The notes under the pieces: generated by a model
Databases searched by the model: none
What the model was told of the DNA's origin: nothing
Seen by the model: only the letters and a program-made list of their open reading frames with translations
Part shown: positions 1-58,468 of the stretch, in pieces
How the letters are laid out: every line of letters starts with the position of its first letter
Numbering within the stretch: position 1 is the first letter of the stretch
DNA from: Pseudomonadota bacterium
GTDB lineage: Bacteria; Desulfobacterota; Desulfobacteria; Desulfobacterales; JBDRRP01
Assembly: GCA_043825735.1 (NCBI GenBank)
Contig: JBDRRP010000037.1
Span: forward strand, 1 to 58,468
Direction of reading: 5' to 3'
DNA: 58,468 bases
Made by a program: the position numbers and the translations under genes

Positions 1-568
1 GGGCGATGCTGAAAACGATCAGGCTTTCTCCGGTGGCGTCAAAGGCCGCATCGGCGGCTTCCGATTCCTTCTTAAGCGATTCGGATATGGCTGCCAGATT
101 CTCGTAGATGCCGCTCTTGTGCTTATCGATCTCGCTGTCGATGGCCGAAATCTTTTCGGCGTCGCCGCCGGACTTGATCAGCGCCATGATATCCTTTTCG
201 AAATGCGCGACCATCTCATCGTAATCGGCCTGGGCCTTTTTCTGCCACTCCCGCTCCTCGGGTGTGTCCACGATGGCGGCGACCGCGGCGAGCCGTTTGC
301 GGTTTTCTTCCTTCAACACCGCCCAGTCCCTCATCGTCCCGTCCATATCCCGGTTGATGATGGCATCGGCGATGACGCTGTAAGTATCGTTTCCCAGGGC
401 AGCGGCGCTCATGGCGACGATCGCATCAGCAGCCCGCGAAGCCCCTTCGTCCTGAATCCGCGTCAATTTCTTGAGCTGGAAGATGGTGCTGCCGCTGAGC
501 GCGACGATTACCAAGATGCAAATCCCAAATCCAACGGCCAGTTTGGTTCCCAATTTCATATTATTCAT
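1..568 (-). CDS. Methyl-accepting chemotaxis protein (or similar membrane sensor), N-terminal part; runs off the window edge
   Basis: Manual translation of the minus strand gives MNNMKLGTKLAVGFGICILVIVALSG (typical MCP N-terminus and TM1), a helical four-helix-bundle-type periplasmic domain and the start of TM2 (LIVFSIA). GGAG RBS upstream. Absent from the ORF track because there is no stop in the window. Confidence 0.75.
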   Translation of the reverse strand, partial: MNNMKLGTKLAVGFGICILVIVALSGSTIFQLKKLTRIQDEGASRAADAIVAMSAAALGNDTYSVIADAIINRDMDGTMRDWAVLKEENRKRLAAVAAIVDTPEEREWQKKAQADYDEMVAHFEKDIMALIKSGGDAEKISAIDSEIDKHKSGIYENLAAISESLKKESEAADAAFDATGESLIVFSIA

Positions 569-657
569 TGTTCTGTCTCCAATCCCTTTGATCCGTTGTC
601 GCTAATGCCGGTAAAAAAACCGGCCGTTATTATACCGCCACAGCCACAGGGCACTTG

Positions 658-735
658 TCAGGCGGCCTGTTTAAGCGCATGCACCTCATCGCTGCTCAGA
701 ACCCGGTCGATATCGAGCAGCATCTTGAACCCGCT
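658..735 (-). pseudogene. C-terminal remnant of a CheW-like gene
   Basis: Translates SGFKMLLDIDRVLSSDEVHALKQAA*, resembling the CheW C-terminus. An in-frame stop lies just upstream, and the remnant sits directly before the MCP. Confidence 0.55.
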
Positions 736-802
736 GATGGGCAAAAACTAAGATTGGCATTTGAATGTCGCCCTTTCCTATTAGCAGTCTGGATAGGGCC
801 AC

Positions 803-818
803 TCCAATATTCGTGCCA
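803..818 (-). promoter_or_regulatory. Possible sigma-54 (-24/-12) promoter for the cheW-remnant/MCP unit
   Basis: Minus strand TGGCACGAATATTGGA versus consensus TGGCACG-N4-TTGC; the -12 element is GG instead of GC. Confidence 0.4.
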
Positions 819-1552
819 AATTCGGTAGAAATGGTATTGACCGCAATTACAGTTATTTAGGTCTTGTTGAGACTGGTGATGGATTTTGAAACGAGTCTTG
901 AAAAGTAGACAAAAAAACAGCTACAAATGTTTAACTGACTGTAACTCCAGGAGATATGGCACTATAGACTGGGCATCTGAAAAAATGGACGCCTCCAGCG
1001 GCTGGAGTATCTCCAAGCGTGGATGGGTGCGAGAAAACTTTCATCCTGAGGCGTTGAAGATATCCGATAGATTGCTGGCCGGGCAAGCATCCTGCAAGGC
1101 GGCTTGATTTTGACCTCAGCCTCTGGCAGGCTGAGCAATGCTTGACTCATTCAACAGTTTCTTCATGATTCAGTAATATTAGAGCCAAAGGCAAACAGTC
1201 CTCAGCCCCTCAGTATAGGCATTCCCCCACGGCCTACCGGAGACATTCCGTTGGGCGTTCTTCCCTGAATATTCGAGCTTCATGATATGGTTTTCTGCTT
1301 GCACCTGTAAACTAACTTGGCGTATCCTGAAATATCGTCTCCAATTGGCCTCCGATCACCGCTGACCAGGATTTTCCAGTGTTATGAATACAATCGGAAT
1401 CATAGGAATAGGCGGTCCTCAAGGATGATGAAAGTATGGTTGGGAGAAAATGTAATTTAGAATCAAAAGTTCAGCGTTCATCCCTGAAATCAGTAGATCT
1501 AAAAGATTTAAGTATCGATAGATTATAATGCTATTCTGAAGGAGAGATTGGC

Positions 1553-2221
1553 ATGAAAAACGATCACAAAAAAAACCTTTTAGACGCGATAATCGATATA
1601 AATAGAGACGCTGCCATGAGATCAATAGAAAGCGCTTTGAGTGAAGGGCTGTCACCGGAAACGATCGTTTTTAATATACTAATTCCGGCAATGGAGGATT
1701 TGGCTGAAATTGTTCGTGTTGGACCGGATGCAACCTTGGCTCAACTATATTTAGCATCCCAAATCTCCTCCGAAATTTCAGATCAATTGATTCCAAAGTT
1801 CGAACTCAAGACTGAAATCAAAGGAAAGATTGTAATCGGCACTGCTTATGAAGATTTTCATGGATTGGGGAAAAAAATTGTAATCGGTTGTATAAAATCA
1901 CAAAGGCTGGAAGTTATCGATCTTGGCCTGAGTGTATCTGCCGAAAGATTTGTCGAGACTGCCGTAGAAAATGAGGCTGATGTGATTGCGGTCTCATCAA
2001 TGATGCTTCACACTGCTCGAGGACCTAACGGCCCAATTAAAGTTAGAAACCTTATCGACAAAGAAAACTTGAAAAACCGTGTTCGTCTTATTGTAGGGGG
2101 TGCGCCCTATCGCTTTCACACGGATCTCTTCAAGGAGGTAGGAGCTGATGCTTGGTCTGATAACGGCATTAGCGCAGTTAAAGTAATTATCGATTTGATT
2201 AAGGAGGTTCGTCCATCATGA
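1553..2221 (+). CDS. Corrinoid (cobalamin)-binding protein, MtaC/MttC-like (cap plus B12-binding domain)
   Basis: DxHxxG motif (EDFHGLG), then VSSMM and IVGGAP; N-terminal helical cap; GGAG RBS. Confidence 0.9.
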   Translation: MKNDHKKNLLDAIIDINRDAAMRSIESALSEGLSPETIVFNILIPAMEDLAEIVRVGPDATLAQLYLASQISSEISDQLIPKFELKTEIKGKIVIGTAYEDFHGLGKKIVIGCIKSQRLEVIDLGLSVSAERFVETAVENEADVIAVSSMMLHTARGPNGPIKVRNLIDKENLKNRVRLIVGGAPYRFHTDLFKEVGADAWSDNGISAVKVIIDLIKEVRPS

Positions 2222-3246
2222 ACGCCATTGAACGCATTACCAACGTTATGATGGGCGAGATCCCCGATCGTGTTCCTATCATGGGCAACCTTCTTGAACA
2301 AGGCGCAAAGGAACTTGGCCTTTCAATACAAGACTATTATTCGAATGGCGAATACGTTGCAGAGGGCCAGTTACGGTTAAGAGATAAGTATGGTTACGAT
2401 AATCTTTCCGGTTTTTTTTATGCGGGACTGGAAGCAGAAATGTTAGGATGCCGTCGAATTATATTTTCAGAAATAGGGCCGCCCAACGTGGGCCATTTAA
2501 TTATTAGGAATTTCAATGATATTGAAAAACTCGAAATACCAGAAAACATATCTCAATTACCAGCTTTTGAAGAACTTGCCAAATGCATAAAACTTTTAAA
2601 GCATGAAGCCGCTGGAAAATATCCGGTCGGAAGTGCCGTTATAAGCTCGTTTTCCCTTCCCGCAATCCTTATGGGAATTGACAAATGGATGGATATGCTA
2701 ATCAACGGCCCAGAAAGCCTTCGCCATGAGCTCTTAATAAAGTGTTCTAATTTTTGTATCAGATTAATGAATGCGTTAAAGGAGACTGGCGTCGACGGTG
2801 TCTCGTATTCAAACCCGGTGGGTTCAGCAGATTTTTTTAGTGTGGAACAATTCAAGAAGCTCGCCTTGGAATGGATCGTAAGAGATATGAAAGCGGTTGG
2901 GCCGGAGGGGATCACCTATTTCAATGGTGGGGGCAGAATTAACCCGATGATAGATACAATTATCGAACATACGCAAATTACAACATATTATATTAATCCT
3001 TTAGATGATACTTCAGAAGCAAAAAGAATAATTGGAAATCGTGGTGTCAGCAGTGGCGTTATCAACGATATCAGACTTATGGACTGGAATAAGAAAGAAA
3101 TTTATTCAGAAGTGAAATCCATAATGAACGCAGGAGCAAAAGGCGGTCGTTTCATTTTTGGAACACTTGTCATGCCTTATTTATTACCTGAAGAAAACAT
3201 TCACCACCTTTTCAATGCAGCTATAGAATATGGGAATTATTCATGA
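2218..3246 (+). CDS. Uroporphyrinogen decarboxylase/MtaA-superfamily protein
   Basis: 342 aa with PDRVP N-terminal motif and KGGRFIFGT C-terminal motif; ATGA overlap with the corrinoid gene. Confidence 0.85.
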   Translation: MNAIERITNVMMGEIPDRVPIMGNLLEQGAKELGLSIQDYYSNGEYVAEGQLRLRDKYGYDNLSGFFYAGLEAEMLGCRRIIFSEIGPPNVGHLIIRNFNDIEKLEIPENISQLPAFEELAKCIKLLKHEAAGKYPVGSAVISSFSLPAILMGIDKWMDMLINGPESLRHELLIKCSNFCIRLMNALKETGVDGVSYSNPVGSADFFSVEQFKKLALEWIVRDMKAVGPEGITYFNGGGRINPMIDTIIEHTQITTYYINPLDDTSEAKRIIGNRGVSSGVINDIRLMDWNKKEIYSEVKSIMNAGAKGGRFIFGTLVMPYLLPEENIHHLFNAAIEYGNYS

Positions 3247-3842
3247 TCGGTGCTAAATCAAAAGAATGGCCCGAGATAGTATCATGCGGGATATTAAAAA
3301 GGGAGATCCGCTATCTTGCCTATAAGAATGAATGGCCTGTTAAATTGAGGTTCCTCGACTCGTCTTTACATATAGATCTTGAGAAGTTATCAAAATCCTT
3401 AAAAAGGATCTTGTCGAAAAACATCAACCGTGAAAAAATAGTCGTTTACGGTTCATGCCACCCGCAAATGGATGATATCCTCAGCAGTGTCAACGCAGTC
3501 AGAACGCCTTGTCAAAACTGCGTTGAACTACTTCTTGGGAAAAGGGAGTTTACGGAAAAACTGTCAAAAGGGGCATTTTTCCTTTTCGAAGATTGGGCCA
3601 GGCGGTGGGAGGAAATCAGCTATGGTTACTTTAAGAACTGGGACATAATGCGAGAGATATTTCAAGGTGCACATAATTATATTTTGTGCATTGAAACACC
3701 CTGCTCTACCGATTTTAAAAGCTATGCAAAGGAGATAAGTTATAAGATTGGATTGCCGGTTGTATGGGGACGATATGATTTGAACCGTTTAGAACGGGCA
3801 TTGAAGCAAAGTGTTCTTAGCTCTATTGGGAGGATTATCTAA
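3243..3842 (+). CDS. DUF1638-like protein
   Basis: Motifs IVSCGILKREI, LDSSLH, VYGSCHP, CQNCVELLLG; ATGA overlap; this family typically neighbours corrinoid methyltransferase genes. Confidence 0.75.
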   Translation: MIGAKSKEWPEIVSCGILKREIRYLAYKNEWPVKLRFLDSSLHIDLEKLSKSLKRILSKNINREKIVVYGSCHPQMDDILSSVNAVRTPCQNCVELLLGKREFTEKLSKGAFFLFEDWARRWEEISYGYFKNWDIMREIFQGAHNYILCIETPCSTDFKSYAKEISYKIGLPVVWGRYDLNRLERALKQSVLSSIGRII

Positions 3843-5947
3843 TGACAGCGGAGAATGCTGGCCTTAGAAATACAATTAAGGATTTGGAAGAACGCCCTAG
3901 AGCTTCCAATCGAGAAAAAGCAAACCTTCAAATGGCAATTAACCTCATTCACCAAGTTTCCAATGCAACTGGTGTTATAGATGTCGTAGATCATATTCTT
4001 AGGGTATTGGTAAGCGCAATTGGAGGCACCAATATTTCGATATATTATGAAGCAGATGGTCGATGGCGCTATGTCGACATTTTGGGAGATAAATTATGGT
4101 TTGATAGAATCGATGATGATTTGGTAAAGAAATGCATTGAAGAAAAGTCATTTCAAAAAGAACGAGAGGCGGAAGATTCAACCATAACGATTCCAGGATT
4201 TCCTAAAACTTACGAAACATGGGTATATCCCCTTCAGGTACACAACTATTTGTTTGGTGCTATGCGTTTACAGGGTATGGCCATTGAACACGCTCATTAT
4301 AGAGATAATATTGATCCGTTCATTCAATATTCAGCATTGGTTTTATATCATGAAATATCGAACCTCAGGAGTTTACAATCGGCATATCAAAAAGTTCGTG
4401 AAGCAAAAGAAGCACTTCAAGCCTCGGAAGAGAAATTTTCAAAGGCGTTTAACAATGCTCCGATAATTATGACAATAAGTTCAGTTGAAGATGGGAGCTA
4501 CATTGATGTTAATGATGCTTTTGTGCAGCAAACCGGATATACACGAGAGGTGGCTTTAGGTTCGACTTCAGTAAAGATAGGCTATATTTCAAAATCAAAT
4601 CGAGAAAGAATGTTGGATCAACTAAAATCCAATGGAAGAATTCACAATCTTCAACTTGAGCTCAATAAAGCAGATGGGAACAAATTGGTCTGCCTCTATT
4701 CAGGAGAACTTGTCGAGATTGAAGGAGCAGAGAGGTTACTATCCATTGCGGTTAACATCACCGAACAACGAAAATATGAAATGCGGCTGCAAAATACTCA
4801 AAGAATGGAATCCATAGGAAACCTTGCCGGTGGGATAGCCCATGATTTCAATAATATTCTATTTCCAATTATCGGCATGTCCGAGCTGCTTGTAGAAGAC
4901 CTGCCATCTGGCAGTGTAGAGCGAGAAAATGCAGAAGTAATATTCAGAGCAGGCAAAAGGGGTAGTGACCTTGTTAAACAGATATTGGCTTTCAGCCGCC
5001 AATCCGAACAAAAAAAAATGCCGATTCGTGTCCAGCATATACTCAAAGAGGTGATGAAGCTGAGTCGTTCAGCTATTCCTATGAACATCAACATTACACA
5101 GGATATCCAAAGCGATTGCCCAATGGTGGAGGCAGATCCCACCCAGGTTCATCAGATCGCCATGAATCTAATCACGAACGCCTACCATGCAGTTGAGCCG
5201 AAGAGTGGGGAAATCGCTGTTCGGCTCAGGCAAGTTGAGATAGGATCTTACGAACCCGACGTCGAGAAACTTCTGCCGGGGAGGTATGCGCTGCTGTCTG
5301 TCTCCGACACCGGGGTCGGGATAGATCCTGCCATTATGGAAAAAATTTTCGAACCCTATTTTACGACTAAGGAAAAAGACAAGGGAACCGGCCTCGGTTT
5401 GGCCGTCGTCTACGGGATCGTAAAAGACCATCACGGCGATATCAGGATATATAGCGAATTGGAAAAAGGAACGACTTTCAACGTATACCTTCCCATAATG
5501 GCACAAGCTGAAAATGCGGTATCGATTGAGGGTAAAGAAAAATCTCCGACAGGACATGAACGCATACTGTTGGTTGACGATGAAGAGGCCATTGCAAAGC
5601 TGGAAAGGCAAATGCTTGAACGACTTGGCTACAAGGTGACCATGCGCGTAAACAGTCTGGAGGCTTTGGAAACGTTCAAAACCAAACCCGACTTGTTCGA
5701 CTTGGTCATTTCAGACATGACCATGCCGAACATGACCGGAGACCGATTGGCGCGTGAAATGATAACAATCCGGCCTGAAATACCCATCATCATTTGCACA
5801 GGGTTCAGCGAAAGACTTGATCCGGTGAAGGCTGCGAGCATCGGAGTCAGGGGCTTTCTAATGAAACCGATCGTTAAAGCGGAAATGGCCAAAACGATCA
5901 GGAAAGTGCTTGATGAAGCCGAAGTCAGAACCCTCAAGAAATTCTGA
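3842..5947 (+). CDS. Cytoplasmic hybrid sensor histidine kinase (coiled coil, GAF-like, PAS, HisKA, HATPase, receiver)
   Basis: H-box AHDFNN, N-box, DTGVG, GTGLGL, receiver LVDDE/SDMTMP; no TM segment; TAATG overlap with DUF1638. Confidence 0.92.
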   Translation: MTAENAGLRNTIKDLEERPRASNREKANLQMAINLIHQVSNATGVIDVVDHILRVLVSAIGGTNISIYYEADGRWRYVDILGDKLWFDRIDDDLVKKCIEEKSFQKEREAEDSTITIPGFPKTYETWVYPLQVHNYLFGAMRLQGMAIEHAHYRDNIDPFIQYSALVLYHEISNLRSLQSAYQKVREAKEALQASEEKFSKAFNNAPIIMTISSVEDGSYIDVNDAFVQQTGYTREVALGSTSVKIGYISKSNRERMLDQLKSNGRIHNLQLELNKADGNKLVCLYSGELVEIEGAERLLSIAVNITEQRKYEMRLQNTQRMESIGNLAGGIAHDFNNILFPIIGMSELLVEDLPSGSVERENAEVIFRAGKRGSDLVKQILAFSRQSEQKKMPIRVQHILKEVMKLSRSAIPMNINITQDIQSDCPMVEADPTQVHQIAMNLITNAYHAVEPKSGEIAVRLRQVEIGSYEPDVEKLLPGRYALLSVSDTGVGIDPAIMEKIFEPYFTTKEKDKGTGLGLAVVYGIVKDHHGDIRIYSELEKGTTFNVYLPIMAQAENAVSIEGKEKSPTGHERILLVDDEEAIAKLERQMLERLGYKVTMRVNSLEALETFKTKPDLFDLVISDMTMPNMTGDRLAREMITIRPEIPIIICTGFSERLDPVKAASIGVRGFLMKPIVKAEMAKTIRKVLDEAEVRTLKKF

Positions 5948-6063
5948 CGTTGAGCGTTTAAGGAAATGGTTTTTTAGTGAAAAGGAGCTACATGCAATAA
6001 TGCATGGTTCCAGGGCCGTACTCGGACAAAACGGTTTTACGGAATCGGCTCGCGCTATTTTCG

Positions 6064-6192
6064 ACCACAGGGTATTGGAAAAGGATTGAATCCTATATCA
6101 GTGAACGTTCTGAGCCAGAGTTCGGCCATAGCATTTGCCTGGAATGTGCGAAAAAATGTTACCCCGATATAAGTATTTACTATGAGAATTGA
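6064..6192 (+). pseudogene. Detached remnant of the Cys/His-rich C-terminal module common on deltaproteobacterial signalling proteins
   Basis: GYWKRIESYISERSEPEFGHSICLECAKKCYPD matches the GYW..IE.YI...S...FSHGICP.C..KLYP pattern; the first CxxC half is missing. Confidence 0.6.
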
Positions 6193-6363
6193 ACTCAACA
6201 ATAATTATCAGAAAGCGAGGTTTTTGCGACAGAATTTGTTACAGATACTAGAAATATTGCCGAAAATGAAACTGGCAGTGGATAATTTCTGTCTATGCAA
6301 GTTTACACAACTTCGACAGTTTCTTCTTAACTTCATAAACAGAGAATATTTAATCTGCAGGAC

Positions 6364-9201
6364 ATGGTAAGTGTAATAATGAAAAAGAAAAATATAGGGA
6401 TCCAAAATTTTCTGACCAAAAGTATGGTGATCATTGCCTCTGTAATGTTTAGCCTATTACTTTTAGTCTGGGTTGTGAATGAATATTATGCTTTCTCTTC
6501 TGCAACTAAATCATTGAAAGAGGAGTATGAGTATGCACAAAAGACAATGCTTAAACAAGAGGTCAACAATGTAGTCAACTATATTGATTACATGAAAGAT
6601 CAAACCGAAAGAAGGCTGAAATCTGAATTGAAGAATCGTGTTAACGAAGCCCTCGACATTGCGAGGAACATATATCAGGAGAACATTGATTCAAAACCCC
6701 TATCTGAGATCGAAAAAATGGTCAAAGACGCCCTAAGACCTATACGGTTTCTTGAAGGCAGGGGATATTATTTTGCATTTTCAGTGGACGGAATTGAAAC
6801 GCTTTTTGCCGATAGGCCTGAAATGGAAGGGAAGAATATGCTTCCGGTCCAAGGGGCTAAAGGAGAATTTGTCGTTAAGGACATGATCGACCTCGTTAAG
6901 AAACAAGGCGAAGGATTCTACCAATACACTTGGACAAAGCCATCCCAGAAGGAGATAGGTTTTTTAAAAATTGCGTATGTGAAATATTTCAAACCGTTCG
7001 ATTGGGTTTTTGGAACAGGTGAATATCTCGATGATTTTACCAATCAAATCCAAAACATTGTTTTGGAAAGGATCGTAAACCTTAGATTTAGCGAAGGAGG
7101 TTACTTTTTTGGCAGCACAGAAGGTGGATATCCATTATTCACGAATGGGGAAATAACTAAAGATACCGATCCCATTTGGGAAATGACCGACCCCAATGGC
7201 GTAAAAATCATCCAAGAACAACAAAACGCCTCGAAGCAACCTGATGGAGGCTTTGTTCGATATTCCTGGCCGAAGATGGGATCTCCAACTCCCGTGCCCA
7301 AGATTTCATTCGTACGTGAAATACCGGAATGGGGCTGGACAATCGGGGCTGGTGTATCTCTCGATACCGTTGAAAAATTAATTCCAGAATCCAGAGACAC
7401 ATTGAAAAAAGAATTAATCAAGAAAAGCATAACCAGCATTTGTGTGCTCATCGGTTTTATTGTTTTAATATGGTTTTGGGCTAAACGCGTGGCGAACAAA
7501 ACCCATGAAACCATCGAAACATTTGAAAAGTCATTTAGGGAAGCGACTACGGCTTTTGTTGCCATACCGACTGATGATATGCAGTTTTCAGAATTGTCCC
7601 GCATTGCCGAATCAGCGAACAAAATGATCGAAGTGCTTAAAAAGACAGAGAAATCGATGCAGGAGAGCGAGGCACTGCTCCGGGGATTATTCGACAACAT
7701 GGGCGCCGGGGTTGCGATTTATGAAACCCCCGATGAAGGGCAACGTTTCGTTTTCAGGGAGTTGAACCGGCATGGCCTCGCATCCGGACAGCTAAAAAAG
7801 GAGGATGTCATCGGCCTCGAGGTCAGGGATGTATTCCCCGGGGTCGTGGCGCTAGGCTTGTTCGAGGTCTTTCAAAACGTCTGGAAAACAGGCCTGGCCC
7901 AGCGGCACCCCAGCCGGATTTACCAAGATGGCAGAATTACGCTGTGGGTGGAAAATTACGTTTTCAAACTGCCTTCAGGCCAGTTGGTGGCCATCTACGA
8001 GGACACAACGGCCAAACGGCAGGCCGAGGTTGCCAGGGATGCGATGGAAAAGCAATTGCTGCAGGCCCAGAAGATGGAGTCCGTGGGACGGCTGGCCGGC
8101 GGCGTGGCCCACGATTTCAACAACATGCTCAGCGTGATCCTCGGGTACACCGAGATGGCTCTGGAGCAGTCGGGCCCGGATCACCAACTGCATTCGGCCC
8201 TGCAGGAGATCAAGAATGCGGCCCAGCGCTCTGCCGACGTCACCCGTCAGTTGCTGGCCTTTGCCCGTAAGCAAACCATATCGCCCAAGCTGATCGACCT
8301 GAACAAGACGGTTAAAAGCATGCTCAAGATGCTACAGCGCCTCATCGGTGAGAACATCGCTCTGGTCTGGCTGCCGGCAAGCGACCTATGGCCGGTGCAC
8401 ATGGACCCGTCCCAGATCGATCAGATCCTCGCTAATCTTTGCGTCAACGCCCGGGACGCCATCGCCGGTACGGGCAAAATCACCCTTGAAACCGGCAAGG
8501 TGAGCTTTGATGCCGCGTACTGCGTGGATCACCCGGGTTTTGTCCCCGGTGATTTCGTCCTGCTGACGGCCAGCGACGACGGCTGCGGCATGGACAAACA
8601 GATCATGGCCAACCTGTTCGAGCCGTTTTTCACCACCAAGGACGTGGACAAGGGCACCGGTCTGGGCCTGGCTACGGTATACGGCATCGTCAAGCAGAAC
8701 AACGGCTTTGTAAACGTGTACAGCGAGCCGGGCAAGGGCACCACGTTCAAGATCTACCTGCCGCGCTATCAACCAACCGGGGACGAGGTCCAGGAAACAG
8801 CCCCGTTGGCGCCCGATGTCCGGGGCAGCGAAACCATCCTGCTCGTGGAGGACGAATCGGCGATCCTGAAAATGACAACCATGATGCTTCAACGCCTGGG
8901 TTATACCGTTTTGGCCGCGGCCACGCCCGGACAGGCCTCCGACCTTGCCCGGAAGCATTCAGGCCAGATCCATCTGCTTATGACCGACGTGGTGATGCCC
9001 GAAATGAACGGCCTCGATCTGGCCAGGCGCCTGCAATCGGTTTATCCCGACCTCAAGTGCCTGTTTATGTCCGGTTACACGGCCAATGTTATCGCTCACC
9101 ATGGAATATTGGATGAGGGCGTGCATTATATCCAAAAGCCTTTTTCAAAGAAGGATCTGTCCGTCAAGGTGCAAGAATCGCTGGGTAAGGATAGATCCTA
9201 A
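6364..9201 (+). CDS. Membrane hybrid histidine kinase with tandem periplasmic Cache domains, PAS, HisKA/HATPase and receiver
   Basis: Two TM segments flank two Cache-type repeats (GYYFAF..YTWTKP..WVFGTG; GYFFG..YSWPK..WTIGAG); AHDFNN; receiver TDVVMP. Start may be ATG 6379. Confidence 0.93.
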   Translation: MVSVIMKKKNIGIQNFLTKSMVIIASVMFSLLLLVWVVNEYYAFSSATKSLKEEYEYAQKTMLKQEVNNVVNYIDYMKDQTERRLKSELKNRVNEALDIARNIYQENIDSKPLSEIEKMVKDALRPIRFLEGRGYYFAFSVDGIETLFADRPEMEGKNMLPVQGAKGEFVVKDMIDLVKKQGEGFYQYTWTKPSQKEIGFLKIAYVKYFKPFDWVFGTGEYLDDFTNQIQNIVLERIVNLRFSEGGYFFGSTEGGYPLFTNGEITKDTDPIWEMTDPNGVKIIQEQQNASKQPDGGFVRYSWPKMGSPTPVPKISFVREIPEWGWTIGAGVSLDTVEKLIPESRDTLKKELIKKSITSICVLIGFIVLIWFWAKRVANKTHETIETFEKSFREATTAFVAIPTDDMQFSELSRIAESANKMIEVLKKTEKSMQESEALLRGLFDNMGAGVAIYETPDEGQRFVFRELNRHGLASGQLKKEDVIGLEVRDVFPGVVALGLFEVFQNVWKTGLAQRHPSRIYQDGRITLWVENYVFKLPSGQLVAIYEDTTAKRQAEVARDAMEKQLLQAQKMESVGRLAGGVAHDFNNMLSVILGYTEMALEQSGPDHQLHSALQEIKNAAQRSADVTRQLLAFARKQTISPKLIDLNKTVKSMLKMLQRLIGENIALVWLPASDLWPVHMDPSQIDQILANLCVNARDAIAGTGKITLETGKVSFDAAYCVDHPGFVPGDFVLLTASDDGCGMDKQIMANLFEPFFTTKDVDKGTGLGLATVYGIVKQNNGFVNVYSEPGKGTTFKIYLPRYQPTGDEVQETAPLAPDVRGSETILLVEDESAILKMTTMMLQRLGYTVLAAATPGQASDLARKHSGQIHLLMTDVVMPEMNGLDLARRLQSVYPDLKCLFMSGYTANVIAHHGILDEGVHYIQKPFSKKDLSVKVQESLGKDRS

Positions 9202-9466
9202 AGTTGCGCTTAATTATCCTATACGCGATTTCCGCTGGCCCCTGGAAAATCAACAATACCGATCCAATCCATGACGGTTCAATACAGTCCTTTTTGAAAA
9301 GCATTCCTCGGAAATGATTCGTACAGGTCTGGCTTAACAGATAGCAGACAACGCCTATCTATCCGCATGCTGATCAATCGCATAAAGGGCACGCCCTATC
9401 GTATATATTCCTCAATAATAGACCCCCCCCTATAGCCCGAAATCGATTGCCTCTTGGAGCCAATTT

Positions 9467-9497
9467 AAAACCCGGTTTTACTACAAAACCGGGTTTT
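9467..9497. repeat. Perfect 13-bp inverted repeat (hairpin/REP-like; possible terminator)
   Basis: AAAACCCGGTTTT-actac-AAAACCGGGTTTT. Confidence 0.7.
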
Positions 9498-9613
9498 TCA
9501 TTACCATTCTTGACAGAACATGCGAATCCCTGGATATTGATGCTGCTCACTGGAGCGCCATCATCTTGTGACGCGGCAGGGACTTACACACATTCGAAAT
9601 GTGGAATAACAGC

Positions 9614-10216
9614 ATGCAACCCTTTATCGCCTGCCACGAATGCGATCTACTTCAAAAGATCCGCCCCCTTCCGGCCGGCAGCGTGGCTATCTGCCCCCGT
9701 TGCGGTGCCGTCATCCGGCGCCACAAGAAAAACGGTGTCGAGCGGGCGCTGGCCTACACCATTGCCGGAATCGTATTGTTCTCTGTGGCCAATGCCTTCC
9801 CCCTAATGTCGTTCAAATTCCAGGGGCAGCTTCGAGAAACCACCCTGATCACCGGCATCGTGGAGCTTTATCGAGGCGGCATGGTTGCTGTTGCCGTTTT
9901 GGTGATGTTGACCACAATCTTGGTGCCACTGCTTCATTTGCTTGGCATGCTTTACGTCCTGCTGCCGCTTCGGTTTGATCGGCTGCCGCGGCATCTGGCG
10001 CCGGTGTTTCGGATTGTCCGCGGCTCACAGTCCTGGAGCATGATGGAAGTGTTCATGCTGGGCATCCTGGTGTCCCTGGTGAAACTGGCCAAGATGGCCG
10101 AAATCGTACCGGGGCTTGCCCTGTTTGCTCTTTTTGCCCTCATCGTGGTGATTGCCGCCGGAACATCTTCTCTGGATCCCCATCGCATCTGGGAACGAAT
10201 GGACGCCCACCCATGA
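9614..10216 (+). CDS. pqiA: Paraquat-inducible protein A (N-terminal-half type)
   Basis: CHECD and CPRC zinc motifs, TM helices, WSMMEVF and SLVKL motifs. Confidence 0.9.
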   Translation: MQPFIACHECDLLQKIRPLPAGSVAICPRCGAVIRRHKKNGVERALAYTIAGIVLFSVANAFPLMSFKFQGQLRETTLITGIVELYRGGMVAVAVLVMLTTILVPLLHLLGMLYVLLPLRFDRLPRHLAPVFRIVRGSQSWSMMEVFMLGILVSLVKLAKMAEIVPGLALFALFALIVVIAAGTSSLDPHRIWERMDAHP

Positions 10217-10845
10217 CAACCCCGGCTCTCACGGCAAAACGCGCATCGATGCTTAGCTGCCACAGCTGCCATTTGTTGAGTCGCGTACCGATGTCTAAAG
10301 GCCAATTGCGGTGTCCGCGCTGCGGGGCCAGTCTGCATTCGCGAAAGCCCAACAGTATTATGCGTACCTGGGCGCTGGTCATTGCCGCATATATCTTTTA
10401 CATCCCGGCCAATGTCCTGCCGGTCATGACGACCATCTCCATAGGCAGCGTCAAGACGGATACCATCATGAGCGGTGTCATTTACTTCGTACGGACCGGC
10501 ATGTGGCCCCTCGCCCTGATCATCTTCGTGGCCAGTATATTTGTGCCGCTTTTAAAACTGTTCATCCTGACACTGCTGTTGATCACCGTGCAGCGCAGAT
10601 CGCGATGGCGCCGGAAAGACCGCACGCGCCTGTATCGCATCACGGAGGTGATCGGCCGCTGGTCGATGGTGGACATCTACGCCATTACCATTCTGGTGGC
10701 CCTGGTGCACATGGGCTCCCTGGCGACCGTTTCCGCCGGGCCTGGAGCCGTTTTTTTTGCGGCGGTCGTCGTCATCACCCTGTTTGCCGCCATGAGTTTC
10801 GATCCTCGCCTGATCTGGGATACGGAGGAGTTGGAGCATGACTGA
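10213..10845 (+). CDS. pqiA: Paraquat-inducible protein A (C-terminal-half type)
   Basis: CHSC/CPRC, YIPANVLP, GRWSMVD and FDPRLIWD motifs. Confidence 0.92.
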   Translation: MTTPALTAKRASMLSCHSCHLLSRVPMSKGQLRCPRCGASLHSRKPNSIMRTWALVIAAYIFYIPANVLPVMTTISIGSVKTDTIMSGVIYFVRTGMWPLALIIFVASIFVPLLKLFILTLLLITVQRRSRWRRKDRTRLYRITEVIGRWSMVDIYAITILVALVHMGSLATVSAGPGAVFFAAVVVITLFAAMSFDPRLIWDTEELEHD

Positions 10846-12574
10846 GTTCAAAAACGGAATCGACAATATGGATGACATGCCCGAAGCGATCATCCACCAG
10901 CGGACGAGGCAGATATCGTTCGTATGGATCATACCGCTCGCGGCGCTGATCATCGGCGCCTGGCTGGTGGTGAAAACGTTCACGGAGAAAGGCCCCACCA
11001 TCACCATCGCCTTTACTTCGGCCGAAGGTATCGAAGCAGGCAAGACGAAAATCAAATACAAAGATGTCGAGGTCGGTAAAATTACCAAAATCGATCTCAG
11101 TCCGGACCTGAGTCAGGTAATCCTGACCGCCGAGATGCAAAAAACCGTGAAACGGTTTTTATCGGTGAACACCCGGTTCTGGGTGGTGCGGGCACGCGTG
11201 GCGGCCCGGGAGATTTCGGGGCTGAGCACTTTGTTTTCCGGAGCATACATCGGTCTGGATCCCGGCGAACCCGGAGAACCCGGCGAACATTACATAGGCC
11301 TCGACACCCCCCCCGTCATTACATCCCACCTGGAAGGCCGACAATTTATCCTGGTCGCCGAACGATTAGGGTCCATCGACATCGGCTCGCCGGTGTATTT
11401 TCGGCAGATCGCAGTGGGCCGGGTGATCGGCTTTTCGCTGGATTTGAAACGCCAGAACATTCTGGTAAAAGTGTTTATAAATGCGCCCTACCACTCGTTG
11501 GTAAAGGAAAACTCCCGGTTCTGGAATGCCAGCGGGGTGGACTTTTCGCTGGACGCGACCGGCGTCCGCCTGGCCACGGAGTCTCTGGTATCTATGGTGA
11601 TCGGCGGAGTGGCCTTTGACACGCCGGTGAACTTCGGCAGCGACGCACCGGCCAAAGAAGGCGATATTTTTACACTGTATAGCGGCAAATCCCAGATCTT
11701 TGAAGAAACCTATGAATATAAAAAACTGTGGCTCCTCCAGTTCGACGGATCGGTGCGGGGGCTTTCCGTCGGGGCACCTGTGGAGCTCAGAGGCATTCGG
11801 CTCGGCAAGGTTCTGGACATCAATGTGGAATTCTCCCCGAAGGGCCAGGGAATCCACGTCAATGTGCTGATCGAAACCGAACCGCAACGCGTCGGCGCCC
11901 CAATGTTGGCTGATGACGATTTTCATCAGCTCATGGACCAATGGGTGGCCCAGGGCATGCGGGCGCAGCTGAAGACCGGCAACCTGATCACCGGGCACCT
12001 GTACGTGGAAATCGACTTCCATCCCAACGCGCCGACAGCGGTGATCGATTGGGCCGGTCGTTACCCGCGGCTGCCGACCCTGCCCGGGAATCTGGAAATC
12101 ATCACGGCCAGCGTGACCAACCTTCTCGACAAAATGTCGAACCTGCCCATCCAGGAAATCGGCCGAGATTTACGGAACATGGCCCAGGGGATGAGCGCCC
12201 TGGTGAATTCCGACGAAATGCGGCAGGCCCTCACCGATCTGAGCCATACGATGAAGGAAACCAAAATACTCGCGGCCTCCCTGAACCAGAATCTCCCGCC
12301 GGCCGTCGACAAAGCCAACGGCATTCTTGAAGATATCCGGAAGTTGTCCAATCACCTCAACGACAAGGTGGTGCCGGCCGTGGACGAAACCCTGAAACAT
12401 GCCCAGACGGCAATGACCGGGGTCGCCGGCACAGTTGGCCCGGATTCGCAGACGATGCGCCAGCTCAACCGGGCGCTCGTCGAACTGGCCGAAGCAGCCA
12501 AGGCGTTCCGGGGGCTGGCCGACTATCTGGAACGGCATCCGGATGCATTGATCTATGGAAAGGGAGAAAAGTGA
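10838..12574 (+). CDS. pqiB: Intermembrane transport protein PqiB (MCE/MlaD domains)
   Basis: VWIIP anchor, three MCE repeats (GIEAGKT, GSPVYFR, GLSVGAPV), C-terminal YLERHPDALIYG. Confidence 0.92.
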   Translation: MTEFKNGIDNMDDMPEAIIHQRTRQISFVWIIPLAALIIGAWLVVKTFTEKGPTITIAFTSAEGIEAGKTKIKYKDVEVGKITKIDLSPDLSQVILTAEMQKTVKRFLSVNTRFWVVRARVAAREISGLSTLFSGAYIGLDPGEPGEPGEHYIGLDTPPVITSHLEGRQFILVAERLGSIDIGSPVYFRQIAVGRVIGFSLDLKRQNILVKVFINAPYHSLVKENSRFWNASGVDFSLDATGVRLATESLVSMVIGGVAFDTPVNFGSDAPAKEGDIFTLYSGKSQIFEETYEYKKLWLLQFDGSVRGLSVGAPVELRGIRLGKVLDINVEFSPKGQGIHVNVLIETEPQRVGAPMLADDDFHQLMDQWVAQGMRAQLKTGNLITGHLYVEIDFHPNAPTAVIDWAGRYPRLPTLPGNLEIITASVTNLLDKMSNLPIQEIGRDLRNMAQGMSALVNSDEMRQALTDLSHTMKETKILAASLNQNLPPAVDKANGILEDIRKLSNHLNDKVVPAVDETLKHAQTAMTGVAGTVGPDSQTMRQLNRALVELAEAAKAFRGLADYLERHPDALIYGKGEK

Positions 12575-13191
12575 CTATGGCGCTCAAGCATTGGGTAACC
12601 ACCGCGCTGGTGGTGTTCGCGGCCATCGGCTTGACCTCCGGCTGCCGGAGTGCCTCCCCGGCGACCAGTTTTTATACGCTGACCGCCGTGGTCCCGGCAC
12701 CCGGGGCCGTCATCGGAAACGACACCGCGCCGCCACCGGCGATCATCGGCGTTGGCCCGGTCACCGTGCCAAGGATGCTCAACCGGGCACAAATCGTCAC
12801 GCGCGCAACGCCGAACCGGGTAACCATGAATGACTTCCACCGGTGGGCCGGCGACCTGGAAGACAACTTTCTGCATGTCCTGACGGAAAACCTGGCGGCC
12901 CTGGTGGTGCCCCACCCGGTGCGCGCATTCCCGTGGGAAGCGTTGGACGCGCCCCGGTATCGCGTGGCCGTGACCGTCCACCGTTTGGATGGCAGCCTTG
13001 AGGGCAGCATCGTCATGGATGTGATCTGGAACGTTACCGATATCGACGCCGGGAAACAGATTTTATCGAAACGATCGGTGGTCAGCGAGGCTGTGGAAAA
13101 GCCGGATTACGAATCATTCGTGGCAGCGCAAAGCCGCGCCATTGGCGTTCTCAGCAAAGAAATGGCCGACGCCTTGAATGCACTGATGTAA
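12571..13191 (+). CDS. pqiC: PqiC-family outer membrane lipoprotein
   Basis: Lipobox TSGC, IGVGPV, HRWAGDL; follows pqiB. Confidence 0.85.
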   Translation: MTMALKHWVTTALVVFAAIGLTSGCRSASPATSFYTLTAVVPAPGAVIGNDTAPPPAIIGVGPVTVPRMLNRAQIVTRATPNRVTMNDFHRWAGDLEDNFLHVLTENLAALVVPHPVRAFPWEALDAPRYRVAVTVHRLDGSLEGSIVMDVIWNVTDIDAGKQILSKRSVVSEAVEKPDYESFVAAQSRAIGVLSKEMADALNALM

Positions 13192-13208
13192 AAAGGTATC
13201 CAACCATA

Positions 13209-13246
13209 AAAAAAGGTGCCGAGCCACCGGGGCGGGTGGCTCGGCT
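13209..13246 (-). terminator. Rho-independent terminator
   Basis: Minus strand GCCGAGCCACC-loop-GGTGGCTCGGC followed by acc and a T-tract; lies between convergent units. Confidence 0.75.
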
Positions 13247-13442
13247 GGAGGGAGAGAGACGCTGATTGGGTTTTTCAGCACTCTCCATGAGGGGCATCGA
13301 TTGCCGGGGTGGCAAGTCCGCCCCTCCTTGGGGTATTTGGATATTAATCCCCCAACATTGCTGGAACGTGACGCCAAGATTACCGTTTCGTCATGTTGAT
13401 AAATGCTTCGTAAGATGCTTTCCACATCCCCCCATCGGCCCA

Positions 13443-14960
13443 TCACCTCATCAAAACGAATCGTCCCTTGAGTTGCTGCGCATCCGGCGACAGTGATGGC
13501 GTCTGCTGGACATTTAACGACTTGGCCTCATCCTCGACCAGCGGTTTGACATAGTCGTAAATCTCTACGATATCCTTTTTGCCGTCCTTGAGCGCTTTGA
13601 GAAAATAGTATGTGAAAACGCCGTGTCCTTTTTCAGGTGACGATGTGCTGATCTGAGAGCCCTGGCTCGCGGTAAGAACCGCCATGTTTTCTGATATAAC
13701 CCGCGTATCTGTCGTCATTACCAAAGGCCTGGCGCCTTTTGCGAGAACACTTCTGCCGCCAGAACCTGAAAAACATGAATCCAGAACCACGATAATCTCC
13801 TTTGCTCCCAGTTCCGCCAACCGCGCATAAAGTCTTTTCAGGGGATAACCGGTCACAGCCAGATAATTCGGATCGCCGTCATAGGGAACAATGAAAGCTT
13901 CACCGGTTAAAGGATCGGGAGCCCCATGGCCCGAATAATAAACAAACACATTTCCGCCCTTCTTGAGCTTATTTGGCAGCCAGGCTTCAATCGATTTCAT
14001 AATCCCTGACAGCGTTGCCTTTTCATCGGTCAGCAATTCGATGTTTCTCTCCTTTACTCCCAGCGCCTTAAAGTAATTTTTTACCAGCACGGCATCGTCG
14101 TATGAGTAATCGGATTTCGGCAAACTACTATAACCTTCAATGCCGATAATGATTGCGAAATCATTATCGCCCATGATTTTTGATTCTGCGCCGAAAACAG
14201 GATTGTCGATATCGGATTGAACCGCGGCGCCTGACTTTATGTCTTTGCTTTGAGCTTGCGTTGCATTTTCAACTGCGGATTTAACAATATTGGCCAAGTC
14301 TTCTTTGGATATGCCTTGAGAGACATTGGCTTGCGGGGCGTTCTGCCCGGCCTTGAACTGGCTAAGTAACGCTATGCCGTTATTGGCTTTATTGTAGGCC
14401 TCTCTATTTGCCGGGCTATCTAAATAGGGTGCATTTCCTGCGGCATGGTTTTTAAGCGCCTCTATTGCCAAATCCAGATCCGCCCCATGATTTAATAATA
14501 TTCTAACGGTCTCCTTTTGTCTCTGGCCGCCCATCGCCGCCACAGATAGGGGCGTCTGGTTTCCATATCCGGCGTCAACGCTAAACCCTTTTGCCAAGAG
14601 TTTTTCAACGATGTCATTATAGCCGCCATAGGCCGCATAATATAAAATATTGCTGGTACATGAACCGCCGCTATTCATTTTTTCATAAGCCGCGTTAATC
14701 AAAAAACCGTATACTTCAGGTTTAAACTCGGCAACATAGTCTAATGGCGAGAGCCCGTAATCTCCTGAGGGCTCGCATGGATCAGCCCCTTTATTGAGCA
14801 ATTCTTTGACGGCATCGACATCGCCTCGCTCTGCGGCCTTTCCCAAAGGTGAGGCGGGCCCTACTGACACGCAACCGGCAAGAAGAAGCGAGAATACAAG
14901 AATTAATAACAAAGGAGGGAATACAATTATTCCCCTATCGAAGGATAACGCTTTCTTCAT
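13443..14960 (-). CDS. Lipoprotein with ankyrin repeats and a caspase-like (peptidase C14) domain
   Basis: Lipobox LAGC, ankyrin motifs (SPLGKAA, TPLSVAA), catalytic YSGHG and DSCFSG. Confidence 0.88.
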   Translation of the reverse strand: MKKALSFDRGIIVFPPLLLILVFSLLLAGCVSVGPASPLGKAAERGDVDAVKELLNKGADPCEPSGDYGLSPLDYVAEFKPEVYGFLINAAYEKMNSGGSCTSNILYYAAYGGYNDIVEKLLAKGFSVDAGYGNQTPLSVAAMGGQRQKETVRILLNHGADLDLAIEALKNHAAGNAPYLDSPANREAYNKANNGIALLSQFKAGQNAPQANVSQGISKEDLANIVKSAVENATQAQSKDIKSGAAVQSDIDNPVFGAESKIMGDNDFAIIIGIEGYSSLPKSDYSYDDAVLVKNYFKALGVKERNIELLTDEKATLSGIMKSIEAWLPNKLKKGGNVFVYYSGHGAPDPLTGEAFIVPYDGDPNYLAVTGYPLKRLYARLAELGAKEIIVVLDSCFSGSGGRSVLAKGARPLVMTTDTRVISENMAVLTASQGSQISTSSPEKGHGVFTYYFLKALKDGKKDIVEIYDYVKPLVEDEAKSLNVQQTPSLSPDAQQLKGRFVLMR

Positions 14961-15021
14961 GACCTATCTCCTGATAGTTGCCGATCGTAAAATCATATGC
15001 TCATCGGCGATGATTTCGCGG

Positions 15022-15204
15022 TTATTTTCCCCCGATCAACTGCGGCGTCTGCTCGTTGTTGTACTGCTTTCTGGCGATACGCTCCACCTGAGGCGCGAGG
15101 TAACCGAACAGGTCGTCCACCTTGAGAGAGCCGTCCACGTTGACGACGCCTTCGTTCTTGATGCCCTTGAGCAAATAATAGGTGAACAGCCCGTGCCCCT
15201 TTTC
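15022..15204 (-). pseudogene. C-terminal remnant of a second caspase-family gene
   Basis: Startless frame EKGHGLFTYYLLKGIKNEG...EQTPQLIGGK*, homologous to EKGHGVFTYYFLKAL...QQTPSL in the downstream gene. Confidence 0.75.
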
Positions 15205-16030
15205 ACCTTGTCAGTCGGTAAACGGCGGTGGCTTCGGTCCAGTCGCCCGGCGCCAGGTGGTTGAGCCGTCGCACCAGGTCGCTGATCATTCCCGTCGCGT
15301 GGGCGTCATAGACTTCGAACATTCCTTCCTTGAATCCAAGGGAGATCAGGTCCTCTTTATTGCGGGTGGCGATCAGCTTGATGCGCTCCTCAGCGAAATT
15401 TTCCACGTATCCGGGCAAAAATGCGGCGGTCAGCCGGATGGGACTGCCGTCGGGGGGAAACACATGGACCGTATCGGCTTTTGTCAGGTTGTCGGTCTGG
15501 CGGGAGTTGGGCAACAGCAGGGTCACCGAGCCGTCGGCGGCGACCGAAAAAATGTAAACGTAGCAATCCTGGTTCGGCTCGTAGATGATCCGGACCGCGT
15601 CGCCGGTCACAAGGTCCGTTTTGGACAGCAACAGCCTGACGGCAAGGCCTTCGCCCTTTTCCGGAAATACCGGCGCGATGAGGGCTTTGATCTTGACCCG
15701 GTAAAGGGTTCGGTCCGCCGGGTCCCACCCCTCGCCCAGGATCTCGGTTTTCTCGATGCGCCCCCTCACCGAGGCGAACACCAGGTCCTCGGCCAGTTGG
15801 TTGTTCGATACCAGAGAATGCGACTTGATAAAAACGCCGACAGCGGTTTCCAGGGCGTTTTTCTGGGCATCGCGCCTGGCCCGATCCTTGACTTCAGTGG
15901 AGGTTTCGATGTCTCCGAGAACCGCCTGGCCGGCGGCCTCGACCCATACCGGTTTTTCAGCGGAAAAGACTGTTGATGAAATCACGGGCAGCAGCAGAAA
16001 AAGAAGAACCAGGCCAGCCTTTTTCATCAT
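15203..16030 (-). CDS. Exported DUF4384-domain protein with an FlgT/LPP20-like N-terminus
   Basis: Signal peptide MMKKAGLVLLFLLL; ARRDAQKNALETAVGV; DUF4384-like CYVYIFSVAADGSVTLLLPN. Confidence 0.75.
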   Translation of the reverse strand: MMKKAGLVLLFLLLPVISSTVFSAEKPVWVEAAGQAVLGDIETSTEVKDRARRDAQKNALETAVGVFIKSHSLVSNNQLAEDLVFASVRGRIEKTEILGEGWDPADRTLYRVKIKALIAPVFPEKGEGLAVRLLLSKTDLVTGDAVRIIYEPNQDCYVYIFSVAADGSVTLLLPNSRQTDNLTKADTVHVFPPDGSPIRLTAAFLPGYVENFAEERIKLIATRNKEDLISLGFKEGMFEVYDAHATGMISDLVRRLNHLAPGDWTEATAVYRLTR

Positions 16031-16228
16031 ATTTTCATCGCCTTTTCGGTAGATGCGATTTGCCACCGGGTTATCTGTTCGAATATATTTGGACTGAGGC
16101 GGGAAATCAAATTGTTTGGGCATTTGCCGGCACCGGTCTTCGGTTTCACCTGTTCCGCGGGAAAAAAGGGGGGCTCTCCTCGCACAGCCAATAGGGGTGA
16201 ATTTGAGCGTTCATGGTTCACCGGGCGC

Positions 16229-16339
16229 GGGCGGGGATAAACCCCGCACCCTACGAAAAACCCTAAGGACATGGATCTGAAAATGTAGGGCGAGGGGTTT
16301 ACTTGTCCGCCATAGCCTTGGTGGCGGCTGATCCCCTCC
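16229..16339. repeat. Inverted pair of GTAG-type REP elements; the second is interrupted by a ~30-nt palindromic insert
   Basis: Reverse complement of 16229-16254 is GTAGGGTGCGGGGTTTATCCCCGCCC; from 16285 the sequence is GTAGGGCGAGGGGTTTA[insert]TCCCCTCCC. Confidence 0.65.
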
Positions 16340-16435
16340 CGCGGGCTGACACGCACTGGCCGTGCCGCTGGTTCAACGAAAACCCATGGCCATATACCGG
16401 ATGATCGGATGACGGACTGAACCTTACGGCTGTCT

Positions 16436-17017
16436 TTACTTGGCATTCTTCTTTGTGGCCGCGTACTTCTTGAAGGCCCTCTCGAAGATGGCGGCGACCT
16501 CCTCCTCAAGGTAGGGCCCTTCGACGACCATCGGCGAACTCATGTACCCGGCGGCCTCACGGCTGGACAGATTGATGCGCGGCCAGTTGCCGTAACGATC
16601 GGTGATGGCATAAGCGCGGGCCTCGCTCAGACCGTAGACGACGCGCCCGATACCGGCATTGAACATGGTGAACATACACATGGCGCAGGGCTCTACGCTG
16701 GAATAAAGGGTCGATTTCGCCCTGAGTTCCGGGTCGTTGAAGTACTTCCTGCAGAACCTCGAGGCCAGGGCGGACTCCGCGTGCTGCGTATGGTCATGCA
16801 GCTTGAAATCCTGATTCTCCCCCCTCATCAAGATGGTGCCGTCGGGTCCGGCGATCACGGCGCCAAAGGGGGGCTGCCCGGCCTGGACCGCCACCCGGGT
16901 GACGTCGATGGCGGCGCGCAGATTCTCCATGTCCTTGCCGGTCAGAGGCGCTTCGGCCCGGGCCATGGAAGAAAAGGCGGTGACAAAAATCAATATTAAT
17001 CCGAAAATCGGTTTCAT
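16436..17017 (-). CDS. Zinc-dependent nucleoside/nucleobase deaminase with an N-terminal signal peptide
   Basis: PFGAVI, HAE and EPCAMC motifs; hydrophobic leader ending in ARA. Confidence 0.85.
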   Translation of the reverse strand: MKPIFGLILIFVTAFSSMARAEAPLTGKDMENLRAAIDVTRVAVQAGQPPFGAVIAGPDGTILMRGENQDFKLHDHTQHAESALASRFCRKYFNDPELRAKSTLYSSVEPCAMCMFTMFNAGIGRVVYGLSEARAYAITDRYGNWPRINLSSREAAGYMSSPMVVEGPYLEEEVAAIFERAFKKYAATKKNAK

Positions 17018-17140
17018 ATTTCCTCCCCGGCGTTATGAACGCGTAGTGCACCAAGTGCTCCGGAAAGAGCGGCAAATTAAAGGCATTGCATTATAGAAAT
17101 AAATTTCTAATCTGCAAGATCTTTACTCTCTGCGGTTGCA

Positions 17141-17464
17141 TCACGCCTCATTCACCGGCCGCCCGCTGTCGGTCCAGGCCTTGAGGCCGCCTTCTAAAAA
17201 TACCGCCTCGATCCCTTTTTTCTGCAGCCGCTCGGACACGGACCGGCTCACCGAGCCGCCCTTGACGCAGTAGACCACGGTGGGCTGGCCCTCGGAGAGC
17301 TCGGACGCCCAAAGGTCGACGGCTTCCGGATCGCGCCACACGGCGCCGGGGATGGTCCGCGGGGCGTCGTCAAAATCCGCCTTTCGCCGCACGTCGAGCA
17401 GCACCGGCGCATCATCGCTGTCAATCAGTTGGTGCAACGTGGAAATGTCGATGGCACGGGTCAT
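17141..17464 (-). CDS. Rhodanese-like protein (ChrE-like)
   Basis: LDVRR, IPGA, VYCVKGGSVS, LEGG motifs; last gene of the chr operon. Confidence 0.8.
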   Translation of the reverse strand: MTRAIDISTLHQLIDSDDAPVLLDVRRKADFDDAPRTIPGAVWRDPEAVDLWASELSEGQPTVVYCVKGGSVSRSVSERLQKKGIEAVFLEGGLKAWTDSGRPVNEA

Positions 17465-17490
17465 GGGAGCGTTTCCTTTTCGTCAGGTTG

Positions 17491-18792
17491 TCAGAGCACC
17501 ACCTTCCAGATCACCCCGACGGCAGCGCCGATGGGGACCAGGTAGTGCACGGGAAAATGATATTTCTGAAGCAGCAGCAGGGACAGCGCGGCGGCGGCCA
17601 CGGCAAAGGCGTCGATGCCGCCGCCGGGCAGGGTCACCTTGATGCCGAACCACACCGCCAGGTTGAGGATCACGCCGACCACCGCCGCGGTAACCCCGGT
17701 GAGCGCCGCCTGGAGCCGCTGGTTGCCGGCCATGGCCTCGATATAGGGGGCGCCTGCGAAGATAAAGAAAAAGCAGGGCAAAAAAGTGACGTAGGTGGTG
17801 ATCAGCGCGCCGAAAATACCCGCCGTCAACGGGGTGAGACCTCCCGGCAGGTGCCAGGCCCCCAAAAACCCCACGTACTGGGTCACCATGATGAGCGGGC
17901 CGGGCGTGGACTCGGCCAGGCCGAGACCGATCAGCATCTGCGCCGTCGTGAGCCAGCCGTTGGTCACCGCCACGTCGGTGATGTAGCTCAGCACGGCGTA
18001 GGCGCCGCCGAAGGTGACGAAGGCCGCCTTGGTGAAAAACAGGGCGATCCGGGTCAGGGTGCCTTCCGACCCGTGCCAGACCCAAACACCGCCGACGACA
18101 AGACCCCACAGGACCGCGCAGACGAGAAAAACCCGGATGACATGGACGAAAGATGGCGCAACGCGCGCCTGCCCGAGGTCGGTTTCGGCTTTTATGCGGC
18201 ATTCCCGCGATTGCAGATCGAAGTCGCCCTTGCAAAAAACTTGAGGCCACCGGCGCTGCATGAGAAGGCCCCCCAGGGCCGCTGCAGCGACAATGGCGGG
18301 AAACGGCACTTTGAAGAAAAAGATAGCGACAAACGCCGCCACGGCAAATCCATAGAGCATGTGATGCTTGAGCGCCTTCTTGCCGATGCGCAGCACCGCT
18401 TCCACCACAACAGCCACCACCACCGGCTGGATGCCATAGAAGGCGGCGGCCACCAGCGGCACGTCGATGTGGGCCACGGCCAGATAGCTGAGCAGCATCA
18501 TGAGGAAAATCGAGGGAATCACGAAAAGCGATCCAGCAGCGATGCCGCCGATCGTGCCGTGCAGCCGCCAGCCGATATAGGTGGCGAGCTGCTGGGCCTC
18601 CGGGCCGGGCAGCAGCATGCAGAAATTGAGCGCCCGCAGGAACTGGCTCTCACCGATCCACCCCCGCCGCGTCACCACCTCCTGGTGCATGATGGCGATC
18701 TGCCCGGCCGGACCGCCGAAACTGATAAAACCCAGTTTGGTCCAGAATTTCAGCGCTTCCTTGAAAGGCACAGTTGACATTGCAGTGTTCAT
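17491..18792 (-). CDS. chrA: Chromate efflux transporter
   Basis: SFGGPAGQIA, LLPGPEAQQ, TFGGAYAVL and ESTPGP motifs in two homologous halves. Confidence 0.95.
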   Translation of the reverse strand: MNTAMSTVPFKEALKFWTKLGFISFGGPAGQIAIMHQEVVTRRGWIGESQFLRALNFCMLLPGPEAQQLATYIGWRLHGTIGGIAAGSLFVIPSIFLMMLLSYLAVAHIDVPLVAAAFYGIQPVVVAVVVEAVLRIGKKALKHHMLYGFAVAAFVAIFFFKVPFPAIVAAAALGGLLMQRRWPQVFCKGDFDLQSRECRIKAETDLGQARVAPSFVHVIRVFLVCAVLWGLVVGGVWVWHGSEGTLTRIALFFTKAAFVTFGGAYAVLSYITDVAVTNGWLTTAQMLIGLGLAESTPGPLIMVTQYVGFLGAWHLPGGLTPLTAGIFGALITTYVTFLPCFFFIFAGAPYIEAMAGNQRLQAALTGVTAAVVGVILNLAVWFGIKVTLPGGGIDAFAVAAAALSLLLLQKYHFPVHYLVPIGAAVGVIWKVVL

Positions 18793-20057
18793 TCAGAGCT
18801 CCTATTGACAGACGTCGCCGGCATATCGCGGCCGAAAACCGCAAATCCCACAGTGCCGATGACCCCGAAAACGAACGCCGCGATCAGATTCGTTTTTGGG
18901 CTGATCTGCCATAAAAAAGCGCCGCCCAATGCGGCCGCAGCGACGAAAACGTCCCGGATCAGGTAGTAAAGCCCGAACATGCCCGCCTTGCAGTGATCCG
19001 GGGCTAAATCCATGATCAATGACTTTCGGGTGGGCTCACCGAATTCCTTGAGCCCCCTCAGAATGAACGCGGCAACGAGCCACTCGAAAGAGCGGCTGAA
19101 AAGCAGCACCAGGGGAAACAAGGTGAAAAAAACAAAGGTCATGAGCACGAAGGGCTTCTTAGTGCTGCGGTCGGCCAGGTAGGCCACCGGGATGTACACC
19201 AGCACGGCCGTGGCCATTTCGATGGTGGTCAGCACCCCGAACTGCAGTGCCGAGATAGGCGATGCGATGGTCTTCATGCACCAGACCACCACAAAGGCGT
19301 AAGGAATCTGCTCGCAGAACCGGATGAGAATATCGGAGACCAGAAGCCGCTTCATGGAAGGGTTCATGAGCCGAAAGAGTTTCAGGGGGTTTTTCTCAGG
19401 CGTAAGCGTGCAGGCATCGCCCGAAGGCCGGGCCGCCGGGCCGTCATCGGCGATCATCCGCTGCTGGAACACCAGCGCCACGAAAGCCATTATAAATGCG
19501 GCTCCGAATGCGAGCCGGACACCGTCGCGCTCGCCCCACACGCTGATAAAAAGCCCGCCCAGCAGTGGGCCGAGCGCCATGGGGATGCGCCTTACCAGCG
19601 AGTGCATGGTCACGCCCATGGTGCGCTTGTCCGCGGGCAGCACCTTGTAGATCAGGCTCACGGTAGCCGGCAGAGAGATGGCCGACCAGGAAATGAACAG
19701 CACCGCGCCTGCCAGCACCGCCTGCCAGGCCGGCACCAGGAGCACCAGTGCGAATCCTGCCATGGCCACCAGGTTGAAAATCAGCAGCGACTTTTTGGTG
19801 CCCAGCCGATCGGACAGATAACCGCCCGGAAAGGAGTAGAGGGCCGACAGCAGGTTGTCCATGGCCTGCAAAAGACCAATGGCCAGCACGCTCCCCCCGA
19901 GGGCCAGGATGTAGATGGGTAAAAACCGCTCGGCCATCCGCTCGCCCATGCCCAGCAGGATCACCATGGCCAGAACACCCAGGGTGCTGCGTTGCAGACC
20001 GAGAAACCTGCTGATGCTGCCGGCAGCGGAGCGGGGGGGTGTCTTGTTATTTTCCAT
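18789..20057 (-). CDS. MFS transporter within the chr operon
   Basis: About 12 hydrophobic segments; GYLSDRLG motif A; overlaps the chrA start. Confidence 0.88.
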   Translation of the reverse strand: MENNKTPPRSAAGSISRFLGLQRSTLGVLAMVILLGMGERMAERFLPIYILALGGSVLAIGLLQAMDNLLSALYSFPGGYLSDRLGTKKSLLIFNLVAMAGFALVLLVPAWQAVLAGAVLFISWSAISLPATVSLIYKVLPADKRTMGVTMHSLVRRIPMALGPLLGGLFISVWGERDGVRLAFGAAFIMAFVALVFQQRMIADDGPAARPSGDACTLTPEKNPLKLFRLMNPSMKRLLVSDILIRFCEQIPYAFVVVWCMKTIASPISALQFGVLTTIEMATAVLVYIPVAYLADRSTKKPFVLMTFVFFTLFPLVLLFSRSFEWLVAAFILRGLKEFGEPTRKSLIMDLAPDHCKAGMFGLYYLIRDVFVAAAALGGAFLWQISPKTNLIAAFVFGVIGTVGFAVFGRDMPATSVNRSSE

Positions 20058-20069
20058 GAAGCGTTCCCT

Positions 20070-20507
20070 TTAGTCCTGAGCCTTCGCCACTTCCAGCCGG
20101 CACCAGGCATACAGTGCGTCATAGACCTCGAACTGCCTCTCGATGTTTTCCAGGTCGTCTGGAAATCGGATGCTGTAGCCCACGGCGATAGCTTCGAATC
20201 CTGCCGCCAGCGGATCGGCGTCCAGCCGGTTCGTATCGGCAGCATTGACGATCCTGGCCATCCTCAGCAGCGCGGCATCGGTCAGCTCGTAATCCTGGAT
20301 AATCACCGTGAAGGTGCACCGGTCTCCCCGATGATGCAGCACGGCCCCTGGGGTATCAAAGGGTATGGCGCCGATCTTTTCGGCCGTTTCCATCACCTTG
20401 CTTTTAGGGACGAACAAAAACTCGGCATCCGAGTCGATAAAACGGGTGATCAGCCACGGGCAAGCCACGCGGTCCACGTGCACGTGAGATCGGGTGATCC
20501 ATTTCAT
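20070..20507 (-). CDS. ChrB C-terminal-domain protein (ChrF-like)
   Basis: MKWITR..HVDRVACPWLITRFID and YDALYAWC motifs. Confidence 0.88.
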   Translation of the reverse strand: MKWITRSHVHVDRVACPWLITRFIDSDAEFLFVPKSKVMETAEKIGAIPFDTPGAVLHHRGDRCTFTVIIQDYELTDAALLRMARIVNAADTNRLDADPLAAGFEAIAVGYSIRFPDDLENIERQFEVYDALYAWCRLEVAKAQD

Positions 20508-20563
20508 GTCAATACTCCTTTATTATGGGGATGTCAGTTGAGCCTGCCGCTGCCCGAACCCGA

Positions 20564-21538
20564 TTAATTGCCCTTTTGCCGCTGGTAATAGGCATACAGA
20601 TTGTCAAACAACCTGCAGCCCTCGACCATTCGCCGGTCGTCGTCCGCCTGAGAGGCCATAAGACCGGTCAGCAGGGCCTTGAACCCGTCGGTTTCACTGC
20701 GGCCGTACTTGCCGTCTTTCAGATCGATGTCGTGAACGATTTCGGCCATAGAAACAAGCGTCCGGTCCTTGGGCAGCAACCGCTGGATCATCACCTCAAA
20801 CGTACAGCAACCCCCCTCGTGGGTGTATTCACCCTCGAACATATCGAACCGAAGCTCTCCGGATCCGGGAGTATATTGAGGATCGGGGACAAACTTGAAA
20901 GTCGCCGCGCGATCCACAAAGCGCAGAATCAGCCAGCCGCAGGCCAGGCGGTCGACAAAGAGGTTTTCACGGGTCACCCAGGTCCTGCCTTTCAGTTTTC
21001 CAATCGCCTCGGAAAGGGGGTTGCCCGTCGATGCCTGACCGGCCAACCGGACTTCAAGATTCTGGAGCAAAATCTCAGCCGTTCCCCGCTCGGGTGCTTT
21101 GAAAAAATCGATGGCTACGAGATCATTCAACCGACGTGCCAGACGGGACAATTGCGAAGGGCCCTTTATAGCCGGATCCTGTGGGTCGCCCTGATCGGAA
21201 GACCATTCGGCGAGCAGAGTATTGGCCTCCTGGATAATTTTTTGATAATCCGAGGCCCGCGCATTTTGAAACAGGGAGATCATCTGTTCGTCAGTCAGGC
21301 CTTCCACAAACCGGGCCTCGGCGATGGACCCGTCTCCCCCCCCATCGACAATCTCCCTAAGGGTCCAGGTCAAATCTTCACGGGACTGCTCGGTAAACGG
21401 CAGGACGTAAACCGATTGCTTGATCGTCACTGCTCCGATCTGTTGCAGTCGCCGCCATATTTTTACGCGCAAGGCAGTGGGCCTGGGCGGTATCTGATGC
21501 ACCAGCAGCAACCATTTTCTTTCGTTAACAGATATCAT
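20564..21538 (-). CDS. chrB: Chromate-responsive regulator ChrB
   Basis: N-domain WLLLVHQIP..RVKIWRRL plus C-domain WVTR..VDRLACGWLI.RFVD. Confidence 0.9.
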   Translation of the reverse strand: MISVNERKWLLLVHQIPPRPTALRVKIWRRLQQIGAVTIKQSVYVLPFTEQSREDLTWTLREIVDGGGDGSIAEARFVEGLTDEQMISLFQNARASDYQKIIQEANTLLAEWSSDQGDPQDPAIKGPSQLSRLARRLNDLVAIDFFKAPERGTAEILLQNLEVRLAGQASTGNPLSEAIGKLKGRTWVTRENLFVDRLACGWLILRFVDRAATFKFVPDPQYTPGSGELRFDMFEGEYTHEGGCCTFEVMIQRLLPKDRTLVSMAEIVHDIDLKDGKYGRSETDGFKALLTGLMASQADDDRRMVEGCRLFDNLYAYYQRQKGN

Positions 21539-21554
21539 AGCGCCCCATTTAATA

Positions 21555-21593
21555 TGTTACATTGAATTTGTTACACCTGTTACATATTGTCAA
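21555..21593 (-). promoter_or_regulatory. chr promoter with three TGTAACA direct repeats (candidate ChrB operator)
   Basis: Minus strand TTGACA (21588-21593) followed by TGTAACA at 21579-85, 21569-75 and 21555-61. Confidence 0.6.
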
Positions 21594-21754
21594 GCGCCTT
21601 TGTAATAGCGCCCGTGTTCAACACGTCGTATGGGTCGGTAAATCGCTTAGACCTTACCCTGCAGATGTGGAGTGTGGTCGAAATTGCTTTCGAGTTTGTA
21701 CCGGAGTTTGCTATATACACAGATACGGTTGTTAGCGACCGCGTCCAAAGATTA

Positions 21755-21780
21755 TGGATTCCTGCCTGTGCCGGGATGAC
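21755..21780 (-). repeat. Short palindromic element (GTCATCCCGGCACAGGCAGGAATCCA)
   Basis: Matches the widespread GTCATTCCCGC..GCGGGAATCCA-type intergenic repeat. Confidence 0.55.
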
Positions 21781-21849
21781 AAAAAGACAGTAAAACCATA
21801 ATCTTACAATAACCAACATGATCAAACCACACTCGACAGTGAAAGTATT

Positions 21850-22602
21850 ATGCACGCCGGTTTTTTTCTACCCCCTTTGAAAATCTTAGGCCGCGCCATT
21901 CTTGGCGCATGCCGTGATCTGGCGCCCATCGTCACCGTCATTGCCATTTTCCAGATGTTGGTCCTGCGCCAACCCTTTCCTGAACTTGTTTCCTCCCTGG
22001 CCGGTTTGGGATTGGTGATTGTGGGTTTGGCGCTTTTTGTCGTCGGCTTGGACATCGGTCTGTTTCCGCTCGGTGAAACGTTGGCCGAGGAATTCGCGCG
22101 CAAGGGGAGCCTTTTCTGGCTGCTGTTGTTCTCTTTTGCTCTGGGCTTTGGAACCACCGTTGCCGAACCGGCCCTGATTGCCGTGACCCGCGAAGGCGCA
22201 AAGGCTGCAGCGGAGGCCGGCCTTATCGGAGATACCCCCGCCGCGATACAGCAGTACGCTTTCCATGTCCGCTTGACCGTGGCCCTTTCTGTCGGCATTG
22301 CCATCGTTCTCGGCGTGCTGAGAATCCTTCGGGGATGGTCACTGCCGATGTTGATCGTGAGCGGTTATGGTCTTGTCATGGTCATGACGGTGTTCGCGCC
22401 GAAGGAAATCATCGGGTTGGCTTATGATTTGGGCGGGGTGACGACTTCAACCGTCACCGTGCCGCTGGTAACGGCCTTGGGCGTGGGCCTCGCCCGTTCG
22501 ATTCGCGGAAGGAACCCGTTAACGGACGGATTCGGATTGATTGCACTGGCTTCCCTGACGCCGATGATTTTTGTCATGGCGTTCGGATTGTTTGCACACT
22601 AG
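21850..22602 (+). CDS. DUF1538-family membrane protein (copy 1)
   Basis: LFPLGE, TTVAEPAL, AYDLGGVTTSTVTVP and DGFGLIA motifs. Confidence 0.88.
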   Translation: MHAGFFLPPLKILGRAILGACRDLAPIVTVIAIFQMLVLRQPFPELVSSLAGLGLVIVGLALFVVGLDIGLFPLGETLAEEFARKGSLFWLLLFSFALGFGTTVAEPALIAVTREGAKAAAEAGLIGDTPAAIQQYAFHVRLTVALSVGIAIVLGVLRILRGWSLPMLIVSGYGLVMVMTVFAPKEIIGLAYDLGGVTTSTVTVPLVTALGVGLARSIRGRNPLTDGFGLIALASLTPMIFVMAFGLFAH

Positions 22603-22609
22603 GCGCCGT

Positions 22610-23368
22610 ATGGAACTGTTTTGGGACCCCATCACCTTGCTGCTGGCCACTGCCAGAGACGTGGTGCCTGTGTTGGTGCTGCTCGTTCTGTTCCAAATGG
22701 CGGTGCTGAGACGACCTCTCCCGAAACCGGGCAGGATTCTTTTCGGATTTTTTCTGGTGCTTGTCGGCATGGCTTGTTTCTTGGGAGGTTTGGATCTGGC
22801 ACTGTTCCCGGTGGGCCGGACCATGGCTCTGCAACTGGCTCAGGCCGCTCAAAGCGGCGGAAAAGAAATCTGGGCTGCGTATGGATGGATATACCTGTTT
22901 GCATTTTTAGTCGGATTTTCCACCACCATCGCCGAGCCGTCGCTGATCGCTGTCGCCAACAAGGCGCAAGAGGCTTCGTACGGCGCTGTTTCCGCCCTGG
23001 GGCTGCGGATCGCTGTGGCCATCGGCGTTGCGGTCGGCATTACGCTGGGCACGTTCCGCATCGTAACCGGAACGCCGCTTTATCTTTACATCATGGCGGG
23101 CTACATCGTTGTGGCCATTCAAACCTATTTCGCGCCGCGGATGATCATCCCACTGGCCTATGATTCCGGCGGCGTCACCACATCAACGGTTACCGTACCG
23201 CTGGTGGCGGCGCTCGGCTTGGGGCTGGCCTCCAATGTTCCGGGGCGAAGTCCGGTTCTGGATGGCTTCGGGCTCATCGCATTTGCAAGCCTGTTCCCGA
23301 TCATCGCTGTCCTGGGGTACGCCCAACTGGTGCAATGGATTGTAGAACGGCGAAAGAAAAATAAATGA
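22610..23368 (+). CDS. DUF1538-family membrane protein (copy 2)
   Basis: LFPVG, TTIAEPSL, AYDSGGVTTSTVTVP and DGFGLIA motifs. Confidence 0.88.
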   Translation: MELFWDPITLLLATARDVVPVLVLLVLFQMAVLRRPLPKPGRILFGFFLVLVGMACFLGGLDLALFPVGRTMALQLAQAAQSGGKEIWAAYGWIYLFAFLVGFSTTIAEPSLIAVANKAQEASYGAVSALGLRIAVAIGVAVGITLGTFRIVTGTPLYLYIMAGYIVVAIQTYFAPRMIIPLAYDSGGVTTSTVTVPLVAALGLGLASNVPGRSPVLDGFGLIAFASLFPIIAVLGYAQLVQWIVERRKKNK

Positions 23369-23431
23369 CATGCACTGGCGTGTCACAAAAGGACTGGGTT
23401 GGGTTCCGAGAATTGGGCAAAGGAGAAGATT

Positions 23432-23758
23432 ATGGCAAGTAAATGTATTATTGCAATGGTGAAGCCGGACCTGACCGATCAGGTTGTCAACTCGGCCAAA
23501 AAAGCCGGCGCTACCGGAGCGACCATCATTCCGGCCTCCGGGACCGGTGCCGGGGAGGCGAAAACCTTTTTCGGGCTCAGCCTGGATATTCGCACGGAAG
23601 TGGTGCTCTTTCTGGTAGACGACGCCATCGTTGCGCCGATCCTTTCCGCCATCAAAACAGCCGGACGTTTCAGCGAGCCCGGGACTGGTATTGCCATGGT
23701 ATTGCCGGTCGAACAGACGGCCGGCATGGAAAGCCAGATGTCACGAAAGAAACCGTAA
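23432..23758 (+). CDS. PII-like regulator associated with DUF1538
   Basis: 108 aa; AGATGATI and PGTGIAMVLPVE motifs; AGGAG RBS; no canonical T-loop Tyr. Confidence 0.85.
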   Translation: MASKCIIAMVKPDLTDQVVNSAKKAGATGATIIPASGTGAGEAKTFFGLSLDIRTEVVLFLVDDAIVAPILSAIKTAGRFSEPGTGIAMVLPVEQTAGMESQMSRKKP

Positions 23759-23782
23759 TACGCCGGGACCAGAGAATTCAGC

Positions 23783-23857
23783 ATGTCATTTTATCTGGAT
23801 TTTTGGAATCTGCTGGCTGGACTCGGTATTTTCCTGTTCGGGATTCTGAAAAAATGA
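23783..23857 (+). pseudogene. N-terminal remnant of a Na/Pi-cotransporter-family gene
   Basis: MSFYLDFWNLLAGLGIFLFGILKK*; LAGLGIFLFG resembles the first helix motif of Na/Pi cotransporters. Confidence 0.5.
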
Positions 23858-23934
23858 AGATCAAGGTGAGAATCAAGGGCAGCATTCCGCCCCAAAGGAC
23901 GGAAACCAGTGTGTTGGCCGCCAATGTTTTAATC

Positions 23935-24018
23935 ACCACGAAGTTCACGACGGGCACGAAGATTTTTCTATCGAATCGTATTAAGGGTGATCTTCGTGCA
24001 CTTCGTGTTCTTCGTGGT
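23935..24018. repeat. Inverted repeat built from 9-bp-period CACGAAG units; likely terminator between convergent units
   Basis: ACCACGAAGTTCACGACGGGCACGAAGA ... TCTTCGTGCACTTCGTGTTCTTCGTGGT; a solo arm recurs at 25942-25970. Confidence 0.75.
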
Positions 24019-24024
24019 TCCCCC

Positions 24025-25830
24025 CTACCCCTCCGTCTTCGGTGGTTCCAGTTGGAGTTTTCGCACCCGGATGCTCAACTCGTCGAGTTGGGCCTTTGCC
24101 GCCTCTGAAGGGGCGTTGGTCATAAGACAGGCCGCCTTCTGGGTCTTCGGGAAAGCGATGACGTCGCGGATGCTGGTCTGACCGGCCAGTAGCATCACCA
24201 GGCGATCCAGGCCGAAGGCGATGCCGCCGTGGGGGGGCGCCCCCGACTGGAGGGCATCCAGGAGAAATCCGAATTTTTCCCGGGCTTCTTCCGGTGCCAG
24301 GCCCAGCGCGGTGAAGACGCTCTCCTGCACCGCGGTCTGGTGGATGCGGATGCTGCCGCCGCCCACTTCATAACCGTTGAGAACCATGTCGTAGGCCCTG
24401 GAACGCACCGACAGGGGGTCGGTTTCCATGGCGTCCAGGTCCGCTTCCATGGGGGCCGTGAAGGGATGGTGCAGCGCCTGGTAGCGCTTCTCCTGCTCAT
24501 CGTACTCCATCATGGGAAACTCGGTGACCCAGAGAAAATTAAACCGCTTCTCGTCGATGAGACCGAGCTTTTCGCCCAGGTGTCCGCGCAAGTGGCCCAG
24601 GGCGTCATTGGTCACCTTGACCTGGTCGGCAACGAAGAAAACGAGATCACCGGGCGCCATGTCGAGCCGCTGGATCATCGCGGCCTTTTCCGCATCAGTG
24701 AAGAACTTGGCGATGGGAGATTGCCAGGCGTCTTCGCGCACCTTGATCCAGGCGAGCCCCCGTGCCCGGTAAACCGCCACGAACGCGGTAAGATCGTCGA
24801 TCTCCTTGCGGGTGAAATCGATGCAGCCCTTTGCATTGAGCGCCTTGACGATGCCGCCCTTTTTCACCACGTCGGCAAAGACCTTGAAGCCGGATCCGGC
24901 CACGATGTCTGAAATGTCGGTGAGTTCAAGACCGAACCGGGTGTCGGGCTTGTCCAGTCCGTAGCGGCCGACGGCCTCGGCATAGGTCATCCGGGCAAAC
25001 GGCAGGGACAAGTCCACATCCAGCACGGTTTTGAAGACCTCGGCCATCATCCCCTCGCTGACGGCCATCACGTCTTCTTCGCCTACAAAGCTCATCTCCA
25101 TATCGATCTGGGTAAACTCGGGCTGACGGTCGGCGCGAAGATCTTCGTCTCTGAAGCAGCGTACGATCTGATAGTAGCGATCGAAACCGGAAATCATGAG
25201 CAGCTGTTTAAATAGCTGCGGCGACTGGGGCAGGGCGTAGAACTGTCCGGGGTTCACCCGGCTGGGCACCAGATAGTCCCGCGCGCCTTCCGGAGTGCTC
25301 TTGGTCAGCACCGGTGTTTCGATATCCAAAAATCCCTTGCGGTTGAGATATCCGCGAACCGCTGCTGCCGCGTTGTGGCGCAGGATGAGTGCCTTTTGCA
25401 GGTTCGGGCGGCGCAGGTCGATGTGGCGGTATTTGAGACGGATATTCTCGGAAACCTCCACCTGGTCTTCCACCATGAACGGCGGGGTCTGTGCCTCGTT
25501 GAAGATCCGAAGCTCGGCCACCATCACTTCAATCTCGCCGGTCTTAAGCTTGGGGTTGGTCATCCCCTCCAGCCGCGGGACCACACGGCCGCGGACTCCC
25601 AGAACGAATTCACTGCGGATGACGTGGGCCTTGGCATGGGCCTCGGCATGAACCTCCGGGTTGAACACCACCTGGGTCATGCCGTCTCTGTCTCTCAAAT
25701 CGATGAAAATGACCCCGCCATGATCCCGGCGACGCTGCACCCAACCCATCAGCACCACTTCGGTGCCCACCTCCGCCAACCCCAGGTCGTTGCAACCATG
25801 GGACCTTCGCATACTGCCAAGTGTGTCCAC
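24025..25830 (-). CDS. aspS: Aspartate-tRNA ligase, probably the non-discriminating (Asp/Asn) type
   Basis: [30 protein letters not shown] and [12 protein letters not shown] motifs; His (DHGG) and Gly (EGMTNP) are typical of ND-AspRS; GTG start. Confidence 0.97.
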
Positions 25831-25976
25831 TGTATCTACCGTATCCTTCCGATGGTTTCGAAAACTTCGAAGCCATCTGGTGAAATATTTACTGTCCCGA
25901 CAGTCGCCTCAGCCCGGTCAAGCCCATCGGGGTCATTTTTCTCTTCGTGCCCTTCGTGTTCTTCGTGGTTCACGCG

Positions 25977-27260
25977 CTACAGGGCGTTTCCCATTTCGTC
26001 GCCTTGCTCAGAAAGCAATCGCCGGATGTGCGACACCGGATCGTCCAGAGGGATATCCACCTGCGTCTTAGTGCGCATGTCGCGCAAGGTGCCGACCCCG
26101 CCCGCCCGTTCGTTTTCACCCACGATAAAGACGTAGGCCGCACCCGATCGGTCGGCCCGTTTCATCTGACTTTTGAGGCTGCGGTCGTCAAAATCCATTT
26201 CTGCGGTGATGCCGTCTTCGGCCAGTGCCGTCACCCACGAAAAAGCCAGCGCCTGGCAGGCCGGTCCCAATGCAGCAATGTAAAGGGCCGGTTGACGGTC
26301 AAAGGTTTCCCCGCTCAGGGCCACCAGTTCGGCCAGACGGTCAAAGCCCACGGCAAAGCCCGTGGCCGGTGTGTCGGGGCCGCCAAGCGATTTGACGAGG
26401 CCGTCGTAGCGCCCGCCCCCGGCCACCGCACTCTGGGCTCCCAGAAGGTTGGTCTGCATTTCGAAAGTGGTGCGCGTGTAGTAATCCAGCCCTCGCACCA
26501 GGCGCCGGTCCACTTCATAGGGCACCTTCAGGGTGTCGAGGGCTGCGGTGAGCACGCCGAAGTGATCCTTGCAGTCGCTGCACAGGTGATCACTGATGGC
26601 CGGCACGCCGGTGATGGCCTCCTGGCAGGCAGGCACTTTGCAGTCCAGCACCCGCAGCGGGTTGCGGTCTTTTCTACGATTGCAGTCTGCGCAGAGGCGA
26701 TCGCTCTTGTCGGCCAGAAACGCCATAAGGGCGTCCTTGAAATCGGGCCGGCAGACCGGGCAGCCCAGGGAGTTCACGTGGGCCCGCGTGCCGGTGACGC
26801 CGAGGCGGTCGAAAAGCAGCTTCAGGAGGTAGATCAGTTCGGCGTCCACATAGGCGCTGGCCACCCCGAACACTTCAGCGTCGATCTGGTAAAACTGCCG
26901 ATAGCGCCCCTTCTGGGGCCGCTCGCGCCGGAACATGGGGCCGATGGTGTAAAATTTCCGCACCGGGTCCGGTGTGTAAAGCTTGTGCTGGATGTAGGAT
27001 CGCACAATGGACGCCGTGGCCTCGGGCCGCAGGGTCAGCAGCTCATCGCTGCGATCGGAAAAGGTGTACATTTCCTTTTCAACGATGTCGGTGTCTTCAC
27101 CGATGCTGCGGGCAAAGAGCTCGGTGCGCTCCATGATGGGCACCCGAATCTCCTTGTAGCCGAAGTCGTCGAAAAGCGCCACGGCCGTGCCCTCGATGAA
27201 CTGCCACAGCTCGGACTCGCCGGGCAGGATGTCTTTGAAACCACGGATCAACTGGATCAT
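25977..27260 (-). CDS. hisS: Histidine-tRNA ligase
   Basis: RGFKD, LRPEATA, FRRERPQKGRYRQF, VRGLDYY and GGGRYD motifs. Confidence 0.97.
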   Translation of the reverse strand: MIQLIRGFKDILPGESELWQFIEGTAVALFDDFGYKEIRVPIMERTELFARSIGEDTDIVEKEMYTFSDRSDELLTLRPEATASIVRSYIQHKLYTPDPVRKFYTIGPMFRRERPQKGRYRQFYQIDAEVFGVASAYVDAELIYLLKLLFDRLGVTGTRAHVNSLGCPVCRPDFKDALMAFLADKSDRLCADCNRRKDRNPLRVLDCKVPACQEAITGVPAISDHLCSDCKDHFGVLTAALDTLKVPYEVDRRLVRGLDYYTRTTFEMQTNLLGAQSAVAGGGRYDGLVKSLGGPDTPATGFAVGFDRLAELVALSGETFDRQPALYIAALGPACQALAFSWVTALAEDGITAEMDFDDRSLKSQMKRADRSGAAYVFIVGENERAGGVGTLRDMRTKTQVDIPLDDPVSHIRRLLSEQGDEMGNAL

Positions 27261-27529
27261 AAATCGCTTCGCTTCCACTGGCGCCGGCGTCCAGAATGCC
27301 CGCCAATTGCCGATTTTGGGTAAACTGGTTTTTTAGACCATACTGGTCGAGGCAGTCAACACTATTTTGGCGCCCGTCCGCCATCTTGGCCCACCGCGGA
27401 TGAAGATTGTCTCAAATGAACGTCCAACGTTCGTTTTGCGCTGTTACCGTTACTTGCCAGATCGCAATAGCGCCTGACAAGTTAGTGCTTATGGGGTGAA
27501 CCAGAGAGGGCATGCTGTGGCAAATTAAT

Positions 27530-27748
27530 TTAGAAACGACCGTTTTCCCCACCGGCCTGAAACAATGAAATGGGCAAGATCGTGCTGAACTCCTGGAAGT
27601 CCTGGTCTTTGGTGTAGATCGATGCCCCGAGTCGGTGGGCGCAGGCGCAGATCAGGAAATCCGTGTGGGGGCCCTGGATGCCCTGCTTACGGCAGCTGTT
27701 GTGAAACTCGGCGCCGCGGATGTAATCATCGTCGACGATCACCTTCAC
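27530..27748 (-). pseudogene. vapC: VapC/PIN toxin with an internal in-frame deletion
   Basis: MKVIVD is joined directly to DDYIRGAEFHNSCRKQGIQGPHTDFLICAC..IYTKDQDF; 72 aa versus about 130 aa for PIN domains. Confidence 0.75.
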
Positions 27749-27942
27749 CGACGCCTGGCCTCCTTGTAGTCGTAATCCGGATCCGGGTCCATGGTTCCGA
27801 ACAGCTCGACGATTTCAAGCTGCTTGTGGCGATTGACGAACTCCCGAAGTGCAAGGTTGACCGTCTCTTTCTTGGTACGAAGGCGCCCTACGCGCAACGC
27901 TTCTTCAAGCAACTCGCTATCGATGGCAAGATTTGTAGCTAT
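27745..27942 (-). pseudogene. vapB: VapB-family antitoxin with ATA in place of the ATG start
   Basis: (M)ATNLAIDSELLEEAL..TKKETVNLALREF; GGAG RBS then ATA at 27942; GTGA overlap with the toxin. Confidence 0.7.
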
Positions 27943-27974
27943 GGGGATTCTCCTTGAGATCAACGTCGGGTTTT

Positions 27975-28005
27975 ACACACTAATATGTGTCAAGTCTTGT
28001 GTCAA
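27975..28005 (-). promoter_or_regulatory. vapBC promoter/operator
   Basis: Minus strand TTGACA-17 nt-TAGTGT overlapping the palindrome ACACA-ctaata-TGTGT. Confidence 0.55.
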
Positions 28006-28178
28006 TATGCGCAGATTGCCTATGTATGCGAGGTCTGCTTTACTTTTCGGTTGGTCCGGCCAGCTATTGGCAAAAATCGGCGCTTCTGTTATGGGAGCAG
28101 GGCAACCCGATGCCCGGCAGACACCGGATTTCCAAGCATCTGCCGCCATACCGACACCACTTTTTCGGGAGAAATCTC

Positions 28179-29168
28179 ATGCGACGCCTCACCCCGATGT
28201 TGCTGCTGCTGTTGACCTTCTGCCTGCTGATCAGCGCCCCGACCGCCGCTTCGGCAGAACTCAGAATCAAACTGGGCGTAGTCACCAAGCCCGGATCGGC
28301 CCAGAACATCGTCGCCGACAAATTCAAGGAACTCGTCGAAACGCGCTCGGGCGGGCAGGTCGCGGTACAGATCTTCCACTCCCAGTCCATCGGCAACGAA
28401 ACCGAGATCCTCCAGCAGATCCAGATGGACACCATCCAGATGGGCGTCATCACCGCCGGCCCATTCGACACCTTCGATCCGATCGTCAGGGTGGTGAACT
28501 ACCCCTTCCTTTTCAAGGACGCCGCTCAGGCCGATGAAATCCTCGACGGCCCTCTGGGCAAAGAAATCCTCGACGACCTGGCCGCCTCCGGATTCAAGGG
28601 GCTGTGCTTTTCGGAAAACGGCTTCAGAAATCTGACCAACAGCAAGCGCTCCGTGAAAACCCCGGAAAACGTCGATGGTCTCAAAATCAGGGTAATGGAA
28701 TCGGCCATACACAAGGCCATCTGGCAGACCCTGGGGGCCAACCCCACGCCCATGCCGTGGCCCATCTACACGGAACTCGAGCAGGGCGTCATCGACGGAC
28801 AGGAAAACCCCCTGTGGGTCATCGAGGTCTACAACTTCTACGACATCCAGAAGTACATGACCCTCACGCGCCACGTCTACTCGCCCCACATCGACGTGGC
28901 CTCGCTCACCTGGTGGAATGGCCTCAACGACGATCAGCGGAAACTGATCTCAGAGGCGATGTGCGAAGCGGCCGTCTATCAGCGCCGGCTCAACCGGAGC
29001 AAGGATGCCGAGCGCTTGGAAATGCTGCGCGCCAAGGGCATGCTCATCGAGGACCACCCTGACGTGGCCGCGTTTCGCAAAAAAGTGGCCGGCATGAAGG
29101 ATATGGATCTGTTCAAGGAGCCCCGGGTAAAGGACCTGCTGAATCGGATGCTGGAGGCAACGAAGTGA
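28179..29168 (+). CDS. dctP: TRAP transporter substrate-binding protein
   Basis: Signal peptide; ENGFRNL, GLKIRVM and IDGQENP motifs; GGAG RBS before ATG 28179. Confidence 0.93.
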   Translation: MRRLTPMLLLLLTFCLLISAPTAASAELRIKLGVVTKPGSAQNIVADKFKELVETRSGGQVAVQIFHSQSIGNETEILQQIQMDTIQMGVITAGPFDTFDPIVRVVNYPFLFKDAAQADEILDGPLGKEILDDLAASGFKGLCFSENGFRNLTNSKRSVKTPENVDGLKIRVMESAIHKAIWQTLGANPTPMPWPIYTELEQGVIDGQENPLWVIEVYNFYDIQKYMTLTRHVYSPHIDVASLTWWNGLNDDQRKLISEAMCEAAVYQRRLNRSKDAERLEMLRAKGMLIEDHPDVAAFRKKVAGMKDMDLFKEPRVKDLLNRMLEATK

Positions 29169-29176
29169 AAACGCGA

Positions 29177-29407
29177 AGGGTCCAAGGGGTCAAGGGGTCG
29201 AGGGTTCAAGGGTAAAAAGCCCGACACCCCACCCCTCCGGCCACCGGAGTAATATCCCGAAAAAGATACCCTCAATGCAACGGCGGGCATTTCGCAAAAA
29301 AGGAATGCGGCTATTATTGGACGATCCCGCTCAAGGGGTTTTTATTTCCCCTCGTCGCTGTTAAGCCGTATAGGCGCAACCCTTGAACCCTTGAACCCTC
29401 GAACCCT
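29177..29407. repeat. Inverted pair of 8-bp tandem repeats (AGGGTTCA)n ... (TGAACCCT)n
   Basis: Arms at 29177-29213 and 29379-29407, between dctP and dctQ. Confidence 0.8.
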
Positions 29408-29419
29408 GGTTTTTTGTCC

Positions 29420-29899
29420 ATGCACCATCTCGACACATTCTGCCAGCGCCTGAACCGGATCGTGGAAGGACTGCTCTTCGGGATGGGCATCACCATGGCG
29501 GCCATCGTGGCGGCCCAGGTGTTTTTCCGCTATGCGCTCAACGCGTCCCTGTTCTGGTCGGAGGAAGCCGCGCGGTTTTTGTTGGTCTGGCTGACCTTTT
29601 TGGGAGCCGCCACCGCCTATTACCGGGGCAGCCATCCGGGCATCGACGCCCTCACCAGCCGGCTGCCCCGCAAAGCCAGGCGCATTGCCGCCGTCGCGGC
29701 CCACGGCGCGGCTGCCGGCCTGGCCATGGTGATGATCGTTTACGGCACTCGGTTTGCCTGGTTTGTCCGCCTCCAGATCACCCCGGCGCTATCGCTTCCC
29801 AAGTGGCTCGTATTTGCGGTCATCCCCGTCGCCGGATTCCTGCTGCTGGTGCAGATCACCCGGTTCATCGCCCACACCCTGTCAGGGGATGCGCCATGA
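29420..29899 (+). CDS. dctQ: TRAP transporter small permease
   Basis: QVFFRY..WSEEAARF motif; four TM segments. Confidence 0.9.
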   Translation: MHHLDTFCQRLNRIVEGLLFGMGITMAAIVAAQVFFRYALNASLFWSEEAARFLLVWLTFLGAATAYYRGSHPGIDALTSRLPRKARRIAAVAAHGAAAGLAMVMIVYGTRFAWFVRLQITPALSLPKWLVFAVIPVAGFLLLVQITRFIAHTLSGDAP

Positions 29900-31176
29900 C
29901 CGCCACCGTCCTGCTGGTGGCGCTGGTGGCGCTTTTCGCCGCAGGCACCCCCATCGCCGTCGCCATCGGCGCCGCATCGGTGCTGGCCATTATCGCACAG
30001 GGAGACTTTTCCCTGATGATCGTCGTGCAGCGGATGTTCGGCGGCACCGACTCCTTTCACCTCATGGCAGTACCGCTGTTCATGTTTGCCGGCATCCTCA
30101 TGGAAAAGGGGGGGATCAGCGAACGCATCATCGCTTTTGCCAACGCCCTGGTGGGCTGGCTTCCGGGAGGGCTGGCCGCCGTGGCCATTGTATCGGCCAT
30201 GTTTTTTGCCGGCATCTCCGGCTCTGCCGCGGCCGACACCGCCGCCGTGGGGGCCATCCTCATCCCCGCCATGAAGCGATCGGGCTATGATTCGGATTTT
30301 GCCGCGGCGGTACAGGCCTCGGGCGGTTCCATCGGCGTCATCATCCCCCCGTCCATTCCCATGATCATCTTCGGTTTTCTTACCGGCGCCTCCATCGGTC
30401 GCCTGTTTGCCGCGGGCATTTTGCCCGGCATCCTGGTGGGCCTGTCGCTGGTGGCGGTGGCCACGGTGATTTCCCGCCGCCGCGGGTACGCTGCCACCAC
30501 CCGGCTATCGGCAACCGAAATCGGTCGCACCTTCGGCCGCGCGGTGCCGGCCCTGGGCGCGCCGCTCATCATCCTGGGCGGCATTCTCTCAGGCGTTTTC
30601 ACAGCCACCGAGTCCGCCGCCGTAGCGGTGGTCTACGCCGTAGTGGTGGGTATGTTCGTCTACAAGCGCATCGGCCTCAGTGACCTGCGCCCCATTTTCA
30701 CTGAGGGCGCCGTAATATCGGCCGTGGTCATGTTCATTATCGCCAATGCGGCCATCTTCAGCTGGATTGCCGCCATCGAGCAGCTGCCGTCCCGCATGGC
30801 CGGAAGCCTACTTCAGATGACCGAGAACCCGGTGGTGCTGCTGCTGCTCGTCAATGCCGTCCTGCTGATTGCTGGCACCTTCGTGGAAACTACCGCCGCC
30901 CTCATCCTGCTGGTGCCCATGGTCATGGCCGTGGTGCCCACCCTGGGCATCGACCCGATCCAGCTTGGCGTCATCGTCGTCACCAATCTGGCCATCGGCA
31001 TGCTCACGCCGCCCATGGGGATCTGCCTCATCGTCTCCGGAGCCATCTCCGGCGACAGCATCGGCGCGGTCACGCGCCGCGTATTGCCATTTTTAGCGGT
31101 ATTGGTTATAGATCTCATGGTGATTTCATTTTACCCCCCGCTCACGTTGTGGATGGCTTCGCTGGTTGGCAATTAG
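29896..31176 (+). CDS. dctM: TRAP transporter large permease
   Basis: AVPLF, ISGSAAAD, IIPPSIP, FTATE and TPPMG motifs. Confidence 0.93.
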   Translation: MTATVLLVALVALFAAGTPIAVAIGAASVLAIIAQGDFSLMIVVQRMFGGTDSFHLMAVPLFMFAGILMEKGGISERIIAFANALVGWLPGGLAAVAIVSAMFFAGISGSAAADTAAVGAILIPAMKRSGYDSDFAAAVQASGGSIGVIIPPSIPMIIFGFLTGASIGRLFAAGILPGILVGLSLVAVATVISRRRGYAATTRLSATEIGRTFGRAVPALGAPLIILGGILSGVFTATESAAVAVVYAVVVGMFVYKRIGLSDLRPIFTEGAVISAVVMFIIANAAIFSWIAAIEQLPSRMAGSLLQMTENPVVLLLLVNAVLLIAGTFVETTAALILLVPMVMAVVPTLGIDPIQLGVIVVTNLAIGMLTPPMGICLIVSGAISGDSIGAVTRRVLPFLAVLVIDLMVISFYPPLTLWMASLVGN

Positions 31177-31232
31177 TGCCAGAGCCATCTGGACCTGCAT
31201 GACGTAAACCCATAATGCCGCGAGGACACACC

Positions 31233-32021
31233 ATGCCGACACCCATCACGGTCAACACCCTTTACAAAATGAAAACCGACGGCCGTAAAATCGTGGCCAT
31301 GACCGCCTATGACTTTCCCTTTGCCCGAATGGCAGATGCCGCCGGCATTCACCTTCTGCTGGTGGGCGACTCCCTGGGCATGGTGGTTCAGGGGGAGACC
31401 AGCACCCTGCCGGTCACCATGGATGAAATGATCTACCACACACGAATCGTTGCCCGGGGCGCGGTGAGCGCCATGGTCGTGGGCGACATGCCGTTTATGA
31501 GCTATCAGGCGAGCATCAGCGAGGCCGTGACCAATGCCGGCCGGTTTCTCAAGGAAGCCGGCGCCGCCGCCGTGAAATTGGAAGGCGGGGCCGCGGTCAG
31601 CGACACCATCGCCGCCATCACCGCCGCGGGTATTCCGGTCCAGGCCCATATCGGCCTCACGCCCCAGTCGGTTCACCAGATGGGCGGCTACCGGGTCCAG
31701 CGTGACCGGGACAGGCTCCTGTCCGATGCCCGGCAGGTGGAAGCCGCTGGCGCTTTTTCCGTGGTCCTGGAAGGCATCCCTACGGATATTGCGGCCGCCA
31801 TCACTGCCGAGCTTTCCATCCCCACCATCGGCATCGGCGCCGGGGCCGAGTGCGACGGACAGATTCTTGTCCTTCACGACCTGCTGGGCCTCCACGACCG
31901 ACACCTTCCCAAGTTCGTCAAACAGTTCAAGAACCTGCGCGCCGAGGCCGTGGACGGGATGACCCAGTATCGCCTGGCCGTTGAGTCCGGCGACTTTCCC
32001 GGACCGGAGCACTGCTATTAG
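31233..32021 (+). CDS. panB: 3-methyl-2-oxobutanoate hydroxymethyltransferase
   Basis: TAYD, LVGDSLG, DMPF, KLEGG, HIGLTPQ and GIGAG motifs. Confidence 0.97.
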
Positions 32022-32024
32022 AAA

Positions 32025-32166
32025 AGGGTTCAAGGGTTCAAGGGTTCAAGGGGGTAAAGAGCATCTAGGAATGGATCCACCCCGTCATCAAGCAGCGATC
32101 AACATTCATTGGTAACCGTTTTTTGGGTTTCACTTGAACCCTCGAACCCTCGGCCCCTTGAACCCT
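32025..32166. repeat. Second inverted pair of AGGGTTCA tandem repeats
   Basis: Arms at 32025-32054 and 32131-32166, immediately after the panB stop. Confidence 0.8.
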
Positions 32167-32324
32167 TTTTTTATCCCTTGAATGTCGATCGCCCGCAGGC
32201 ATCGAATCTGCCTATTTTTGCACCGTGGCCAAAGGAGTTGCCAATTGGACATCAATGCGCTGCAGGCGCGGATTGCTGCAATGGAAACTGTTCCGGCCGT
32301 CTTTTTTGACAGAGGACGCTCGTC

Positions 32325-33227
32325 ATGAACGCCCTGCCGGAGGTGGTGGTGGTGGGTTGCGGTAAAGTGGGCAGCTCGCTGGCCATCCAACTGAAACGAC
32401 TGGGCTGGCCCATTAAAGGATTGGCCAGCCGTCGCATGGCATCCGCAGTGGCACTGGCCGACGAGATAGGCATCAGCCGAACGACTGAAACCCCCTGGGA
32501 AATAACCCCGAATGCCGGCGTGGTATTTATCACCACACCGGACGGTGCCATTGCGCCAGTGTGCGCAGCCATCGCTGAAAACAACGGGTTCACGCCAGGC
32601 ACCGTCGTGCTCCACTGCAGCGGCGCCCATCCGTCCACTTTGCTGGCTGCCGCCGCCGAATCCGGCGCTGCGGTGGGCTCACTTCACCCCCTTCAAAGCT
32701 TTGCCGCCGTTTCGCGAGACCAAAACCGTTTTTCCGGCATCATCATGGCCGTGGAAGGCATGCCCTCGGCTGTCGATTGCGCCGCTGACATCGCCACTGC
32801 CCTCGGCGCCCGCCCTCTTCTTCTGAAAACCGAAGGTAAAACCCTCTACCACGCCGCCGCCGTAGTGGCTTCCAACTACCTGGTGAGCCTGGTGGAAATG
32901 GCCGTTGAAATGCTGGTTGCCTCAGGGATCTCCGAGGACGCGGCCTTTTCCGTGCTCTCTCCCCTCATCAACGGCACCCTGGCAAATATCGCTGCCCGCG
33001 GCACCACCGAAGCCCTCACCGGTCCCATCGTCCGCGGTGACGCCGACACGGTGTCCCTTCACCTGGACGCCCTCCAGTCGCTGCGCCCCCATCTGCTGCC
33101 CGCCTACCGCAGTCTGGGCCGTCAAGCGCTGGACATCTCCCGCAGGAAAGGGCATCTGCCGGCCGAGACACTCGCAGCGCTGGAGCGCCTGCTGACGGGG
33201 CGACTCGAGGATGCACCGCCAACCTGA
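32325..33227 (+). CDS. panG: Rossmann-like plus DUF2520 oxidoreductase (PanG-type ketopantoate reductase)
   Basis: GCGKVG, HCSG, HPLQSF, YHAAAVVASN and LTGPIVRGD motifs; follows panB. Confidence 0.75.
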   Translation: MNALPEVVVVGCGKVGSSLAIQLKRLGWPIKGLASRRMASAVALADEIGISRTTETPWEITPNAGVVFITTPDGAIAPVCAAIAENNGFTPGTVVLHCSGAHPSTLLAAAAESGAAVGSLHPLQSFAAVSRDQNRFSGIIMAVEGMPSAVDCAADIATALGARPLLLKTEGKTLYHAAAVVASNYLVSLVEMAVEMLVASGISEDAAFSVLSPLINGTLANIAARGTTEALTGPIVRGDADTVSLHLDALQSLRPHLLPAYRSLGRQALDISRRKGHLPAETLAALERLLTGRLEDAPPT

Positions 33228-33333
33228 AAAGGCGTGGCCGTGGGAACGTCGCCCACACCGCCGTTCGGCCCCCATCTCCAAAGAGCCATCCGATGTCAAG
33301 TAAAAGCGCGATAATCGCGCTGTCGCCGGGCTA

Positions 33334-33385
33334 TGGGGTCAGGTCTCGACTTTTAACAACCGTTGGAAGTCGAGACCTGGCCCCA
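33334..33385. repeat. REP-like inverted repeat
   Basis: TGGGGTCAGGTCTCGACTT ... AAGTCGAGACCTGGCCCCA; a related pair lies at 48477-48497/48577-48596. Confidence 0.7.
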
Positions 33386-33687
33386 CTGTTGAGACTTCCA
33401 GCGATCCGGCCGGCAGGGGAATCTTATCCAGGCAGAAAAAAAGATGAAATAAAACCATTATTGGCGAAATAAAAACACTGCGGCGCCATATCAACAGTCC
33501 GCCGAATCGCCGCCGCAACGGCCACAATCATCCGCAGCGATGTCAGTGCGGTGATAATTGAGAGCATGGCCGAAATCCGACAACGGCATCTGAGCGCCAG
33601 GCAGGACCGCGACAGTCAAATCGGCATCCAAACCACCGGCAAAAATCGTATGATCACGCCGGAAGCCCGATCTGGCAGCATGATTGG

Positions 33688-33703
33688 CGGCACACGACTT
33701 GCT
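33688..33703 (+). promoter_or_regulatory. Sigma-54 promoter
   Basis: CGGCACACGACTTGCT has exact GG-N10-GC spacing; about 160 bp upstream of 33863. Confidence 0.65.
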
Positions 33704-33862
33704 ATCATACGCCTCAAGGGCTGGTCACTATTTTGTTCATCATCAGTTCACCATTGTCGAGAAAAAGCCCTAAAATCGGCGCATCCGACAGCCCCTTGCG
33801 CTATCTTCATAGGGTGTTCGCGCCCCGAAACCTTGCGGTAATTTGAAAGACTGGAGGATATC

Positions 33863-35356
33863 ATGCCTGATGCATCCATCTTGTTCAATATCACGCCGGT
33901 GCCGGTTCTTTCAGTGCTCGTATGGATATTTTTATGCATCGCCGCCTTGTATTTTGCGCGCCGGCCGTTTCATGAGTCCATGGGGTCACTGGGCCGTGTG
34001 ATCTACAATTCCATGCGCATGGCAGCCGCTTCGGTGAAAATGGCCCAGCAGCGGCTGGAAGCGCGCAACCGCCAGGTGCTTCTGGCCGCGGGTATGGAGC
34101 ATGCCGAGCGACGGACGGAACGTGAATTCGAGCGGATCCACACGGCGGTGGAACGAAACCTGGAATCCTATCCTCAGCTTCAGCGACAACTCCGTGAAAA
34201 CCTGTTGATGCTTGAAGAAGATTATCAGAAGACCGAAGAAATCCCCCAAAGCCTCTCAGACTGGGTAAAGGTGATCGAGGCCATCGCCGGCATCAAGCCC
34301 TCGGGGGATCCCATCGTGGCCGACCTGCTCGAAGATATCCATAACACCCTGAAGGATCAGAACAAGATCGCCATCGAAGGCCACCGAAAAGCGGTGGCCG
34401 ATCGCCACGGCATCCTCTCCCGCATGGTTCCCCAGTGGCGTGCCACGGACAAGACCCTCAAGGGAATCGAAAAGGCCATCTCCGATCTGACCGGGCGCTC
34501 CCAGGCGGTTGATCGATGCATCGCCGACTATGAAACCATCAAGGGCGACACCGACATGGCCGAGCGACAGCTCTCGTCGTCTTCATTGACCCAGTTTTTT
34601 ACATCCGGCCTGGTGCTGTGCGTGTTCGCCATCGGCGCCATCATCAACTTCAACCTGGTGGCGCTGCCCATGTCCGAGATGGTCGGCGGCGCCAGCTATA
34701 TCGGGGCGTTCAAGACCTCGGATGTTGCCGGCATGTTCATCGTTTGCCTGGAAATCGTCGTGGGAATCTTTCTCATGGACGCCCTGCGGTTCACCCGGCT
34801 GTTTTCCGTCATCGGCACCCTCGATGACAAAAAACGCAATTGGTTCTTCTGGATCCTGCTGGGCATGCTCACCATCCTCGCCGGCGTGGAATCTTCCCTG
34901 GCCTTCATGCGCGACCGCATAGCCGGCGACATGGAGGCTCTGAGACAAAGCCTGGCCGGCGTGGAACCCTCGGCCGTAGCCGCCAGCAATATTCCCACCA
35001 TTGGCCAGATGATCCTGGGATTTATCCTGCCCTTCATCCTCACCACGGTCGCGATGCCCTTTGAGACGTTCATTTCCTCATCGCGGACCGTGATCGGGAT
35101 GACCGGAGCCTGGTCATTGAGAGCGTTGGCGTTTTTCCTTCGCCTGGCCGGTACCATCGGCTATTACACGGGTCGTCTGGTGGTGAATGCATACGATCTG
35201 GTGATCTTCCCGGCGCTCTGGCTGGAAGCGCTGATTCTTCGGAAACCGGCGGCCGTGCCATCCGTGCCAAAAGACGATAAAAATCGGCCGGCCAAACAGA
35301 AAAAACCTATGACCATGCTGGAGGAGACGGGGCCATGCGAAAAAACAGCAGACTGA
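33863..35356 (+). CDS. Hypothetical membrane protein (N-terminal TM, long coiled coil, multi-TM C-terminus)
   Basis: 497-aa ORF with GGAGG RBS and host-like codon usage; overlaps the VWA gene. Confidence 0.85.
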   Translation: MPDASILFNITPVPVLSVLVWIFLCIAALYFARRPFHESMGSLGRVIYNSMRMAAASVKMAQQRLEARNRQVLLAAGMEHAERRTEREFERIHTAVERNLESYPQLQRQLRENLLMLEEDYQKTEEIPQSLSDWVKVIEAIAGIKPSGDPIVADLLEDIHNTLKDQNKIAIEGHRKAVADRHGILSRMVPQWRATDKTLKGIEKAISDLTGRSQAVDRCIADYETIKGDTDMAERQLSSSSLTQFFTSGLVLCVFAIGAIINFNLVALPMSEMVGGASYIGAFKTSDVAGMFIVCLEIVVGIFLMDALRFTRLFSVIGTLDDKKRNWFFWILLGMLTILAGVESSLAFMRDRIAGDMEALRQSLAGVEPSAVAASNIPTIGQMILGFILPFILTTVAMPFETFISSSRTVIGMTGAWSLRALAFFLRLAGTIGYYTGRLVVNAYDLVIFPALWLEALILRKPAAVPSVPKDDKNRPAKQKKPMTMLEETGPCEKTAD

Positions 35357-36009
35357 TCCCGATCGCGATCGTCGCCATCGCGTTGTCAGCCGTCGCGCTG
35401 CTGACCGCCGGCTGCGCCCAGAAGACCAACCACTCAAAAGGCGTGTACATGCTGGTGGACACCTCTGGGACCTACACCGAGGAGTTGAACAAGGCCCGAG
35501 CCATCATCAACTACATGCTGGGCACCCTGGCCCCCGGCGACACCATGGCAGTGGCCCGGATCGACACGGGAAGCTTCAGCGAAAAGGATATCGTGGCAAA
35601 AGTCACTTTCGACGACCGTCCGTCGATGGCCAATACGCAAAAACGCGCCTTCCAAAAGCAGGTGGCCGATTTTGTTGCGACAGTGAAAAGCAGCGGCTAC
35701 ACGGACATATCCGGCGGACTGCTGCAGGCCGTCGAATACCTGAACGAAGCGGGGTCCGGCCAGAAATACATCCTGATTTTCTCCGATTTAAAGGAAGAAC
35801 TGGCCAAGGGACACGTGCGCGATGTGCCCTTTGAATTGAAAGGATTCCACATCGTGGCCCTCAACGTCACCAAACTGGGGACCGATATCCGAGATCCCAA
35901 ACAATATATGCAGCGGGTCGAGGAGTGGCGGGAAAAAACCGAGTCCAGCGGCGGCACATGGCGGGTGATCAATGACCTTGAACGGCTGGACAATATGCTT
36001 TCATCGTAG
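35335..36009 (+). CDS. VWA-domain lipoprotein
   Basis: Lipobox TAGC; MIDAS-like VDTSGT...YTD...FSD. Confidence 0.85.
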   Translation: MRKNSRLIPIAIVAIALSAVALLTAGCAQKTNHSKGVYMLVDTSGTYTEELNKARAIINYMLGTLAPGDTMAVARIDTGSFSEKDIVAKVTFDDRPSMANTQKRAFQKQVADFVATVKSSGYTDISGGLLQAVEYLNEAGSGQKYILIFSDLKEELAKGHVRDVPFELKGFHIVALNVTKLGTDIRDPKQYMQRVEEWREKTESSGGTWRVINDLERLDNMLSS

Positions 36010-36211
36010 CCCCGTTACCTTCCTCGAAAGAAAGATGGCCTCTTAAAGGGCTTCCGTCCGGCATGACGGATCCGGCATCCGGCGGTGCCACCGATAAAAA
36101 AGCCCTCCGGGCAGTTCTGACGTCAGGAACCACTACGTAGATACCTATCAATTTCCTGCCAATACAGCATCCAACCCGAGGCTTACCGGAGGGCCTCTTT
36201 AAGCCACTTGC

Positions 36212-36301
36212 CGGACGGATATAATAGCCCTCATAGCGTTGACCATTGACCGCATAGGTCACGGGATTTCCTTCGGCGACGGCCGTGGATGCCGCCAGCA
36301 A
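36212..36301 (-). pseudogene. N-terminal fragment of an exported dienelactone-hydrolase-like gene
   Basis: LAASTAVAEGNPVTYAVNGQRYEGYYI resembles the DLH N-terminus; the downstream sequence is non-homologous. Confidence 0.4.
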
Positions 36302-36314
36302 TATGGAATGGGCG

Positions 36315-37715
36315 CTATTCGCGCGGGGTCACCACTACGGTCTCTCCGACGATGGTGCTGCCTCTATAAACAAAACGCGTATTGGCACTCAATTCCAGCT
36401 CGCTGCCGTCCTTCTTGCAAATGGTCAGCAGTGCCGAAGCGGGAACGCTTTGGCCCTTGGCGATTTTGTCCATTCGTTTGAGAAAACGCGCTTTGCTGTC
36501 CGGGGTCAACAGCCTCAATGGATCGTCGGCAAGCAGCTCTTCTCGCGTGTATCCGATGACATCGCACATCGCATCATTGACCTTGATAATTTTTCTCGTC
36601 CGATAGTCCAGCTCATAGATCCCGATCGGGGCGATATCGAATATCTGCCGGTATCGCGCTTCACTCTCCAGGATGGCGTCTTCCGCCCGTTTGTGTTCCG
36701 TGATATCGCGCATCACCATGACGCGGCCGAGCGGATGCCCCGCGCGGTCCGACAGCGGCGAGACCCGCACGTCATAAATGTGCTTATGGCCGTCGACCTT
36801 GATAGGAACCACACTTTGCCGCATACCATCGGCAATGCGTTGCAGCACCGGATACTTGAGTACCATTTCCGAAGTTCCGACCGCGGCATCCGCCGGCACG
36901 TCAATGTCCAAAATGGACGCAGCGACGGGATTGACGTCGATGACCCGGTTTTTGTTGTCAAACACCAGGACGGCATCTTCCAATGCGCGGAAAACCTCAT
37001 CTCTGGCAATGGGCAGGATATCCAATAGATTGTGGCGGAAAAACCCCCATGCCATGGCGCCCGCCACCAATGAAAAGGCAATAGGGCTGATGTCCATCGT
37101 GGGCACGGGGCTGTATCCCGTGATGTAGACGGCATTGGAAAGCCACACCGATGAAACGCCGGCAAAAATGACCAGCGCCTGGGCGCGCTGAATACCGGTC
37201 CGGGTAAACATCGTTTTCAAGAGAATAACGCTCAGAACCGCAGTGAGCGCATAATGATAAGCGAGAATCCCCCACCACAGGGGGCCGTGATTGAGGCCGA
37301 GCATCGCCTCCGTCCCGATGTCGACGGTATGATAACTAGTAAAAACGAGGTGATGAAAGGGGTTCGCCCAGACCAGCAGGATAATGCCCCCGGCAATCGG
37401 CAGCAGCACCGAGCGCAGGGTTGCGATGGTCCGTCGCCTGAAGCCGAAAATGGTCATTACAAATAGAAGACTCAGCGGCGGAATCGGGGCGATGCCGAGA
37501 TATTGGCTCTGGGTTAGAAAAATTTTGGTCGGCTGGTTGAATCCGAAAAAAAGCAGGCCTTCGCTCAGAGACCAGAAAGATGCCGCCAAACAGGCAACCG
37601 CCAAATACCCGGCGCCGCGTGCCTTCAGCCGGGTGCAGGTGTAGAGAAAAACGATGAAGATCAAAAGTGCTGCCGTGAAAAACGGCAGGCAATATATGGA
37701 TGCGAGGACTTTCAA
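36315..37715 (-). CDS. HisKA_7TM-type membrane sensor with two PAS domains and no output domain
   Basis: Seven hydrophobic helices (QYLGI, NPFHHLVF, HGPLWW), LLDILPIAR linker and two PAS repeats, then a stop. Confidence 0.8.
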   Translation of the reverse strand: MKVLASIYCLPFFTAALLIFIVFLYTCTRLKARGAGYLAVACLAASFWSLSEGLLFFGFNQPTKIFLTQSQYLGIAPIPPLSLLFVMTIFGFRRRTIATLRSVLLPIAGGIILLVWANPFHHLVFTSYHTVDIGTEAMLGLNHGPLWWGILAYHYALTAVLSVILLKTMFTRTGIQRAQALVIFAGVSSVWLSNAVYITGYSPVPTMDISPIAFSLVAGAMAWGFFRHNLLDILPIARDEVFRALEDAVLVFDNKNRVIDVNPVAASILDIDVPADAAVGTSEMVLKYPVLQRIADGMRQSVVPIKVDGHKHIYDVRVSPLSDRAGHPLGRVMVMRDITEHKRAEDAILESEARYRQIFDIAPIGIYELDYRTRKIIKVNDAMCDVIGYTREELLADDPLRLLTPDSKARFLKRMDKIAKGQSVPASALLTICKKDGSELELSANTRFVYRGSTIVGETVVVTPRE

Positions 37716-37763
37716 GGTATCGTCACCGTTTTGGGAGCTCGAGGCGCGCCCCGGGATCGCTCT

Positions 37764-40745
37764 CTATATTTTTTTCAGTTCCAGGGCACGATCACCCATG
37801 GCCAGGTTCACGGCCGTGAGTTTTTCTTCGCTGGCGATCACCGCCACCGACAAGGCGCTGTCGTCCAGATCGAGGTATCGCCCGGCAGCAGCCTTGACCT
37901 GGCTGCGCGTCGTGGATAGCAGTCCTTCCTTGTAGCGGCGGCGCATATCGTCGGTGAGGCCGACAAGATCCCGGTAGAAGGCCTTGCGGGCGGCCGCCCC
38001 GGGGGCGTCGGGTTTGTCGATCTCCGAGCAGACCTGAAGGATGGCCTCGGTGATGTCGGTATCGGTGTAGTCCCCCGATCGGATGAATCGACGAGCCCCG
38101 GCAAACGCCTTCAATGTCTGCACCACATGGGGGTCCCGGTAGGAGGCGAATCCGAACAGGCCGTCTTCGGGGTTAAAGACGGCAAACCCGCCATAGGCGC
38201 CGCCTTTTTCCCTGATCTCGCGATGCAGGTAAAGAGACCTGAGGAGCCTGGCCGCAACGGACAGTGCCGGTGCGTCCGGATCGGAAAGCCGAACGGTAGG
38301 GCATACGGCCCCCACGAAAGAGACCGATGTCTGGGTGTGCCATCCCTCATTCACCGTCACTGGCTGGGATACCCCGGCATGTCCTGGAGCGGCCACCGGC
38401 GTGCCGGTGCTGATGGGCCGCCCGAGCGCAATCAGTCGGTCCACGAGCGGGGGTAGATCGCCGGATTCTGCGACCGCCGCCGAAGTGAGGGTATTTTGCT
38501 GAAACAGCGACCGTCCGATGGCCTTAAGATCACCGGCCAGTTTGGAGATGGCCGCGTCATCCACTGCAGTGCTGAGTGCCTTAATGGCAAGGAGCTGGTG
38601 CACGCCGCCCCAGGTCTCGTTCAATCCGGCAGCCGCGTAAAACCGTCGTGATGCCAGCGACATGGCAAGCCTGTGGCCATTTTGCACCACCATGGACTCC
38701 AGGCCGGCGCGGTATTCCATGAGAAGGCGCTTCAACTGCCCGTGGTCGCTGAAGACATGCTCGGTGAACACCTCGGCTGCGATGTCCATCATGGGCGCGA
38801 TATTGCGCGCCAGGCACTTGGCAGAAACGGTGACCATAGGCAGACAGTCGCCGTTGGTCCCAAAACCGGTCCGCGCCGTGACGGAAAGCCCAAAGCCGCC
38901 GGTATACCGGTCGATCAGACGGGCCATCTCCACATAATCGCGCCGTGCCGTGCCGGACTTGGGAAGCGCATAGCAAAAGAAGGGGATCAGCGGCACCAGG
39001 TCTTCCGAAACCGGCGCAACCCCCAGAGCCCATGAGCCGTAGCAGATGCCGGCGGTCGGCTGCTCATAGACGGCCACAAGGCCGCCGCCATCACGCCGCA
39101 CAGGCGCCACCGTCACCACCTCGGCGGGGATGTCGGTGATCTCCAGCGTCGGCAATACAGACACGTCTTCCTCGGTTTCCTGCCGCCGCCGGAGGGCATC
39201 GGCCAACTCCCTGATCTGCTGAAGGCGCTCGGGTGCAATGCCGGCCTGCGCCTGCCGAAGGGCCTGTGCCTCCCGCCGGGCTTCTCGCTCGGCCATCTCC
39301 GGATCAGGAGACAGGGTCAGCATCACCCGGTGCGGGTTGTTGATAAGCTGCGTCTCGATGAGAGCCTCGAAAAACCGTCCCTCGCCCGTCTTCCGGCGGA
39401 GGGTCTCCAGGTCGGCGTCGATCTGGAGAATGCGCACCGGATCGCCGTCATGGACCCAGGTGCTGCAAAAACCCAGCAGCAGTCGGATGCCGTGGGGATA
39501 GGGGGTGTTGCGGACCTCCCGCCGGTGAAACTCCAACTGGTGGATGGCGCCTTCCACCAACTCCGGATCGATGCCTTCGCGGGTGAGATCCTCCAGCGTG
39601 CGCATCACCAGCTCCGCGATCTCGCCGGCCTTATCGGCGGCCACGTCTTTGAGTCCGATGCTGAACAGGGTGTCCCGGTGCTCAGCCTCGTACCCGGATC
39701 CGTCGCTCAGGGCCGATCCCCACCCCGTGTCCATCAATGCCCTTCTCAGCGGCGCGCCGGTGTTTCCCATGAGAATCTGCTCCAGCAGAACCATTGAAAG
39801 CACATCGAAGGTCGTGCGGATATCACTGCACAGCCAGGCGACGCAGGCCTGGTGTTTGCGCTCCAGATCTTCTTCCCGTCCGGCAGGATAGGGATAGACA
39901 GCGCTCCGGGCATTGGTCCAGCGCGGCTGGGCCGGCACCTCGGTGCCGGGATCGATCCGCTCGAAGCGGGACAGCACGCGCGCTTCGATAACCCGCAGGT
40001 GCTCTTCCAGGGGCAGGTTGCCGTAGGTGTAGAAAAACGCGTTGCTGGGATGATAGTGGCGGTGGTGAAAAGCCACGAGGTCCTCGTGGGTCAGCTCCGG
40101 AATCGCCGCCGGGTCGCCGCCGGAGTTGAAGCGGTACGTGGTATCCGGGTAGAGCGCCTGGGTGAGCGACTGGGCCATCACCTGATCCGGCGACGACATG
40201 GCCCCCTTCATTTCGTTAAAGACCACGCCTTTGTAAACCAGCCGGGCGTCTTTGCCCGGCACCCCGTCGTCTTCCACCTCCAGGCGGTGACCTTCCTGCA
40301 TAAAACTCAGTGCGTCCAGCTTCGGGAAGAAAACGGCGTCCAGATAGACGTCCATTAGATTGTAATAGTCTTTGGCGTTCTGGGTGCTGAAGGGGTACAT
40401 GGTCCAGTCGGACGCGGTGAACGCGTTCATGAAGGTGCTCAGTGAGCGCCGCAGCATCGAGAAAAAAGGGTCACGCACCGGATAGGCCGCCGATCCGCAC
40501 AGGACCGTATGCTCGAGAATATGGGCCACCCCCGTGCCGTCGCGAGGGACGGTCCGCAGCATCACGCTGAAGGTGTTCTCCTTGTCGGGCGCGGCCAGGT
40601 GGATGTGGCGGGCCCCGGTGGCCGCGTGCTCAAGAGAGACAACGGTGAGATTCAGCGCCGCGACCGGGACGACGCGGGAGACGGTATAGCCGCCGATGCG
40701 GTCTCCGGCCGCCTGGGCAATCGGTGTCAAACCACTGGGTGTCAT
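37764..40745 (-). CDS. M16C (insulinase/presequence protease-like) zinc metallopeptidase
   Basis: GVAHILEH, FMNAFT, GVVFNEMKG, IREKGGAYG and SYRDP motifs. Confidence 0.93.
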   Translation of the reverse strand: MTPSGLTPIAQAAGDRIGGYTVSRVVPVAALNLTVVSLEHAATGARHIHLAAPDKENTFSVMLRTVPRDGTGVAHILEHTVLCGSAAYPVRDPFFSMLRRSLSTFMNAFTASDWTMYPFSTQNAKDYYNLMDVYLDAVFFPKLDALSFMQEGHRLEVEDDGVPGKDARLVYKGVVFNEMKGAMSSPDQVMAQSLTQALYPDTTYRFNSGGDPAAIPELTHEDLVAFHHRHYHPSNAFFYTYGNLPLEEHLRVIEARVLSRFERIDPGTEVPAQPRWTNARSAVYPYPAGREEDLERKHQACVAWLCSDIRTTFDVLSMVLLEQILMGNTGAPLRRALMDTGWGSALSDGSGYEAEHRDTLFSIGLKDVAADKAGEIAELVMRTLEDLTREGIDPELVEGAIHQLEFHRREVRNTPYPHGIRLLLGFCSTWVHDGDPVRILQIDADLETLRRKTGEGRFFEALIETQLINNPHRVMLTLSPDPEMAEREARREAQALRQAQAGIAPERLQQIRELADALRRRQETEEDVSVLPTLEITDIPAEVVTVAPVRRDGGGLVAVYEQPTAGICYGSWALGVAPVSEDLVPLIPFFCYALPKSGTARRDYVEMARLIDRYTGGFGLSVTARTGFGTNGDCLPMVTVSAKCLARNIAPMMDIAAEVFTEHVFSDHGQLKRLLMEYRAGLESMVVQNGHRLAMSLASRRFYAAAGLNETWGGVHQLLAIKALSTAVDDAAISKLAGDLKAIGRSLFQQNTLTSAAVAESGDLPPLVDRLIALGRPISTGTPVAAPGHAGVSQPVTVNEGWHTQTSVSFVGAVCPTVRLSDPDAPALSVAARLLRSLYLHREIREKGGAYGGFAVFNPEDGLFGFASYRDPHVVQTLKAFAGARRFIRSGDYTDTDITEAILQVCSEIDKPDAPGAAARKAFYRDLVGLTDDMRRRYKEGLLSTTRSQVKAAAGRYLDLDDSALSVAVIASEEKLTAVNLAMGDRALELKKI

Positions 40746-40800
40746 GGAGATCCCTTCATGTTGAAAATCGGTGATGGGCCGCAGGCACGGCCAATGGGCT

Positions 40801-41190
40801 TCAGGCACAGATGTACATGCCGCGGCTTTTCCGGCGGATCTTTCCGGTCTTGTGGAGGCGGAAGATAATGTTTCTCAGCTTTTTATCCTCAAATCCGGTT
40901 CGCCGCTGAATGTCCGCAAAAGAGGCGCCCTCGGCAAAAGTCTGAATGACGGTAAACACCTTGTCTGCGGCCGTTGCCGCCGCACGGATGCGGCCGTTGC
41001 GCTTCTTGCCGCCCCCTTGAGCCGCGGCAGCCTTGCCCCGCGGGGTATTCATGTCCACCACGAGCCGTTCCAGTTGATCGAGCCGCTCCATGATCCGGTC
41101 GATATCGTTTTTAGTGGGAATATTGTAATTGTGCATGAAGAATTTGACCATCGCGTCAAAACTGACGGATTTTCCCTTTCGCCTGGCCAT
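40801..41190 (-). CDS. Small basic hypothetical protein with a C-terminal winged-helix-like domain
   Basis: GGAGG RBS; NIPTKNDIDRIMERLDQLE coil; ASFADIQRRTGFEDKKLRNIIFRLHKTGKI resembles a wHTH. Confidence 0.75.
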   Translation of the reverse strand: MARRKGKSVSFDAMVKFFMHNYNIPTKNDIDRIMERLDQLERLVVDMNTPRGKAAAAQGGGKKRNGRIRAAATAADKVFTVIQTFAEGASFADIQRRTGFEDKKLRNIIFRLHKTGKIRRKSRGMYICA

Positions 41191-41675
41191 CGGCAATCTC
41201 CTTCCCCCAATCCAAGCGGCAAACGGCCTTCGAGGCCCCCGAAGAGGGCACGAAGGTGCTAACCGTCTAATAATGTTTGTGAAAACATTTACTATTGGGA
41301 GAAGATTAGGGGACACCGGGGTAAAAGTCAAGGTTGGCGCCGCATTGATCCCCGCCGGCAATCATGATAGCGAGAGTCCATCCAGAAATGGCGGCATTTT
41401 ACAAGGATGCACGGGATTTACAGGATAACGGCGGTCTTCGGCCGTATGGCAACTACAAAAACACATAAACATTGAACCGCCCGCTTCGCTCAAGCACGCA
41501 AAGAACGCGAAGAAAAATCAGCGGCATCGGGTGCCCGGCTCCGCCGGCCTACGATCCCGCCGATGGTTTTGCTCATGATTGACGGTGTCGCCCCTGCTGG
41601 CACCATACTCAATGAAAGGCATCTTTGTCGGAATGTACTTATGGCAGTCGTTATCGGTGGATTAAAGGAACAATC

Positions 41676-42527
41676 ATGACCGCACCGCGCACCTTGTTGA
41701 AGGCATGGGATCTGCGCCCCCGCAAGGAACTGGGGCAGAATTTTCTCGAAAATCCGGCAACGGCCGAAAAAATTGCCGCGGCGGCAGGCATCACCAAGGA
41801 AGATGTCGTGCTCGAAATCGGTGCCGGGCTTGGATCGCTCACCGTTCCGATCGCGCAGCGCGCGGGGCGGGTCGTGGCCGTCGAGACCGATCCACGACTG
41901 GTCGACCTGCTGCGTACCGAAATGCTGACCCGGCAACTGGACCACGTCGAGATCGTCAAAGCAGACATCCTGTCTCTCGATCTAAGCCGGTGGGCGCAGC
42001 CGGGGGGGCGAAAAATCGTTGTTGTGGGAAACCTCCCCTACAACATTTCTTCTCAAATCATCATCCGCCTCATCGCCGCCCGTGCGGCCATCCGCTGCGC
42101 CGTGGTCATGCTGCAAAAAGAATTGGCTGACCGGCTGGCCGCGCCGCCGGGCACCAAGACCTACGGCCGGATCACCGTCATGCTGGCCTATTGCGCGGCC
42201 ATCCGGCACGTGATGACCGTGGGGGCCGGTCAGTTCCACCCGCGCCCGAAGATCGACTCGGCCGTCATCGATATCCGCTTCACCGACCCGCTGGCCTTTC
42301 CCGCCATGGACGAAACGGCCCTGTTTCAGGTGGTCAGGGCCGCCTTCGGCCAGCGCCGCAAAACCCTGAAAAACGCCTTGGGCGGGGGACTTCCAGCCGT
42401 CGGTGCCGATGCCATCGCCGCCGCCCTGGCCGGTGCCGGCATCGACCCGAAACGGCGCGCCGAAACCCTGTCGGTGGAAGAATTCGTCAGGTTGGCCGAT
42501 CAGTTGACGCAGGCGCTTACAGATTGA
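41676..42527 (+). CDS. rsmA: 16S rRNA m6,2A dimethyltransferase
   Basis: GQNFL, EIGAGLG, GNLPYNI, FGQRRKTL and RAETLS motifs. Confidence 0.96.
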   Translation: MTAPRTLLKAWDLRPRKELGQNFLENPATAEKIAAAAGITKEDVVLEIGAGLGSLTVPIAQRAGRVVAVETDPRLVDLLRTEMLTRQLDHVEIVKADILSLDLSRWAQPGGRKIVVVGNLPYNISSQIIIRLIAARAAIRCAVVMLQKELADRLAAPPGTKTYGRITVMLAYCAAIRHVMTVGAGQFHPRPKIDSAVIDIRFTDPLAFPAMDETALFQVVRAAFGQRRKTLKNALGGGLPAVGADAIAAALAGAGIDPKRRAETLSVEEFVRLADQLTQALTD

Positions 42528-42745
42528 TCGAAGGTTTGCGCTGCGCGCCACTATCCCGCCATCGGCCGGCGCCTTCCGGGCGCGCTATCGGCCTTCAACT
42601 ATGGCTAAAGCGCACATCAGGCCATCTTGGCGTACTGCTTACCCCGACTGATTTATATTCGTCTCCCTTAGATGAATCGGATAATACGCTTCTCTCTGAA
42701 GCGCCAGTAACGCTATGTTGCCCCAGAACGCGCCGCTCATTACCC

Positions 42746-42865
42746 GAAATCGCTATCGGTATCGGGTGTTGGTGTTGGCGAATATCTTCCCCTAACCCGC
42801 CATTTGCCGGCACCGTGGCGAAGGCAACCGCCGATTGCGATTTCGATCCCGATAGCGATCCCGAT
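42746..42865. repeat. Inverted pair of 6-bp-period ATCGnn tandem repeats
   Basis: GAAATCGCTATCGGTATCGGG ... CGATTGCGATTTCGATCCCGATAGCGATCCCGAT; second copy at 48612-48682. Confidence 0.7.
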
Positions 42866-43070
42866 AACACCCGTCAACCAAGGGGCGGCCTTGGAGGGCA
42901 GGGCCATGAATGCCAAGTGTCGGGACCCGATGGATCGATCCACCGGACAACTTGAGCTTCATAGAGAACCGCTTCGGATAATTCAACCTGATCATTTAGG
43001 GTCCAACTCAAACAGTCTAAATCGCCCGAATCGGATCAGTGTTCTGAAAAACTCTAAAAATGTGAAGACT

Positions 43071-43223
43071 GATGGATCCGTAAAAAGTCCGAAAAGCGAC
43101 TTTGTCATTCCGAGGAGCCTGCGACGAGGAATCTCAACCTTCTGAAATATTATGGATTTTCTTTCCAAAGAGGTCCCTCGCTACGCTCGGGATGACATCC
43201 TTCGGGCTTTTTACGGGATTGTC
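43071..43223. mobile_element. MITE-like element with GATGG..CGTAAAAAGTC termini carrying an internal palindromic repeat
   Basis: Imperfect TIRs GATGGATCCGTAAAAAGTCCGAA / TTCGGGCTTTTTACGGGATTGTC; flanks AAGACT and AAGATT. Confidence 0.7.
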
Positions 43224-43594
43224 AAGATTGGGCTCAATTGGAATGAATCAAATATTCCACCCAATGATTGAGATGATCAGCTACGGGGAACGATAGGCGT
43301 AGGGGTTTGTTGGTCGAAGCAGGATTTTAGGATACCCAGCCGTAGGAATGATGGTCGGAGTATGCAGTCTATATGCTGTGCATGCTACTGTGATTTATTG
43401 GGGATACCACAAGATTTTGCAACCTTGTGATATGTAGGGGACCATAGCAGTTATTATAGATTTTAAGGGTTAAGCACTACCCCCAATATATAGAGCCATC
43501 ATGGATAAAATATAAAGTAGCATCAACGATTCGTATTTTGATCATCCCCAAGTCAAACAATACTTAAGACAAGAATGGAATGATTATTATCGAA

Positions 43595-46500
43595 TCAGCC
43601 TCCTTCTCCGATAATGACAAAAGGTGCCCAAAAGAAGGGATGCGCGTAGCTTGCCACAATTTCCCCTGTAGTATTGTCTTTTAGCCCCGGCCCCTCCATA
43701 ATTTTGAATATCGAGTTTTGAAGTGCTGACGCTGTTGAAAGGGATTTATTTTCCTGTTGATATCGAAAAAGCTCTGTCGTCAACAGCCTGGCCGAAGATG
43801 TTTCCACCGGCCACATGGTGACAAGCAGAGCTCGTGCACCAGCATAAAAAAATGCCCGTCCAAGTCCACTGACCGCTTCCGTTCCGTTACCGTCTCCGGC
43901 TCCAGTATCGCAGGCACTGAGCAATACCAGATCTGCATCCAGATTAAGGGTTAAAATTTCTCCCAAGGTTAATAGGCCATCTTCATCCGATTCGGTTACT
44001 TCCGGTGCTGAAAAAGCCAGGGCTGGCTGAGTCAGACCATCCAAGTCCCCGGGTAGAAGTGCGTGAGTGGCAAATGCTATAATTCTTTTCCGAGAAAGAT
44101 CCTGTGATTTCACGGCGGCTTCGGTGGCTGCTTTTCCCAGGAAAACGTCCCGCACAGGGTCGGCCTTAAGGCTGGCGGCGATCTGGCGAATTTCATCAGC
44201 GGTATCCGGCAACCTGGAGAGCTGTTCAATGCGCACCGATGATAAGGCAGCGCTGTCCAGTTTTTCTCCTGCGTCAATGATCCGGATGCCCCGGATAGCG
44301 ATCTCGCCTGAAAAGGCCCCACGCTGTGATAATGTGGAATGAGTGGCCGGTGTCTCCTGTAACTGGGCCAAGTTAAAAATGGGATCACCGAACCCGACAA
44401 ATGGCTCGCGCTCCTGATGGGGTGCGGGTAGTGCACGCAGGGTCAATAACGCGGCGGCTGAAGGCAACCGGGTAATGGCGGCCTTGCGGACCAGCCAAGG
44501 CACTTGCTGGTATTCATCAAATAAGAGGGGGCCTCTTGTGGCGGACTTGACCTTTTTTGTAGGCAGCACAGCAAGAGGAATCTGGTCCAGAGGTCCTTTG
44601 ACTACCACCAATAAACTGTGGGCATCACGCCAGGCGGGTTCCACCGGCCGCAGCAAACGGTCGTAGAGAGCGTAAGCGGTCGTTAGGTCAAAGTCGGGAA
44701 TTTCACTCAGCATCCGGACACCTGGCCGCAGGGCCCGGCGCAATCGGCCTACTTTTTGCCGGACAGCTTCTTCGCCCAGTTCGACAACATTGAAAGCCGG
44801 ATCACCCTTGGACGGGATCGCCCAAACACATGTTTTATTTTCCAAGGTCCATAGCGTGATAAACGCCTCACCGGGCAGGAGCCGTTCCTGGATCTGCGCC
44901 ATTCCCGGTGGCTTAGGGTTGATGTAGTTAGAGTACTTGGGGAAGTCTTTGTTTATGCGCGCGCTAATTGCTGCATGAGCCACAGATAGAGACTGAATAG
45001 TGCGTTCAAGGTCGCGAGTCGCGTTACTCCTATCGCCTGAAGTTGCAGCGGTGGCATTAAAAAAGGCCGCCTCAAGACTTCGGATTCTTTTTTTTGCATC
45101 CTGTTCCTGGCGGACCAGCGCGGCCAGTTCGGGATCAACGAGAGAAGCCGCGCGGGCACTGCTTTCGCCCAACGCGCTGTTCACTCGGCTGTACTGGGCA
45201 TCTGCCAGCTTCAGGATTTCATCAGCCACAAAAAAAACGTCTTCGCTTTTCTGGCCAGCCTGATACCACTCCAAGAGGCTGTTGATATAGACCTGAAGCA
45301 AGAGGCCCGCGCGCCGACGTTTTTCAAAGTTACTGTTGGGGTCCTGAATGATGGTCAAAAGGTCAGGAATCACTCTTGAAAAAAGGGACCGCGCCTTATC
45401 CGGCTGTCCTTTAGCTTTAAGAACCATGGCGTCGAAAGCCTGAAGCTCGGCCTCTTCATAGACGTTTTTGACGCCAAGGGCCTGGTTAATTTCCCTTGTC
45501 GTCCGAATCAGTTTCTCGGCTTCGAAAATACGCTGACTTTTCATCAAGGTCAGTATCAGCCCCGGGTTGCGGCACGCGTAGCGTTTAAAAAAATACGGGT
45601 TGTCCCGCATACCCTCAAGAGCGCTGTCATAGGACTGCATGGCCGCTTTAAAATCATAGTCCGTGCTTTCAACATTTGCTTGGAAAATCCTGGCCCGGAC
45701 CATGATGTCTTCGTCAACGGACAAGCCCAGCCGGCCGAGAATGTCGATCTGTGCTGTGGACAGGCTGCGGGCACTGGGTAGATCACCTTTTGCAAGCATA
45801 ATCACGCCCAGCATTTGCAGGGCATCGGCAGTGATGCTGGACATTCCGCCCGAAATATTCACGGCTTCCGTCACGGCCGTGCGGGCTTCCTTTTCAGCCT
45901 GGACCAACTGCCCCTGATGCATAAGGTTGCCTGCCAAGGCCAGCCGGGCGTAGACGGCACCCAGGGGTCTGGTCGCACGAATCCTGAAGTAGTCGTTCAG
46001 CACCATGGCGCGCGGCGAGTGAGCCTGCTGGTACTGGCCCTGGGCTTCCAGGAGTTCGGCTTCTGCCGCTAAGATGTCGTTCTGGTTACCCTCGTCAATA
46101 TAGCCCCCGAGCGCAATCCAGCTCAACCGCGCGCCTTTCGGCACTTTTTCCCATAACCGCTGAGCTCGCTGAACGTACTGCTCAGCGCGGTTGAAATCGC
46201 CCATGCGATGGATGATACGGCTTTCAAAGGCCAGGTCGGGACCCAATCTCATGGAATTCGCTCTGACGTTTTCCCTGGATCTTTTGCTAAGTTCAAGGGC
46301 AGATTCATACCGACCGGCAATCATTTCCAGTTCGGCGAGCCTGTGGTAAAGGTTTGAGTCTTGGCCGTGTTCCATTGCCCTACGGATATCGCGACGGCTA
46401 TCACTATATCGATTGAGCTCGTACCGGGCCTTACCCCGGGCCCTGTAGAACTCAAATAGAGCGTAGTGGCCTGCCTGGGCGGGCACCTGGGCGTCGGCCC

Positions 46501-46723
46501 GGCGCATGAGTTCCGCAAGATCATCACTGACACTCTGTCTGTCTTGCGATAGCAGCACTATAATATCATCCATTTTTCGGGCAGGTGGCTCCAAAGGGAT
46601 GCTCTGCATGCTGAGCACCACATCACGGGCCTCCTCGAAACTCATTTTGGACTGCTCGGTGGTTTTGCAGGAAACAATCAGCATGCACACAGCAAGGGCC
46701 AAACAGACTCTTGTCATTTTCAC
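43595..46723 (-). CDS. TPR plus CHAT (caspase-like) domain lipoprotein
   Basis: Lipobox IVSC; helical TPR-like region; GFGDP, FATHAL, LSACDTG and HPFFWAPF motifs. Confidence 0.9.
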   Translation of the reverse strand: MKMTRVCLALAVCMLIVSCKTTEQSKMSFEEARDVVLSMQSIPLEPPARKMDDIIVLLSQDRQSVSDDLAELMRRADAQVPAQAGHYALFEFYRARGKARYELNRYSDSRRDIRRAMEHGQDSNLYHRLAELEMIAGRYESALELSKRSRENVRANSMRLGPDLAFESRIIHRMGDFNRAEQYVQRAQRLWEKVPKGARLSWIALGGYIDEGNQNDILAAEAELLEAQGQYQQAHSPRAMVLNDYFRIRATRPLGAVYARLALAGNLMHQGQLVQAEKEARTAVTEAVNISGGMSSITADALQMLGVIMLAKGDLPSARSLSTAQIDILGRLGLSVDEDIMVRARIFQANVESTDYDFKAAMQSYDSALEGMRDNPYFFKRYACRNPGLILTLMKSQRIFEAEKLIRTTREINQALGVKNVYEEAELQAFDAMVLKAKGQPDKARSLFSRVIPDLLTIIQDPNSNFEKRRRAGLLLQVYINSLLEWYQAGQKSEDVFFVADEILKLADAQYSRVNSALGESSARAASLVDPELAALVRQEQDAKKRIRSLEAAFFNATAATSGDRSNATRDLERTIQSLSVAHAAISARINKDFPKYSNYINPKPPGMAQIQERLLPGEAFITLWTLENKTCVWAIPSKGDPAFNVVELGEEAVRQKVGRLRRALRPGVRMLSEIPDFDLTTAYALYDRLLRPVEPAWRDAHSLLVVVKGPLDQIPLAVLPTKKVKSATRGPLLFDEYQQVPWLVRKAAITRLPSAAALLTLRALPAPHQEREPFVGFGDPIFNLAQLQETPATHSTLSQRGAFSGEIAIRGIRIIDAGEKLDSAALSSVRIEQLSRLPDTADEIRQIAASLKADPVRDVFLGKAATEAAVKSQDLSRKRIIAFATHALLPGDLDGLTQPALAFSAPEVTESDEDGLLTLGEILTLNLDADLVLLSACDTGAGDGNGTEAVSGLGRAFFYAGARALLVTMWPVETSSARLLTTELFRYQQENKSLSTASALQNSIFKIMEGPGLKDNTTGEIVASYAHPFFWAPFVIIGEGG

Positions 46724-47660
46724 GGTTTGATAACTCCAATTTTGTAATCAAGTACCGGGCGCTTTAAGGGTCATTTGACAAAGGAATTCGGTCTGCCTGT
46801 CGTAGCCTTCAATTCGATCTGGTATAAACTAAATGTAGCTTAGGAGAGCTGCTTCACCATAATCGTTGCAGTAATGTAACACAAGGTGCTGTGTATTAGG
46901 AAAGTAAGCCAAAATATTTTATAACTTGCCGATTTCAAAAACACGTTAAAATTGCATGTATGTTAAGAATATCTGAACCGGTGACTATTGCCAATAAACT
47001 GTGGTTGAAGGAAGATTGGGGAGAGACCGCAGAATGTTTGCCATTCTCGCTAATATTCTGTATTTATAGGGATTTTGAACTTTGGAGCAGGTATTCCGTT
47101 GTTAGCAGGGCTGAGGGTCTGCTGTCAAAAACTTTTCAATTTCATCAGAAACAACATCCGGCGCGACCTACAAAATCTCTGTGACACGACGCAACGTTAT
47201 CTCGGCGAGGCCATCCACGGTGCGGCCTCATCTTGTGGCAACTTCAAGATCCACACACAATTTGAGATGAGCGGTAACCGGCATTCGGCAAATCATTATA
47301 GCTGGATAATTCTTGACTGTATGACGAAATCCGATACTTCAGCCTGCCCTGCATTAAGGGATTATTTAGAGAAAAAAGCCAATTGAAGTTGCCTCAAGGC
47401 ATCAGCCTGTACCAGCCATTTAAAGAGCAAAGGCGTCAAGGATAACATGGCCTCAGCGGTGAGCCGCTGGGATTTTAACGATCGATAATACTGTATATAG
47501 ATTGGTTTGCAGTTATCTAAGTCTCCTCTGGGGGATGCTGCCAGAAATCCATACTGACAAATTCCAAAAATCAATTATATCATTGATGCCCCTTTGTTCT
47601 CCCCTACTGCCGTATGATCCCGACGGATGTTTAGCATTGTTTTTATTGGCACGGTGATTA

Positions 47661-47800
47661 GGGGCTGTTTCTAAATTGTCTTTTGGCCCAATCTCTGCGT
47701 TGGGCGATCGGTTTCAACCCTCGAAATACACCACATCCTCCGGTTGAAACCTCACGGCCGCCTTGACCTTGAACCAAAATCCTAATTTAGAAACAGCCCA
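47661..47800. mobile_element. 140-bp MITE with 16-bp TIRs and TA flanks
   Basis: GGGCTGTTTCTAAATT ... AATTTAGAAACAGCCC; TA at 47659-60 and 47801-02. Confidence 0.75.
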
Positions 47801-47807
47801 TAGTTCA

Positions 47808-48416
47808 TTATCTTTCCCAAAAATAGAAATCTGACAAGGAAGTGTTCTCCGGATCCTTAGGGTCAAACGGATAGCGGTTATTGACTTTAAACAAAGGCTT
47901 CCAACCGGGCATGTGTGTGGCGGGCCATGCCGTGATTTTGCGATGACGCATATGGGGGGAATAACCTTCAGTCGCTTCGAAATTCGATGAATAAATCGCG
48001 ACATATCGGAGAGCGGCAGAGAATAGATCCTGCATATAACACTGGTAAACTTCCTCCTCAAGCAAGTGGTAACACACGTCCAACGAAATCCCAAAATCGG
48101 CGGAAAACAACCCGCGACGGTCAAAAAAACAGCCAGGCGCGTATATGAAAAAGCTCTTATCCGGGTCCGTTGCAAAACGCCTCCCGCAGCGGGAAACCGC
48201 GGTTTTTGACACGTCAAGCCCCACATAAGAAGGATATCGAGCCAGCGTAAGTTGGTTGCCGTCACCACATCCGAACTCAATGACACTTTGAACTCGGCGT
48301 TCCTGAACGAAGGCGTTGAGCACCTCGGCCTTGAATCCGGATAGTCTGCCATATGAGCCAGCCCCCGATGTGCCCCCTTGGGCATACCGCCGCTCCCAAT
48401 AGCTCATGGATTCCAA
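47808..48416 (-). CDS. Class I SAM-dependent methyltransferase
   Basis: IEFGCGDG motif I, GLDVS and SLDVCYHL. Confidence 0.85.
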   Translation of the reverse strand: MESMSYWERRYAQGGTSGAGSYGRLSGFKAEVLNAFVQERRVQSVIEFGCGDGNQLTLARYPSYVGLDVSKTAVSRCGRRFATDPDKSFFIYAPGCFFDRRGLFSADFGISLDVCYHLLEEEVYQCYMQDLFSAALRYVAIYSSNFEATEGYSPHMRHRKITAWPATHMPGWKPLFKVNNRYPFDPKDPENTSLSDFYFWER

Positions 48417-48611
48417 TGGTATATCCTGCCTAATTAAAGATTCCGCTTCTCTATGAAGCGCTAGTTTAGGAAAAACAAAGGGGTCTACACTTTGACAACC
48501 AAAACAGACTTCAAAACGGCAAATTAAGAATTCTATCCAAAACTTATATGCGTCAGCATTCGCGGTATGGTAAAAATGTCAATGTGTAGATCTTTTGTGC
48601 TCTCAAGATCC

Positions 48612-48682
48612 AATCGGGGTCGGGATCGAAATCGGGATCGAAATCAATGTCTTCCAAGGTCGATACCGATAGCGATTTCGAT
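48612..48682. repeat. Inverted ATCGnn tandem-repeat pair downstream of the GAPDH gene
   Basis: AATCGGGGTCGGGATCGAAATCGGGATCGAAATC ... GTCGATACCGATAGCGATTTCGAT. Confidence 0.7.
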
Positions 48683-48740
48683 GTTCAGCACGCGTTGTTG
48701 TGCAAACGGAAGGTATTTATGACAATGGCTATAACGATCC

Positions 48741-49991
48741 CTACAAAAACTCCGCAATACTCACCGTCCGGTCACCGAGCATGTTCACGTAGCTGCCCAT
48801 CTCGTTGTCGTACCACCCGTAGATGACCGCCTGGGTCATGGGAACGTGGATAATGGGGATGCCCAGGGCCTCCACCGTGGCCTTGTCGATGCCGGGAACG
48901 TTTTTCAGATCCACGGTCAGCTCGGCCGTGCGGCTGTGGGTTTCGTGCCCTTCGATGATGGTGGCCGCCCGCGGCGCACCGATAATGTCGCCGGAAACGT
49001 TTTGCTGCTCGGTAAATACCAGGTAGCCGCTGGGGTCGTCGGCCGCCGCCTGGCGAAAGACGTTGTTGACCACATCGCGGGTAATGGACCGGCCGCCCAG
49101 TTCCTCCTGGAGGTTGAGCACCAAAATAATCAGCGAACCGGTGGAGGTGGGAATGCGCACCGACTCGGCGATGAAACCGATTTCTTCCATGGCCGGAATC
49201 ACGAGCCGGAGTGCCCGCGCCGCGCCGGTGGTGGTTAGTATGATGTTGTTGATGATGCTGCGGTTTTTCCTCAGATCCGTCTTGCCCGCGCCCGGCAGCC
49301 GGTCGAGCACCTGCTGAGAGCCGGTGGCCGCATGCACCGTGGCCATGGATGCCGAAAGGATCCGCTGGGGACCGAAGGCGTTGAGCAGCGGCTTCATCAT
49401 ATGCGCCAGGCACGTGGTGGTGCACGACGCGTTGCTGATGAGGCAATGCCGCCGGGGGTCGTAGTCCGTGTCGTTGATCCCCATGACGGTCGTGACGGCG
49501 TCTTCGGGCATGGACCCGCCCTGATCCTTGATCTTGAAGGGCGCTGACGCGATCACCTTCTCGGCTCCGGCGAGCAGATGCCCCCTGAGCGCCCCCTTGG
49601 GTCCATCCCCGGGCTCTGTCGGATCGAGAAACTGTCCGGTGGTATCCACCACCACGCGCACATTGTACTCTGCCCACTGGATATCGGCCGGGCGGCGATG
49701 GCTCCGGAGAAACCGCACCGGCACCCCGTCGACGGTCATGGTGCCGGCGGCCTCGTCGACATCGGCAATGACAGGCCGGGCGGCTTGCCCGTAGAGATAG
49801 TTATGCAACTGCCCGTAAGTGGAATCGCGTTCGGTATAGTGGGCGATATCCGCCAGCGATGTGCCGACCTTGCGACCGATGTTGATCACCACTTCACGGA
49901 AGTATTTCCGTGCCACATGGTGCCAGAGCGTCAGCTTGCCGATGCGACCGAAACCATTGATGCCGAGAACCAGATCGCTGCCTGTATCCAT
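48741..49991 (-). CDS. gap: Atypical long glyceraldehyde-3-phosphate dehydrogenase family protein
   Basis: INGFGRIG, SNASCTTTCL, TVHA, TTTGAA and WYDNE motifs; 416 aa with insertions. Confidence 0.88.
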   Translation of the reverse strand: MDTGSDLVLGINGFGRIGKLTLWHHVARKYFREVVINIGRKVGTSLADIAHYTERDSTYGQLHNYLYGQAARPVIADVDEAAGTMTVDGVPVRFLRSHRRPADIQWAEYNVRVVVDTTGQFLDPTEPGDGPKGALRGHLLAGAEKVIASAPFKIKDQGGSMPEDAVTTVMGINDTDYDPRRHCLISNASCTTTCLAHMMKPLLNAFGPQRILSASMATVHAATGSQQVLDRLPGAGKTDLRKNRSIINNIILTTTGAARALRLVIPAMEEIGFIAESVRIPTSTGSLIILVLNLQEELGGRSITRDVVNNVFRQAAADDPSGYLVFTEQQNVSGDIIGAPRAATIIEGHETHSRTAELTVDLKNVPGIDKATVEALGIPIIHVPMTQAVIYGWYDNEMGSYVNMLGDRTVSIAEFL

Positions 49992-52900
49992 TTATGCCTC
50001 CTTTAGCATGGCATGCCCTTGATAGACCGAACCCTCCTGACCGTCAACACTAATGTAGGCGCCGGAATCCAGGCGTTTGCCATCGAATGAACAGGACCGC
50101 TTCTTTTCGTTGACAACAAGGTTACCGCACCCGACCACACAGGTCTTCTCCAACCGATGGGCCACGACCGCCGCATGGGAGGTCACACCGCCGCGTGCGG
50201 TGAGCAGACCGTCGGCGGCATAAATCTCACGGATATCGTCGGGAACCGTGTCACCGCGGACCAGGATCAGATGGGTATCGGGCTCCTTAACCCGCCAATC
50301 GTCGATTTCCTGAAGGGTGAACACCACACGGCCGTTCATGGCGCCGCCGCTGACAGCGATGCCGTGCCCCAGAAACTGTTCTTCATCGATCCGCTCGTGG
50401 TCATAGGTCATGACCCGTTTTCGCTCCCGCATGGCCATATCCCGGGTCTGCAGCAGGTAAAGATCTTCTACGGTCGGGCTTTCAAAAGTGAACTCCATCT
50501 CCTGAGGACTCCACCCCCGGGTGTAGATCAATTCGTTGGCCCAGGTCTTTAGCGTATCGTAGATCTTCGGGAAATGCGTCTCCAGAGTGATATCGGTATC
50601 GCGCATCTCGGTTTCCTGCTGCAGCAGCGAAATGGGCAAAGTCGTGACCAGACCGCTCACCACGTCTTCTCCCTGGTTGGCGATGGTGAAATCCCCCCAG
50701 AGCTTGAGGATGTCGCCGGACCAGCGCGGGTTATGGGTAAAAAAGACGCCGGTACCCGATTGGGAGGACAGGTTGCCAAAGACCATCTCCTGGACGGTGA
50801 CCGCCGTGCCCCAGTCGTCAGAAATGCCCATGATGCGCCGATACGTGCGTGCCTTGGGCGAATACCAGGAGTCAAACACACTTTTAATGGTCATGTACAG
50901 CTGATCGAAAGGCTCGTCGACGATGTCGATGCCGTCATCCTGGATCAATTCGCGGTAGGCCAGCGCCACGGCCTTCATCTGCTCACCGGCAAAGCCCTTT
51001 TTGAGCGGGATGCCCAGTCGCTGCTTGAAGGCGCTGATAACGGCGTCGAAATCGTTTCGCTGGAGCCCGAAGGCCATGCCGTAGCACTGGAGAAACCGTC
51101 GATAACTGTCCCAGGCAAACCAGGTGTTGCCGGTGCGCCGGGCAAGACCTTCGGTGATGGGGATGTTCAGCCCCACGTTGAGAAAGGTATCCATCATGCC
51201 CGGCTGGGAAATGGCCGATCCACTGCGCACTGAAAACAGCAGCGGGTTTTCCGGGTCTCCAAAATTTTTCCCCGTCATCTGCTCGAGCCGCTGTATCTCC
51301 AGGGACAGGTGGTCCTTGAAATTCTGCTCCGCCGGAGAATAGCTCTCTAAGATGGCCTTGCAGCGGAAGGCTTCGGTGGTGATAATGAATCCTGGAGGAA
51401 CCGGCAGATTGTACTCGCGCAGCTTCACCATGTTCTGCCCCTTGTTGCCCAGATAGATAATGCTGTTGACCCGCTCCTTGGGCGACGCAATGGAGGTCAT
51501 GGCTCGCTGGGGGTCGTAGTTGAGCAATAACTGCAGTTTGTCGGTGGGCAGCCGGTCGGACTGGTGAAACAGTGTGTTGAGGATCCGACTTAGAAAGGTG
51601 TCGAGCTGCTGGAGCCCTAAAGAGAGGGCGATGCGATCCCTGAAAAACACCTCCGACACCCGGTGCTGGAACTGCTCCGGATCATTTTTGCCTTCCGGGG
51701 GCAGAAATTTCGGCAGCAGCTGCTCCGGCGGCAACTGGCTTAAGATCCGCGTCAGATTCTGCTCATGGATGTTGTTGAAATAGTCGTTGATGATGTTCTT
51801 CACCGCCTGGGCAAACCCTTTGAAAATGTCCAGGTACTGGGTGAAGGTGAATCCACGCACTTCCAGACTGTGCGCCAGAAGATCCAGTTGGCGCTCGATC
51901 TCCACCGAGGAGATCCCGTCAAGTTTGAGCGCCCGGTCAAAGAGCATGAGACGGTTGTAGATCTGATAGAAAGTGGCTTTGGTGATCAGGCTGAGATCAA
52001 TATCGTTGATGCGCTGCTCAAATAGCACGTTGGCCACCGACTCCAACCGAAAGGTCAAACCGAGCGCATCGAACTTGGTCTCATGATACCTGCCGTACAT
52101 GGACGGGATGTCCACAGTGAAATGCCGTTTCTTGTAAATGTCTTCACGGACTTCATAGATCGTATCGGAGACGGCGATGGTTTTCAGCCGCTCGAGAAAA
52201 TCGATCAGTCCGTTGAGTTTTTCCTTGGTTCCCGGGGATGCCAGCGCCGCACGCAGTCGATCGAGGTCCGGAAATGCTTCAGCGTGAAGCTGCGCCAGAT
52301 AATTGTCCATCTCGATGAAATCGAGATTGTACTTCTGGTAGAGCATTTTATAGAACTGGATCAGCAAAACAATCCGCCGACAGTCTACCGGTGTGGCGCC
52401 GGCGGCCCCCTTCAGAATGTCGGTCAACTCTGCTTCATCGAGACTGATCACCCCTCTGGGCCACGCATATCCCAGCGAACTCACGTGAGCGACGGCAATG
52501 CGCACTCCCGCGGCATACGGCCCATTGGGATCGATGCCTTCGTAAATGCTGGGAGGAACGTAGGGTTCCACCAGTCGCTTGTCACCGGTCTGCCAGTAAG
52601 CGAGCGTGGCTTCCATAAACTTCACTGCAAGATTGCTGCTCTCCACATGGCACTGTTTTCTTAAAAAATGAATGAGCACATCGCGGCGGTGGACGATCTC
52701 GTCAAGCTCGGTGGAAATGTCACGCAGCGCCCCTTCCGCGCCGATGTCATTGAAGTAAACCGGGAACAGTCGTGCCAGTTGTTTGGCGAGATTGTACACC
52801 GGCCCTATTCCGCTGTTGAGAAAACGCGTGATATCGCGGGGAAAAAGATCGGTGTCTTTGATGAAGACCCCGCACAGGGCAAGATGGATGGTCAGATAGG

Positions 52901-54170
52901 ACAGCAGGCGGGGCGAATACTTCGGGTTGAGTTCGATGAGTTCCAGCCAGGTCCGGATGTTCTGGATATGGGCCGGATTCATCTTCACCTGCCAGTCGTT
53001 ACCGACGCCACCGATCATGGGCGCCTGAAAACCGAGATCGATCATCCGATCGATGAAAAAGTTGATCAGTTCGCTGTCATCGGTCTTGATGACCCCTTTG
53101 CCCATATTGGAGACGCAGTTGAGTGCCGTCGCCGGGAAATCCTTCACCCGGCTTTTGAGAATGCCGAAGGTCCGCTCGATCAACTGTCGGATATGCCGGT
53201 GGGTGGTCGTACCGATCAACCCGGTGAGGGTTCGGTTGATGTCACGCAGCGTTTCCTCGTGGATCGCAGACAACCCCGGGATGCTCATCATGTGAAAGAG
53301 AAAAATCACCTTCCACTGATTGCCCTGACCCATGAGGCGCCCAATGGCCATGATCCGCCCTGGAGCCCGGCGGTAATGATCGACGACGACACCGAATCCC
53401 TTCAGATCCACCATGGCTTTCAGCGAGTCGACGTCATTTTCACCAGTTGCCAGGATCGCCTTCAGACGCTCGAATTCGGTCCGGATCTTTTGGTGCGACA
53501 CCGGCAAGAGAATCTCCCTCAACGGGGCGTCATCATGGCTCTGCACCTCATTGAGAAACCACTCCAGGGGATCGTTCTCCGAAAGCCAGTAATCGTAGGT
53601 GTTCTCGTAGTAGCGCTGAAGGAGTTTCATGATTGTGGTAAGCCCCACCACGCGATAACCGTCGGGGTTATCGGCAATGAGCGCTGCCAACCGAGGAAGC
53701 TGAAAATAGCTCTTCATGAGAAGGGCGAAAAGCGGCTCCGGGAGCGACACAAACCGCTCGAAGGCGCTGTCCACCACCGGTGCGAACCGAAACAGATCGG
53801 GGCCGGCCTCCTTGAGCACCTTCTGCAGATAGAGCTGCAGGTTGTCCACGGCATCGACATGAATATCGGATGGCAGCTCCGTTGTGATGGCCGTTAGGAA
53901 CACCTCGACGAAAAGGGCCATGGCATCAGGCCCATCAGGATGCTGCCGGAGCAGGTGAAAGTAATCGAGGGCATATCCACGCGCCTCGTTGACAATAAAC
54001 CGCCAGTTCCGGTAGGGATGTGACAGCTCTTTGAGAAACGTGTTGAGCCCTTCCGTGAGGCCGTAGTATTTCGCCATCGCCTCCTGGATTGGGGCATACT
54101 TCGCATCGATGTCGACATCAACGTGGTAGCTGGCGACATTGGCCTCGAGGGCTTGAGATTTGAACGCCAC
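49992..54170 (-). CDS. Giant PPDK-like dikinase: ~900-aa unknown N-terminal region, ATP-grasp and phospho-His domain, no pyruvate-binding domain
   Basis: LGNKG, PVPPGF, SVRSGS..PGMMDT, QGEDVVSG, LQTR and GGVTSHAAVVA motifs; ends shortly after the His domain; GTG start with AGAGG RBS. Confidence 0.88.
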   Translation of the reverse strand: MAFKSQALEANVASYHVDVDIDAKYAPIQEAMAKYYGLTEGLNTFLKELSHPYRNWRFIVNEARGYALDYFHLLRQHPDGPDAMALFVEVFLTAITTELPSDIHVDAVDNLQLYLQKVLKEAGPDLFRFAPVVDSAFERFVSLPEPLFALLMKSYFQLPRLAALIADNPDGYRVVGLTTIMKLLQRYYENTYDYWLSENDPLEWFLNEVQSHDDAPLREILLPVSHQKIRTEFERLKAILATGENDVDSLKAMVDLKGFGVVVDHYRRAPGRIMAIGRLMGQGNQWKVIFLFHMMSIPGLSAIHEETLRDINRTLTGLIGTTTHRHIRQLIERTFGILKSRVKDFPATALNCVSNMGKGVIKTDDSELINFFIDRMIDLGFQAPMIGGVGNDWQVKMNPAHIQNIRTWLELIELNPKYSPRLLSYLTIHLALCGVFIKDTDLFPRDITRFLNSGIGPVYNLAKQLARLFPVYFNDIGAEGALRDISTELDEIVHRRDVLIHFLRKQCHVESSNLAVKFMEATLAYWQTGDKRLVEPYVPPSIYEGIDPNGPYAAGVRIAVAHVSSLGYAWPRGVISLDEAELTDILKGAAGATPVDCRRIVLLIQFYKMLYQKYNLDFIEMDNYLAQLHAEAFPDLDRLRAALASPGTKEKLNGLIDFLERLKTIAVSDTIYEVREDIYKKRHFTVDIPSMYGRYHETKFDALGLTFRLESVANVLFEQRINDIDLSLITKATFYQIYNRLMLFDRALKLDGISSVEIERQLDLLAHSLEVRGFTFTQYLDIFKGFAQAVKNIINDYFNNIHEQNLTRILSQLPPEQLLPKFLPPEGKNDPEQFQHRVSEVFFRDRIALSLGLQQLDTFLSRILNTLFHQSDRLPTDKLQLLLNYDPQRAMTSIASPKERVNSIIYLGNKGQNMVKLREYNLPVPPGFIITTEAFRCKAILESYSPAEQNFKDHLSLEIQRLEQMTGKNFGDPENPLLFSVRSGSAISQPGMMDTFLNVGLNIPITEGLARRTGNTWFAWDSYRRFLQCYGMAFGLQRNDFDAVISAFKQRLGIPLKKGFAGEQMKAVALAYRELIQDDGIDIVDEPFDQLYMTIKSVFDSWYSPKARTYRRIMGISDDWGTAVTVQEMVFGNLSSQSGTGVFFTHNPRWSGDILKLWGDFTIANQGEDVVSGLVTTLPISLLQQETEMRDTDITLETHFPKIYDTLKTWANELIYTRGWSPQEMEFTFESPTVEDLYLLQTRDMAMRERKRVMTYDHERIDEEQFLGHGIAVSGGAMNGRVVFTLQEIDDWRVKEPDTHLILVRGDTVPDDIREIYAADGLLTARGGVTSHAAVVAHRLEKTCVVGCGNLVVNEKKRSCSFDGKRLDSGAYISVDGQEGSVYQGHAMLKEA

Positions 54171-54343
54171 GCATCCTCTCTTTCGGTATGGGGCGGATCG
54201 CGGTCGCCAATCGCCGGCAACGGCCTTCGCGGGCTCGATCCGATGACGGGCGCCGCTCATTATCGGCAACAATCAGCCAACCCAAGGATTAGCAGAGGGG
54301 CCGGCGGTTTTCAAGCGTGTCGGGCCTGCATAGCGTCAATGTT

Positions 54344-54478
54344 GATGGCCTCGTAAAAAGTCAGAATCTCGCGCAAAGCCGCAGAGATCGCAAAGATAAG
54401 GAATTGATATTAATTAATTAAATTTTACTTGGCGTACTTGGCGTCTCTGCGAGAAAATTGCTTTTTTACGGGTTCATC
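54344..54478. mobile_element. MITE of the same terminus family as 43071, with a perfect 6-bp target duplication
   Basis: AATGTT|GATGGCCTCGTAAAAAG ... TTTTTACGGGTTCATC|AATGTT, followed by another left end GATGAAACCGTAAAAAG at 54485. Confidence 0.8.
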
Positions 54479-54574
54479 AATGTTGATGAAACCGTAAAAA
54501 GTGGGCACCACCGTATCAATCGTCGTATCGGGCATCAGCAAACCAACGCACCCAACCAAGCCGCAAAGCATCAG

Positions 54575-55111
54575 ATGAACTCAGGACAGGCTATACCACC
54601 GCGCACCATTTACCGGATCCTTTGCGAAGCAGGACTCATTTTGCTCGCAGCCGTCATTGCCGGTATCCTGGCGAATCATTTTTACAGTGACGGAATTGCC
54701 GTGCCCCCGCAGCCGTCTCCGGTGGCCACCCGTGCGCCGGCAGTGCTTTCCAGCCCGAAGATGATCGATGTGGAGACGGCATCCCAATGGTTTGACAATG
54801 GCTCGGCGATCTTTATCGATGCCCGGGACAAATATGGATTCGCCGAAAACCATGTGCCCGGCGCAATCCACCTCGATGTTCTCGACGCCGACACGTGGAT
54901 GATGGACATCTACCGCCGTTTGCCGCAGGATGGCAGAATCATCACCTATTCAGAAGGCGATACGGACGAAAGCGCGCTGCGCCTGGCCGAACGCCTGTCG
55001 GAAATCGGTTTCAAAAACGTCTACTGTCTGGACAACGGCTGGCAGGGATGGCTGGACCGGGGCCTGCCGGTCAGCGATGCGCTCACGGCAGTGCCGGGAT
55101 TGGATCGATGA
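54575..55111 (+). CDS. Membrane-anchored rhodanese-like protein (active-site Cys replaced by Ser)
   Basis: N-terminal TM; FIDAR..HVPGA; IITYSEG; LDNGW. Confidence 0.75.
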   Translation: MNSGQAIPPRTIYRILCEAGLILLAAVIAGILANHFYSDGIAVPPQPSPVATRAPAVLSSPKMIDVETASQWFDNGSAIFIDARDKYGFAENHVPGAIHLDVLDADTWMMDIYRRLPQDGRIITYSEGDTDESALRLAERLSEIGFKNVYCLDNGWQGWLDRGLPVSDALTAVPGLDR

Positions 55112-55121
55112 GTTCACGAAT

Positions 55122-55159
55122 AAAAAAAGCCCTGTCCGCTGAACGCGGAACAGGGCTTT
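55122..55159. terminator. Terminator between the convergent rhodanese gene and acsE
   Basis: AAAAAAAGCCCTGT..ACAGGGCTTT hairpin with a T-tract on the minus strand. Confidence 0.75.
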
Positions 55160-55176
55160 GGTCTTAAAGAGCAGGC

Positions 55177-56070
55177 TTAGATTTCCAGCCAGGAATCCGA
55201 GTACAGGGCATTGCCAAGGATGATATTGACCGTCTTGGCGTAGTCCTGCATTTCCTTGGGCAAGCTGGCGATGTCCGGCTGTTCGCCGTCCAGCATACCG
55301 TAGATCAGTTTGACGATGTCCGGTCGCTTTCCCTTGGCGATGGCAGTGAGGGTATCGTCCAGGGGATCGGAGATCACCGAATACATACCATTTTTTTCCA
55401 GCATGACCATGTAGGTCTGGTTCAGGATCGGCCGCAGATTGTCCGGAGGCCCATTGGAAATGTTGGACAATCCGCAGGTGCTCTTTGCACCCGGTGCGAT
55501 GTCCTCGATCATGGCCTGGAAATTCATCAGACTGATGAGCTGCGGCTGCTGGATGTTCACCGGCGTAACGATGCCGTCGACCCAGATCTTCTCGTTGGGG
55601 ATACCGGCTTCGTTTGCAAAGTAAATGAGTTCCACGGCAAGGGCGGCACGCTCGTTCTCGTCGCGGGGCAGACCCTCTGGGCCCCACATGAGGGCGACGA
55701 AATCCACGCCGTGCTCCGCCACTATCGGCACCATGCGCTCGTAGCGCTCAGGGCGCACCATGATGGAATTGACGAGGTGAGATTTGCCCGGCACTTCTTT
55801 GATCACCTTCAATGCCGCTTCGATGGCATCGATGTTGGATGTGTCCAGGGCCAGCGGCACGTCCGAAACGACTTCCTGAACCGTCTGGACCACCCAGGGC
55901 ATCAACTCGTGCCCATCCTTTTTGGCAGGGCCAAGGTTGATATCGATGTAATCCATCCCTTTTGATTTCTGGAAAAGCGCTTCTTCCTGAATCGGTTTAG
56001 GGTCGCGCTCTCTGAACGCTTTTCCGATTTTTTTGGAAATGACGTTCAAGCTTTCTCCAATGAGTAACAT
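55177..56070 (-). CDS. acsE: Methyltetrahydrofolate:corrinoid/iron-sulfur protein methyltransferase
   Basis: Pterin-binding fold (IGESLN, IDIN, ALDTSN, VNS, GLSNIS); follows acsC. Confidence 0.88.
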   Translation of the reverse strand: MLLIGESLNVISKKIGKAFRERDPKPIQEEALFQKSKGMDYIDINLGPAKKDGHELMPWVVQTVQEVVSDVPLALDTSNIDAIEAALKVIKEVPGKSHLVNSIMVRPERYERMVPIVAEHGVDFVALMWGPEGLPRDENERAALAVELIYFANEAGIPNEKIWVDGIVTPVNIQQPQLISLMNFQAMIEDIAPGAKSTCGLSNISNGPPDNLRPILNQTYMVMLEKNGMYSVISDPLDDTLTAIAKGKRPDIVKLIYGMLDGEQPDIASLPKEMQDYAKTVNIILGNALYSDSWLEI

Positions 56071-56134
56071 ACAACCTCCCTTTTCTCATGCGGCAGGGCG
56101 AAAGGCCGCTGAAGGCCTTTCGCCGTGAACGCCA

Positions 56135-57475
56135 TTATTTTGATTTCAAAAATGCAGGGATGTGTGCCGCTTCTCTGGGGCCGACCGTAATGGTCCAACC
56201 CGGGAGCTCTTCTTCCACATCACCGGCGATAGCCGCGGCATAACCGGGGATCACGAGCTCGGTGCGCTTCACCTTGTCCATAATGCCGCACTTCTTGACG
56301 AATGCGCCCACTTCGTCGCCGGCAAATTTCCCGGCAGCCCAGGCCGTCAGAACGGAAAGCCCCTCGGAATCCTTGATGAGCAGCCAGGTCGGCACTTTGC
56401 TGGCCTCTATTTCACCGGAGACGATGAAATAGGTCAGTGCGAAGTTGGTGGTCACCAGTACCGGCGAGTTCTCATTGGGGTTGTTGATTTCGTAAATGCC
56501 TTCGGTCACCACCATGGGACGCTGCGGATCGGTGAAGATGTTGAGGCGCTCCAGCAGCAATGGGAAGATGTTCTCACCGGTAAAGTCGCTCATGATGACA
56601 ATGCCGCCGTACTTGGCGACATACATGGCGGCAATGAGGGTTTCCATGTCGATGTTGCCGGCCATTTCACAAGGAAAGACGATGGTGGGAAACCCCACGG
56701 CACGGTTGGCGTTTTTAAGCGCCGCCCGCCGGATGGCCACCATGTCGTTGAAAGCCAGCTTGACCTCACGGGAACCCGGATCCAGGACGATGTCCTTGAT
56801 GCCCATTGCGGTCAGTTTCTCGGTGAGCGGCACCAGCGCCGCCACCGATCCGGCAACCACGGCTACGGGCAGATCATTGTCCTTGGCCAAAGCGCCAAAG
56901 GCGTCGATATTGTCGGCATTGGCCCCGTATATCAGCGGTCGTTTGAAAGCGGTGGCGGCGACACCGGCGCTCATCACGTCGGCATTGTCGCTCATGAGCA
57001 CGACGTTGAATTCGGAGGTCTCGGCCACCTGCTTGGCCACAGCGGCGAATGCAGCGGCATCACCGCTGACATCTTTCACCGCAACCAGCTCCGGGCGCAG
57101 ATTCAAGCCCACCCGTTCAAACTGCAGGGCGTTCCACTTTTTTAGCTTGCCGGCCAGTGCGTCTGGCGCGATATCGGAATTCACCAGAGCACCGAGCAGG
57201 GTAGGATTAAAAAAGGTCTTTTCATGACGATACTGAACCGTTTCGCCGCCTATGGTGGCCTTGCGGACACCGGCGCCCACGACCACCGGTCGGATCGGCG
57301 GCGCCGAAGCTTCCGCCAATTGGGCCCTGGCATCATCGGACACGTACGGGCAGCTGTCCAGTTCCGCCTTACCGGAAGCAAGGTTCATGGCGAAGGCCAA
57401 ACATGTCGGCACACCGCATTCCTTGCAGTTGGTTTTCGGCAGGAGTTTGAAAATCTGAATACCGGTTAATGCCAT
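56135..57475 (-). CDS. acsC: Corrinoid Fe-S protein large (gamma) subunit
   Basis: LPKTNCKECGVPTCLAFA, TDPQRP, TTNFALTY and SVLTAWAAGKF motifs. Confidence 0.96.
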   Translation of the reverse strand: MALTGIQIFKLLPKTNCKECGVPTCLAFAMNLASGKAELDSCPYVSDDARAQLAEASAPPIRPVVVGAGVRKATIGGETVQYRHEKTFFNPTLLGALVNSDIAPDALAGKLKKWNALQFERVGLNLRPELVAVKDVSGDAAAFAAVAKQVAETSEFNVVLMSDNADVMSAGVAATAFKRPLIYGANADNIDAFGALAKDNDLPVAVVAGSVAALVPLTEKLTAMGIKDIVLDPGSREVKLAFNDMVAIRRAALKNANRAVGFPTIVFPCEMAGNIDMETLIAAMYVAKYGGIVIMSDFTGENIFPLLLERLNIFTDPQRPMVVTEGIYEINNPNENSPVLVTTNFALTYFIVSGEIEASKVPTWLLIKDSEGLSVLTAWAAGKFAGDEVGAFVKKCGIMDKVKRTELVIPGYAAAIAGDVEEELPGWTITVGPREAAHIPAFLKSK

Positions 57476-57592
57476 CGTTGTCTCCTTATATAGTTTGAGC
57501 TGCGAATCCTCAGTCCGGTCTCAAGATAAAGGATAATGGCGGTCGGAGCGAGGCGCCGGCAATTGCGCGGCGCCTCACCCCGACAAGCCGTA

Positions 57593-58468
57593 TTATCCGA
57601 TGATCGGGTCCATGGACAGGGCCGGATGGCCTTTTTCCTTGAGGAAGGGCATGATCTCCTCCTCGGTGATGCCCACGGTCTCGTCGGCGATCATGTCGTA
57701 GAGACCCGGTACGCCGAGCTCTGCTCCACGCTTTTCGATGCGCTCCTTGATCTCTTCCTTCAGGCTCTTGGGCATCCAGACCATGCGCAGCAGCCCGCCG
57801 TCGCCCAGGATGAACTTACGCTGGGTGATGTTGAACTTGCTGTGGCCCACGAACCCCGGCGAGCTCGCCCCGCCGCCCATCACACCGGCCAGCGTGGTGA
57901 ACTTCATCCCGCAGGGGGTTTCACCCGTGTAATCGCGGTGAACGGTCATCACCCCGTTGCAGCTCGGCAGCATCGCCGCGATCGCCTCGCAGCAGCCGCA
58001 GGTCGTCATCGGCTCCTGTACCATTGAGTAAAAATTGTAGCTACTGATGGCACCGCGCGAGGCCTTGGCGATGAACGCGTTGACCCCGGCAAAGGTGCCC
58101 AGCTTCGGATTCAGGCACTCGCCCTTCTCGATGGGCTGGTTGGGGCCGGTGGGGTTGATCTCAAAGGAGGCCTTGCAGTCCATCCAGTTGTAGGCGCCGC
58201 AAAGACCCGTGCGCTCCGGGCTCACCGTGCACACATGCGTCGGGGCAAAGCTCTGGCACAGCGTACAGCTGTAGAAGGTCTCAACGTCTTCGTCGGTCAT
58301 CTTCTCCACACGCTCGTCACGGAACCGGTACTCGGCGCGTGCCGTCTTGGTCAGCGCATCCACCTTCTTTTTGTCGGTAATCAAGGTGACCTGCACCTTG
58401 TCCAGGATCGAACCAAAATCCTGGTGGAACTTGGCGTGCAGCACCACCCCGATGTCTTTTAACGTGAA
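57593..58468 (-). CDS. acsB: Acetyl-CoA synthase, C-terminal part (5' end outside the window)
   Basis: CTLCQSFAP, GLCGA, PMTTCGCCE A-cluster ligands and VWMPK. Confidence 0.95.
   Translation of the reverse strand, partial: FTLKDIGVVLHAKFHQDFGSILDKVQVTLITDKKKVDALTKTARAEYRFRDERVEKMTDEDVETFYSCTLCQSFAPTHVCTVSPERTGLCGAYNWMDCKASFEINPTGPNQPIEKGECLNPKLGTFAGVNAFIAKASRGAISSYNFYSMVQEPMTTCGCCEAIAAMLPSCNGVMTVHRDYTGETPCGMKFTTLAGVMGGGASSPGFVGHSKFNITQRKFILGDGGLLRMVWMPKSLKEEIKERIEKRGAELGVPGLYDMIADETVGITEEEIMPFLKEKGHPALSMDPIIG

Follow-up and report, generated by a model that had tools for sequence, protein, structure and literature searches.

A four-gene unit lies at 1553–5947 on the forward strand of the window, by which we mean the whole 58,468-nucleotide stretch analyzed. 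Gene 1 (1553–2221, +, 222 aa) encodes a corrinoid protein, gene 2 (2218–3246, +, 342 aa) a URO-D/MtaA-fold barrel, gene 3 (3243–3842, +, 199 aa) a DUF1638 protein, and gene 4 (3842–5947, +, 701 aa) a soluble GAF-PAS-kinase-receiver protein. The open reading frames and their junctions (ATGA at 2218–2221 and 3243–3246, TAATG at 3840–3844) agree with the overlapping gene chain of the preliminary description, and a purine-rich stretch precedes each of the four starts, that of gene 3 being the weakest. Pfam domains above curated cut-offs were B12-binding_2 and B12-binding in gene 1, URO-D in gene 2, DUF1638 in gene 3, and PAS, HisKA, HATPase_c, and REC in gene 4; no NCBIfam methyltransferase/corrinoid model reached its cut-off, and no H-NOX or FIST haem domain was matched by Pfam, in the four proteins. 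Hydrophobic windows of 19 residues scoring >1.8 numbered zero in all four proteins versus 16 in a neighboring membrane kinase used as a control. Scans for promoters (16 vs 12.6 ± 3.9) and terminators (7 vs 4.9 ± 2.5) gave chance-level results.

Neither MT1, MT2, RACo, nor a transporter was found inside the unit or adjoining it. Elsewhere, the host genome carries five RACo genes, a pterin-binding MT2, and, on C120, a conventional corrinoid methyltransferase operon that combines MT2, a transporter, and RACo with the usual cap motif. No MttB was detected in the genome. The GC content of the unit is 39–41% versus 57.5% for the genome, a search of one other genome of the genus did not detect the unit, and a decayed chemotaxis fragment lies upstream; these features would suit a chance grouping of genes, or the remains of a methyltransferase operon, on a low-GC island. 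However, the gene order is kept in several phyla, the frames are intact, and conservation is high. Chance clustering was rejected because it is contradicted by the cluster counts and GAF-seeded loci described below, and we regard this explanation as having a negligible probability.

The corrinoid protein (1553..2221, +) combines a cap helix bundle with a Rossmann domain, as judged from Pfam, motifs, and structure matches. It keeps D101-x-H103-x-x-G106, S148-x-M150, and G182-G183; D101, H103, G106, S148, and G182-G183 are invariant in 53/53 aligned family members, and H153 and Q64 are invariants specific to this corrinoid-protein family. The sequence thus supports a base-off/His-on corrinoid protein with predicted cobamide binding. 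In its cap, the aromatic methyl-cap residues known from methyltransferase corrinoid proteins are missing, as is the CarH motif, which we take to be Trp-x9-Glu-His. Trp was absent from the alignment columns counted around the expected CarH position, and the Glu-His positions of the 53 relatives hold His (46), Leu (6), or Met (1), followed by Phe (44) or Tyr (9).

Light was among the signals suggested at the outset. A CarH/AerR/photocobilin-type sensor, acting via photolysis of adenosyl- or methylcobalamin, is favored by the photolability of alkyl-cobalt bonds and by weak matches of the cap and B12 architecture to the B12 photoreceptors 8j2w, 8j2x, 8j2y, and 8jbs (E 1e-11 to 2e-6). B12-binding domains in signaling operons have also been proposed to be light-sensing, according to the available text (PMC8717448). 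However, the methyltransferase corrinoid proteins 1y80, 7xcn, and 3ezx match better, photoreceptors need neither a barrel partner nor an activator, and the named carriers of the cassette are mostly sediment and subsurface anaerobes. Because the CarH cap motif is absent, light is an unlikely signal; the CarH-type photoreceptor was rejected, and we consider a light sensor very improbable.

Gene 2 (2218..3246, +) encodes a URO-D/MtaA-fold TIM barrel (Pfam, predicted structure, and alignment). Its model (pLDDT 95.6) gave the highest TM scores with 4ay7/4ay8 (0.85–0.86), and 4ay7 was also the best sequence match among structures (E 5e-19). That the protein is zinc-less, as first described, was borne out by alignment to 4ay7, with the register adjusted manually over a short gap: the zinc His and the last Cys of the MtaA triad are gone in 53/53 relatives, the former replaced by Tyr (40) or Phe (13) and the latter by Thr (52) or Asn (1), and the first Cys position holds Cys (27), Asn (25), or Ser (1), with Asn in the window copy. 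The barrel was therefore rejected as an MtaA-type MT2, lacking the His-x-Cys ... Cys triad; NCBIfam MtaA models fell far below cut-off. HemE, whose signature is presumably the N-terminal RQAGR arginines plus a catalytic Asp, was rejected as well, since the RQAGR region holds Asn24 and Gln28 in the family; no HemE model occurred among the NCBIfam matches of the barrel, and identity to HemE structures is 14–17%. Invariant residues of the family are R18, D61, Y68, P89-N90, Y197, N283-D284, and M319-P320. Because mean identity across relatives is higher for the barrel (56%) than for the kinase core (38%), the barrel is not decaying.

The DUF1638 protein (3243..3842, +; Pfam) has the invariants C15, H43, C72, H73, and C93, a possible metal or Fe-S site. 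Its predicted model (pLDDT 92.4) had no Foldseek match at E ≤ 0.001 and a top VIA Z of 9.4 across 110 residues, among generic α/β folds; the sequence matched no solved structure. DUF1638 is optional in the cassette family, being present in 54 of 62 testable clusters and dispensable in the other eight; the proposed trio of B12 protein, URO-D, and DUF1638 does recur as a unit. Among longer relatives, a single-protein search gave only a fusion to the barrel (P0005), and a profile search gave fusions to the GAF protein; such GAF fusions are seen in P0220, P0261, L044, and L179. DUF1638 stands alone, without the trio, in L019.

Gene 4 encodes a hybrid histidine kinase in which the HisKA His, the HATPase boxes, and the receiver Asp are all present. 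It is composed of an N-terminal helix and GAF domain serving as a cassette-specific input (residues 1–190; 3842..4411, +), a PAS domain (residues 197–308; 4430..4765, +; Pfam), CckA/NtrB-like HisKA (His334) and HATPase_c domains (4817..5497, +; Pfam), and a receiver domain (Asp625) reaching the gene end (5564..5947, +; Pfam). Language-model features (0.97) and predicted structure (TM 0.70–0.78) over residues 1–190 bear out the GAF-like N-terminus anticipated in the preliminary description, and His334, together with the lack of any hydrophobic window >1.8, fits the histidine kinase without a transmembrane helix described there. The GAF subfamily comprises 330 representatives at E ≤ 1e-30. In 150 GAF representatives we found HATPase_c (100), HisKA (72), HisKA_2 (8), HWE (3), HisKA_3 (2), GGDEF (3), SpoIIE (2), and HD_5 (1), and 147 had no strong hydrophobic window. 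PAS number and type also differ among relatives. Outputs thus swap among four kinase classes, GGDEF, HD, and SpoIIE behind a conserved GAF, as proposed beforehand for a sensor module, and several genomes hold two or three full cassette copies with differing outputs.

We collected 80 non-redundant URO-D-like relatives (clusters at 90% identity); because the loci were seeded by similarity to the window and many are kin, the counts that follow are not numbers of independent events. The corrinoid gene adjoins the barrel in all 73 clusters with enough flank, and the same GAF family is present after the barrel in 60 of 62 testable clusters. Seeding with DUF1638 placed the GAF gene next in 27/29 genome loci; seeding with GAF placed DUF1638/URO-D directly upstream in 32/35, with no trio upstream in three. 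A same-clade barrel was found in 38 of 43 GAF-positive genomes and none in five, and L085, L098, and L092 have the trio without GAF. Pairwise identities of the four parts correlate with one another (Spearman 0.69–0.77) versus 0.44–0.63 with the kinase core. Cultured carriers, as identified by the DUF1638 gene, are Citrifermentans bremense (the one in which full gene order was checked), Geoanaerobacter pelophilus, Pelobacter seleniigenes, and Geobacter sp. AOG2. Sister clades follow the same logic: Azoarcus KH32C has corrinoid, barrel, and a DUF1638-like-headed kinase, and Thiodictyon has corrinoid, barrel, RACo, and GAF-GGDEF.

The unit was first described as having no MT1, activator, or transporter. 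This holds for the window copy; for the family, "no activator" fails, because 8 of 46 testable clusters have a RACo gene of a dedicated clade alongside, the other 38 having no activator in cis. In a tree, the nine cassette-linked RACo proteins included fall together with a single in-trans copy (support 95/97), and none of the five RACo genes of the host genome belongs to this clade. RACo was found in 23 of 28 carrier genomes and not in five. In the Geobacteraceae sampled, the sole RACo, a short form encoded next to purH, belongs to a separate clade, which weakens its candidacy as the cassette activator. Two queries for pterin-type methyl acceptors detected a single gene in the neighborhoods of 114 loci. 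Together with the conserved GAF and swappable outputs behind the trio, this decides the neighborhood test proposed earlier in favor of a sensor module.

These data bear on an alternative, a small corrinoid methyltransferase system with a metabolic or detoxifying task, in which a zinc-free MT1 and the corrinoid protein would be served by MT2 and activator in trans, and the kinase would be a co-transcribed regulator whose GAF binds substrate or product directly, without protein contact, as in the logic of the mec cassette. The host genome does hold a pterin-binding MT2 and five RACo genes, RACo occurs in cis in the eight clusters above, zinc-free MT1 enzymes exist (CdmB; PMC13222342), and mec, as far as its available text goes, combines a kinase, a corrinoid protein, URO-D-family methyltransferases, and an activator pair. 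On the other hand, MT2 does not travel with the unit (1/114 loci), the signaling gene is last and translationally coupled, and GGDEF, HD, and SpoIIE outputs do not directly regulate their own operon. The DUF1638-GAF fusions, the multiple copies with differing outputs, and the conventional operon on C120 also speak against this explanation, and we consider it quite unlikely.

Wood-Ljungdahl methyl flux had likewise been suggested as a signal, and a reporter of this flux or that of methionine synthase, loaded in trans by AcsE/MetH-type enzymes, would be in keeping with acsE, acsC, and acsB ~50 kb away on the same contig and with an AcsE-like gene ~2.5 kb upstream in L086. Only 5 of 28 carrier genomes yielded CdhC (acetyl-CoA synthase), although most of these genomes are incomplete MAGs and, as an Acetobacterium MAG was also CdhC-negative, some misses are gaps. 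Wood-Ljungdahl flux is therefore unlikely as a general signal, and we give this reporter a slim chance.

The unit occurs in many anaerobes with outputs that replace one another, and so its probable role is to convert the chemical state of B12 into a signal for the cell. We think it likely that it is a cytoplasmic accessory sensor, built out of corrinoid methyltransferase parts, in which the cobalt state, Co(I) versus alkylated or oxidized, controls the GAF-linked output. The corrinoid-state sensor proposed earlier gains from the conserved trio before GAF with swapped outputs; its control over the kinase is suggested by gene context and fusions. The first protein would bind cobamide base-off/His-on, as its sequence supports, and, judging from fold and co-inheritance, would dock on the zinc-less barrel, which may shield the cobalt and gate access to its upper face. 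RACo, in cis or trans and aided by DUF1638, would return the cofactor to Co(I); this step is suggested by the co-located RACo clade and published work on DUF1638, and is less secure for the host genome and the Geobacteraceae sampled because their RACo genes lie outside the cassette clade. The lack of a methyl acceptor suggests that alkyl-Co(III) or oxidized/ligated Co(II/III) persists as the signal and is not fed into metabolism. Exclusivity, fusions, and output swapping point to action on the dedicated N-terminal helix and GAF, which would switch the kinase, cyclase, or phosphatase behind.

If the unit is such a sensor, a small alkyl donor or electrophile, e.g., a methyl halide, is a strong candidate signal though short of probable, redox state or an O2/NO-type ligand is a possible one, and cobamide supply is rather unlikely. 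We tentatively suggest a covalent cobalt-carbon bond as memory: an alkyl donor admitted by the barrel would alkylate Co(I), the alkylated dead-end corrinoid protein would switch GAF, and RACo/DUF1638 would prime and reset it. If so, B12 receptors independent of light would form a family across many anaerobic lineages. Beside the known roles of B12 proteins, as enzymes and light sensors, a modular dark reader of cobalt chemistry would be a third one and would point to a means by which anaerobes could detect methyl donors, halomethanes, oxidants, or B12 supply. DUF1638, genetically tied to B12 reactivation without a mechanism, gains a testable role, and a GAF subfamily is defined with a candidate partner. 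A direct test is feasible because cultured carriers exist and all parts are soluble. We found no description of the cassette in the literature searched, although supplementary neighborhood tables may bear on its novelty.

The cassette shares two folds and an intact DxHxxG with the MtaC/MtaA and MtbC/MtbA pairs, but has lost the zinc His and last Cys (53/53), has changed cap residues and no MT1, and is almost always followed by a signaling protein. Unlike the three-component systems (Mta, Odm, Cdm, mec), it has no clustered pterin-type acceptor MT2 except at 1/114 loci. In H-NOX/kinase and NosP/NahK operons, a stand-alone tetrapyrrole protein is encoded beside the soluble kinase or cyclase it would regulate. 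The cassette likewise has a cofactor protein co-operonic with soluble, interchangeable outputs, but cobamide would replace haem, a barrel partner and dedicated GAF are added, and no H-NOX/FIST domain is present. MsmS/RdmS of Methanosarcina reportedly senses methyl metabolism and, like AmzR, is said to reuse methyltransferase folds. AmzR of Methanosarcina is described in the available text as sensing methyl metabolism in methanogens; unlike the cassette, these are single proteins without a separate corrinoid protein.

In Phaeobacter inhibens, DUF1638 and a RamA-like protein form a known B12 reactivation pair, for which the authors, in the available text, proposed no specific DUF1638 function (bioRxiv 10.1101/192971; PMC12478193). 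DUF1638 lies next to a corrinoid gene in both and is functionally tied to a RACo/RamA activator in P. inhibens, but that pair serves methionine synthesis and has no barrel or kinase partner as described. CdmB of Acetobacterium dehalogenans is a zinc-free URO-D-fold barrel feeding haloalkanes to Co(I) (PMC13222342), and could be a model for a metal-free barrel delivering an alkyl donor to Co(I). CdmBCA, in which the barrel works with a corrinoid protein and an activating enzyme, is a catabolic chloromethane system with an MT2 (CdmA), unlike the cassette, and "histidine kinase" is missing from the main text of that paper (PMC13222342). CdmB has a metal-free aromatic cavity, with hydrophobic channels that arise from extensions. 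The cassette barrel, also zinc-free, is shorter (342 vs 429 aa); the two match weakly and only C-terminally (E 6e-9), and CdmB was absent among the Foldseek matches listed for the barrel model. The mec cassette of dichloromethane degraders similarly unites a kinase, corrinoid protein, and URO-D-family proteins in one cluster, along with the activator pair MecGH (PMC9768040; bioRxiv 2021.08.30.458270); MecG may be DUF1638, given that the mec authors cite Price et al. Unlike our cassette, mec has an MT2 (MecF), several MT1 candidates, and a transporter (PMC9768040; bioRxiv 2021.08.30.458270), and its kinase, compared by description, has a PocR domain and its own regulator. Finally, CarH/AerR and photoglobin-B12 sensors also use a cap and B12 protein to receive the signal, in some cases joined to kinase, GGDEF, or SpoIIE outputs according to the available text (PMC8717448), whereas the cassette has no photoreceptor cap motif and instead has barrel, DUF1638, and RACo partners.

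Four genes on the forward strand of the window encode a corrinoid protein with a cap and a B12-binding domain (1553-2221), a barrel protein of the URO-D/MtaA fold (2218-3246), a DUF1638 protein (3243-3842) and a kinase with PAS-HisKA-HATPase-REC architecture (3842-5947), all matching Pfam above the curated cut-offs. They are joined by ATGA, ATGA and TAATG overlaps and lie where the preliminary description had placed them. None of the four proteins reached the cut-off of a named methyltransferase or corrinoid family in NCBIfam. The kinase has both His334 and Asp625, and no membrane helix was found in it, while the adjoining kinase, taken as a control, gave clear ones; its earlier description as a kinase without TM helices is therefore correct. 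The first 190 residues of the kinase, in which no Pfam match was found, are GAF-like as had been claimed, judging from their features (0.97) and predicted structure (TM 0.70-0.78), and are called the GAF below.

The cassette is real and conserved. DUF1638 as a seed gave 29 genome loci from Desulfobacteraceae, Geobacteraceae and relatives, Ca. Thiodiazotropha, Ignavibacteriota, Acetobacterium, Eisenbacteria, and Spirochaetaceae, and the cassette GAF follows in 27 of them; the two exceptions are L029, which breaks off within the gene, and L019, with an isolated DUF1638. In L019 the cassette-type gene (7013-7597) stands alone behind a SAM-methyltransferase, pyridine nucleotide oxidoreductase and radical-SAM/DUF3641 cluster. 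Seeding with the barrel contributed the best 80 of 115 confirmed metagenome loci, and after pooling, the 106 barrel-containing loci formed 80 clusters at 90% identity. Wherever the upstream flank reaches 300 bases (73 clusters), the corrinoid gene adjoins the barrel. With a downstream flank of 1.3 kb or more (62 clusters), DUF1638 comes next in 54, and the GAF is no farther than 1 kb away in 59 and anywhere in the locus in 60. A REC-PAS gene comes next in GAF-less L085, and a GGDEF-EAL gene stands in front in GAF-less L098; in L092, whose flank is below the limit of the 62-cluster count, DUF1638 is followed by a different gene. Seeding with the GAF was positive in 5 of 401 genomes of the same phylum, the window genome among them, and in 38/301, 2/301 and 3/301 genomes around three other carriers (each centre counted). 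DUF1638 or the barrel is directly upstream of the GAF in 32 of 35 loci from the three 301-genome searches, samples that overlap the seed set and include kin and hence indicate a strong association, not independent events. The arrangement that the preliminary description had named as support, a conserved GAF behind the trio, is borne out in relatives. The 43 GAF-positive genomes have a same-clade barrel (38), only a sister-clade barrel (3) or none (2), and several carry two or three copies.

In a quick tree, two sister clades group with the barrel family of the window (local support 96). All six sampled sister-clade barrels have a corrinoid gene and a DUF1638 or DUF1638-like gene alongside, with an apparent signalling protein next or fused, as judged by eye except for Azoarcus KH32C. 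The latter's sister cassette (L138, plasmid pAZKH) lies near formylmethanofuran dehydrogenase and quinoprotein-relay genes, a C1-metabolism setting. A fourth barrel lineage, in Thiodictyon, has corrinoid, barrel, RACo (reductive activator of corrinoid proteins) and GAF-GGDEF genes. DUF1638 has been tied to B12 reactivation with a RamA-like protein, the accessible part of the preprint proposing no specific function (Price et al., bioRxiv 10.1101/192971), and the link is repeated in accessible text of a later article (PMC12478193). B12 domains in signalling are handled as light sensors in the available sections of PMC8717448, where the words methyltransferase and uroporphyrinogen are absent. The signalling cassette is apparently undescribed so far; no description was found in the titles and abstracts of the literature searched.

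In the corrinoid protein, D101, H103, G106, S148, and G182-G183 are invariant among 53 sequences, as are the family-specific Q64, M150, M151, and H153. Its cap is unlike both known types. The aromatic residues covering the methyl group in methyltransferase corrinoid proteins (1y80 and a protein encoded on contig C120 of the window genome) are replaced, and the CarH cap motif is absent from the alignment of cassette proteins, which speaks against a CarH-type cassette. Of 53 proteins, 46 have a cap His directed to the probable upper side; the window copy has Leu there. The barrel model (pLDDT 95.6) matched HemE and MtaA, with the top TM-score to MtaA. Among 53 barrel sequences, the position of the MtaA zinc-ligand His is Tyr or Phe in all, that of the first Cys is Cys (27), Asn (25) or Ser (1), and that of the last Cys is Thr (52) or Asn (1); the zinc triad is therefore lost in the whole family, though half retain one Cys, and MtaA was ruled out as the identity of the window barrel. 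Mean identity is 56% for the barrel as against 38% for the kinase core and 35% for the GAF, which argues for a maintained barrel function. C15, H43, C72, H73, and C93 of DUF1638 are invariant in 133 sequences, and also in 44 sequences, from which we infer a metal or Fe-S site.

The GAF profile matched 521 representatives at E <= 0.001 and 330 at 1e-30. Pfam domains among the best 150, many of them fragments, were HATPase_c (100), HisKA (72), HisKA_2 (8), HWE (3), and HisKA_3 (2), next to GGDEF (3), SpoIIE (2), HD_5 (1), and PocR (3); cassette outputs are therefore mainly kinases, and others are rare. The Acetobacterium copy (L020) ends in GGDEF. Four kinase classes, GGDEF, SpoIIE and HD_5 behind the GAF amount to the swappable outputs that had been anticipated for a sensor module. 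A strongly hydrophobic stretch occurs in only 3 of these 150. The GAF stands at the N-terminus unless DUF1638 is fused ahead of it (proteins P0220 and P0261, loci L044 and L179), and P0005 is a barrel-DUF1638 fusion. In 44 complete cassettes, the correlation between pairwise identities of the four parts is 0.69-0.77; with the kinase core, in the 34 cassettes having one, it is 0.44-0.63.

GC content is 40-41% in the first three window cassette genes, 39% in the GAF part and 57.5% in the genome. This copy was probably acquired, because the barrel gene was not found in the one same-genus genome searched (97% complete). The window starts with the N-terminus of an apparent MCP paralog, whose transcription runs away from the cassette. 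On the reverse strand, 561-1112 and the segment from 568 to the contig start are a decayed copy, in three pieces of 75-85% DNA identity, of what lies upstream of a cheW-MCP pair on contig C17 of the genome. The DNA of a short forward frame at 6001-6192 recurs three times elsewhere in the genome at 74-75% similarity, and the frame has a CxxC motif resembling the tail of an orphan corrinoid protein. The orphan gene (C17, 10043-10831, reverse strand) is of the Azoarcus-type sister clade with a C-terminal CxxC tail; no barrel partner was found in the genome, and it is perhaps the remnant of a second cassette. The membrane dCache hybrid kinase gene at 6364-9201 (forward) has 40% GC in its 5' part and 58% in its 3' part, which suggests that the gene is a chimera bordering the low-GC region. 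Farther on lie pqiA/pqiB-type genes (9599-13191), an ankyrin-caspase protein (13443-14960), a chromate transporter with chrB (17491-21538), and a TPR-CHAT protein (43595-46723).

Two pterin-type methyltransferase queries of 114 loci matched one gene, AcsE-like, in L086. A metabolic role modelled on the mec cassette has that system as its precedent, but accessible text describes mec with an acceptor methyltransferase (MT2; PMC9768040; bioRxiv 2021.08.30.458270), which the window cassette lacks, and we regard this role as improbable. The claim that there is no activator held for the window unit but not for all relatives, 16 loci of which have RACo genes (8 of the 46 clusters whose upstream flank is 2.3 kb or longer), mostly directly ahead of the corrinoid gene. 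The nine cassette RACo tested group with a tenth, in-trans copy in a single clade (support 95/97), outside which all five RACo genes of the window genome fall; among 28 carrier genomes, RACo was found in 23 and CdhC (acetyl-CoA synthase) in 5. As an internal control, C120 carries a conventional corrinoid protein, URO-D-fold protein, MFS transporter, pterin MT2, and RACo. Short RACo-like genes (409-418 aa), apparently without the ferredoxin domain, stand directly before purH in Geobacteraceae-type loci (L126-L131, L135) and form a separate clade. At the opposite contig end, 55177-58468 (reverse) holds acsE-like, acsC/CdhD-family, and acsB genes of the Wood-Ljungdahl pathway.

The sequences show that the corrinoid protein carries a cobamide-binding motif, that the barrel is without its zinc triad, that the kinase is intact and soluble, that the GAF is specific to the cassette, and that fusions and output swaps occur; the cassette is quite likely a sensor acting on the GAF-linked output. 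Its parts would form a complex, the activator would set Co(I), an altered cobalt form would persist because no acceptor is there, and the GAF would read this form. Copies without DUF1638 lead to the prediction that the GAF contacts the corrinoid protein or the barrel. By analogy, an alkyl donor is the favoured signal, because zinc-free CdmB channels haloalkanes to Co(I), according to the accessible text of its report (PMC13222342), and Co(I) chemistry is also what a dedicated activator implies. The majority of copies, with a cap His but without an activator in cis, would fit a redox or gas-ligand signal. A PocR-domain kinase overlaps the corrinoid gene start in L029 (3840-5297), and a MEDS-domain protein lies just upstream in L064 (3589-5280). 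Both PocR and MEDS are associated with small ligands of the C1 or hydrocarbon type, and these two occurrences, each a single case, would fit an alkyl-donor signal. New sensing chemistry in the cassette is conceivable, at somewhat less than even chances. The cassette is a member of none of the H-NOX, CarH, MtaA, and HemE families; judged by analogy, it would work in the manner of an accessory tetrapyrrole sensor that is linked to a kinase.

What the first reader, a model, noticed from the sequence alone, without database searches (positions are those of the whole stretch)
48741..54170. Giant pyruvate-domain-less dikinase abutting an atypical GAPDH: candidate new gluconeogenic or acyl-phosphate module
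Seen: a 1392-aa protein with a ~900-aa unrecognised helical N-terminus, a complete PPDK-type ATP-grasp and a TSH phospho-His domain, ending without the C-terminal PEP/pyruvate TIM barrel. Its stop directly abuts the GAPDH start (TAAATG), and the pair lies beside acsBCE. Known: rifampicin phosphotransferase and glucan water dikinase reuse the same two domains with a different substrate domain, so a 'PPDK' label is unlikely to be correct. Inference: the N-terminal region binds a different acceptor. One testable idea is ATP-to-AMP-driven formation of 1,3-bisphosphoglycerate (or another acyl phosphate) channelled to the partner GAPDH to pull gluconeogenesis from Wood-Ljungdahl carbon. Alternatively it is a protein kinase or regulator of the GAPDH.
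Basis: partly seen in the sequence, partly recalled or inferred. Interest (0 to 1): 0.8.

Follow-up and report, generated by a model that had tools for sequence, protein, structure and literature searches.

The report
Barrel-less dikinase tied to GAPDH
A giant enzyme that keeps the ATP-driven phosphate-carrying half of pyruvate phosphate dikinase but has a new 890-residue domain is inherited together with a second, unusual glyceraldehyde-3-phosphate dehydrogenase in anaerobic bacteria, and it most likely controls or feeds that step of sugar synthesis in a way not yet described.

Summary
Observation confirmed: a 1392-aa protein (unknown 890-aa N-region, PPDK ATP-grasp, phospho-His, no barrel) abuts a 416-aa long GAPDH. 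Of 301 genomes of the phylum, 87 have both, 5 one, 209 neither. The acs link is incidental (14 of 87 lack acsB; 131 of 214 others have it). PGK is kept in 80 of 80, ordinary GAPDH in 78 of 80. The long GAPDH keeps its catalytic residues, has lost Asp32 (NADP-type signature) and is the only GAPDH found in two closed genomes. The giant also sits beside the ordinary GAPDH (46 of 82), and a sister clade occurs without the long GAPDH (8 of 8). In published Syntrophobacter proteomes the giant is about 60-110-fold scarcer than the long GAPDH and 70-340-fold scarcer than PGK. That argues against 1:1 channelling of 1,3-bisphosphoglycerate and for a sub-stoichiometric converter acting on GAPDH (0.42); a 3-phosphoglycerate dikinase remains the main rival (0.33). 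No fold or complex model could be made, so the acceptor is inferred. Ten paper searches found no study of it. This scan noted the same family before in other genomes.

The parts
51501..54170 (-). Giant protein residues 1-890: unannotated region; variable helical-repeat-like part (about 75-370) and a conserved core (about 390-710, 840-857) with invariant charged residues, the probable phosphoryl-acceptor site
   Evidence: No Pfam or NCBIfam match over a cut-off; no natural PDB relative; invariant H401 D439 D441 E479 R483 D490 D497 R504 K505 H508 K613 Y614 E676 K681 R682 H683 S690 in 80 aligned sequences
50420..51500 (-). PPDK-type ATP-grasp domain (residues about 891-1250)
   Evidence: PF01326; aligns to 1KBL/9PZL; K910, R982, E1226, Q1241, R1243 in 159 of 159 full-length homologs
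49992..50419 (-). C-terminal swivelling phospho-histidine domain, GGVTSH motif, T1330/H1332; the protein ends here
   Evidence: PF00391; aligned with PPDK T453/H455
48741..49991 (-). Long GAPDH (416 aa): catalytic Cys, His, Pi- and Ps-site residues kept; Asp32 replaced by an N-x-G-R loop; family-specific insertions; probably NADP-type
54458..55111 (+). Rhodanese-like gene, divergent from the giant; neighbour, not part of the conserved unit
   Evidence: PF00581; among the loci L008-L137 found only here and in L128
55177..58468 (-). acsE, acsC and the end of acsB; neighbours in some close relatives only
   Evidence: an acs gene lies in 10 of 80 loci L058-L137, many with short upstream flanks

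Best explanation
The giant is an ATP-driven phosphotransferase. Shown by sequence: an intact PPDK-type ATP-grasp and phospho-His domain. Inferred from PPDK chemistry: ATP (+Pi) gives His~P + AMP + PPi, and the His domain swivels to the conserved charged site of the N-region. Inferred: it works as a low-copy converter enzyme on GAPDH in cells that hold two GAPDHs, an ordinary NAD enzyme and an Asp32-less, probably NADPH-using gluconeogenic one. By phosphorylating a GAPDH residue it would switch one isoenzyme and keep the two from running an NADPH-to-NADH futile cycle; being reversible, it could report the ATP.Pi/AMP.PPi ratio. The helical repeat would dock the GAPDH. Which isoenzyme and which residue is modified is open.
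For: Sub-stoichiometry in S. fumaroxidans, where Sfum_2063 (giant), 2062 (long), 2061 (ordinary) and pgk are neighbours: summed iBAQ 2.3e5 vs 1.42e7, 1.32e8 and 1.59e7; total log10 iBAQ 5.58 vs 7.64, 8.60 and 8.12 over five conditions; transcripts about 5-15-fold below the long gap. PGK kept in 80 of 80, ordinary GAPDH in 78 of 80, so no metabolic step is missing. Linkage to both GAPDHs: ordinary gap directly upstream in 39 of 82 and after the long gap in 7 more; it stays with the giant in 6 of 15 genomes where the long gap is apart; head-to-head with an ordinary gap in 18 of 80 divergent loci. A sister clade has no long GAPDH in 8 of 8 genomes; in 3 of these 8 a short GAPDH follows the giant, and the two that were read lack Asp32. 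The long GAPDH persists without the giant in G103, G256 and G284. Where the ordinary copy has a degenerate active site or is gone, the giant is a remnant in G284 and frameshifted in G064. Regulatory-looking variants: hemerythrin fusions in 3 of 20 proteins scanned, and a diverged clade followed by a GAF-sigma54 activator.
Against: No direct evidence of binding or of protein phosphorylation. The N-region core is an enzyme-like cluster of Arg/Lys/His and Asp/Glu and is unchanged whichever GAPDH is next to it (33 of 33 core positions in 17 of 17 head-to-head loci), as expected for a small phosphorylated acid. Abundance comes from one species and from gel/iBAQ data that may under-count a 163-kDa protein; none of the conditions was autotrophic. 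G026 keeps an intact giant with no ordinary GAPDH, so the ordinary enzyme cannot be the only target. The G064 frameshift may be a sequencing error. I know of no dikinase-type protein kinase acting on an enzyme (own knowledge).
Confidence: 0.42

Rival explanations
1. The giant is a 3-phosphoglycerate, phosphate dikinase (3-PG + ATP + Pi = 1,3-BPG + AMP + PPi), the dikinase counterpart of PGK, supplying the NADPH-type long GAPDH when the energy charge is low. In reverse it would recover ATP from AMP + PPi.
For: Charged invariant site unchanged across partner types; 87 of 92 genomes with either gene have both; 32 of 40 supported GAPDH splits are shared with the giant's tree, 5 conflict; gap-giant-long gap-pgk-tpi order; long GAPDH intact and Asp32-less, a change linked to NADP use (PMC9145139, passages). 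From the estimates in Table 1 of PMC12525153 (PGK -19.3, PPDK -17.4, PK -27.6 kJ/mol, read as catabolic direction) the anabolic reaction would be about +9 instead of +19 kJ/mol before PPi hydrolysis (my arithmetic).
Against: PGK in 80 of 80 would undo free 1,3-BPG, so channelling would be needed, yet the giant is about 60-110-fold below the long GAPDH and 70-340-fold below PGK. The long GAPDH is kept without the giant in 3 genomes, and heads the pgk-tpi run on its own in L159 and L161.
Confidence: 0.33
2. The giant phosphorylates another small acceptor at low flux, for example a GAPDH side product such as 4-phosphoerythronate (then reduced back by the long GAPDH), a damaged GAPDH active-site cysteine, or it makes a signal metabolite.
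For: Low abundance with retained PGK and dispensability also fit repair or signalling; the long GAPDH has changed S-loop residues (positions 181 and 195); dikinase-type modules are reused for many acceptors (NCBIfam partial matches to Rph, PigC, RedH).
Against: No third conserved gene pointing to another pathway in 80 divergent loci; the long GAPDH is the only GAPDH found in two closed genomes, so it must handle glyceraldehyde 3-phosphate (inference).
Confidence: 0.18
3. It is a split or permuted PPDK whose pyruvate barrel is a separate subunit or is hidden in the N-region.
For: Databases label it pyruvate phosphate dikinase; residues 906-1391 are closest to PPDK.
Against: All three PEP-utilizers_C matches in this genome lie in full-length proteins of 610, 780 and 911 aa; none is stand-alone in 5 of 5 other genomes; a profile of the N-region does not match the genome's own barrel proteins or any PDB barrel.
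Confidence: 0.02

Closest known systems
Pyruvate, phosphate dikinase (EC 2.7.9.1; TIGR01828; C. symbiosum 1KBL/1DIK)
   Same: ATP-grasp and phospho-His domains in the same order; K22, R92, R135, E323, Q335, R337, T453, H455 have counterparts (the roles of these residues are recalled)
   Different: No PEP/pyruvate barrel; 400 bits against a cut-off of 843; 890 extra N-terminal residues; shorter linker; D321 is Glu
Swivel-His dikinases with other acceptor domains: rifampicin phosphotransferase, PigC/RedH, glucan water dikinase, phenylphosphate synthase, Campylobacter L-glutamine kinase
   Same: Same two catalytic modules joined to a different acceptor domain (partial NCBIfam matches to Rph, PigC, RedH far below cut-off; the rest recalled)
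   Different: Order acceptor-ATP-grasp-His differs from Rph (ATP-grasp-acceptor-His) and GWD (acceptor-His-ATP-grasp) (recalled); the N-region matches none of them
Bacillus GapA/GapB pair (NAD glycolytic, NADP gluconeogenic)
   Same: Two GAPDHs, one with Asp32 and one without (PMC9145139 passages)
   Different: The second enzyme here is a separate 405-444 aa clade with insertions, scores below GapB-type models, and is inherited with a dikinase
PTS enzyme I and chloroplast GAPDH/CP12 control
   Same: His-phosphate relay onto a protein through a helical docking domain (EI); control of an NADP-GAPDH by a partner protein (CP12) (recalled)
   Different: ATP-grasp instead of PEP barrel; HPr not found in 4 of 5 genomes tested that carry the pair

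Membership tests
PPDK (EC 2.7.9.1) | ATP-grasp domain with nucleotide-site residues | tested here: met
   K910, R982, E1226, Q1241, R1243 in 159 of 159
PPDK (EC 2.7.9.1) | Phospho-His swivel domain (TSH) | tested here: met
   H1332 invariant in the 58-sequence alignment A5
PPDK (EC 2.7.9.1) | C-terminal PEP/pyruvate barrel (PF02896), fused or as a subunit | tested here: not met
PPDK (EC 2.7.9.1) | Score over the TIGR01828 cut-off | tested here: not met
   400.1 vs 843.45 bits
PPDK (EC 2.7.9.1) | Pyruvate/PEP interconversion | not testable with these tools
   Needs an assay
Rph / PigC / PRK06241-type dikinases | Family acceptor domain and score over cut-off | tested here: not met
   Best 38.6 bits against cut-offs of 866-1700, matches confined to shared modules; N-region no match
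Any known fold for residues 1-890 | Structural match | not testable with these tools
Phosphorylating type I GAPDH | GxxGRIG, catalytic Cys and His, Thr-Gly Pi site, Thr179/Arg231, WYDNE | tested here: met
   C190, H220, T223, T255, R279, W393-E397 invariant and G256 nearly so in 89 sequences
Phosphorylating type I GAPDH | Score over the TIGR01534 cut-off | tested here: not met
   324.3 vs 367.2 bits
NADP-type (GapB-like) GAPDH | Loss of Asp32 and a changed 187-189 loop | tested here: inconclusive
   Asp32 absent, N37/G39/R40 invariant, but the loops carry insertions, so the signature is not residue-for-residue; cofactor use needs an assay
PTS enzyme I-like relay to HPr | HPr present in genomes with the protein | tested here: not met
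   HPr found in 1 of 5 genomes

The most novel reading that the evidence does not exclude
The giant is the first dikinase-type protein kinase acting on a core metabolic enzyme: an AMP/PPi-coupled, histidine-relay switch that sets the direction of the GAPDH step between an NAD and an NADPH isoenzyme in sulfate reducers, syntrophs, acetogens and anaerobic Bacteroidales, built on a domain with no known relative. The 3-phosphoglycerate dikinase rival would also be a reaction for which my search found no study.
Probability: 0.4. Interest if true: 0.87.

Novelty: new variant of a known kind. Interest (0 to 1): 0.72.

Why it matters
The GAPDH/PGK segment is treated as universal and freely reversible. 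Here 87 of 301 sampled genomes of one phylum, plus members of several other anaerobic phyla, carry an extra, expressed two-gene unit at this step that databases mislabel as PPDK. Either outcome is new biochemistry: a PPi-coupled alternative to PGK, or a covalent switch on GAPDH tied to AMP and PPi, the products of sulfate and acyl-CoA activation. It is testable in cultured strains (Syntrophobacter fumaroxidans Sfum_2061-2063; Acetobacterium species), and metabolic models that count it as a second PPDK are wrong.

Tried and rejected
Replacement of PGK: rejected (80 of 80 have a PGK match). Wood-Ljungdahl dependence: rejected (73 of 87 pair genomes vs 131 of 214 others; kin not independent). Enzyme I surrogate for HPr: rejected. 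Separate barrel subunit: not found. Translational coupling as a conserved trait: rejected. Glycogen-driven glycolysis as the reason for the pair: no glgA over cut-off in 5 of 5 small genomes, but PFK in 5 of 5, so direction is not settled by this. ESM Atlas: only own-family clusters, scores under 0.9, and no named hit for the core. Public RNA runs: one run with a 0.07 share, mixed relatives, uninformative. Promoter/terminator scan: no excess over shuffles. A search meant for Bacteroidales genomes fell on another order of this phylum (60 of 124 with the giant), so whether head-to-head Bacteroidales genomes hold a long GAPDH elsewhere is untested. Papers: searches gave 0; one gave 1 unrelated; others gave 2, 14, 16 and 31 papers, none on this family by title or abstract start; multi-term phrase searches can miss spellings such as 'pyruvate, phosphate dikinase'. 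PMC5109826 (text passages and supplement), PMC11451228 (supplement rows 1-32 of 52 'dikinase' hits, none of the right length) and PMC4046663 (passages) added nothing.
Full report
OBSERVATION. The giant ORF runs from a GTG at 54170 to TAA at 49992 on the minus strand and gives 1392 aa; the best 120 relatives are mostly 1390-1416 aa. Pfam finds PPDK_N at 948-1194 and the mobile His domain at 1301-1380, and no PEP-utilizers_C. Residues 906-1391 align with C. symbiosum PPDK 18-514 and the protein stops there. The stop abuts the ATG of a 416-aa GAPDH. acsB, acsC and acsE lie upstream, separated from the giant by an opposite-strand rhodanese gene. The closest named relatives are titled Desulfobacterales.

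THE GIANT. In 159 full-length homologs gathered from the loci, the counterparts of PPDK K22, R92, E323, Q335 and R337 are invariant, R135 is kept in 158 and T453 in 156 (these rows were picked by the KRH and TSH-type motifs, so those two motifs are not counted as results there; H1332 is invariant in an alignment of 58 not picked that way). The chemistry is therefore most likely PPDK-like: ATP + Pi to His~P + AMP + PPi (inference; residue roles recalled). The N-region has no family match, no natural PDB relative and no paralog in the genome. Residues 100-300 are variable and weakly resemble designed helical repeats (best E 2e-4); residues 400-510 are as conserved as the ATP-grasp, with invariant Arg, Lys, His, Asp and Glu. 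A profile search found 839 clusters at 50% identity.

NOT A PPDK. This genome has a full 911-aa PPDK and two enzyme I-like proteins of 610 and 780 aa, which account for all three barrel matches. Five other genomes with the pair have no stand-alone barrel.

THE LONG GAPDH. In 89 aligned sequences the catalytic Cys and His, the Thr of the Pi site, Thr179, Arg231 and WYDNE are invariant. Asp32 is replaced by an invariant N-x-G-R loop and the S-loop has an insertion, whereas the neighbouring ordinary copies keep NDL and mostly L/F-P-H. Changes at 32 and 187-188 shift GAPDH towards NADP (PMC9145139, passages read), so NADP use is likely but untested. In two closed, 100% complete genomes (G026, G064) it is the only Gp_dh_C match, and in four relatives the ordinary copy has lost the Thr-Gly Pi site, one also the catalytic Cys and His. 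It is thus very probably a working GAPDH.

DISTRIBUTION. Of 301 genomes drawn across the phylum, 93 match the N-region; I set aside 4 weak matches that belong to a diverged 1500-aa clade. The long GAPDH (E under 1e-70) is in 90. Both: 87; giant only: 2; long GAPDH only: 3; neither: 209. Of the 87, 53 are consecutive on one strand, 18 convergent, 16 apart or on other contigs. One giant-only case, G077, holds broken pieces of both. For 83 loci with both genes, 32 of 40 supported GAPDH splits recur in the giant's tree and 5 conflict; this shows joint inheritance, not binding. Source names place relatives in Bacteroidales, Lentimicrobium, Bacillota, Acetobacterium, Marinimicrobia and Myxococcota. 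In the phylum of G301 (record titled Nitrospirae) 18 of 121 match: 10 of 10 standard giants have a long GAPDH, 8 of 8 members of a 1450-1490-aa sister clade do not.

WHAT IT DOES NOT TRACK. acsB-type genes occur in 73 of 87 pair genomes and 131 of 214 others; an acs gene lies in only 10 of 80 close loci (lower bound). PGK matches in 80 of 80 pair genomes tested (80 of the 87), an ordinary-type GAPDH in 78 of 80 genomes with the long GAPDH. HPr was found in 1 of 5.

CONTEXT. The recurring order is ordinary gap, giant, long gap, pgk, tpi. Of 82 genomes with both searches, the ordinary gap is directly upstream of the giant in 39 and follows the long gap in 7; where the long gap is apart it remains with the giant in 6 of 15, while the long gap heads the pgk-tpi run in L159 and L161. 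Among 80 divergent metagenome loci, 39 hold a long gap, 28 have none with 1.5 kb or more of downstream DNA, 12 are too short and 1 is odd; 18 have an ordinary gap head-to-head, and those in the tree fall in one clade nested among long-gap giants, with all 33 core positions kept in 17 of 17. The sister clade keeps 30-32 of 33 (4 loci); in 3 of its 8 genomes a short GAPDH follows, Asp32-less in the two read. The diverged 1500-aa clade keeps 16-18 of 33, has no long GAPDH in 4 of 4 genomes and is followed by a GAF-sigma54 activator (3 of 3 scanned; fourth similar by eye).

EXPRESSION. Supplement tables only were read for three S. fumaroxidans studies. Sfum_2063 (1424 aa), 2062 (444 aa) and 2061 (336 aa) were identified as giant, long and ordinary GAPDH by length, gene order and motifs seen by eye in the printed first 400 residues, not by a tool alignment. 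PMC8691401: summed iBAQ 2.3e5, 1.42e7, 1.32e8, PGK 1.59e7, true PPDK 1.45e7. PMC5947623: total log10 iBAQ 5.58, 7.64, 8.60, PGK 8.12, PPDK 7.72, with the same ranking in five conditions. PMC10787695: transcripts 23-64, 253-399, 310-691 in 12 samples. So the giant is made, but at about 1/60 to 1/110 of the long GAPDH. Caveats: one species, similar methods, a large protein, no autotrophic condition; some supplement files were cut when stored.

MECHANISM. A free 3-PG dikinase beside abundant PGK would mostly cycle; a channelled one needs near-equal amounts of the two partners, which these data contradict. A low-copy converter explains the abundance, the kept PGK, the linkage to both GAPDH types, the survival of the long GAPDH without the giant (G103, G256, and G284 with a 94-residue remnant) and the sensor-fused variants. 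Its purpose would be to keep an NAD and an NADPH isoenzyme from cycling. Against it stand the enzyme-like, partner-independent core, G026 (giant intact, no ordinary GAPDH) and the lack of any direct evidence. I give it 0.42, the 3-PG dikinase 0.33, another or repair acceptor 0.18, split PPDK 0.02.

KNOWN AND NEW. It works like the swivel-His dikinases but fails membership of PPDK and of the Rph/PigC families. Ten full-text searches of the open library showed no study of the family; subscription papers and bioRxiv supplements were not searchable. Earlier notes of this scan describe the same pair in other genomes; they are unchecked AI notes and were not used as evidence. Verdict: real, widespread, uncharacterised; new variant of a known kind, interest 0.72.

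Noticed in passing
L048:11702-12697, L138, L139, L154:4596-5591: Full-length ordinary-type GAPDH genes with a degenerate active site (Thr-Gly Pi site lost; in L138 also the catalytic Cys and His) kept in front of the giant; possible pseudo-enzyme subunit.
   Followed up: partly
L038-L041: Diverged 1494-1543 aa relatives with an altered core and GRGAH in place of TSH, each followed by a GAF-sigma54 activator, no long GAPDH in the genome; may be a separate signalling system.
   Followed up: partly
P0156, P0157, P0187: Giants with an N-terminal hemerythrin domain, suggesting oxygen or redox input.
   Followed up: no
L182, L185, L197, L201, L202, L207, L221, L231: Ordinary-length GAPDHs upstream of Bacteroidales-type giants have Ser for the Pi-site Gly.
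   Followed up: no
L205:4358-5173: An ORF that looks like a PPDK regulatory protein (by eye) near one giant; found in no other locus and not in this genome by tblastn.
   Followed up: partly
window 57593-58468 and G000 contig C68: The acsB C-terminal part has a second copy elsewhere in the genome, 97.9% identical.
   Followed up: no
G097:C1 505497-507924 and 1777503-1779930: Long gap and pgk are duplicated in this closed genome.
   Followed up: no
window 43595-46723 and 13443-16123: A TPR-CHAT lipoprotein-like gene, and an ankyrin-caspase gene next to a DUF4384 gene.
   Followed up: no
window 1553-9201: Low-GC stretch (0.41-0.43) with a corrinoid protein, URO-D-type methyltransferase, DUF1638 and two hybrid histidine kinases.
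   Followed up: no
window 17491-21538: Chromate transporter, MFS and chrB genes.
   Followed up: no
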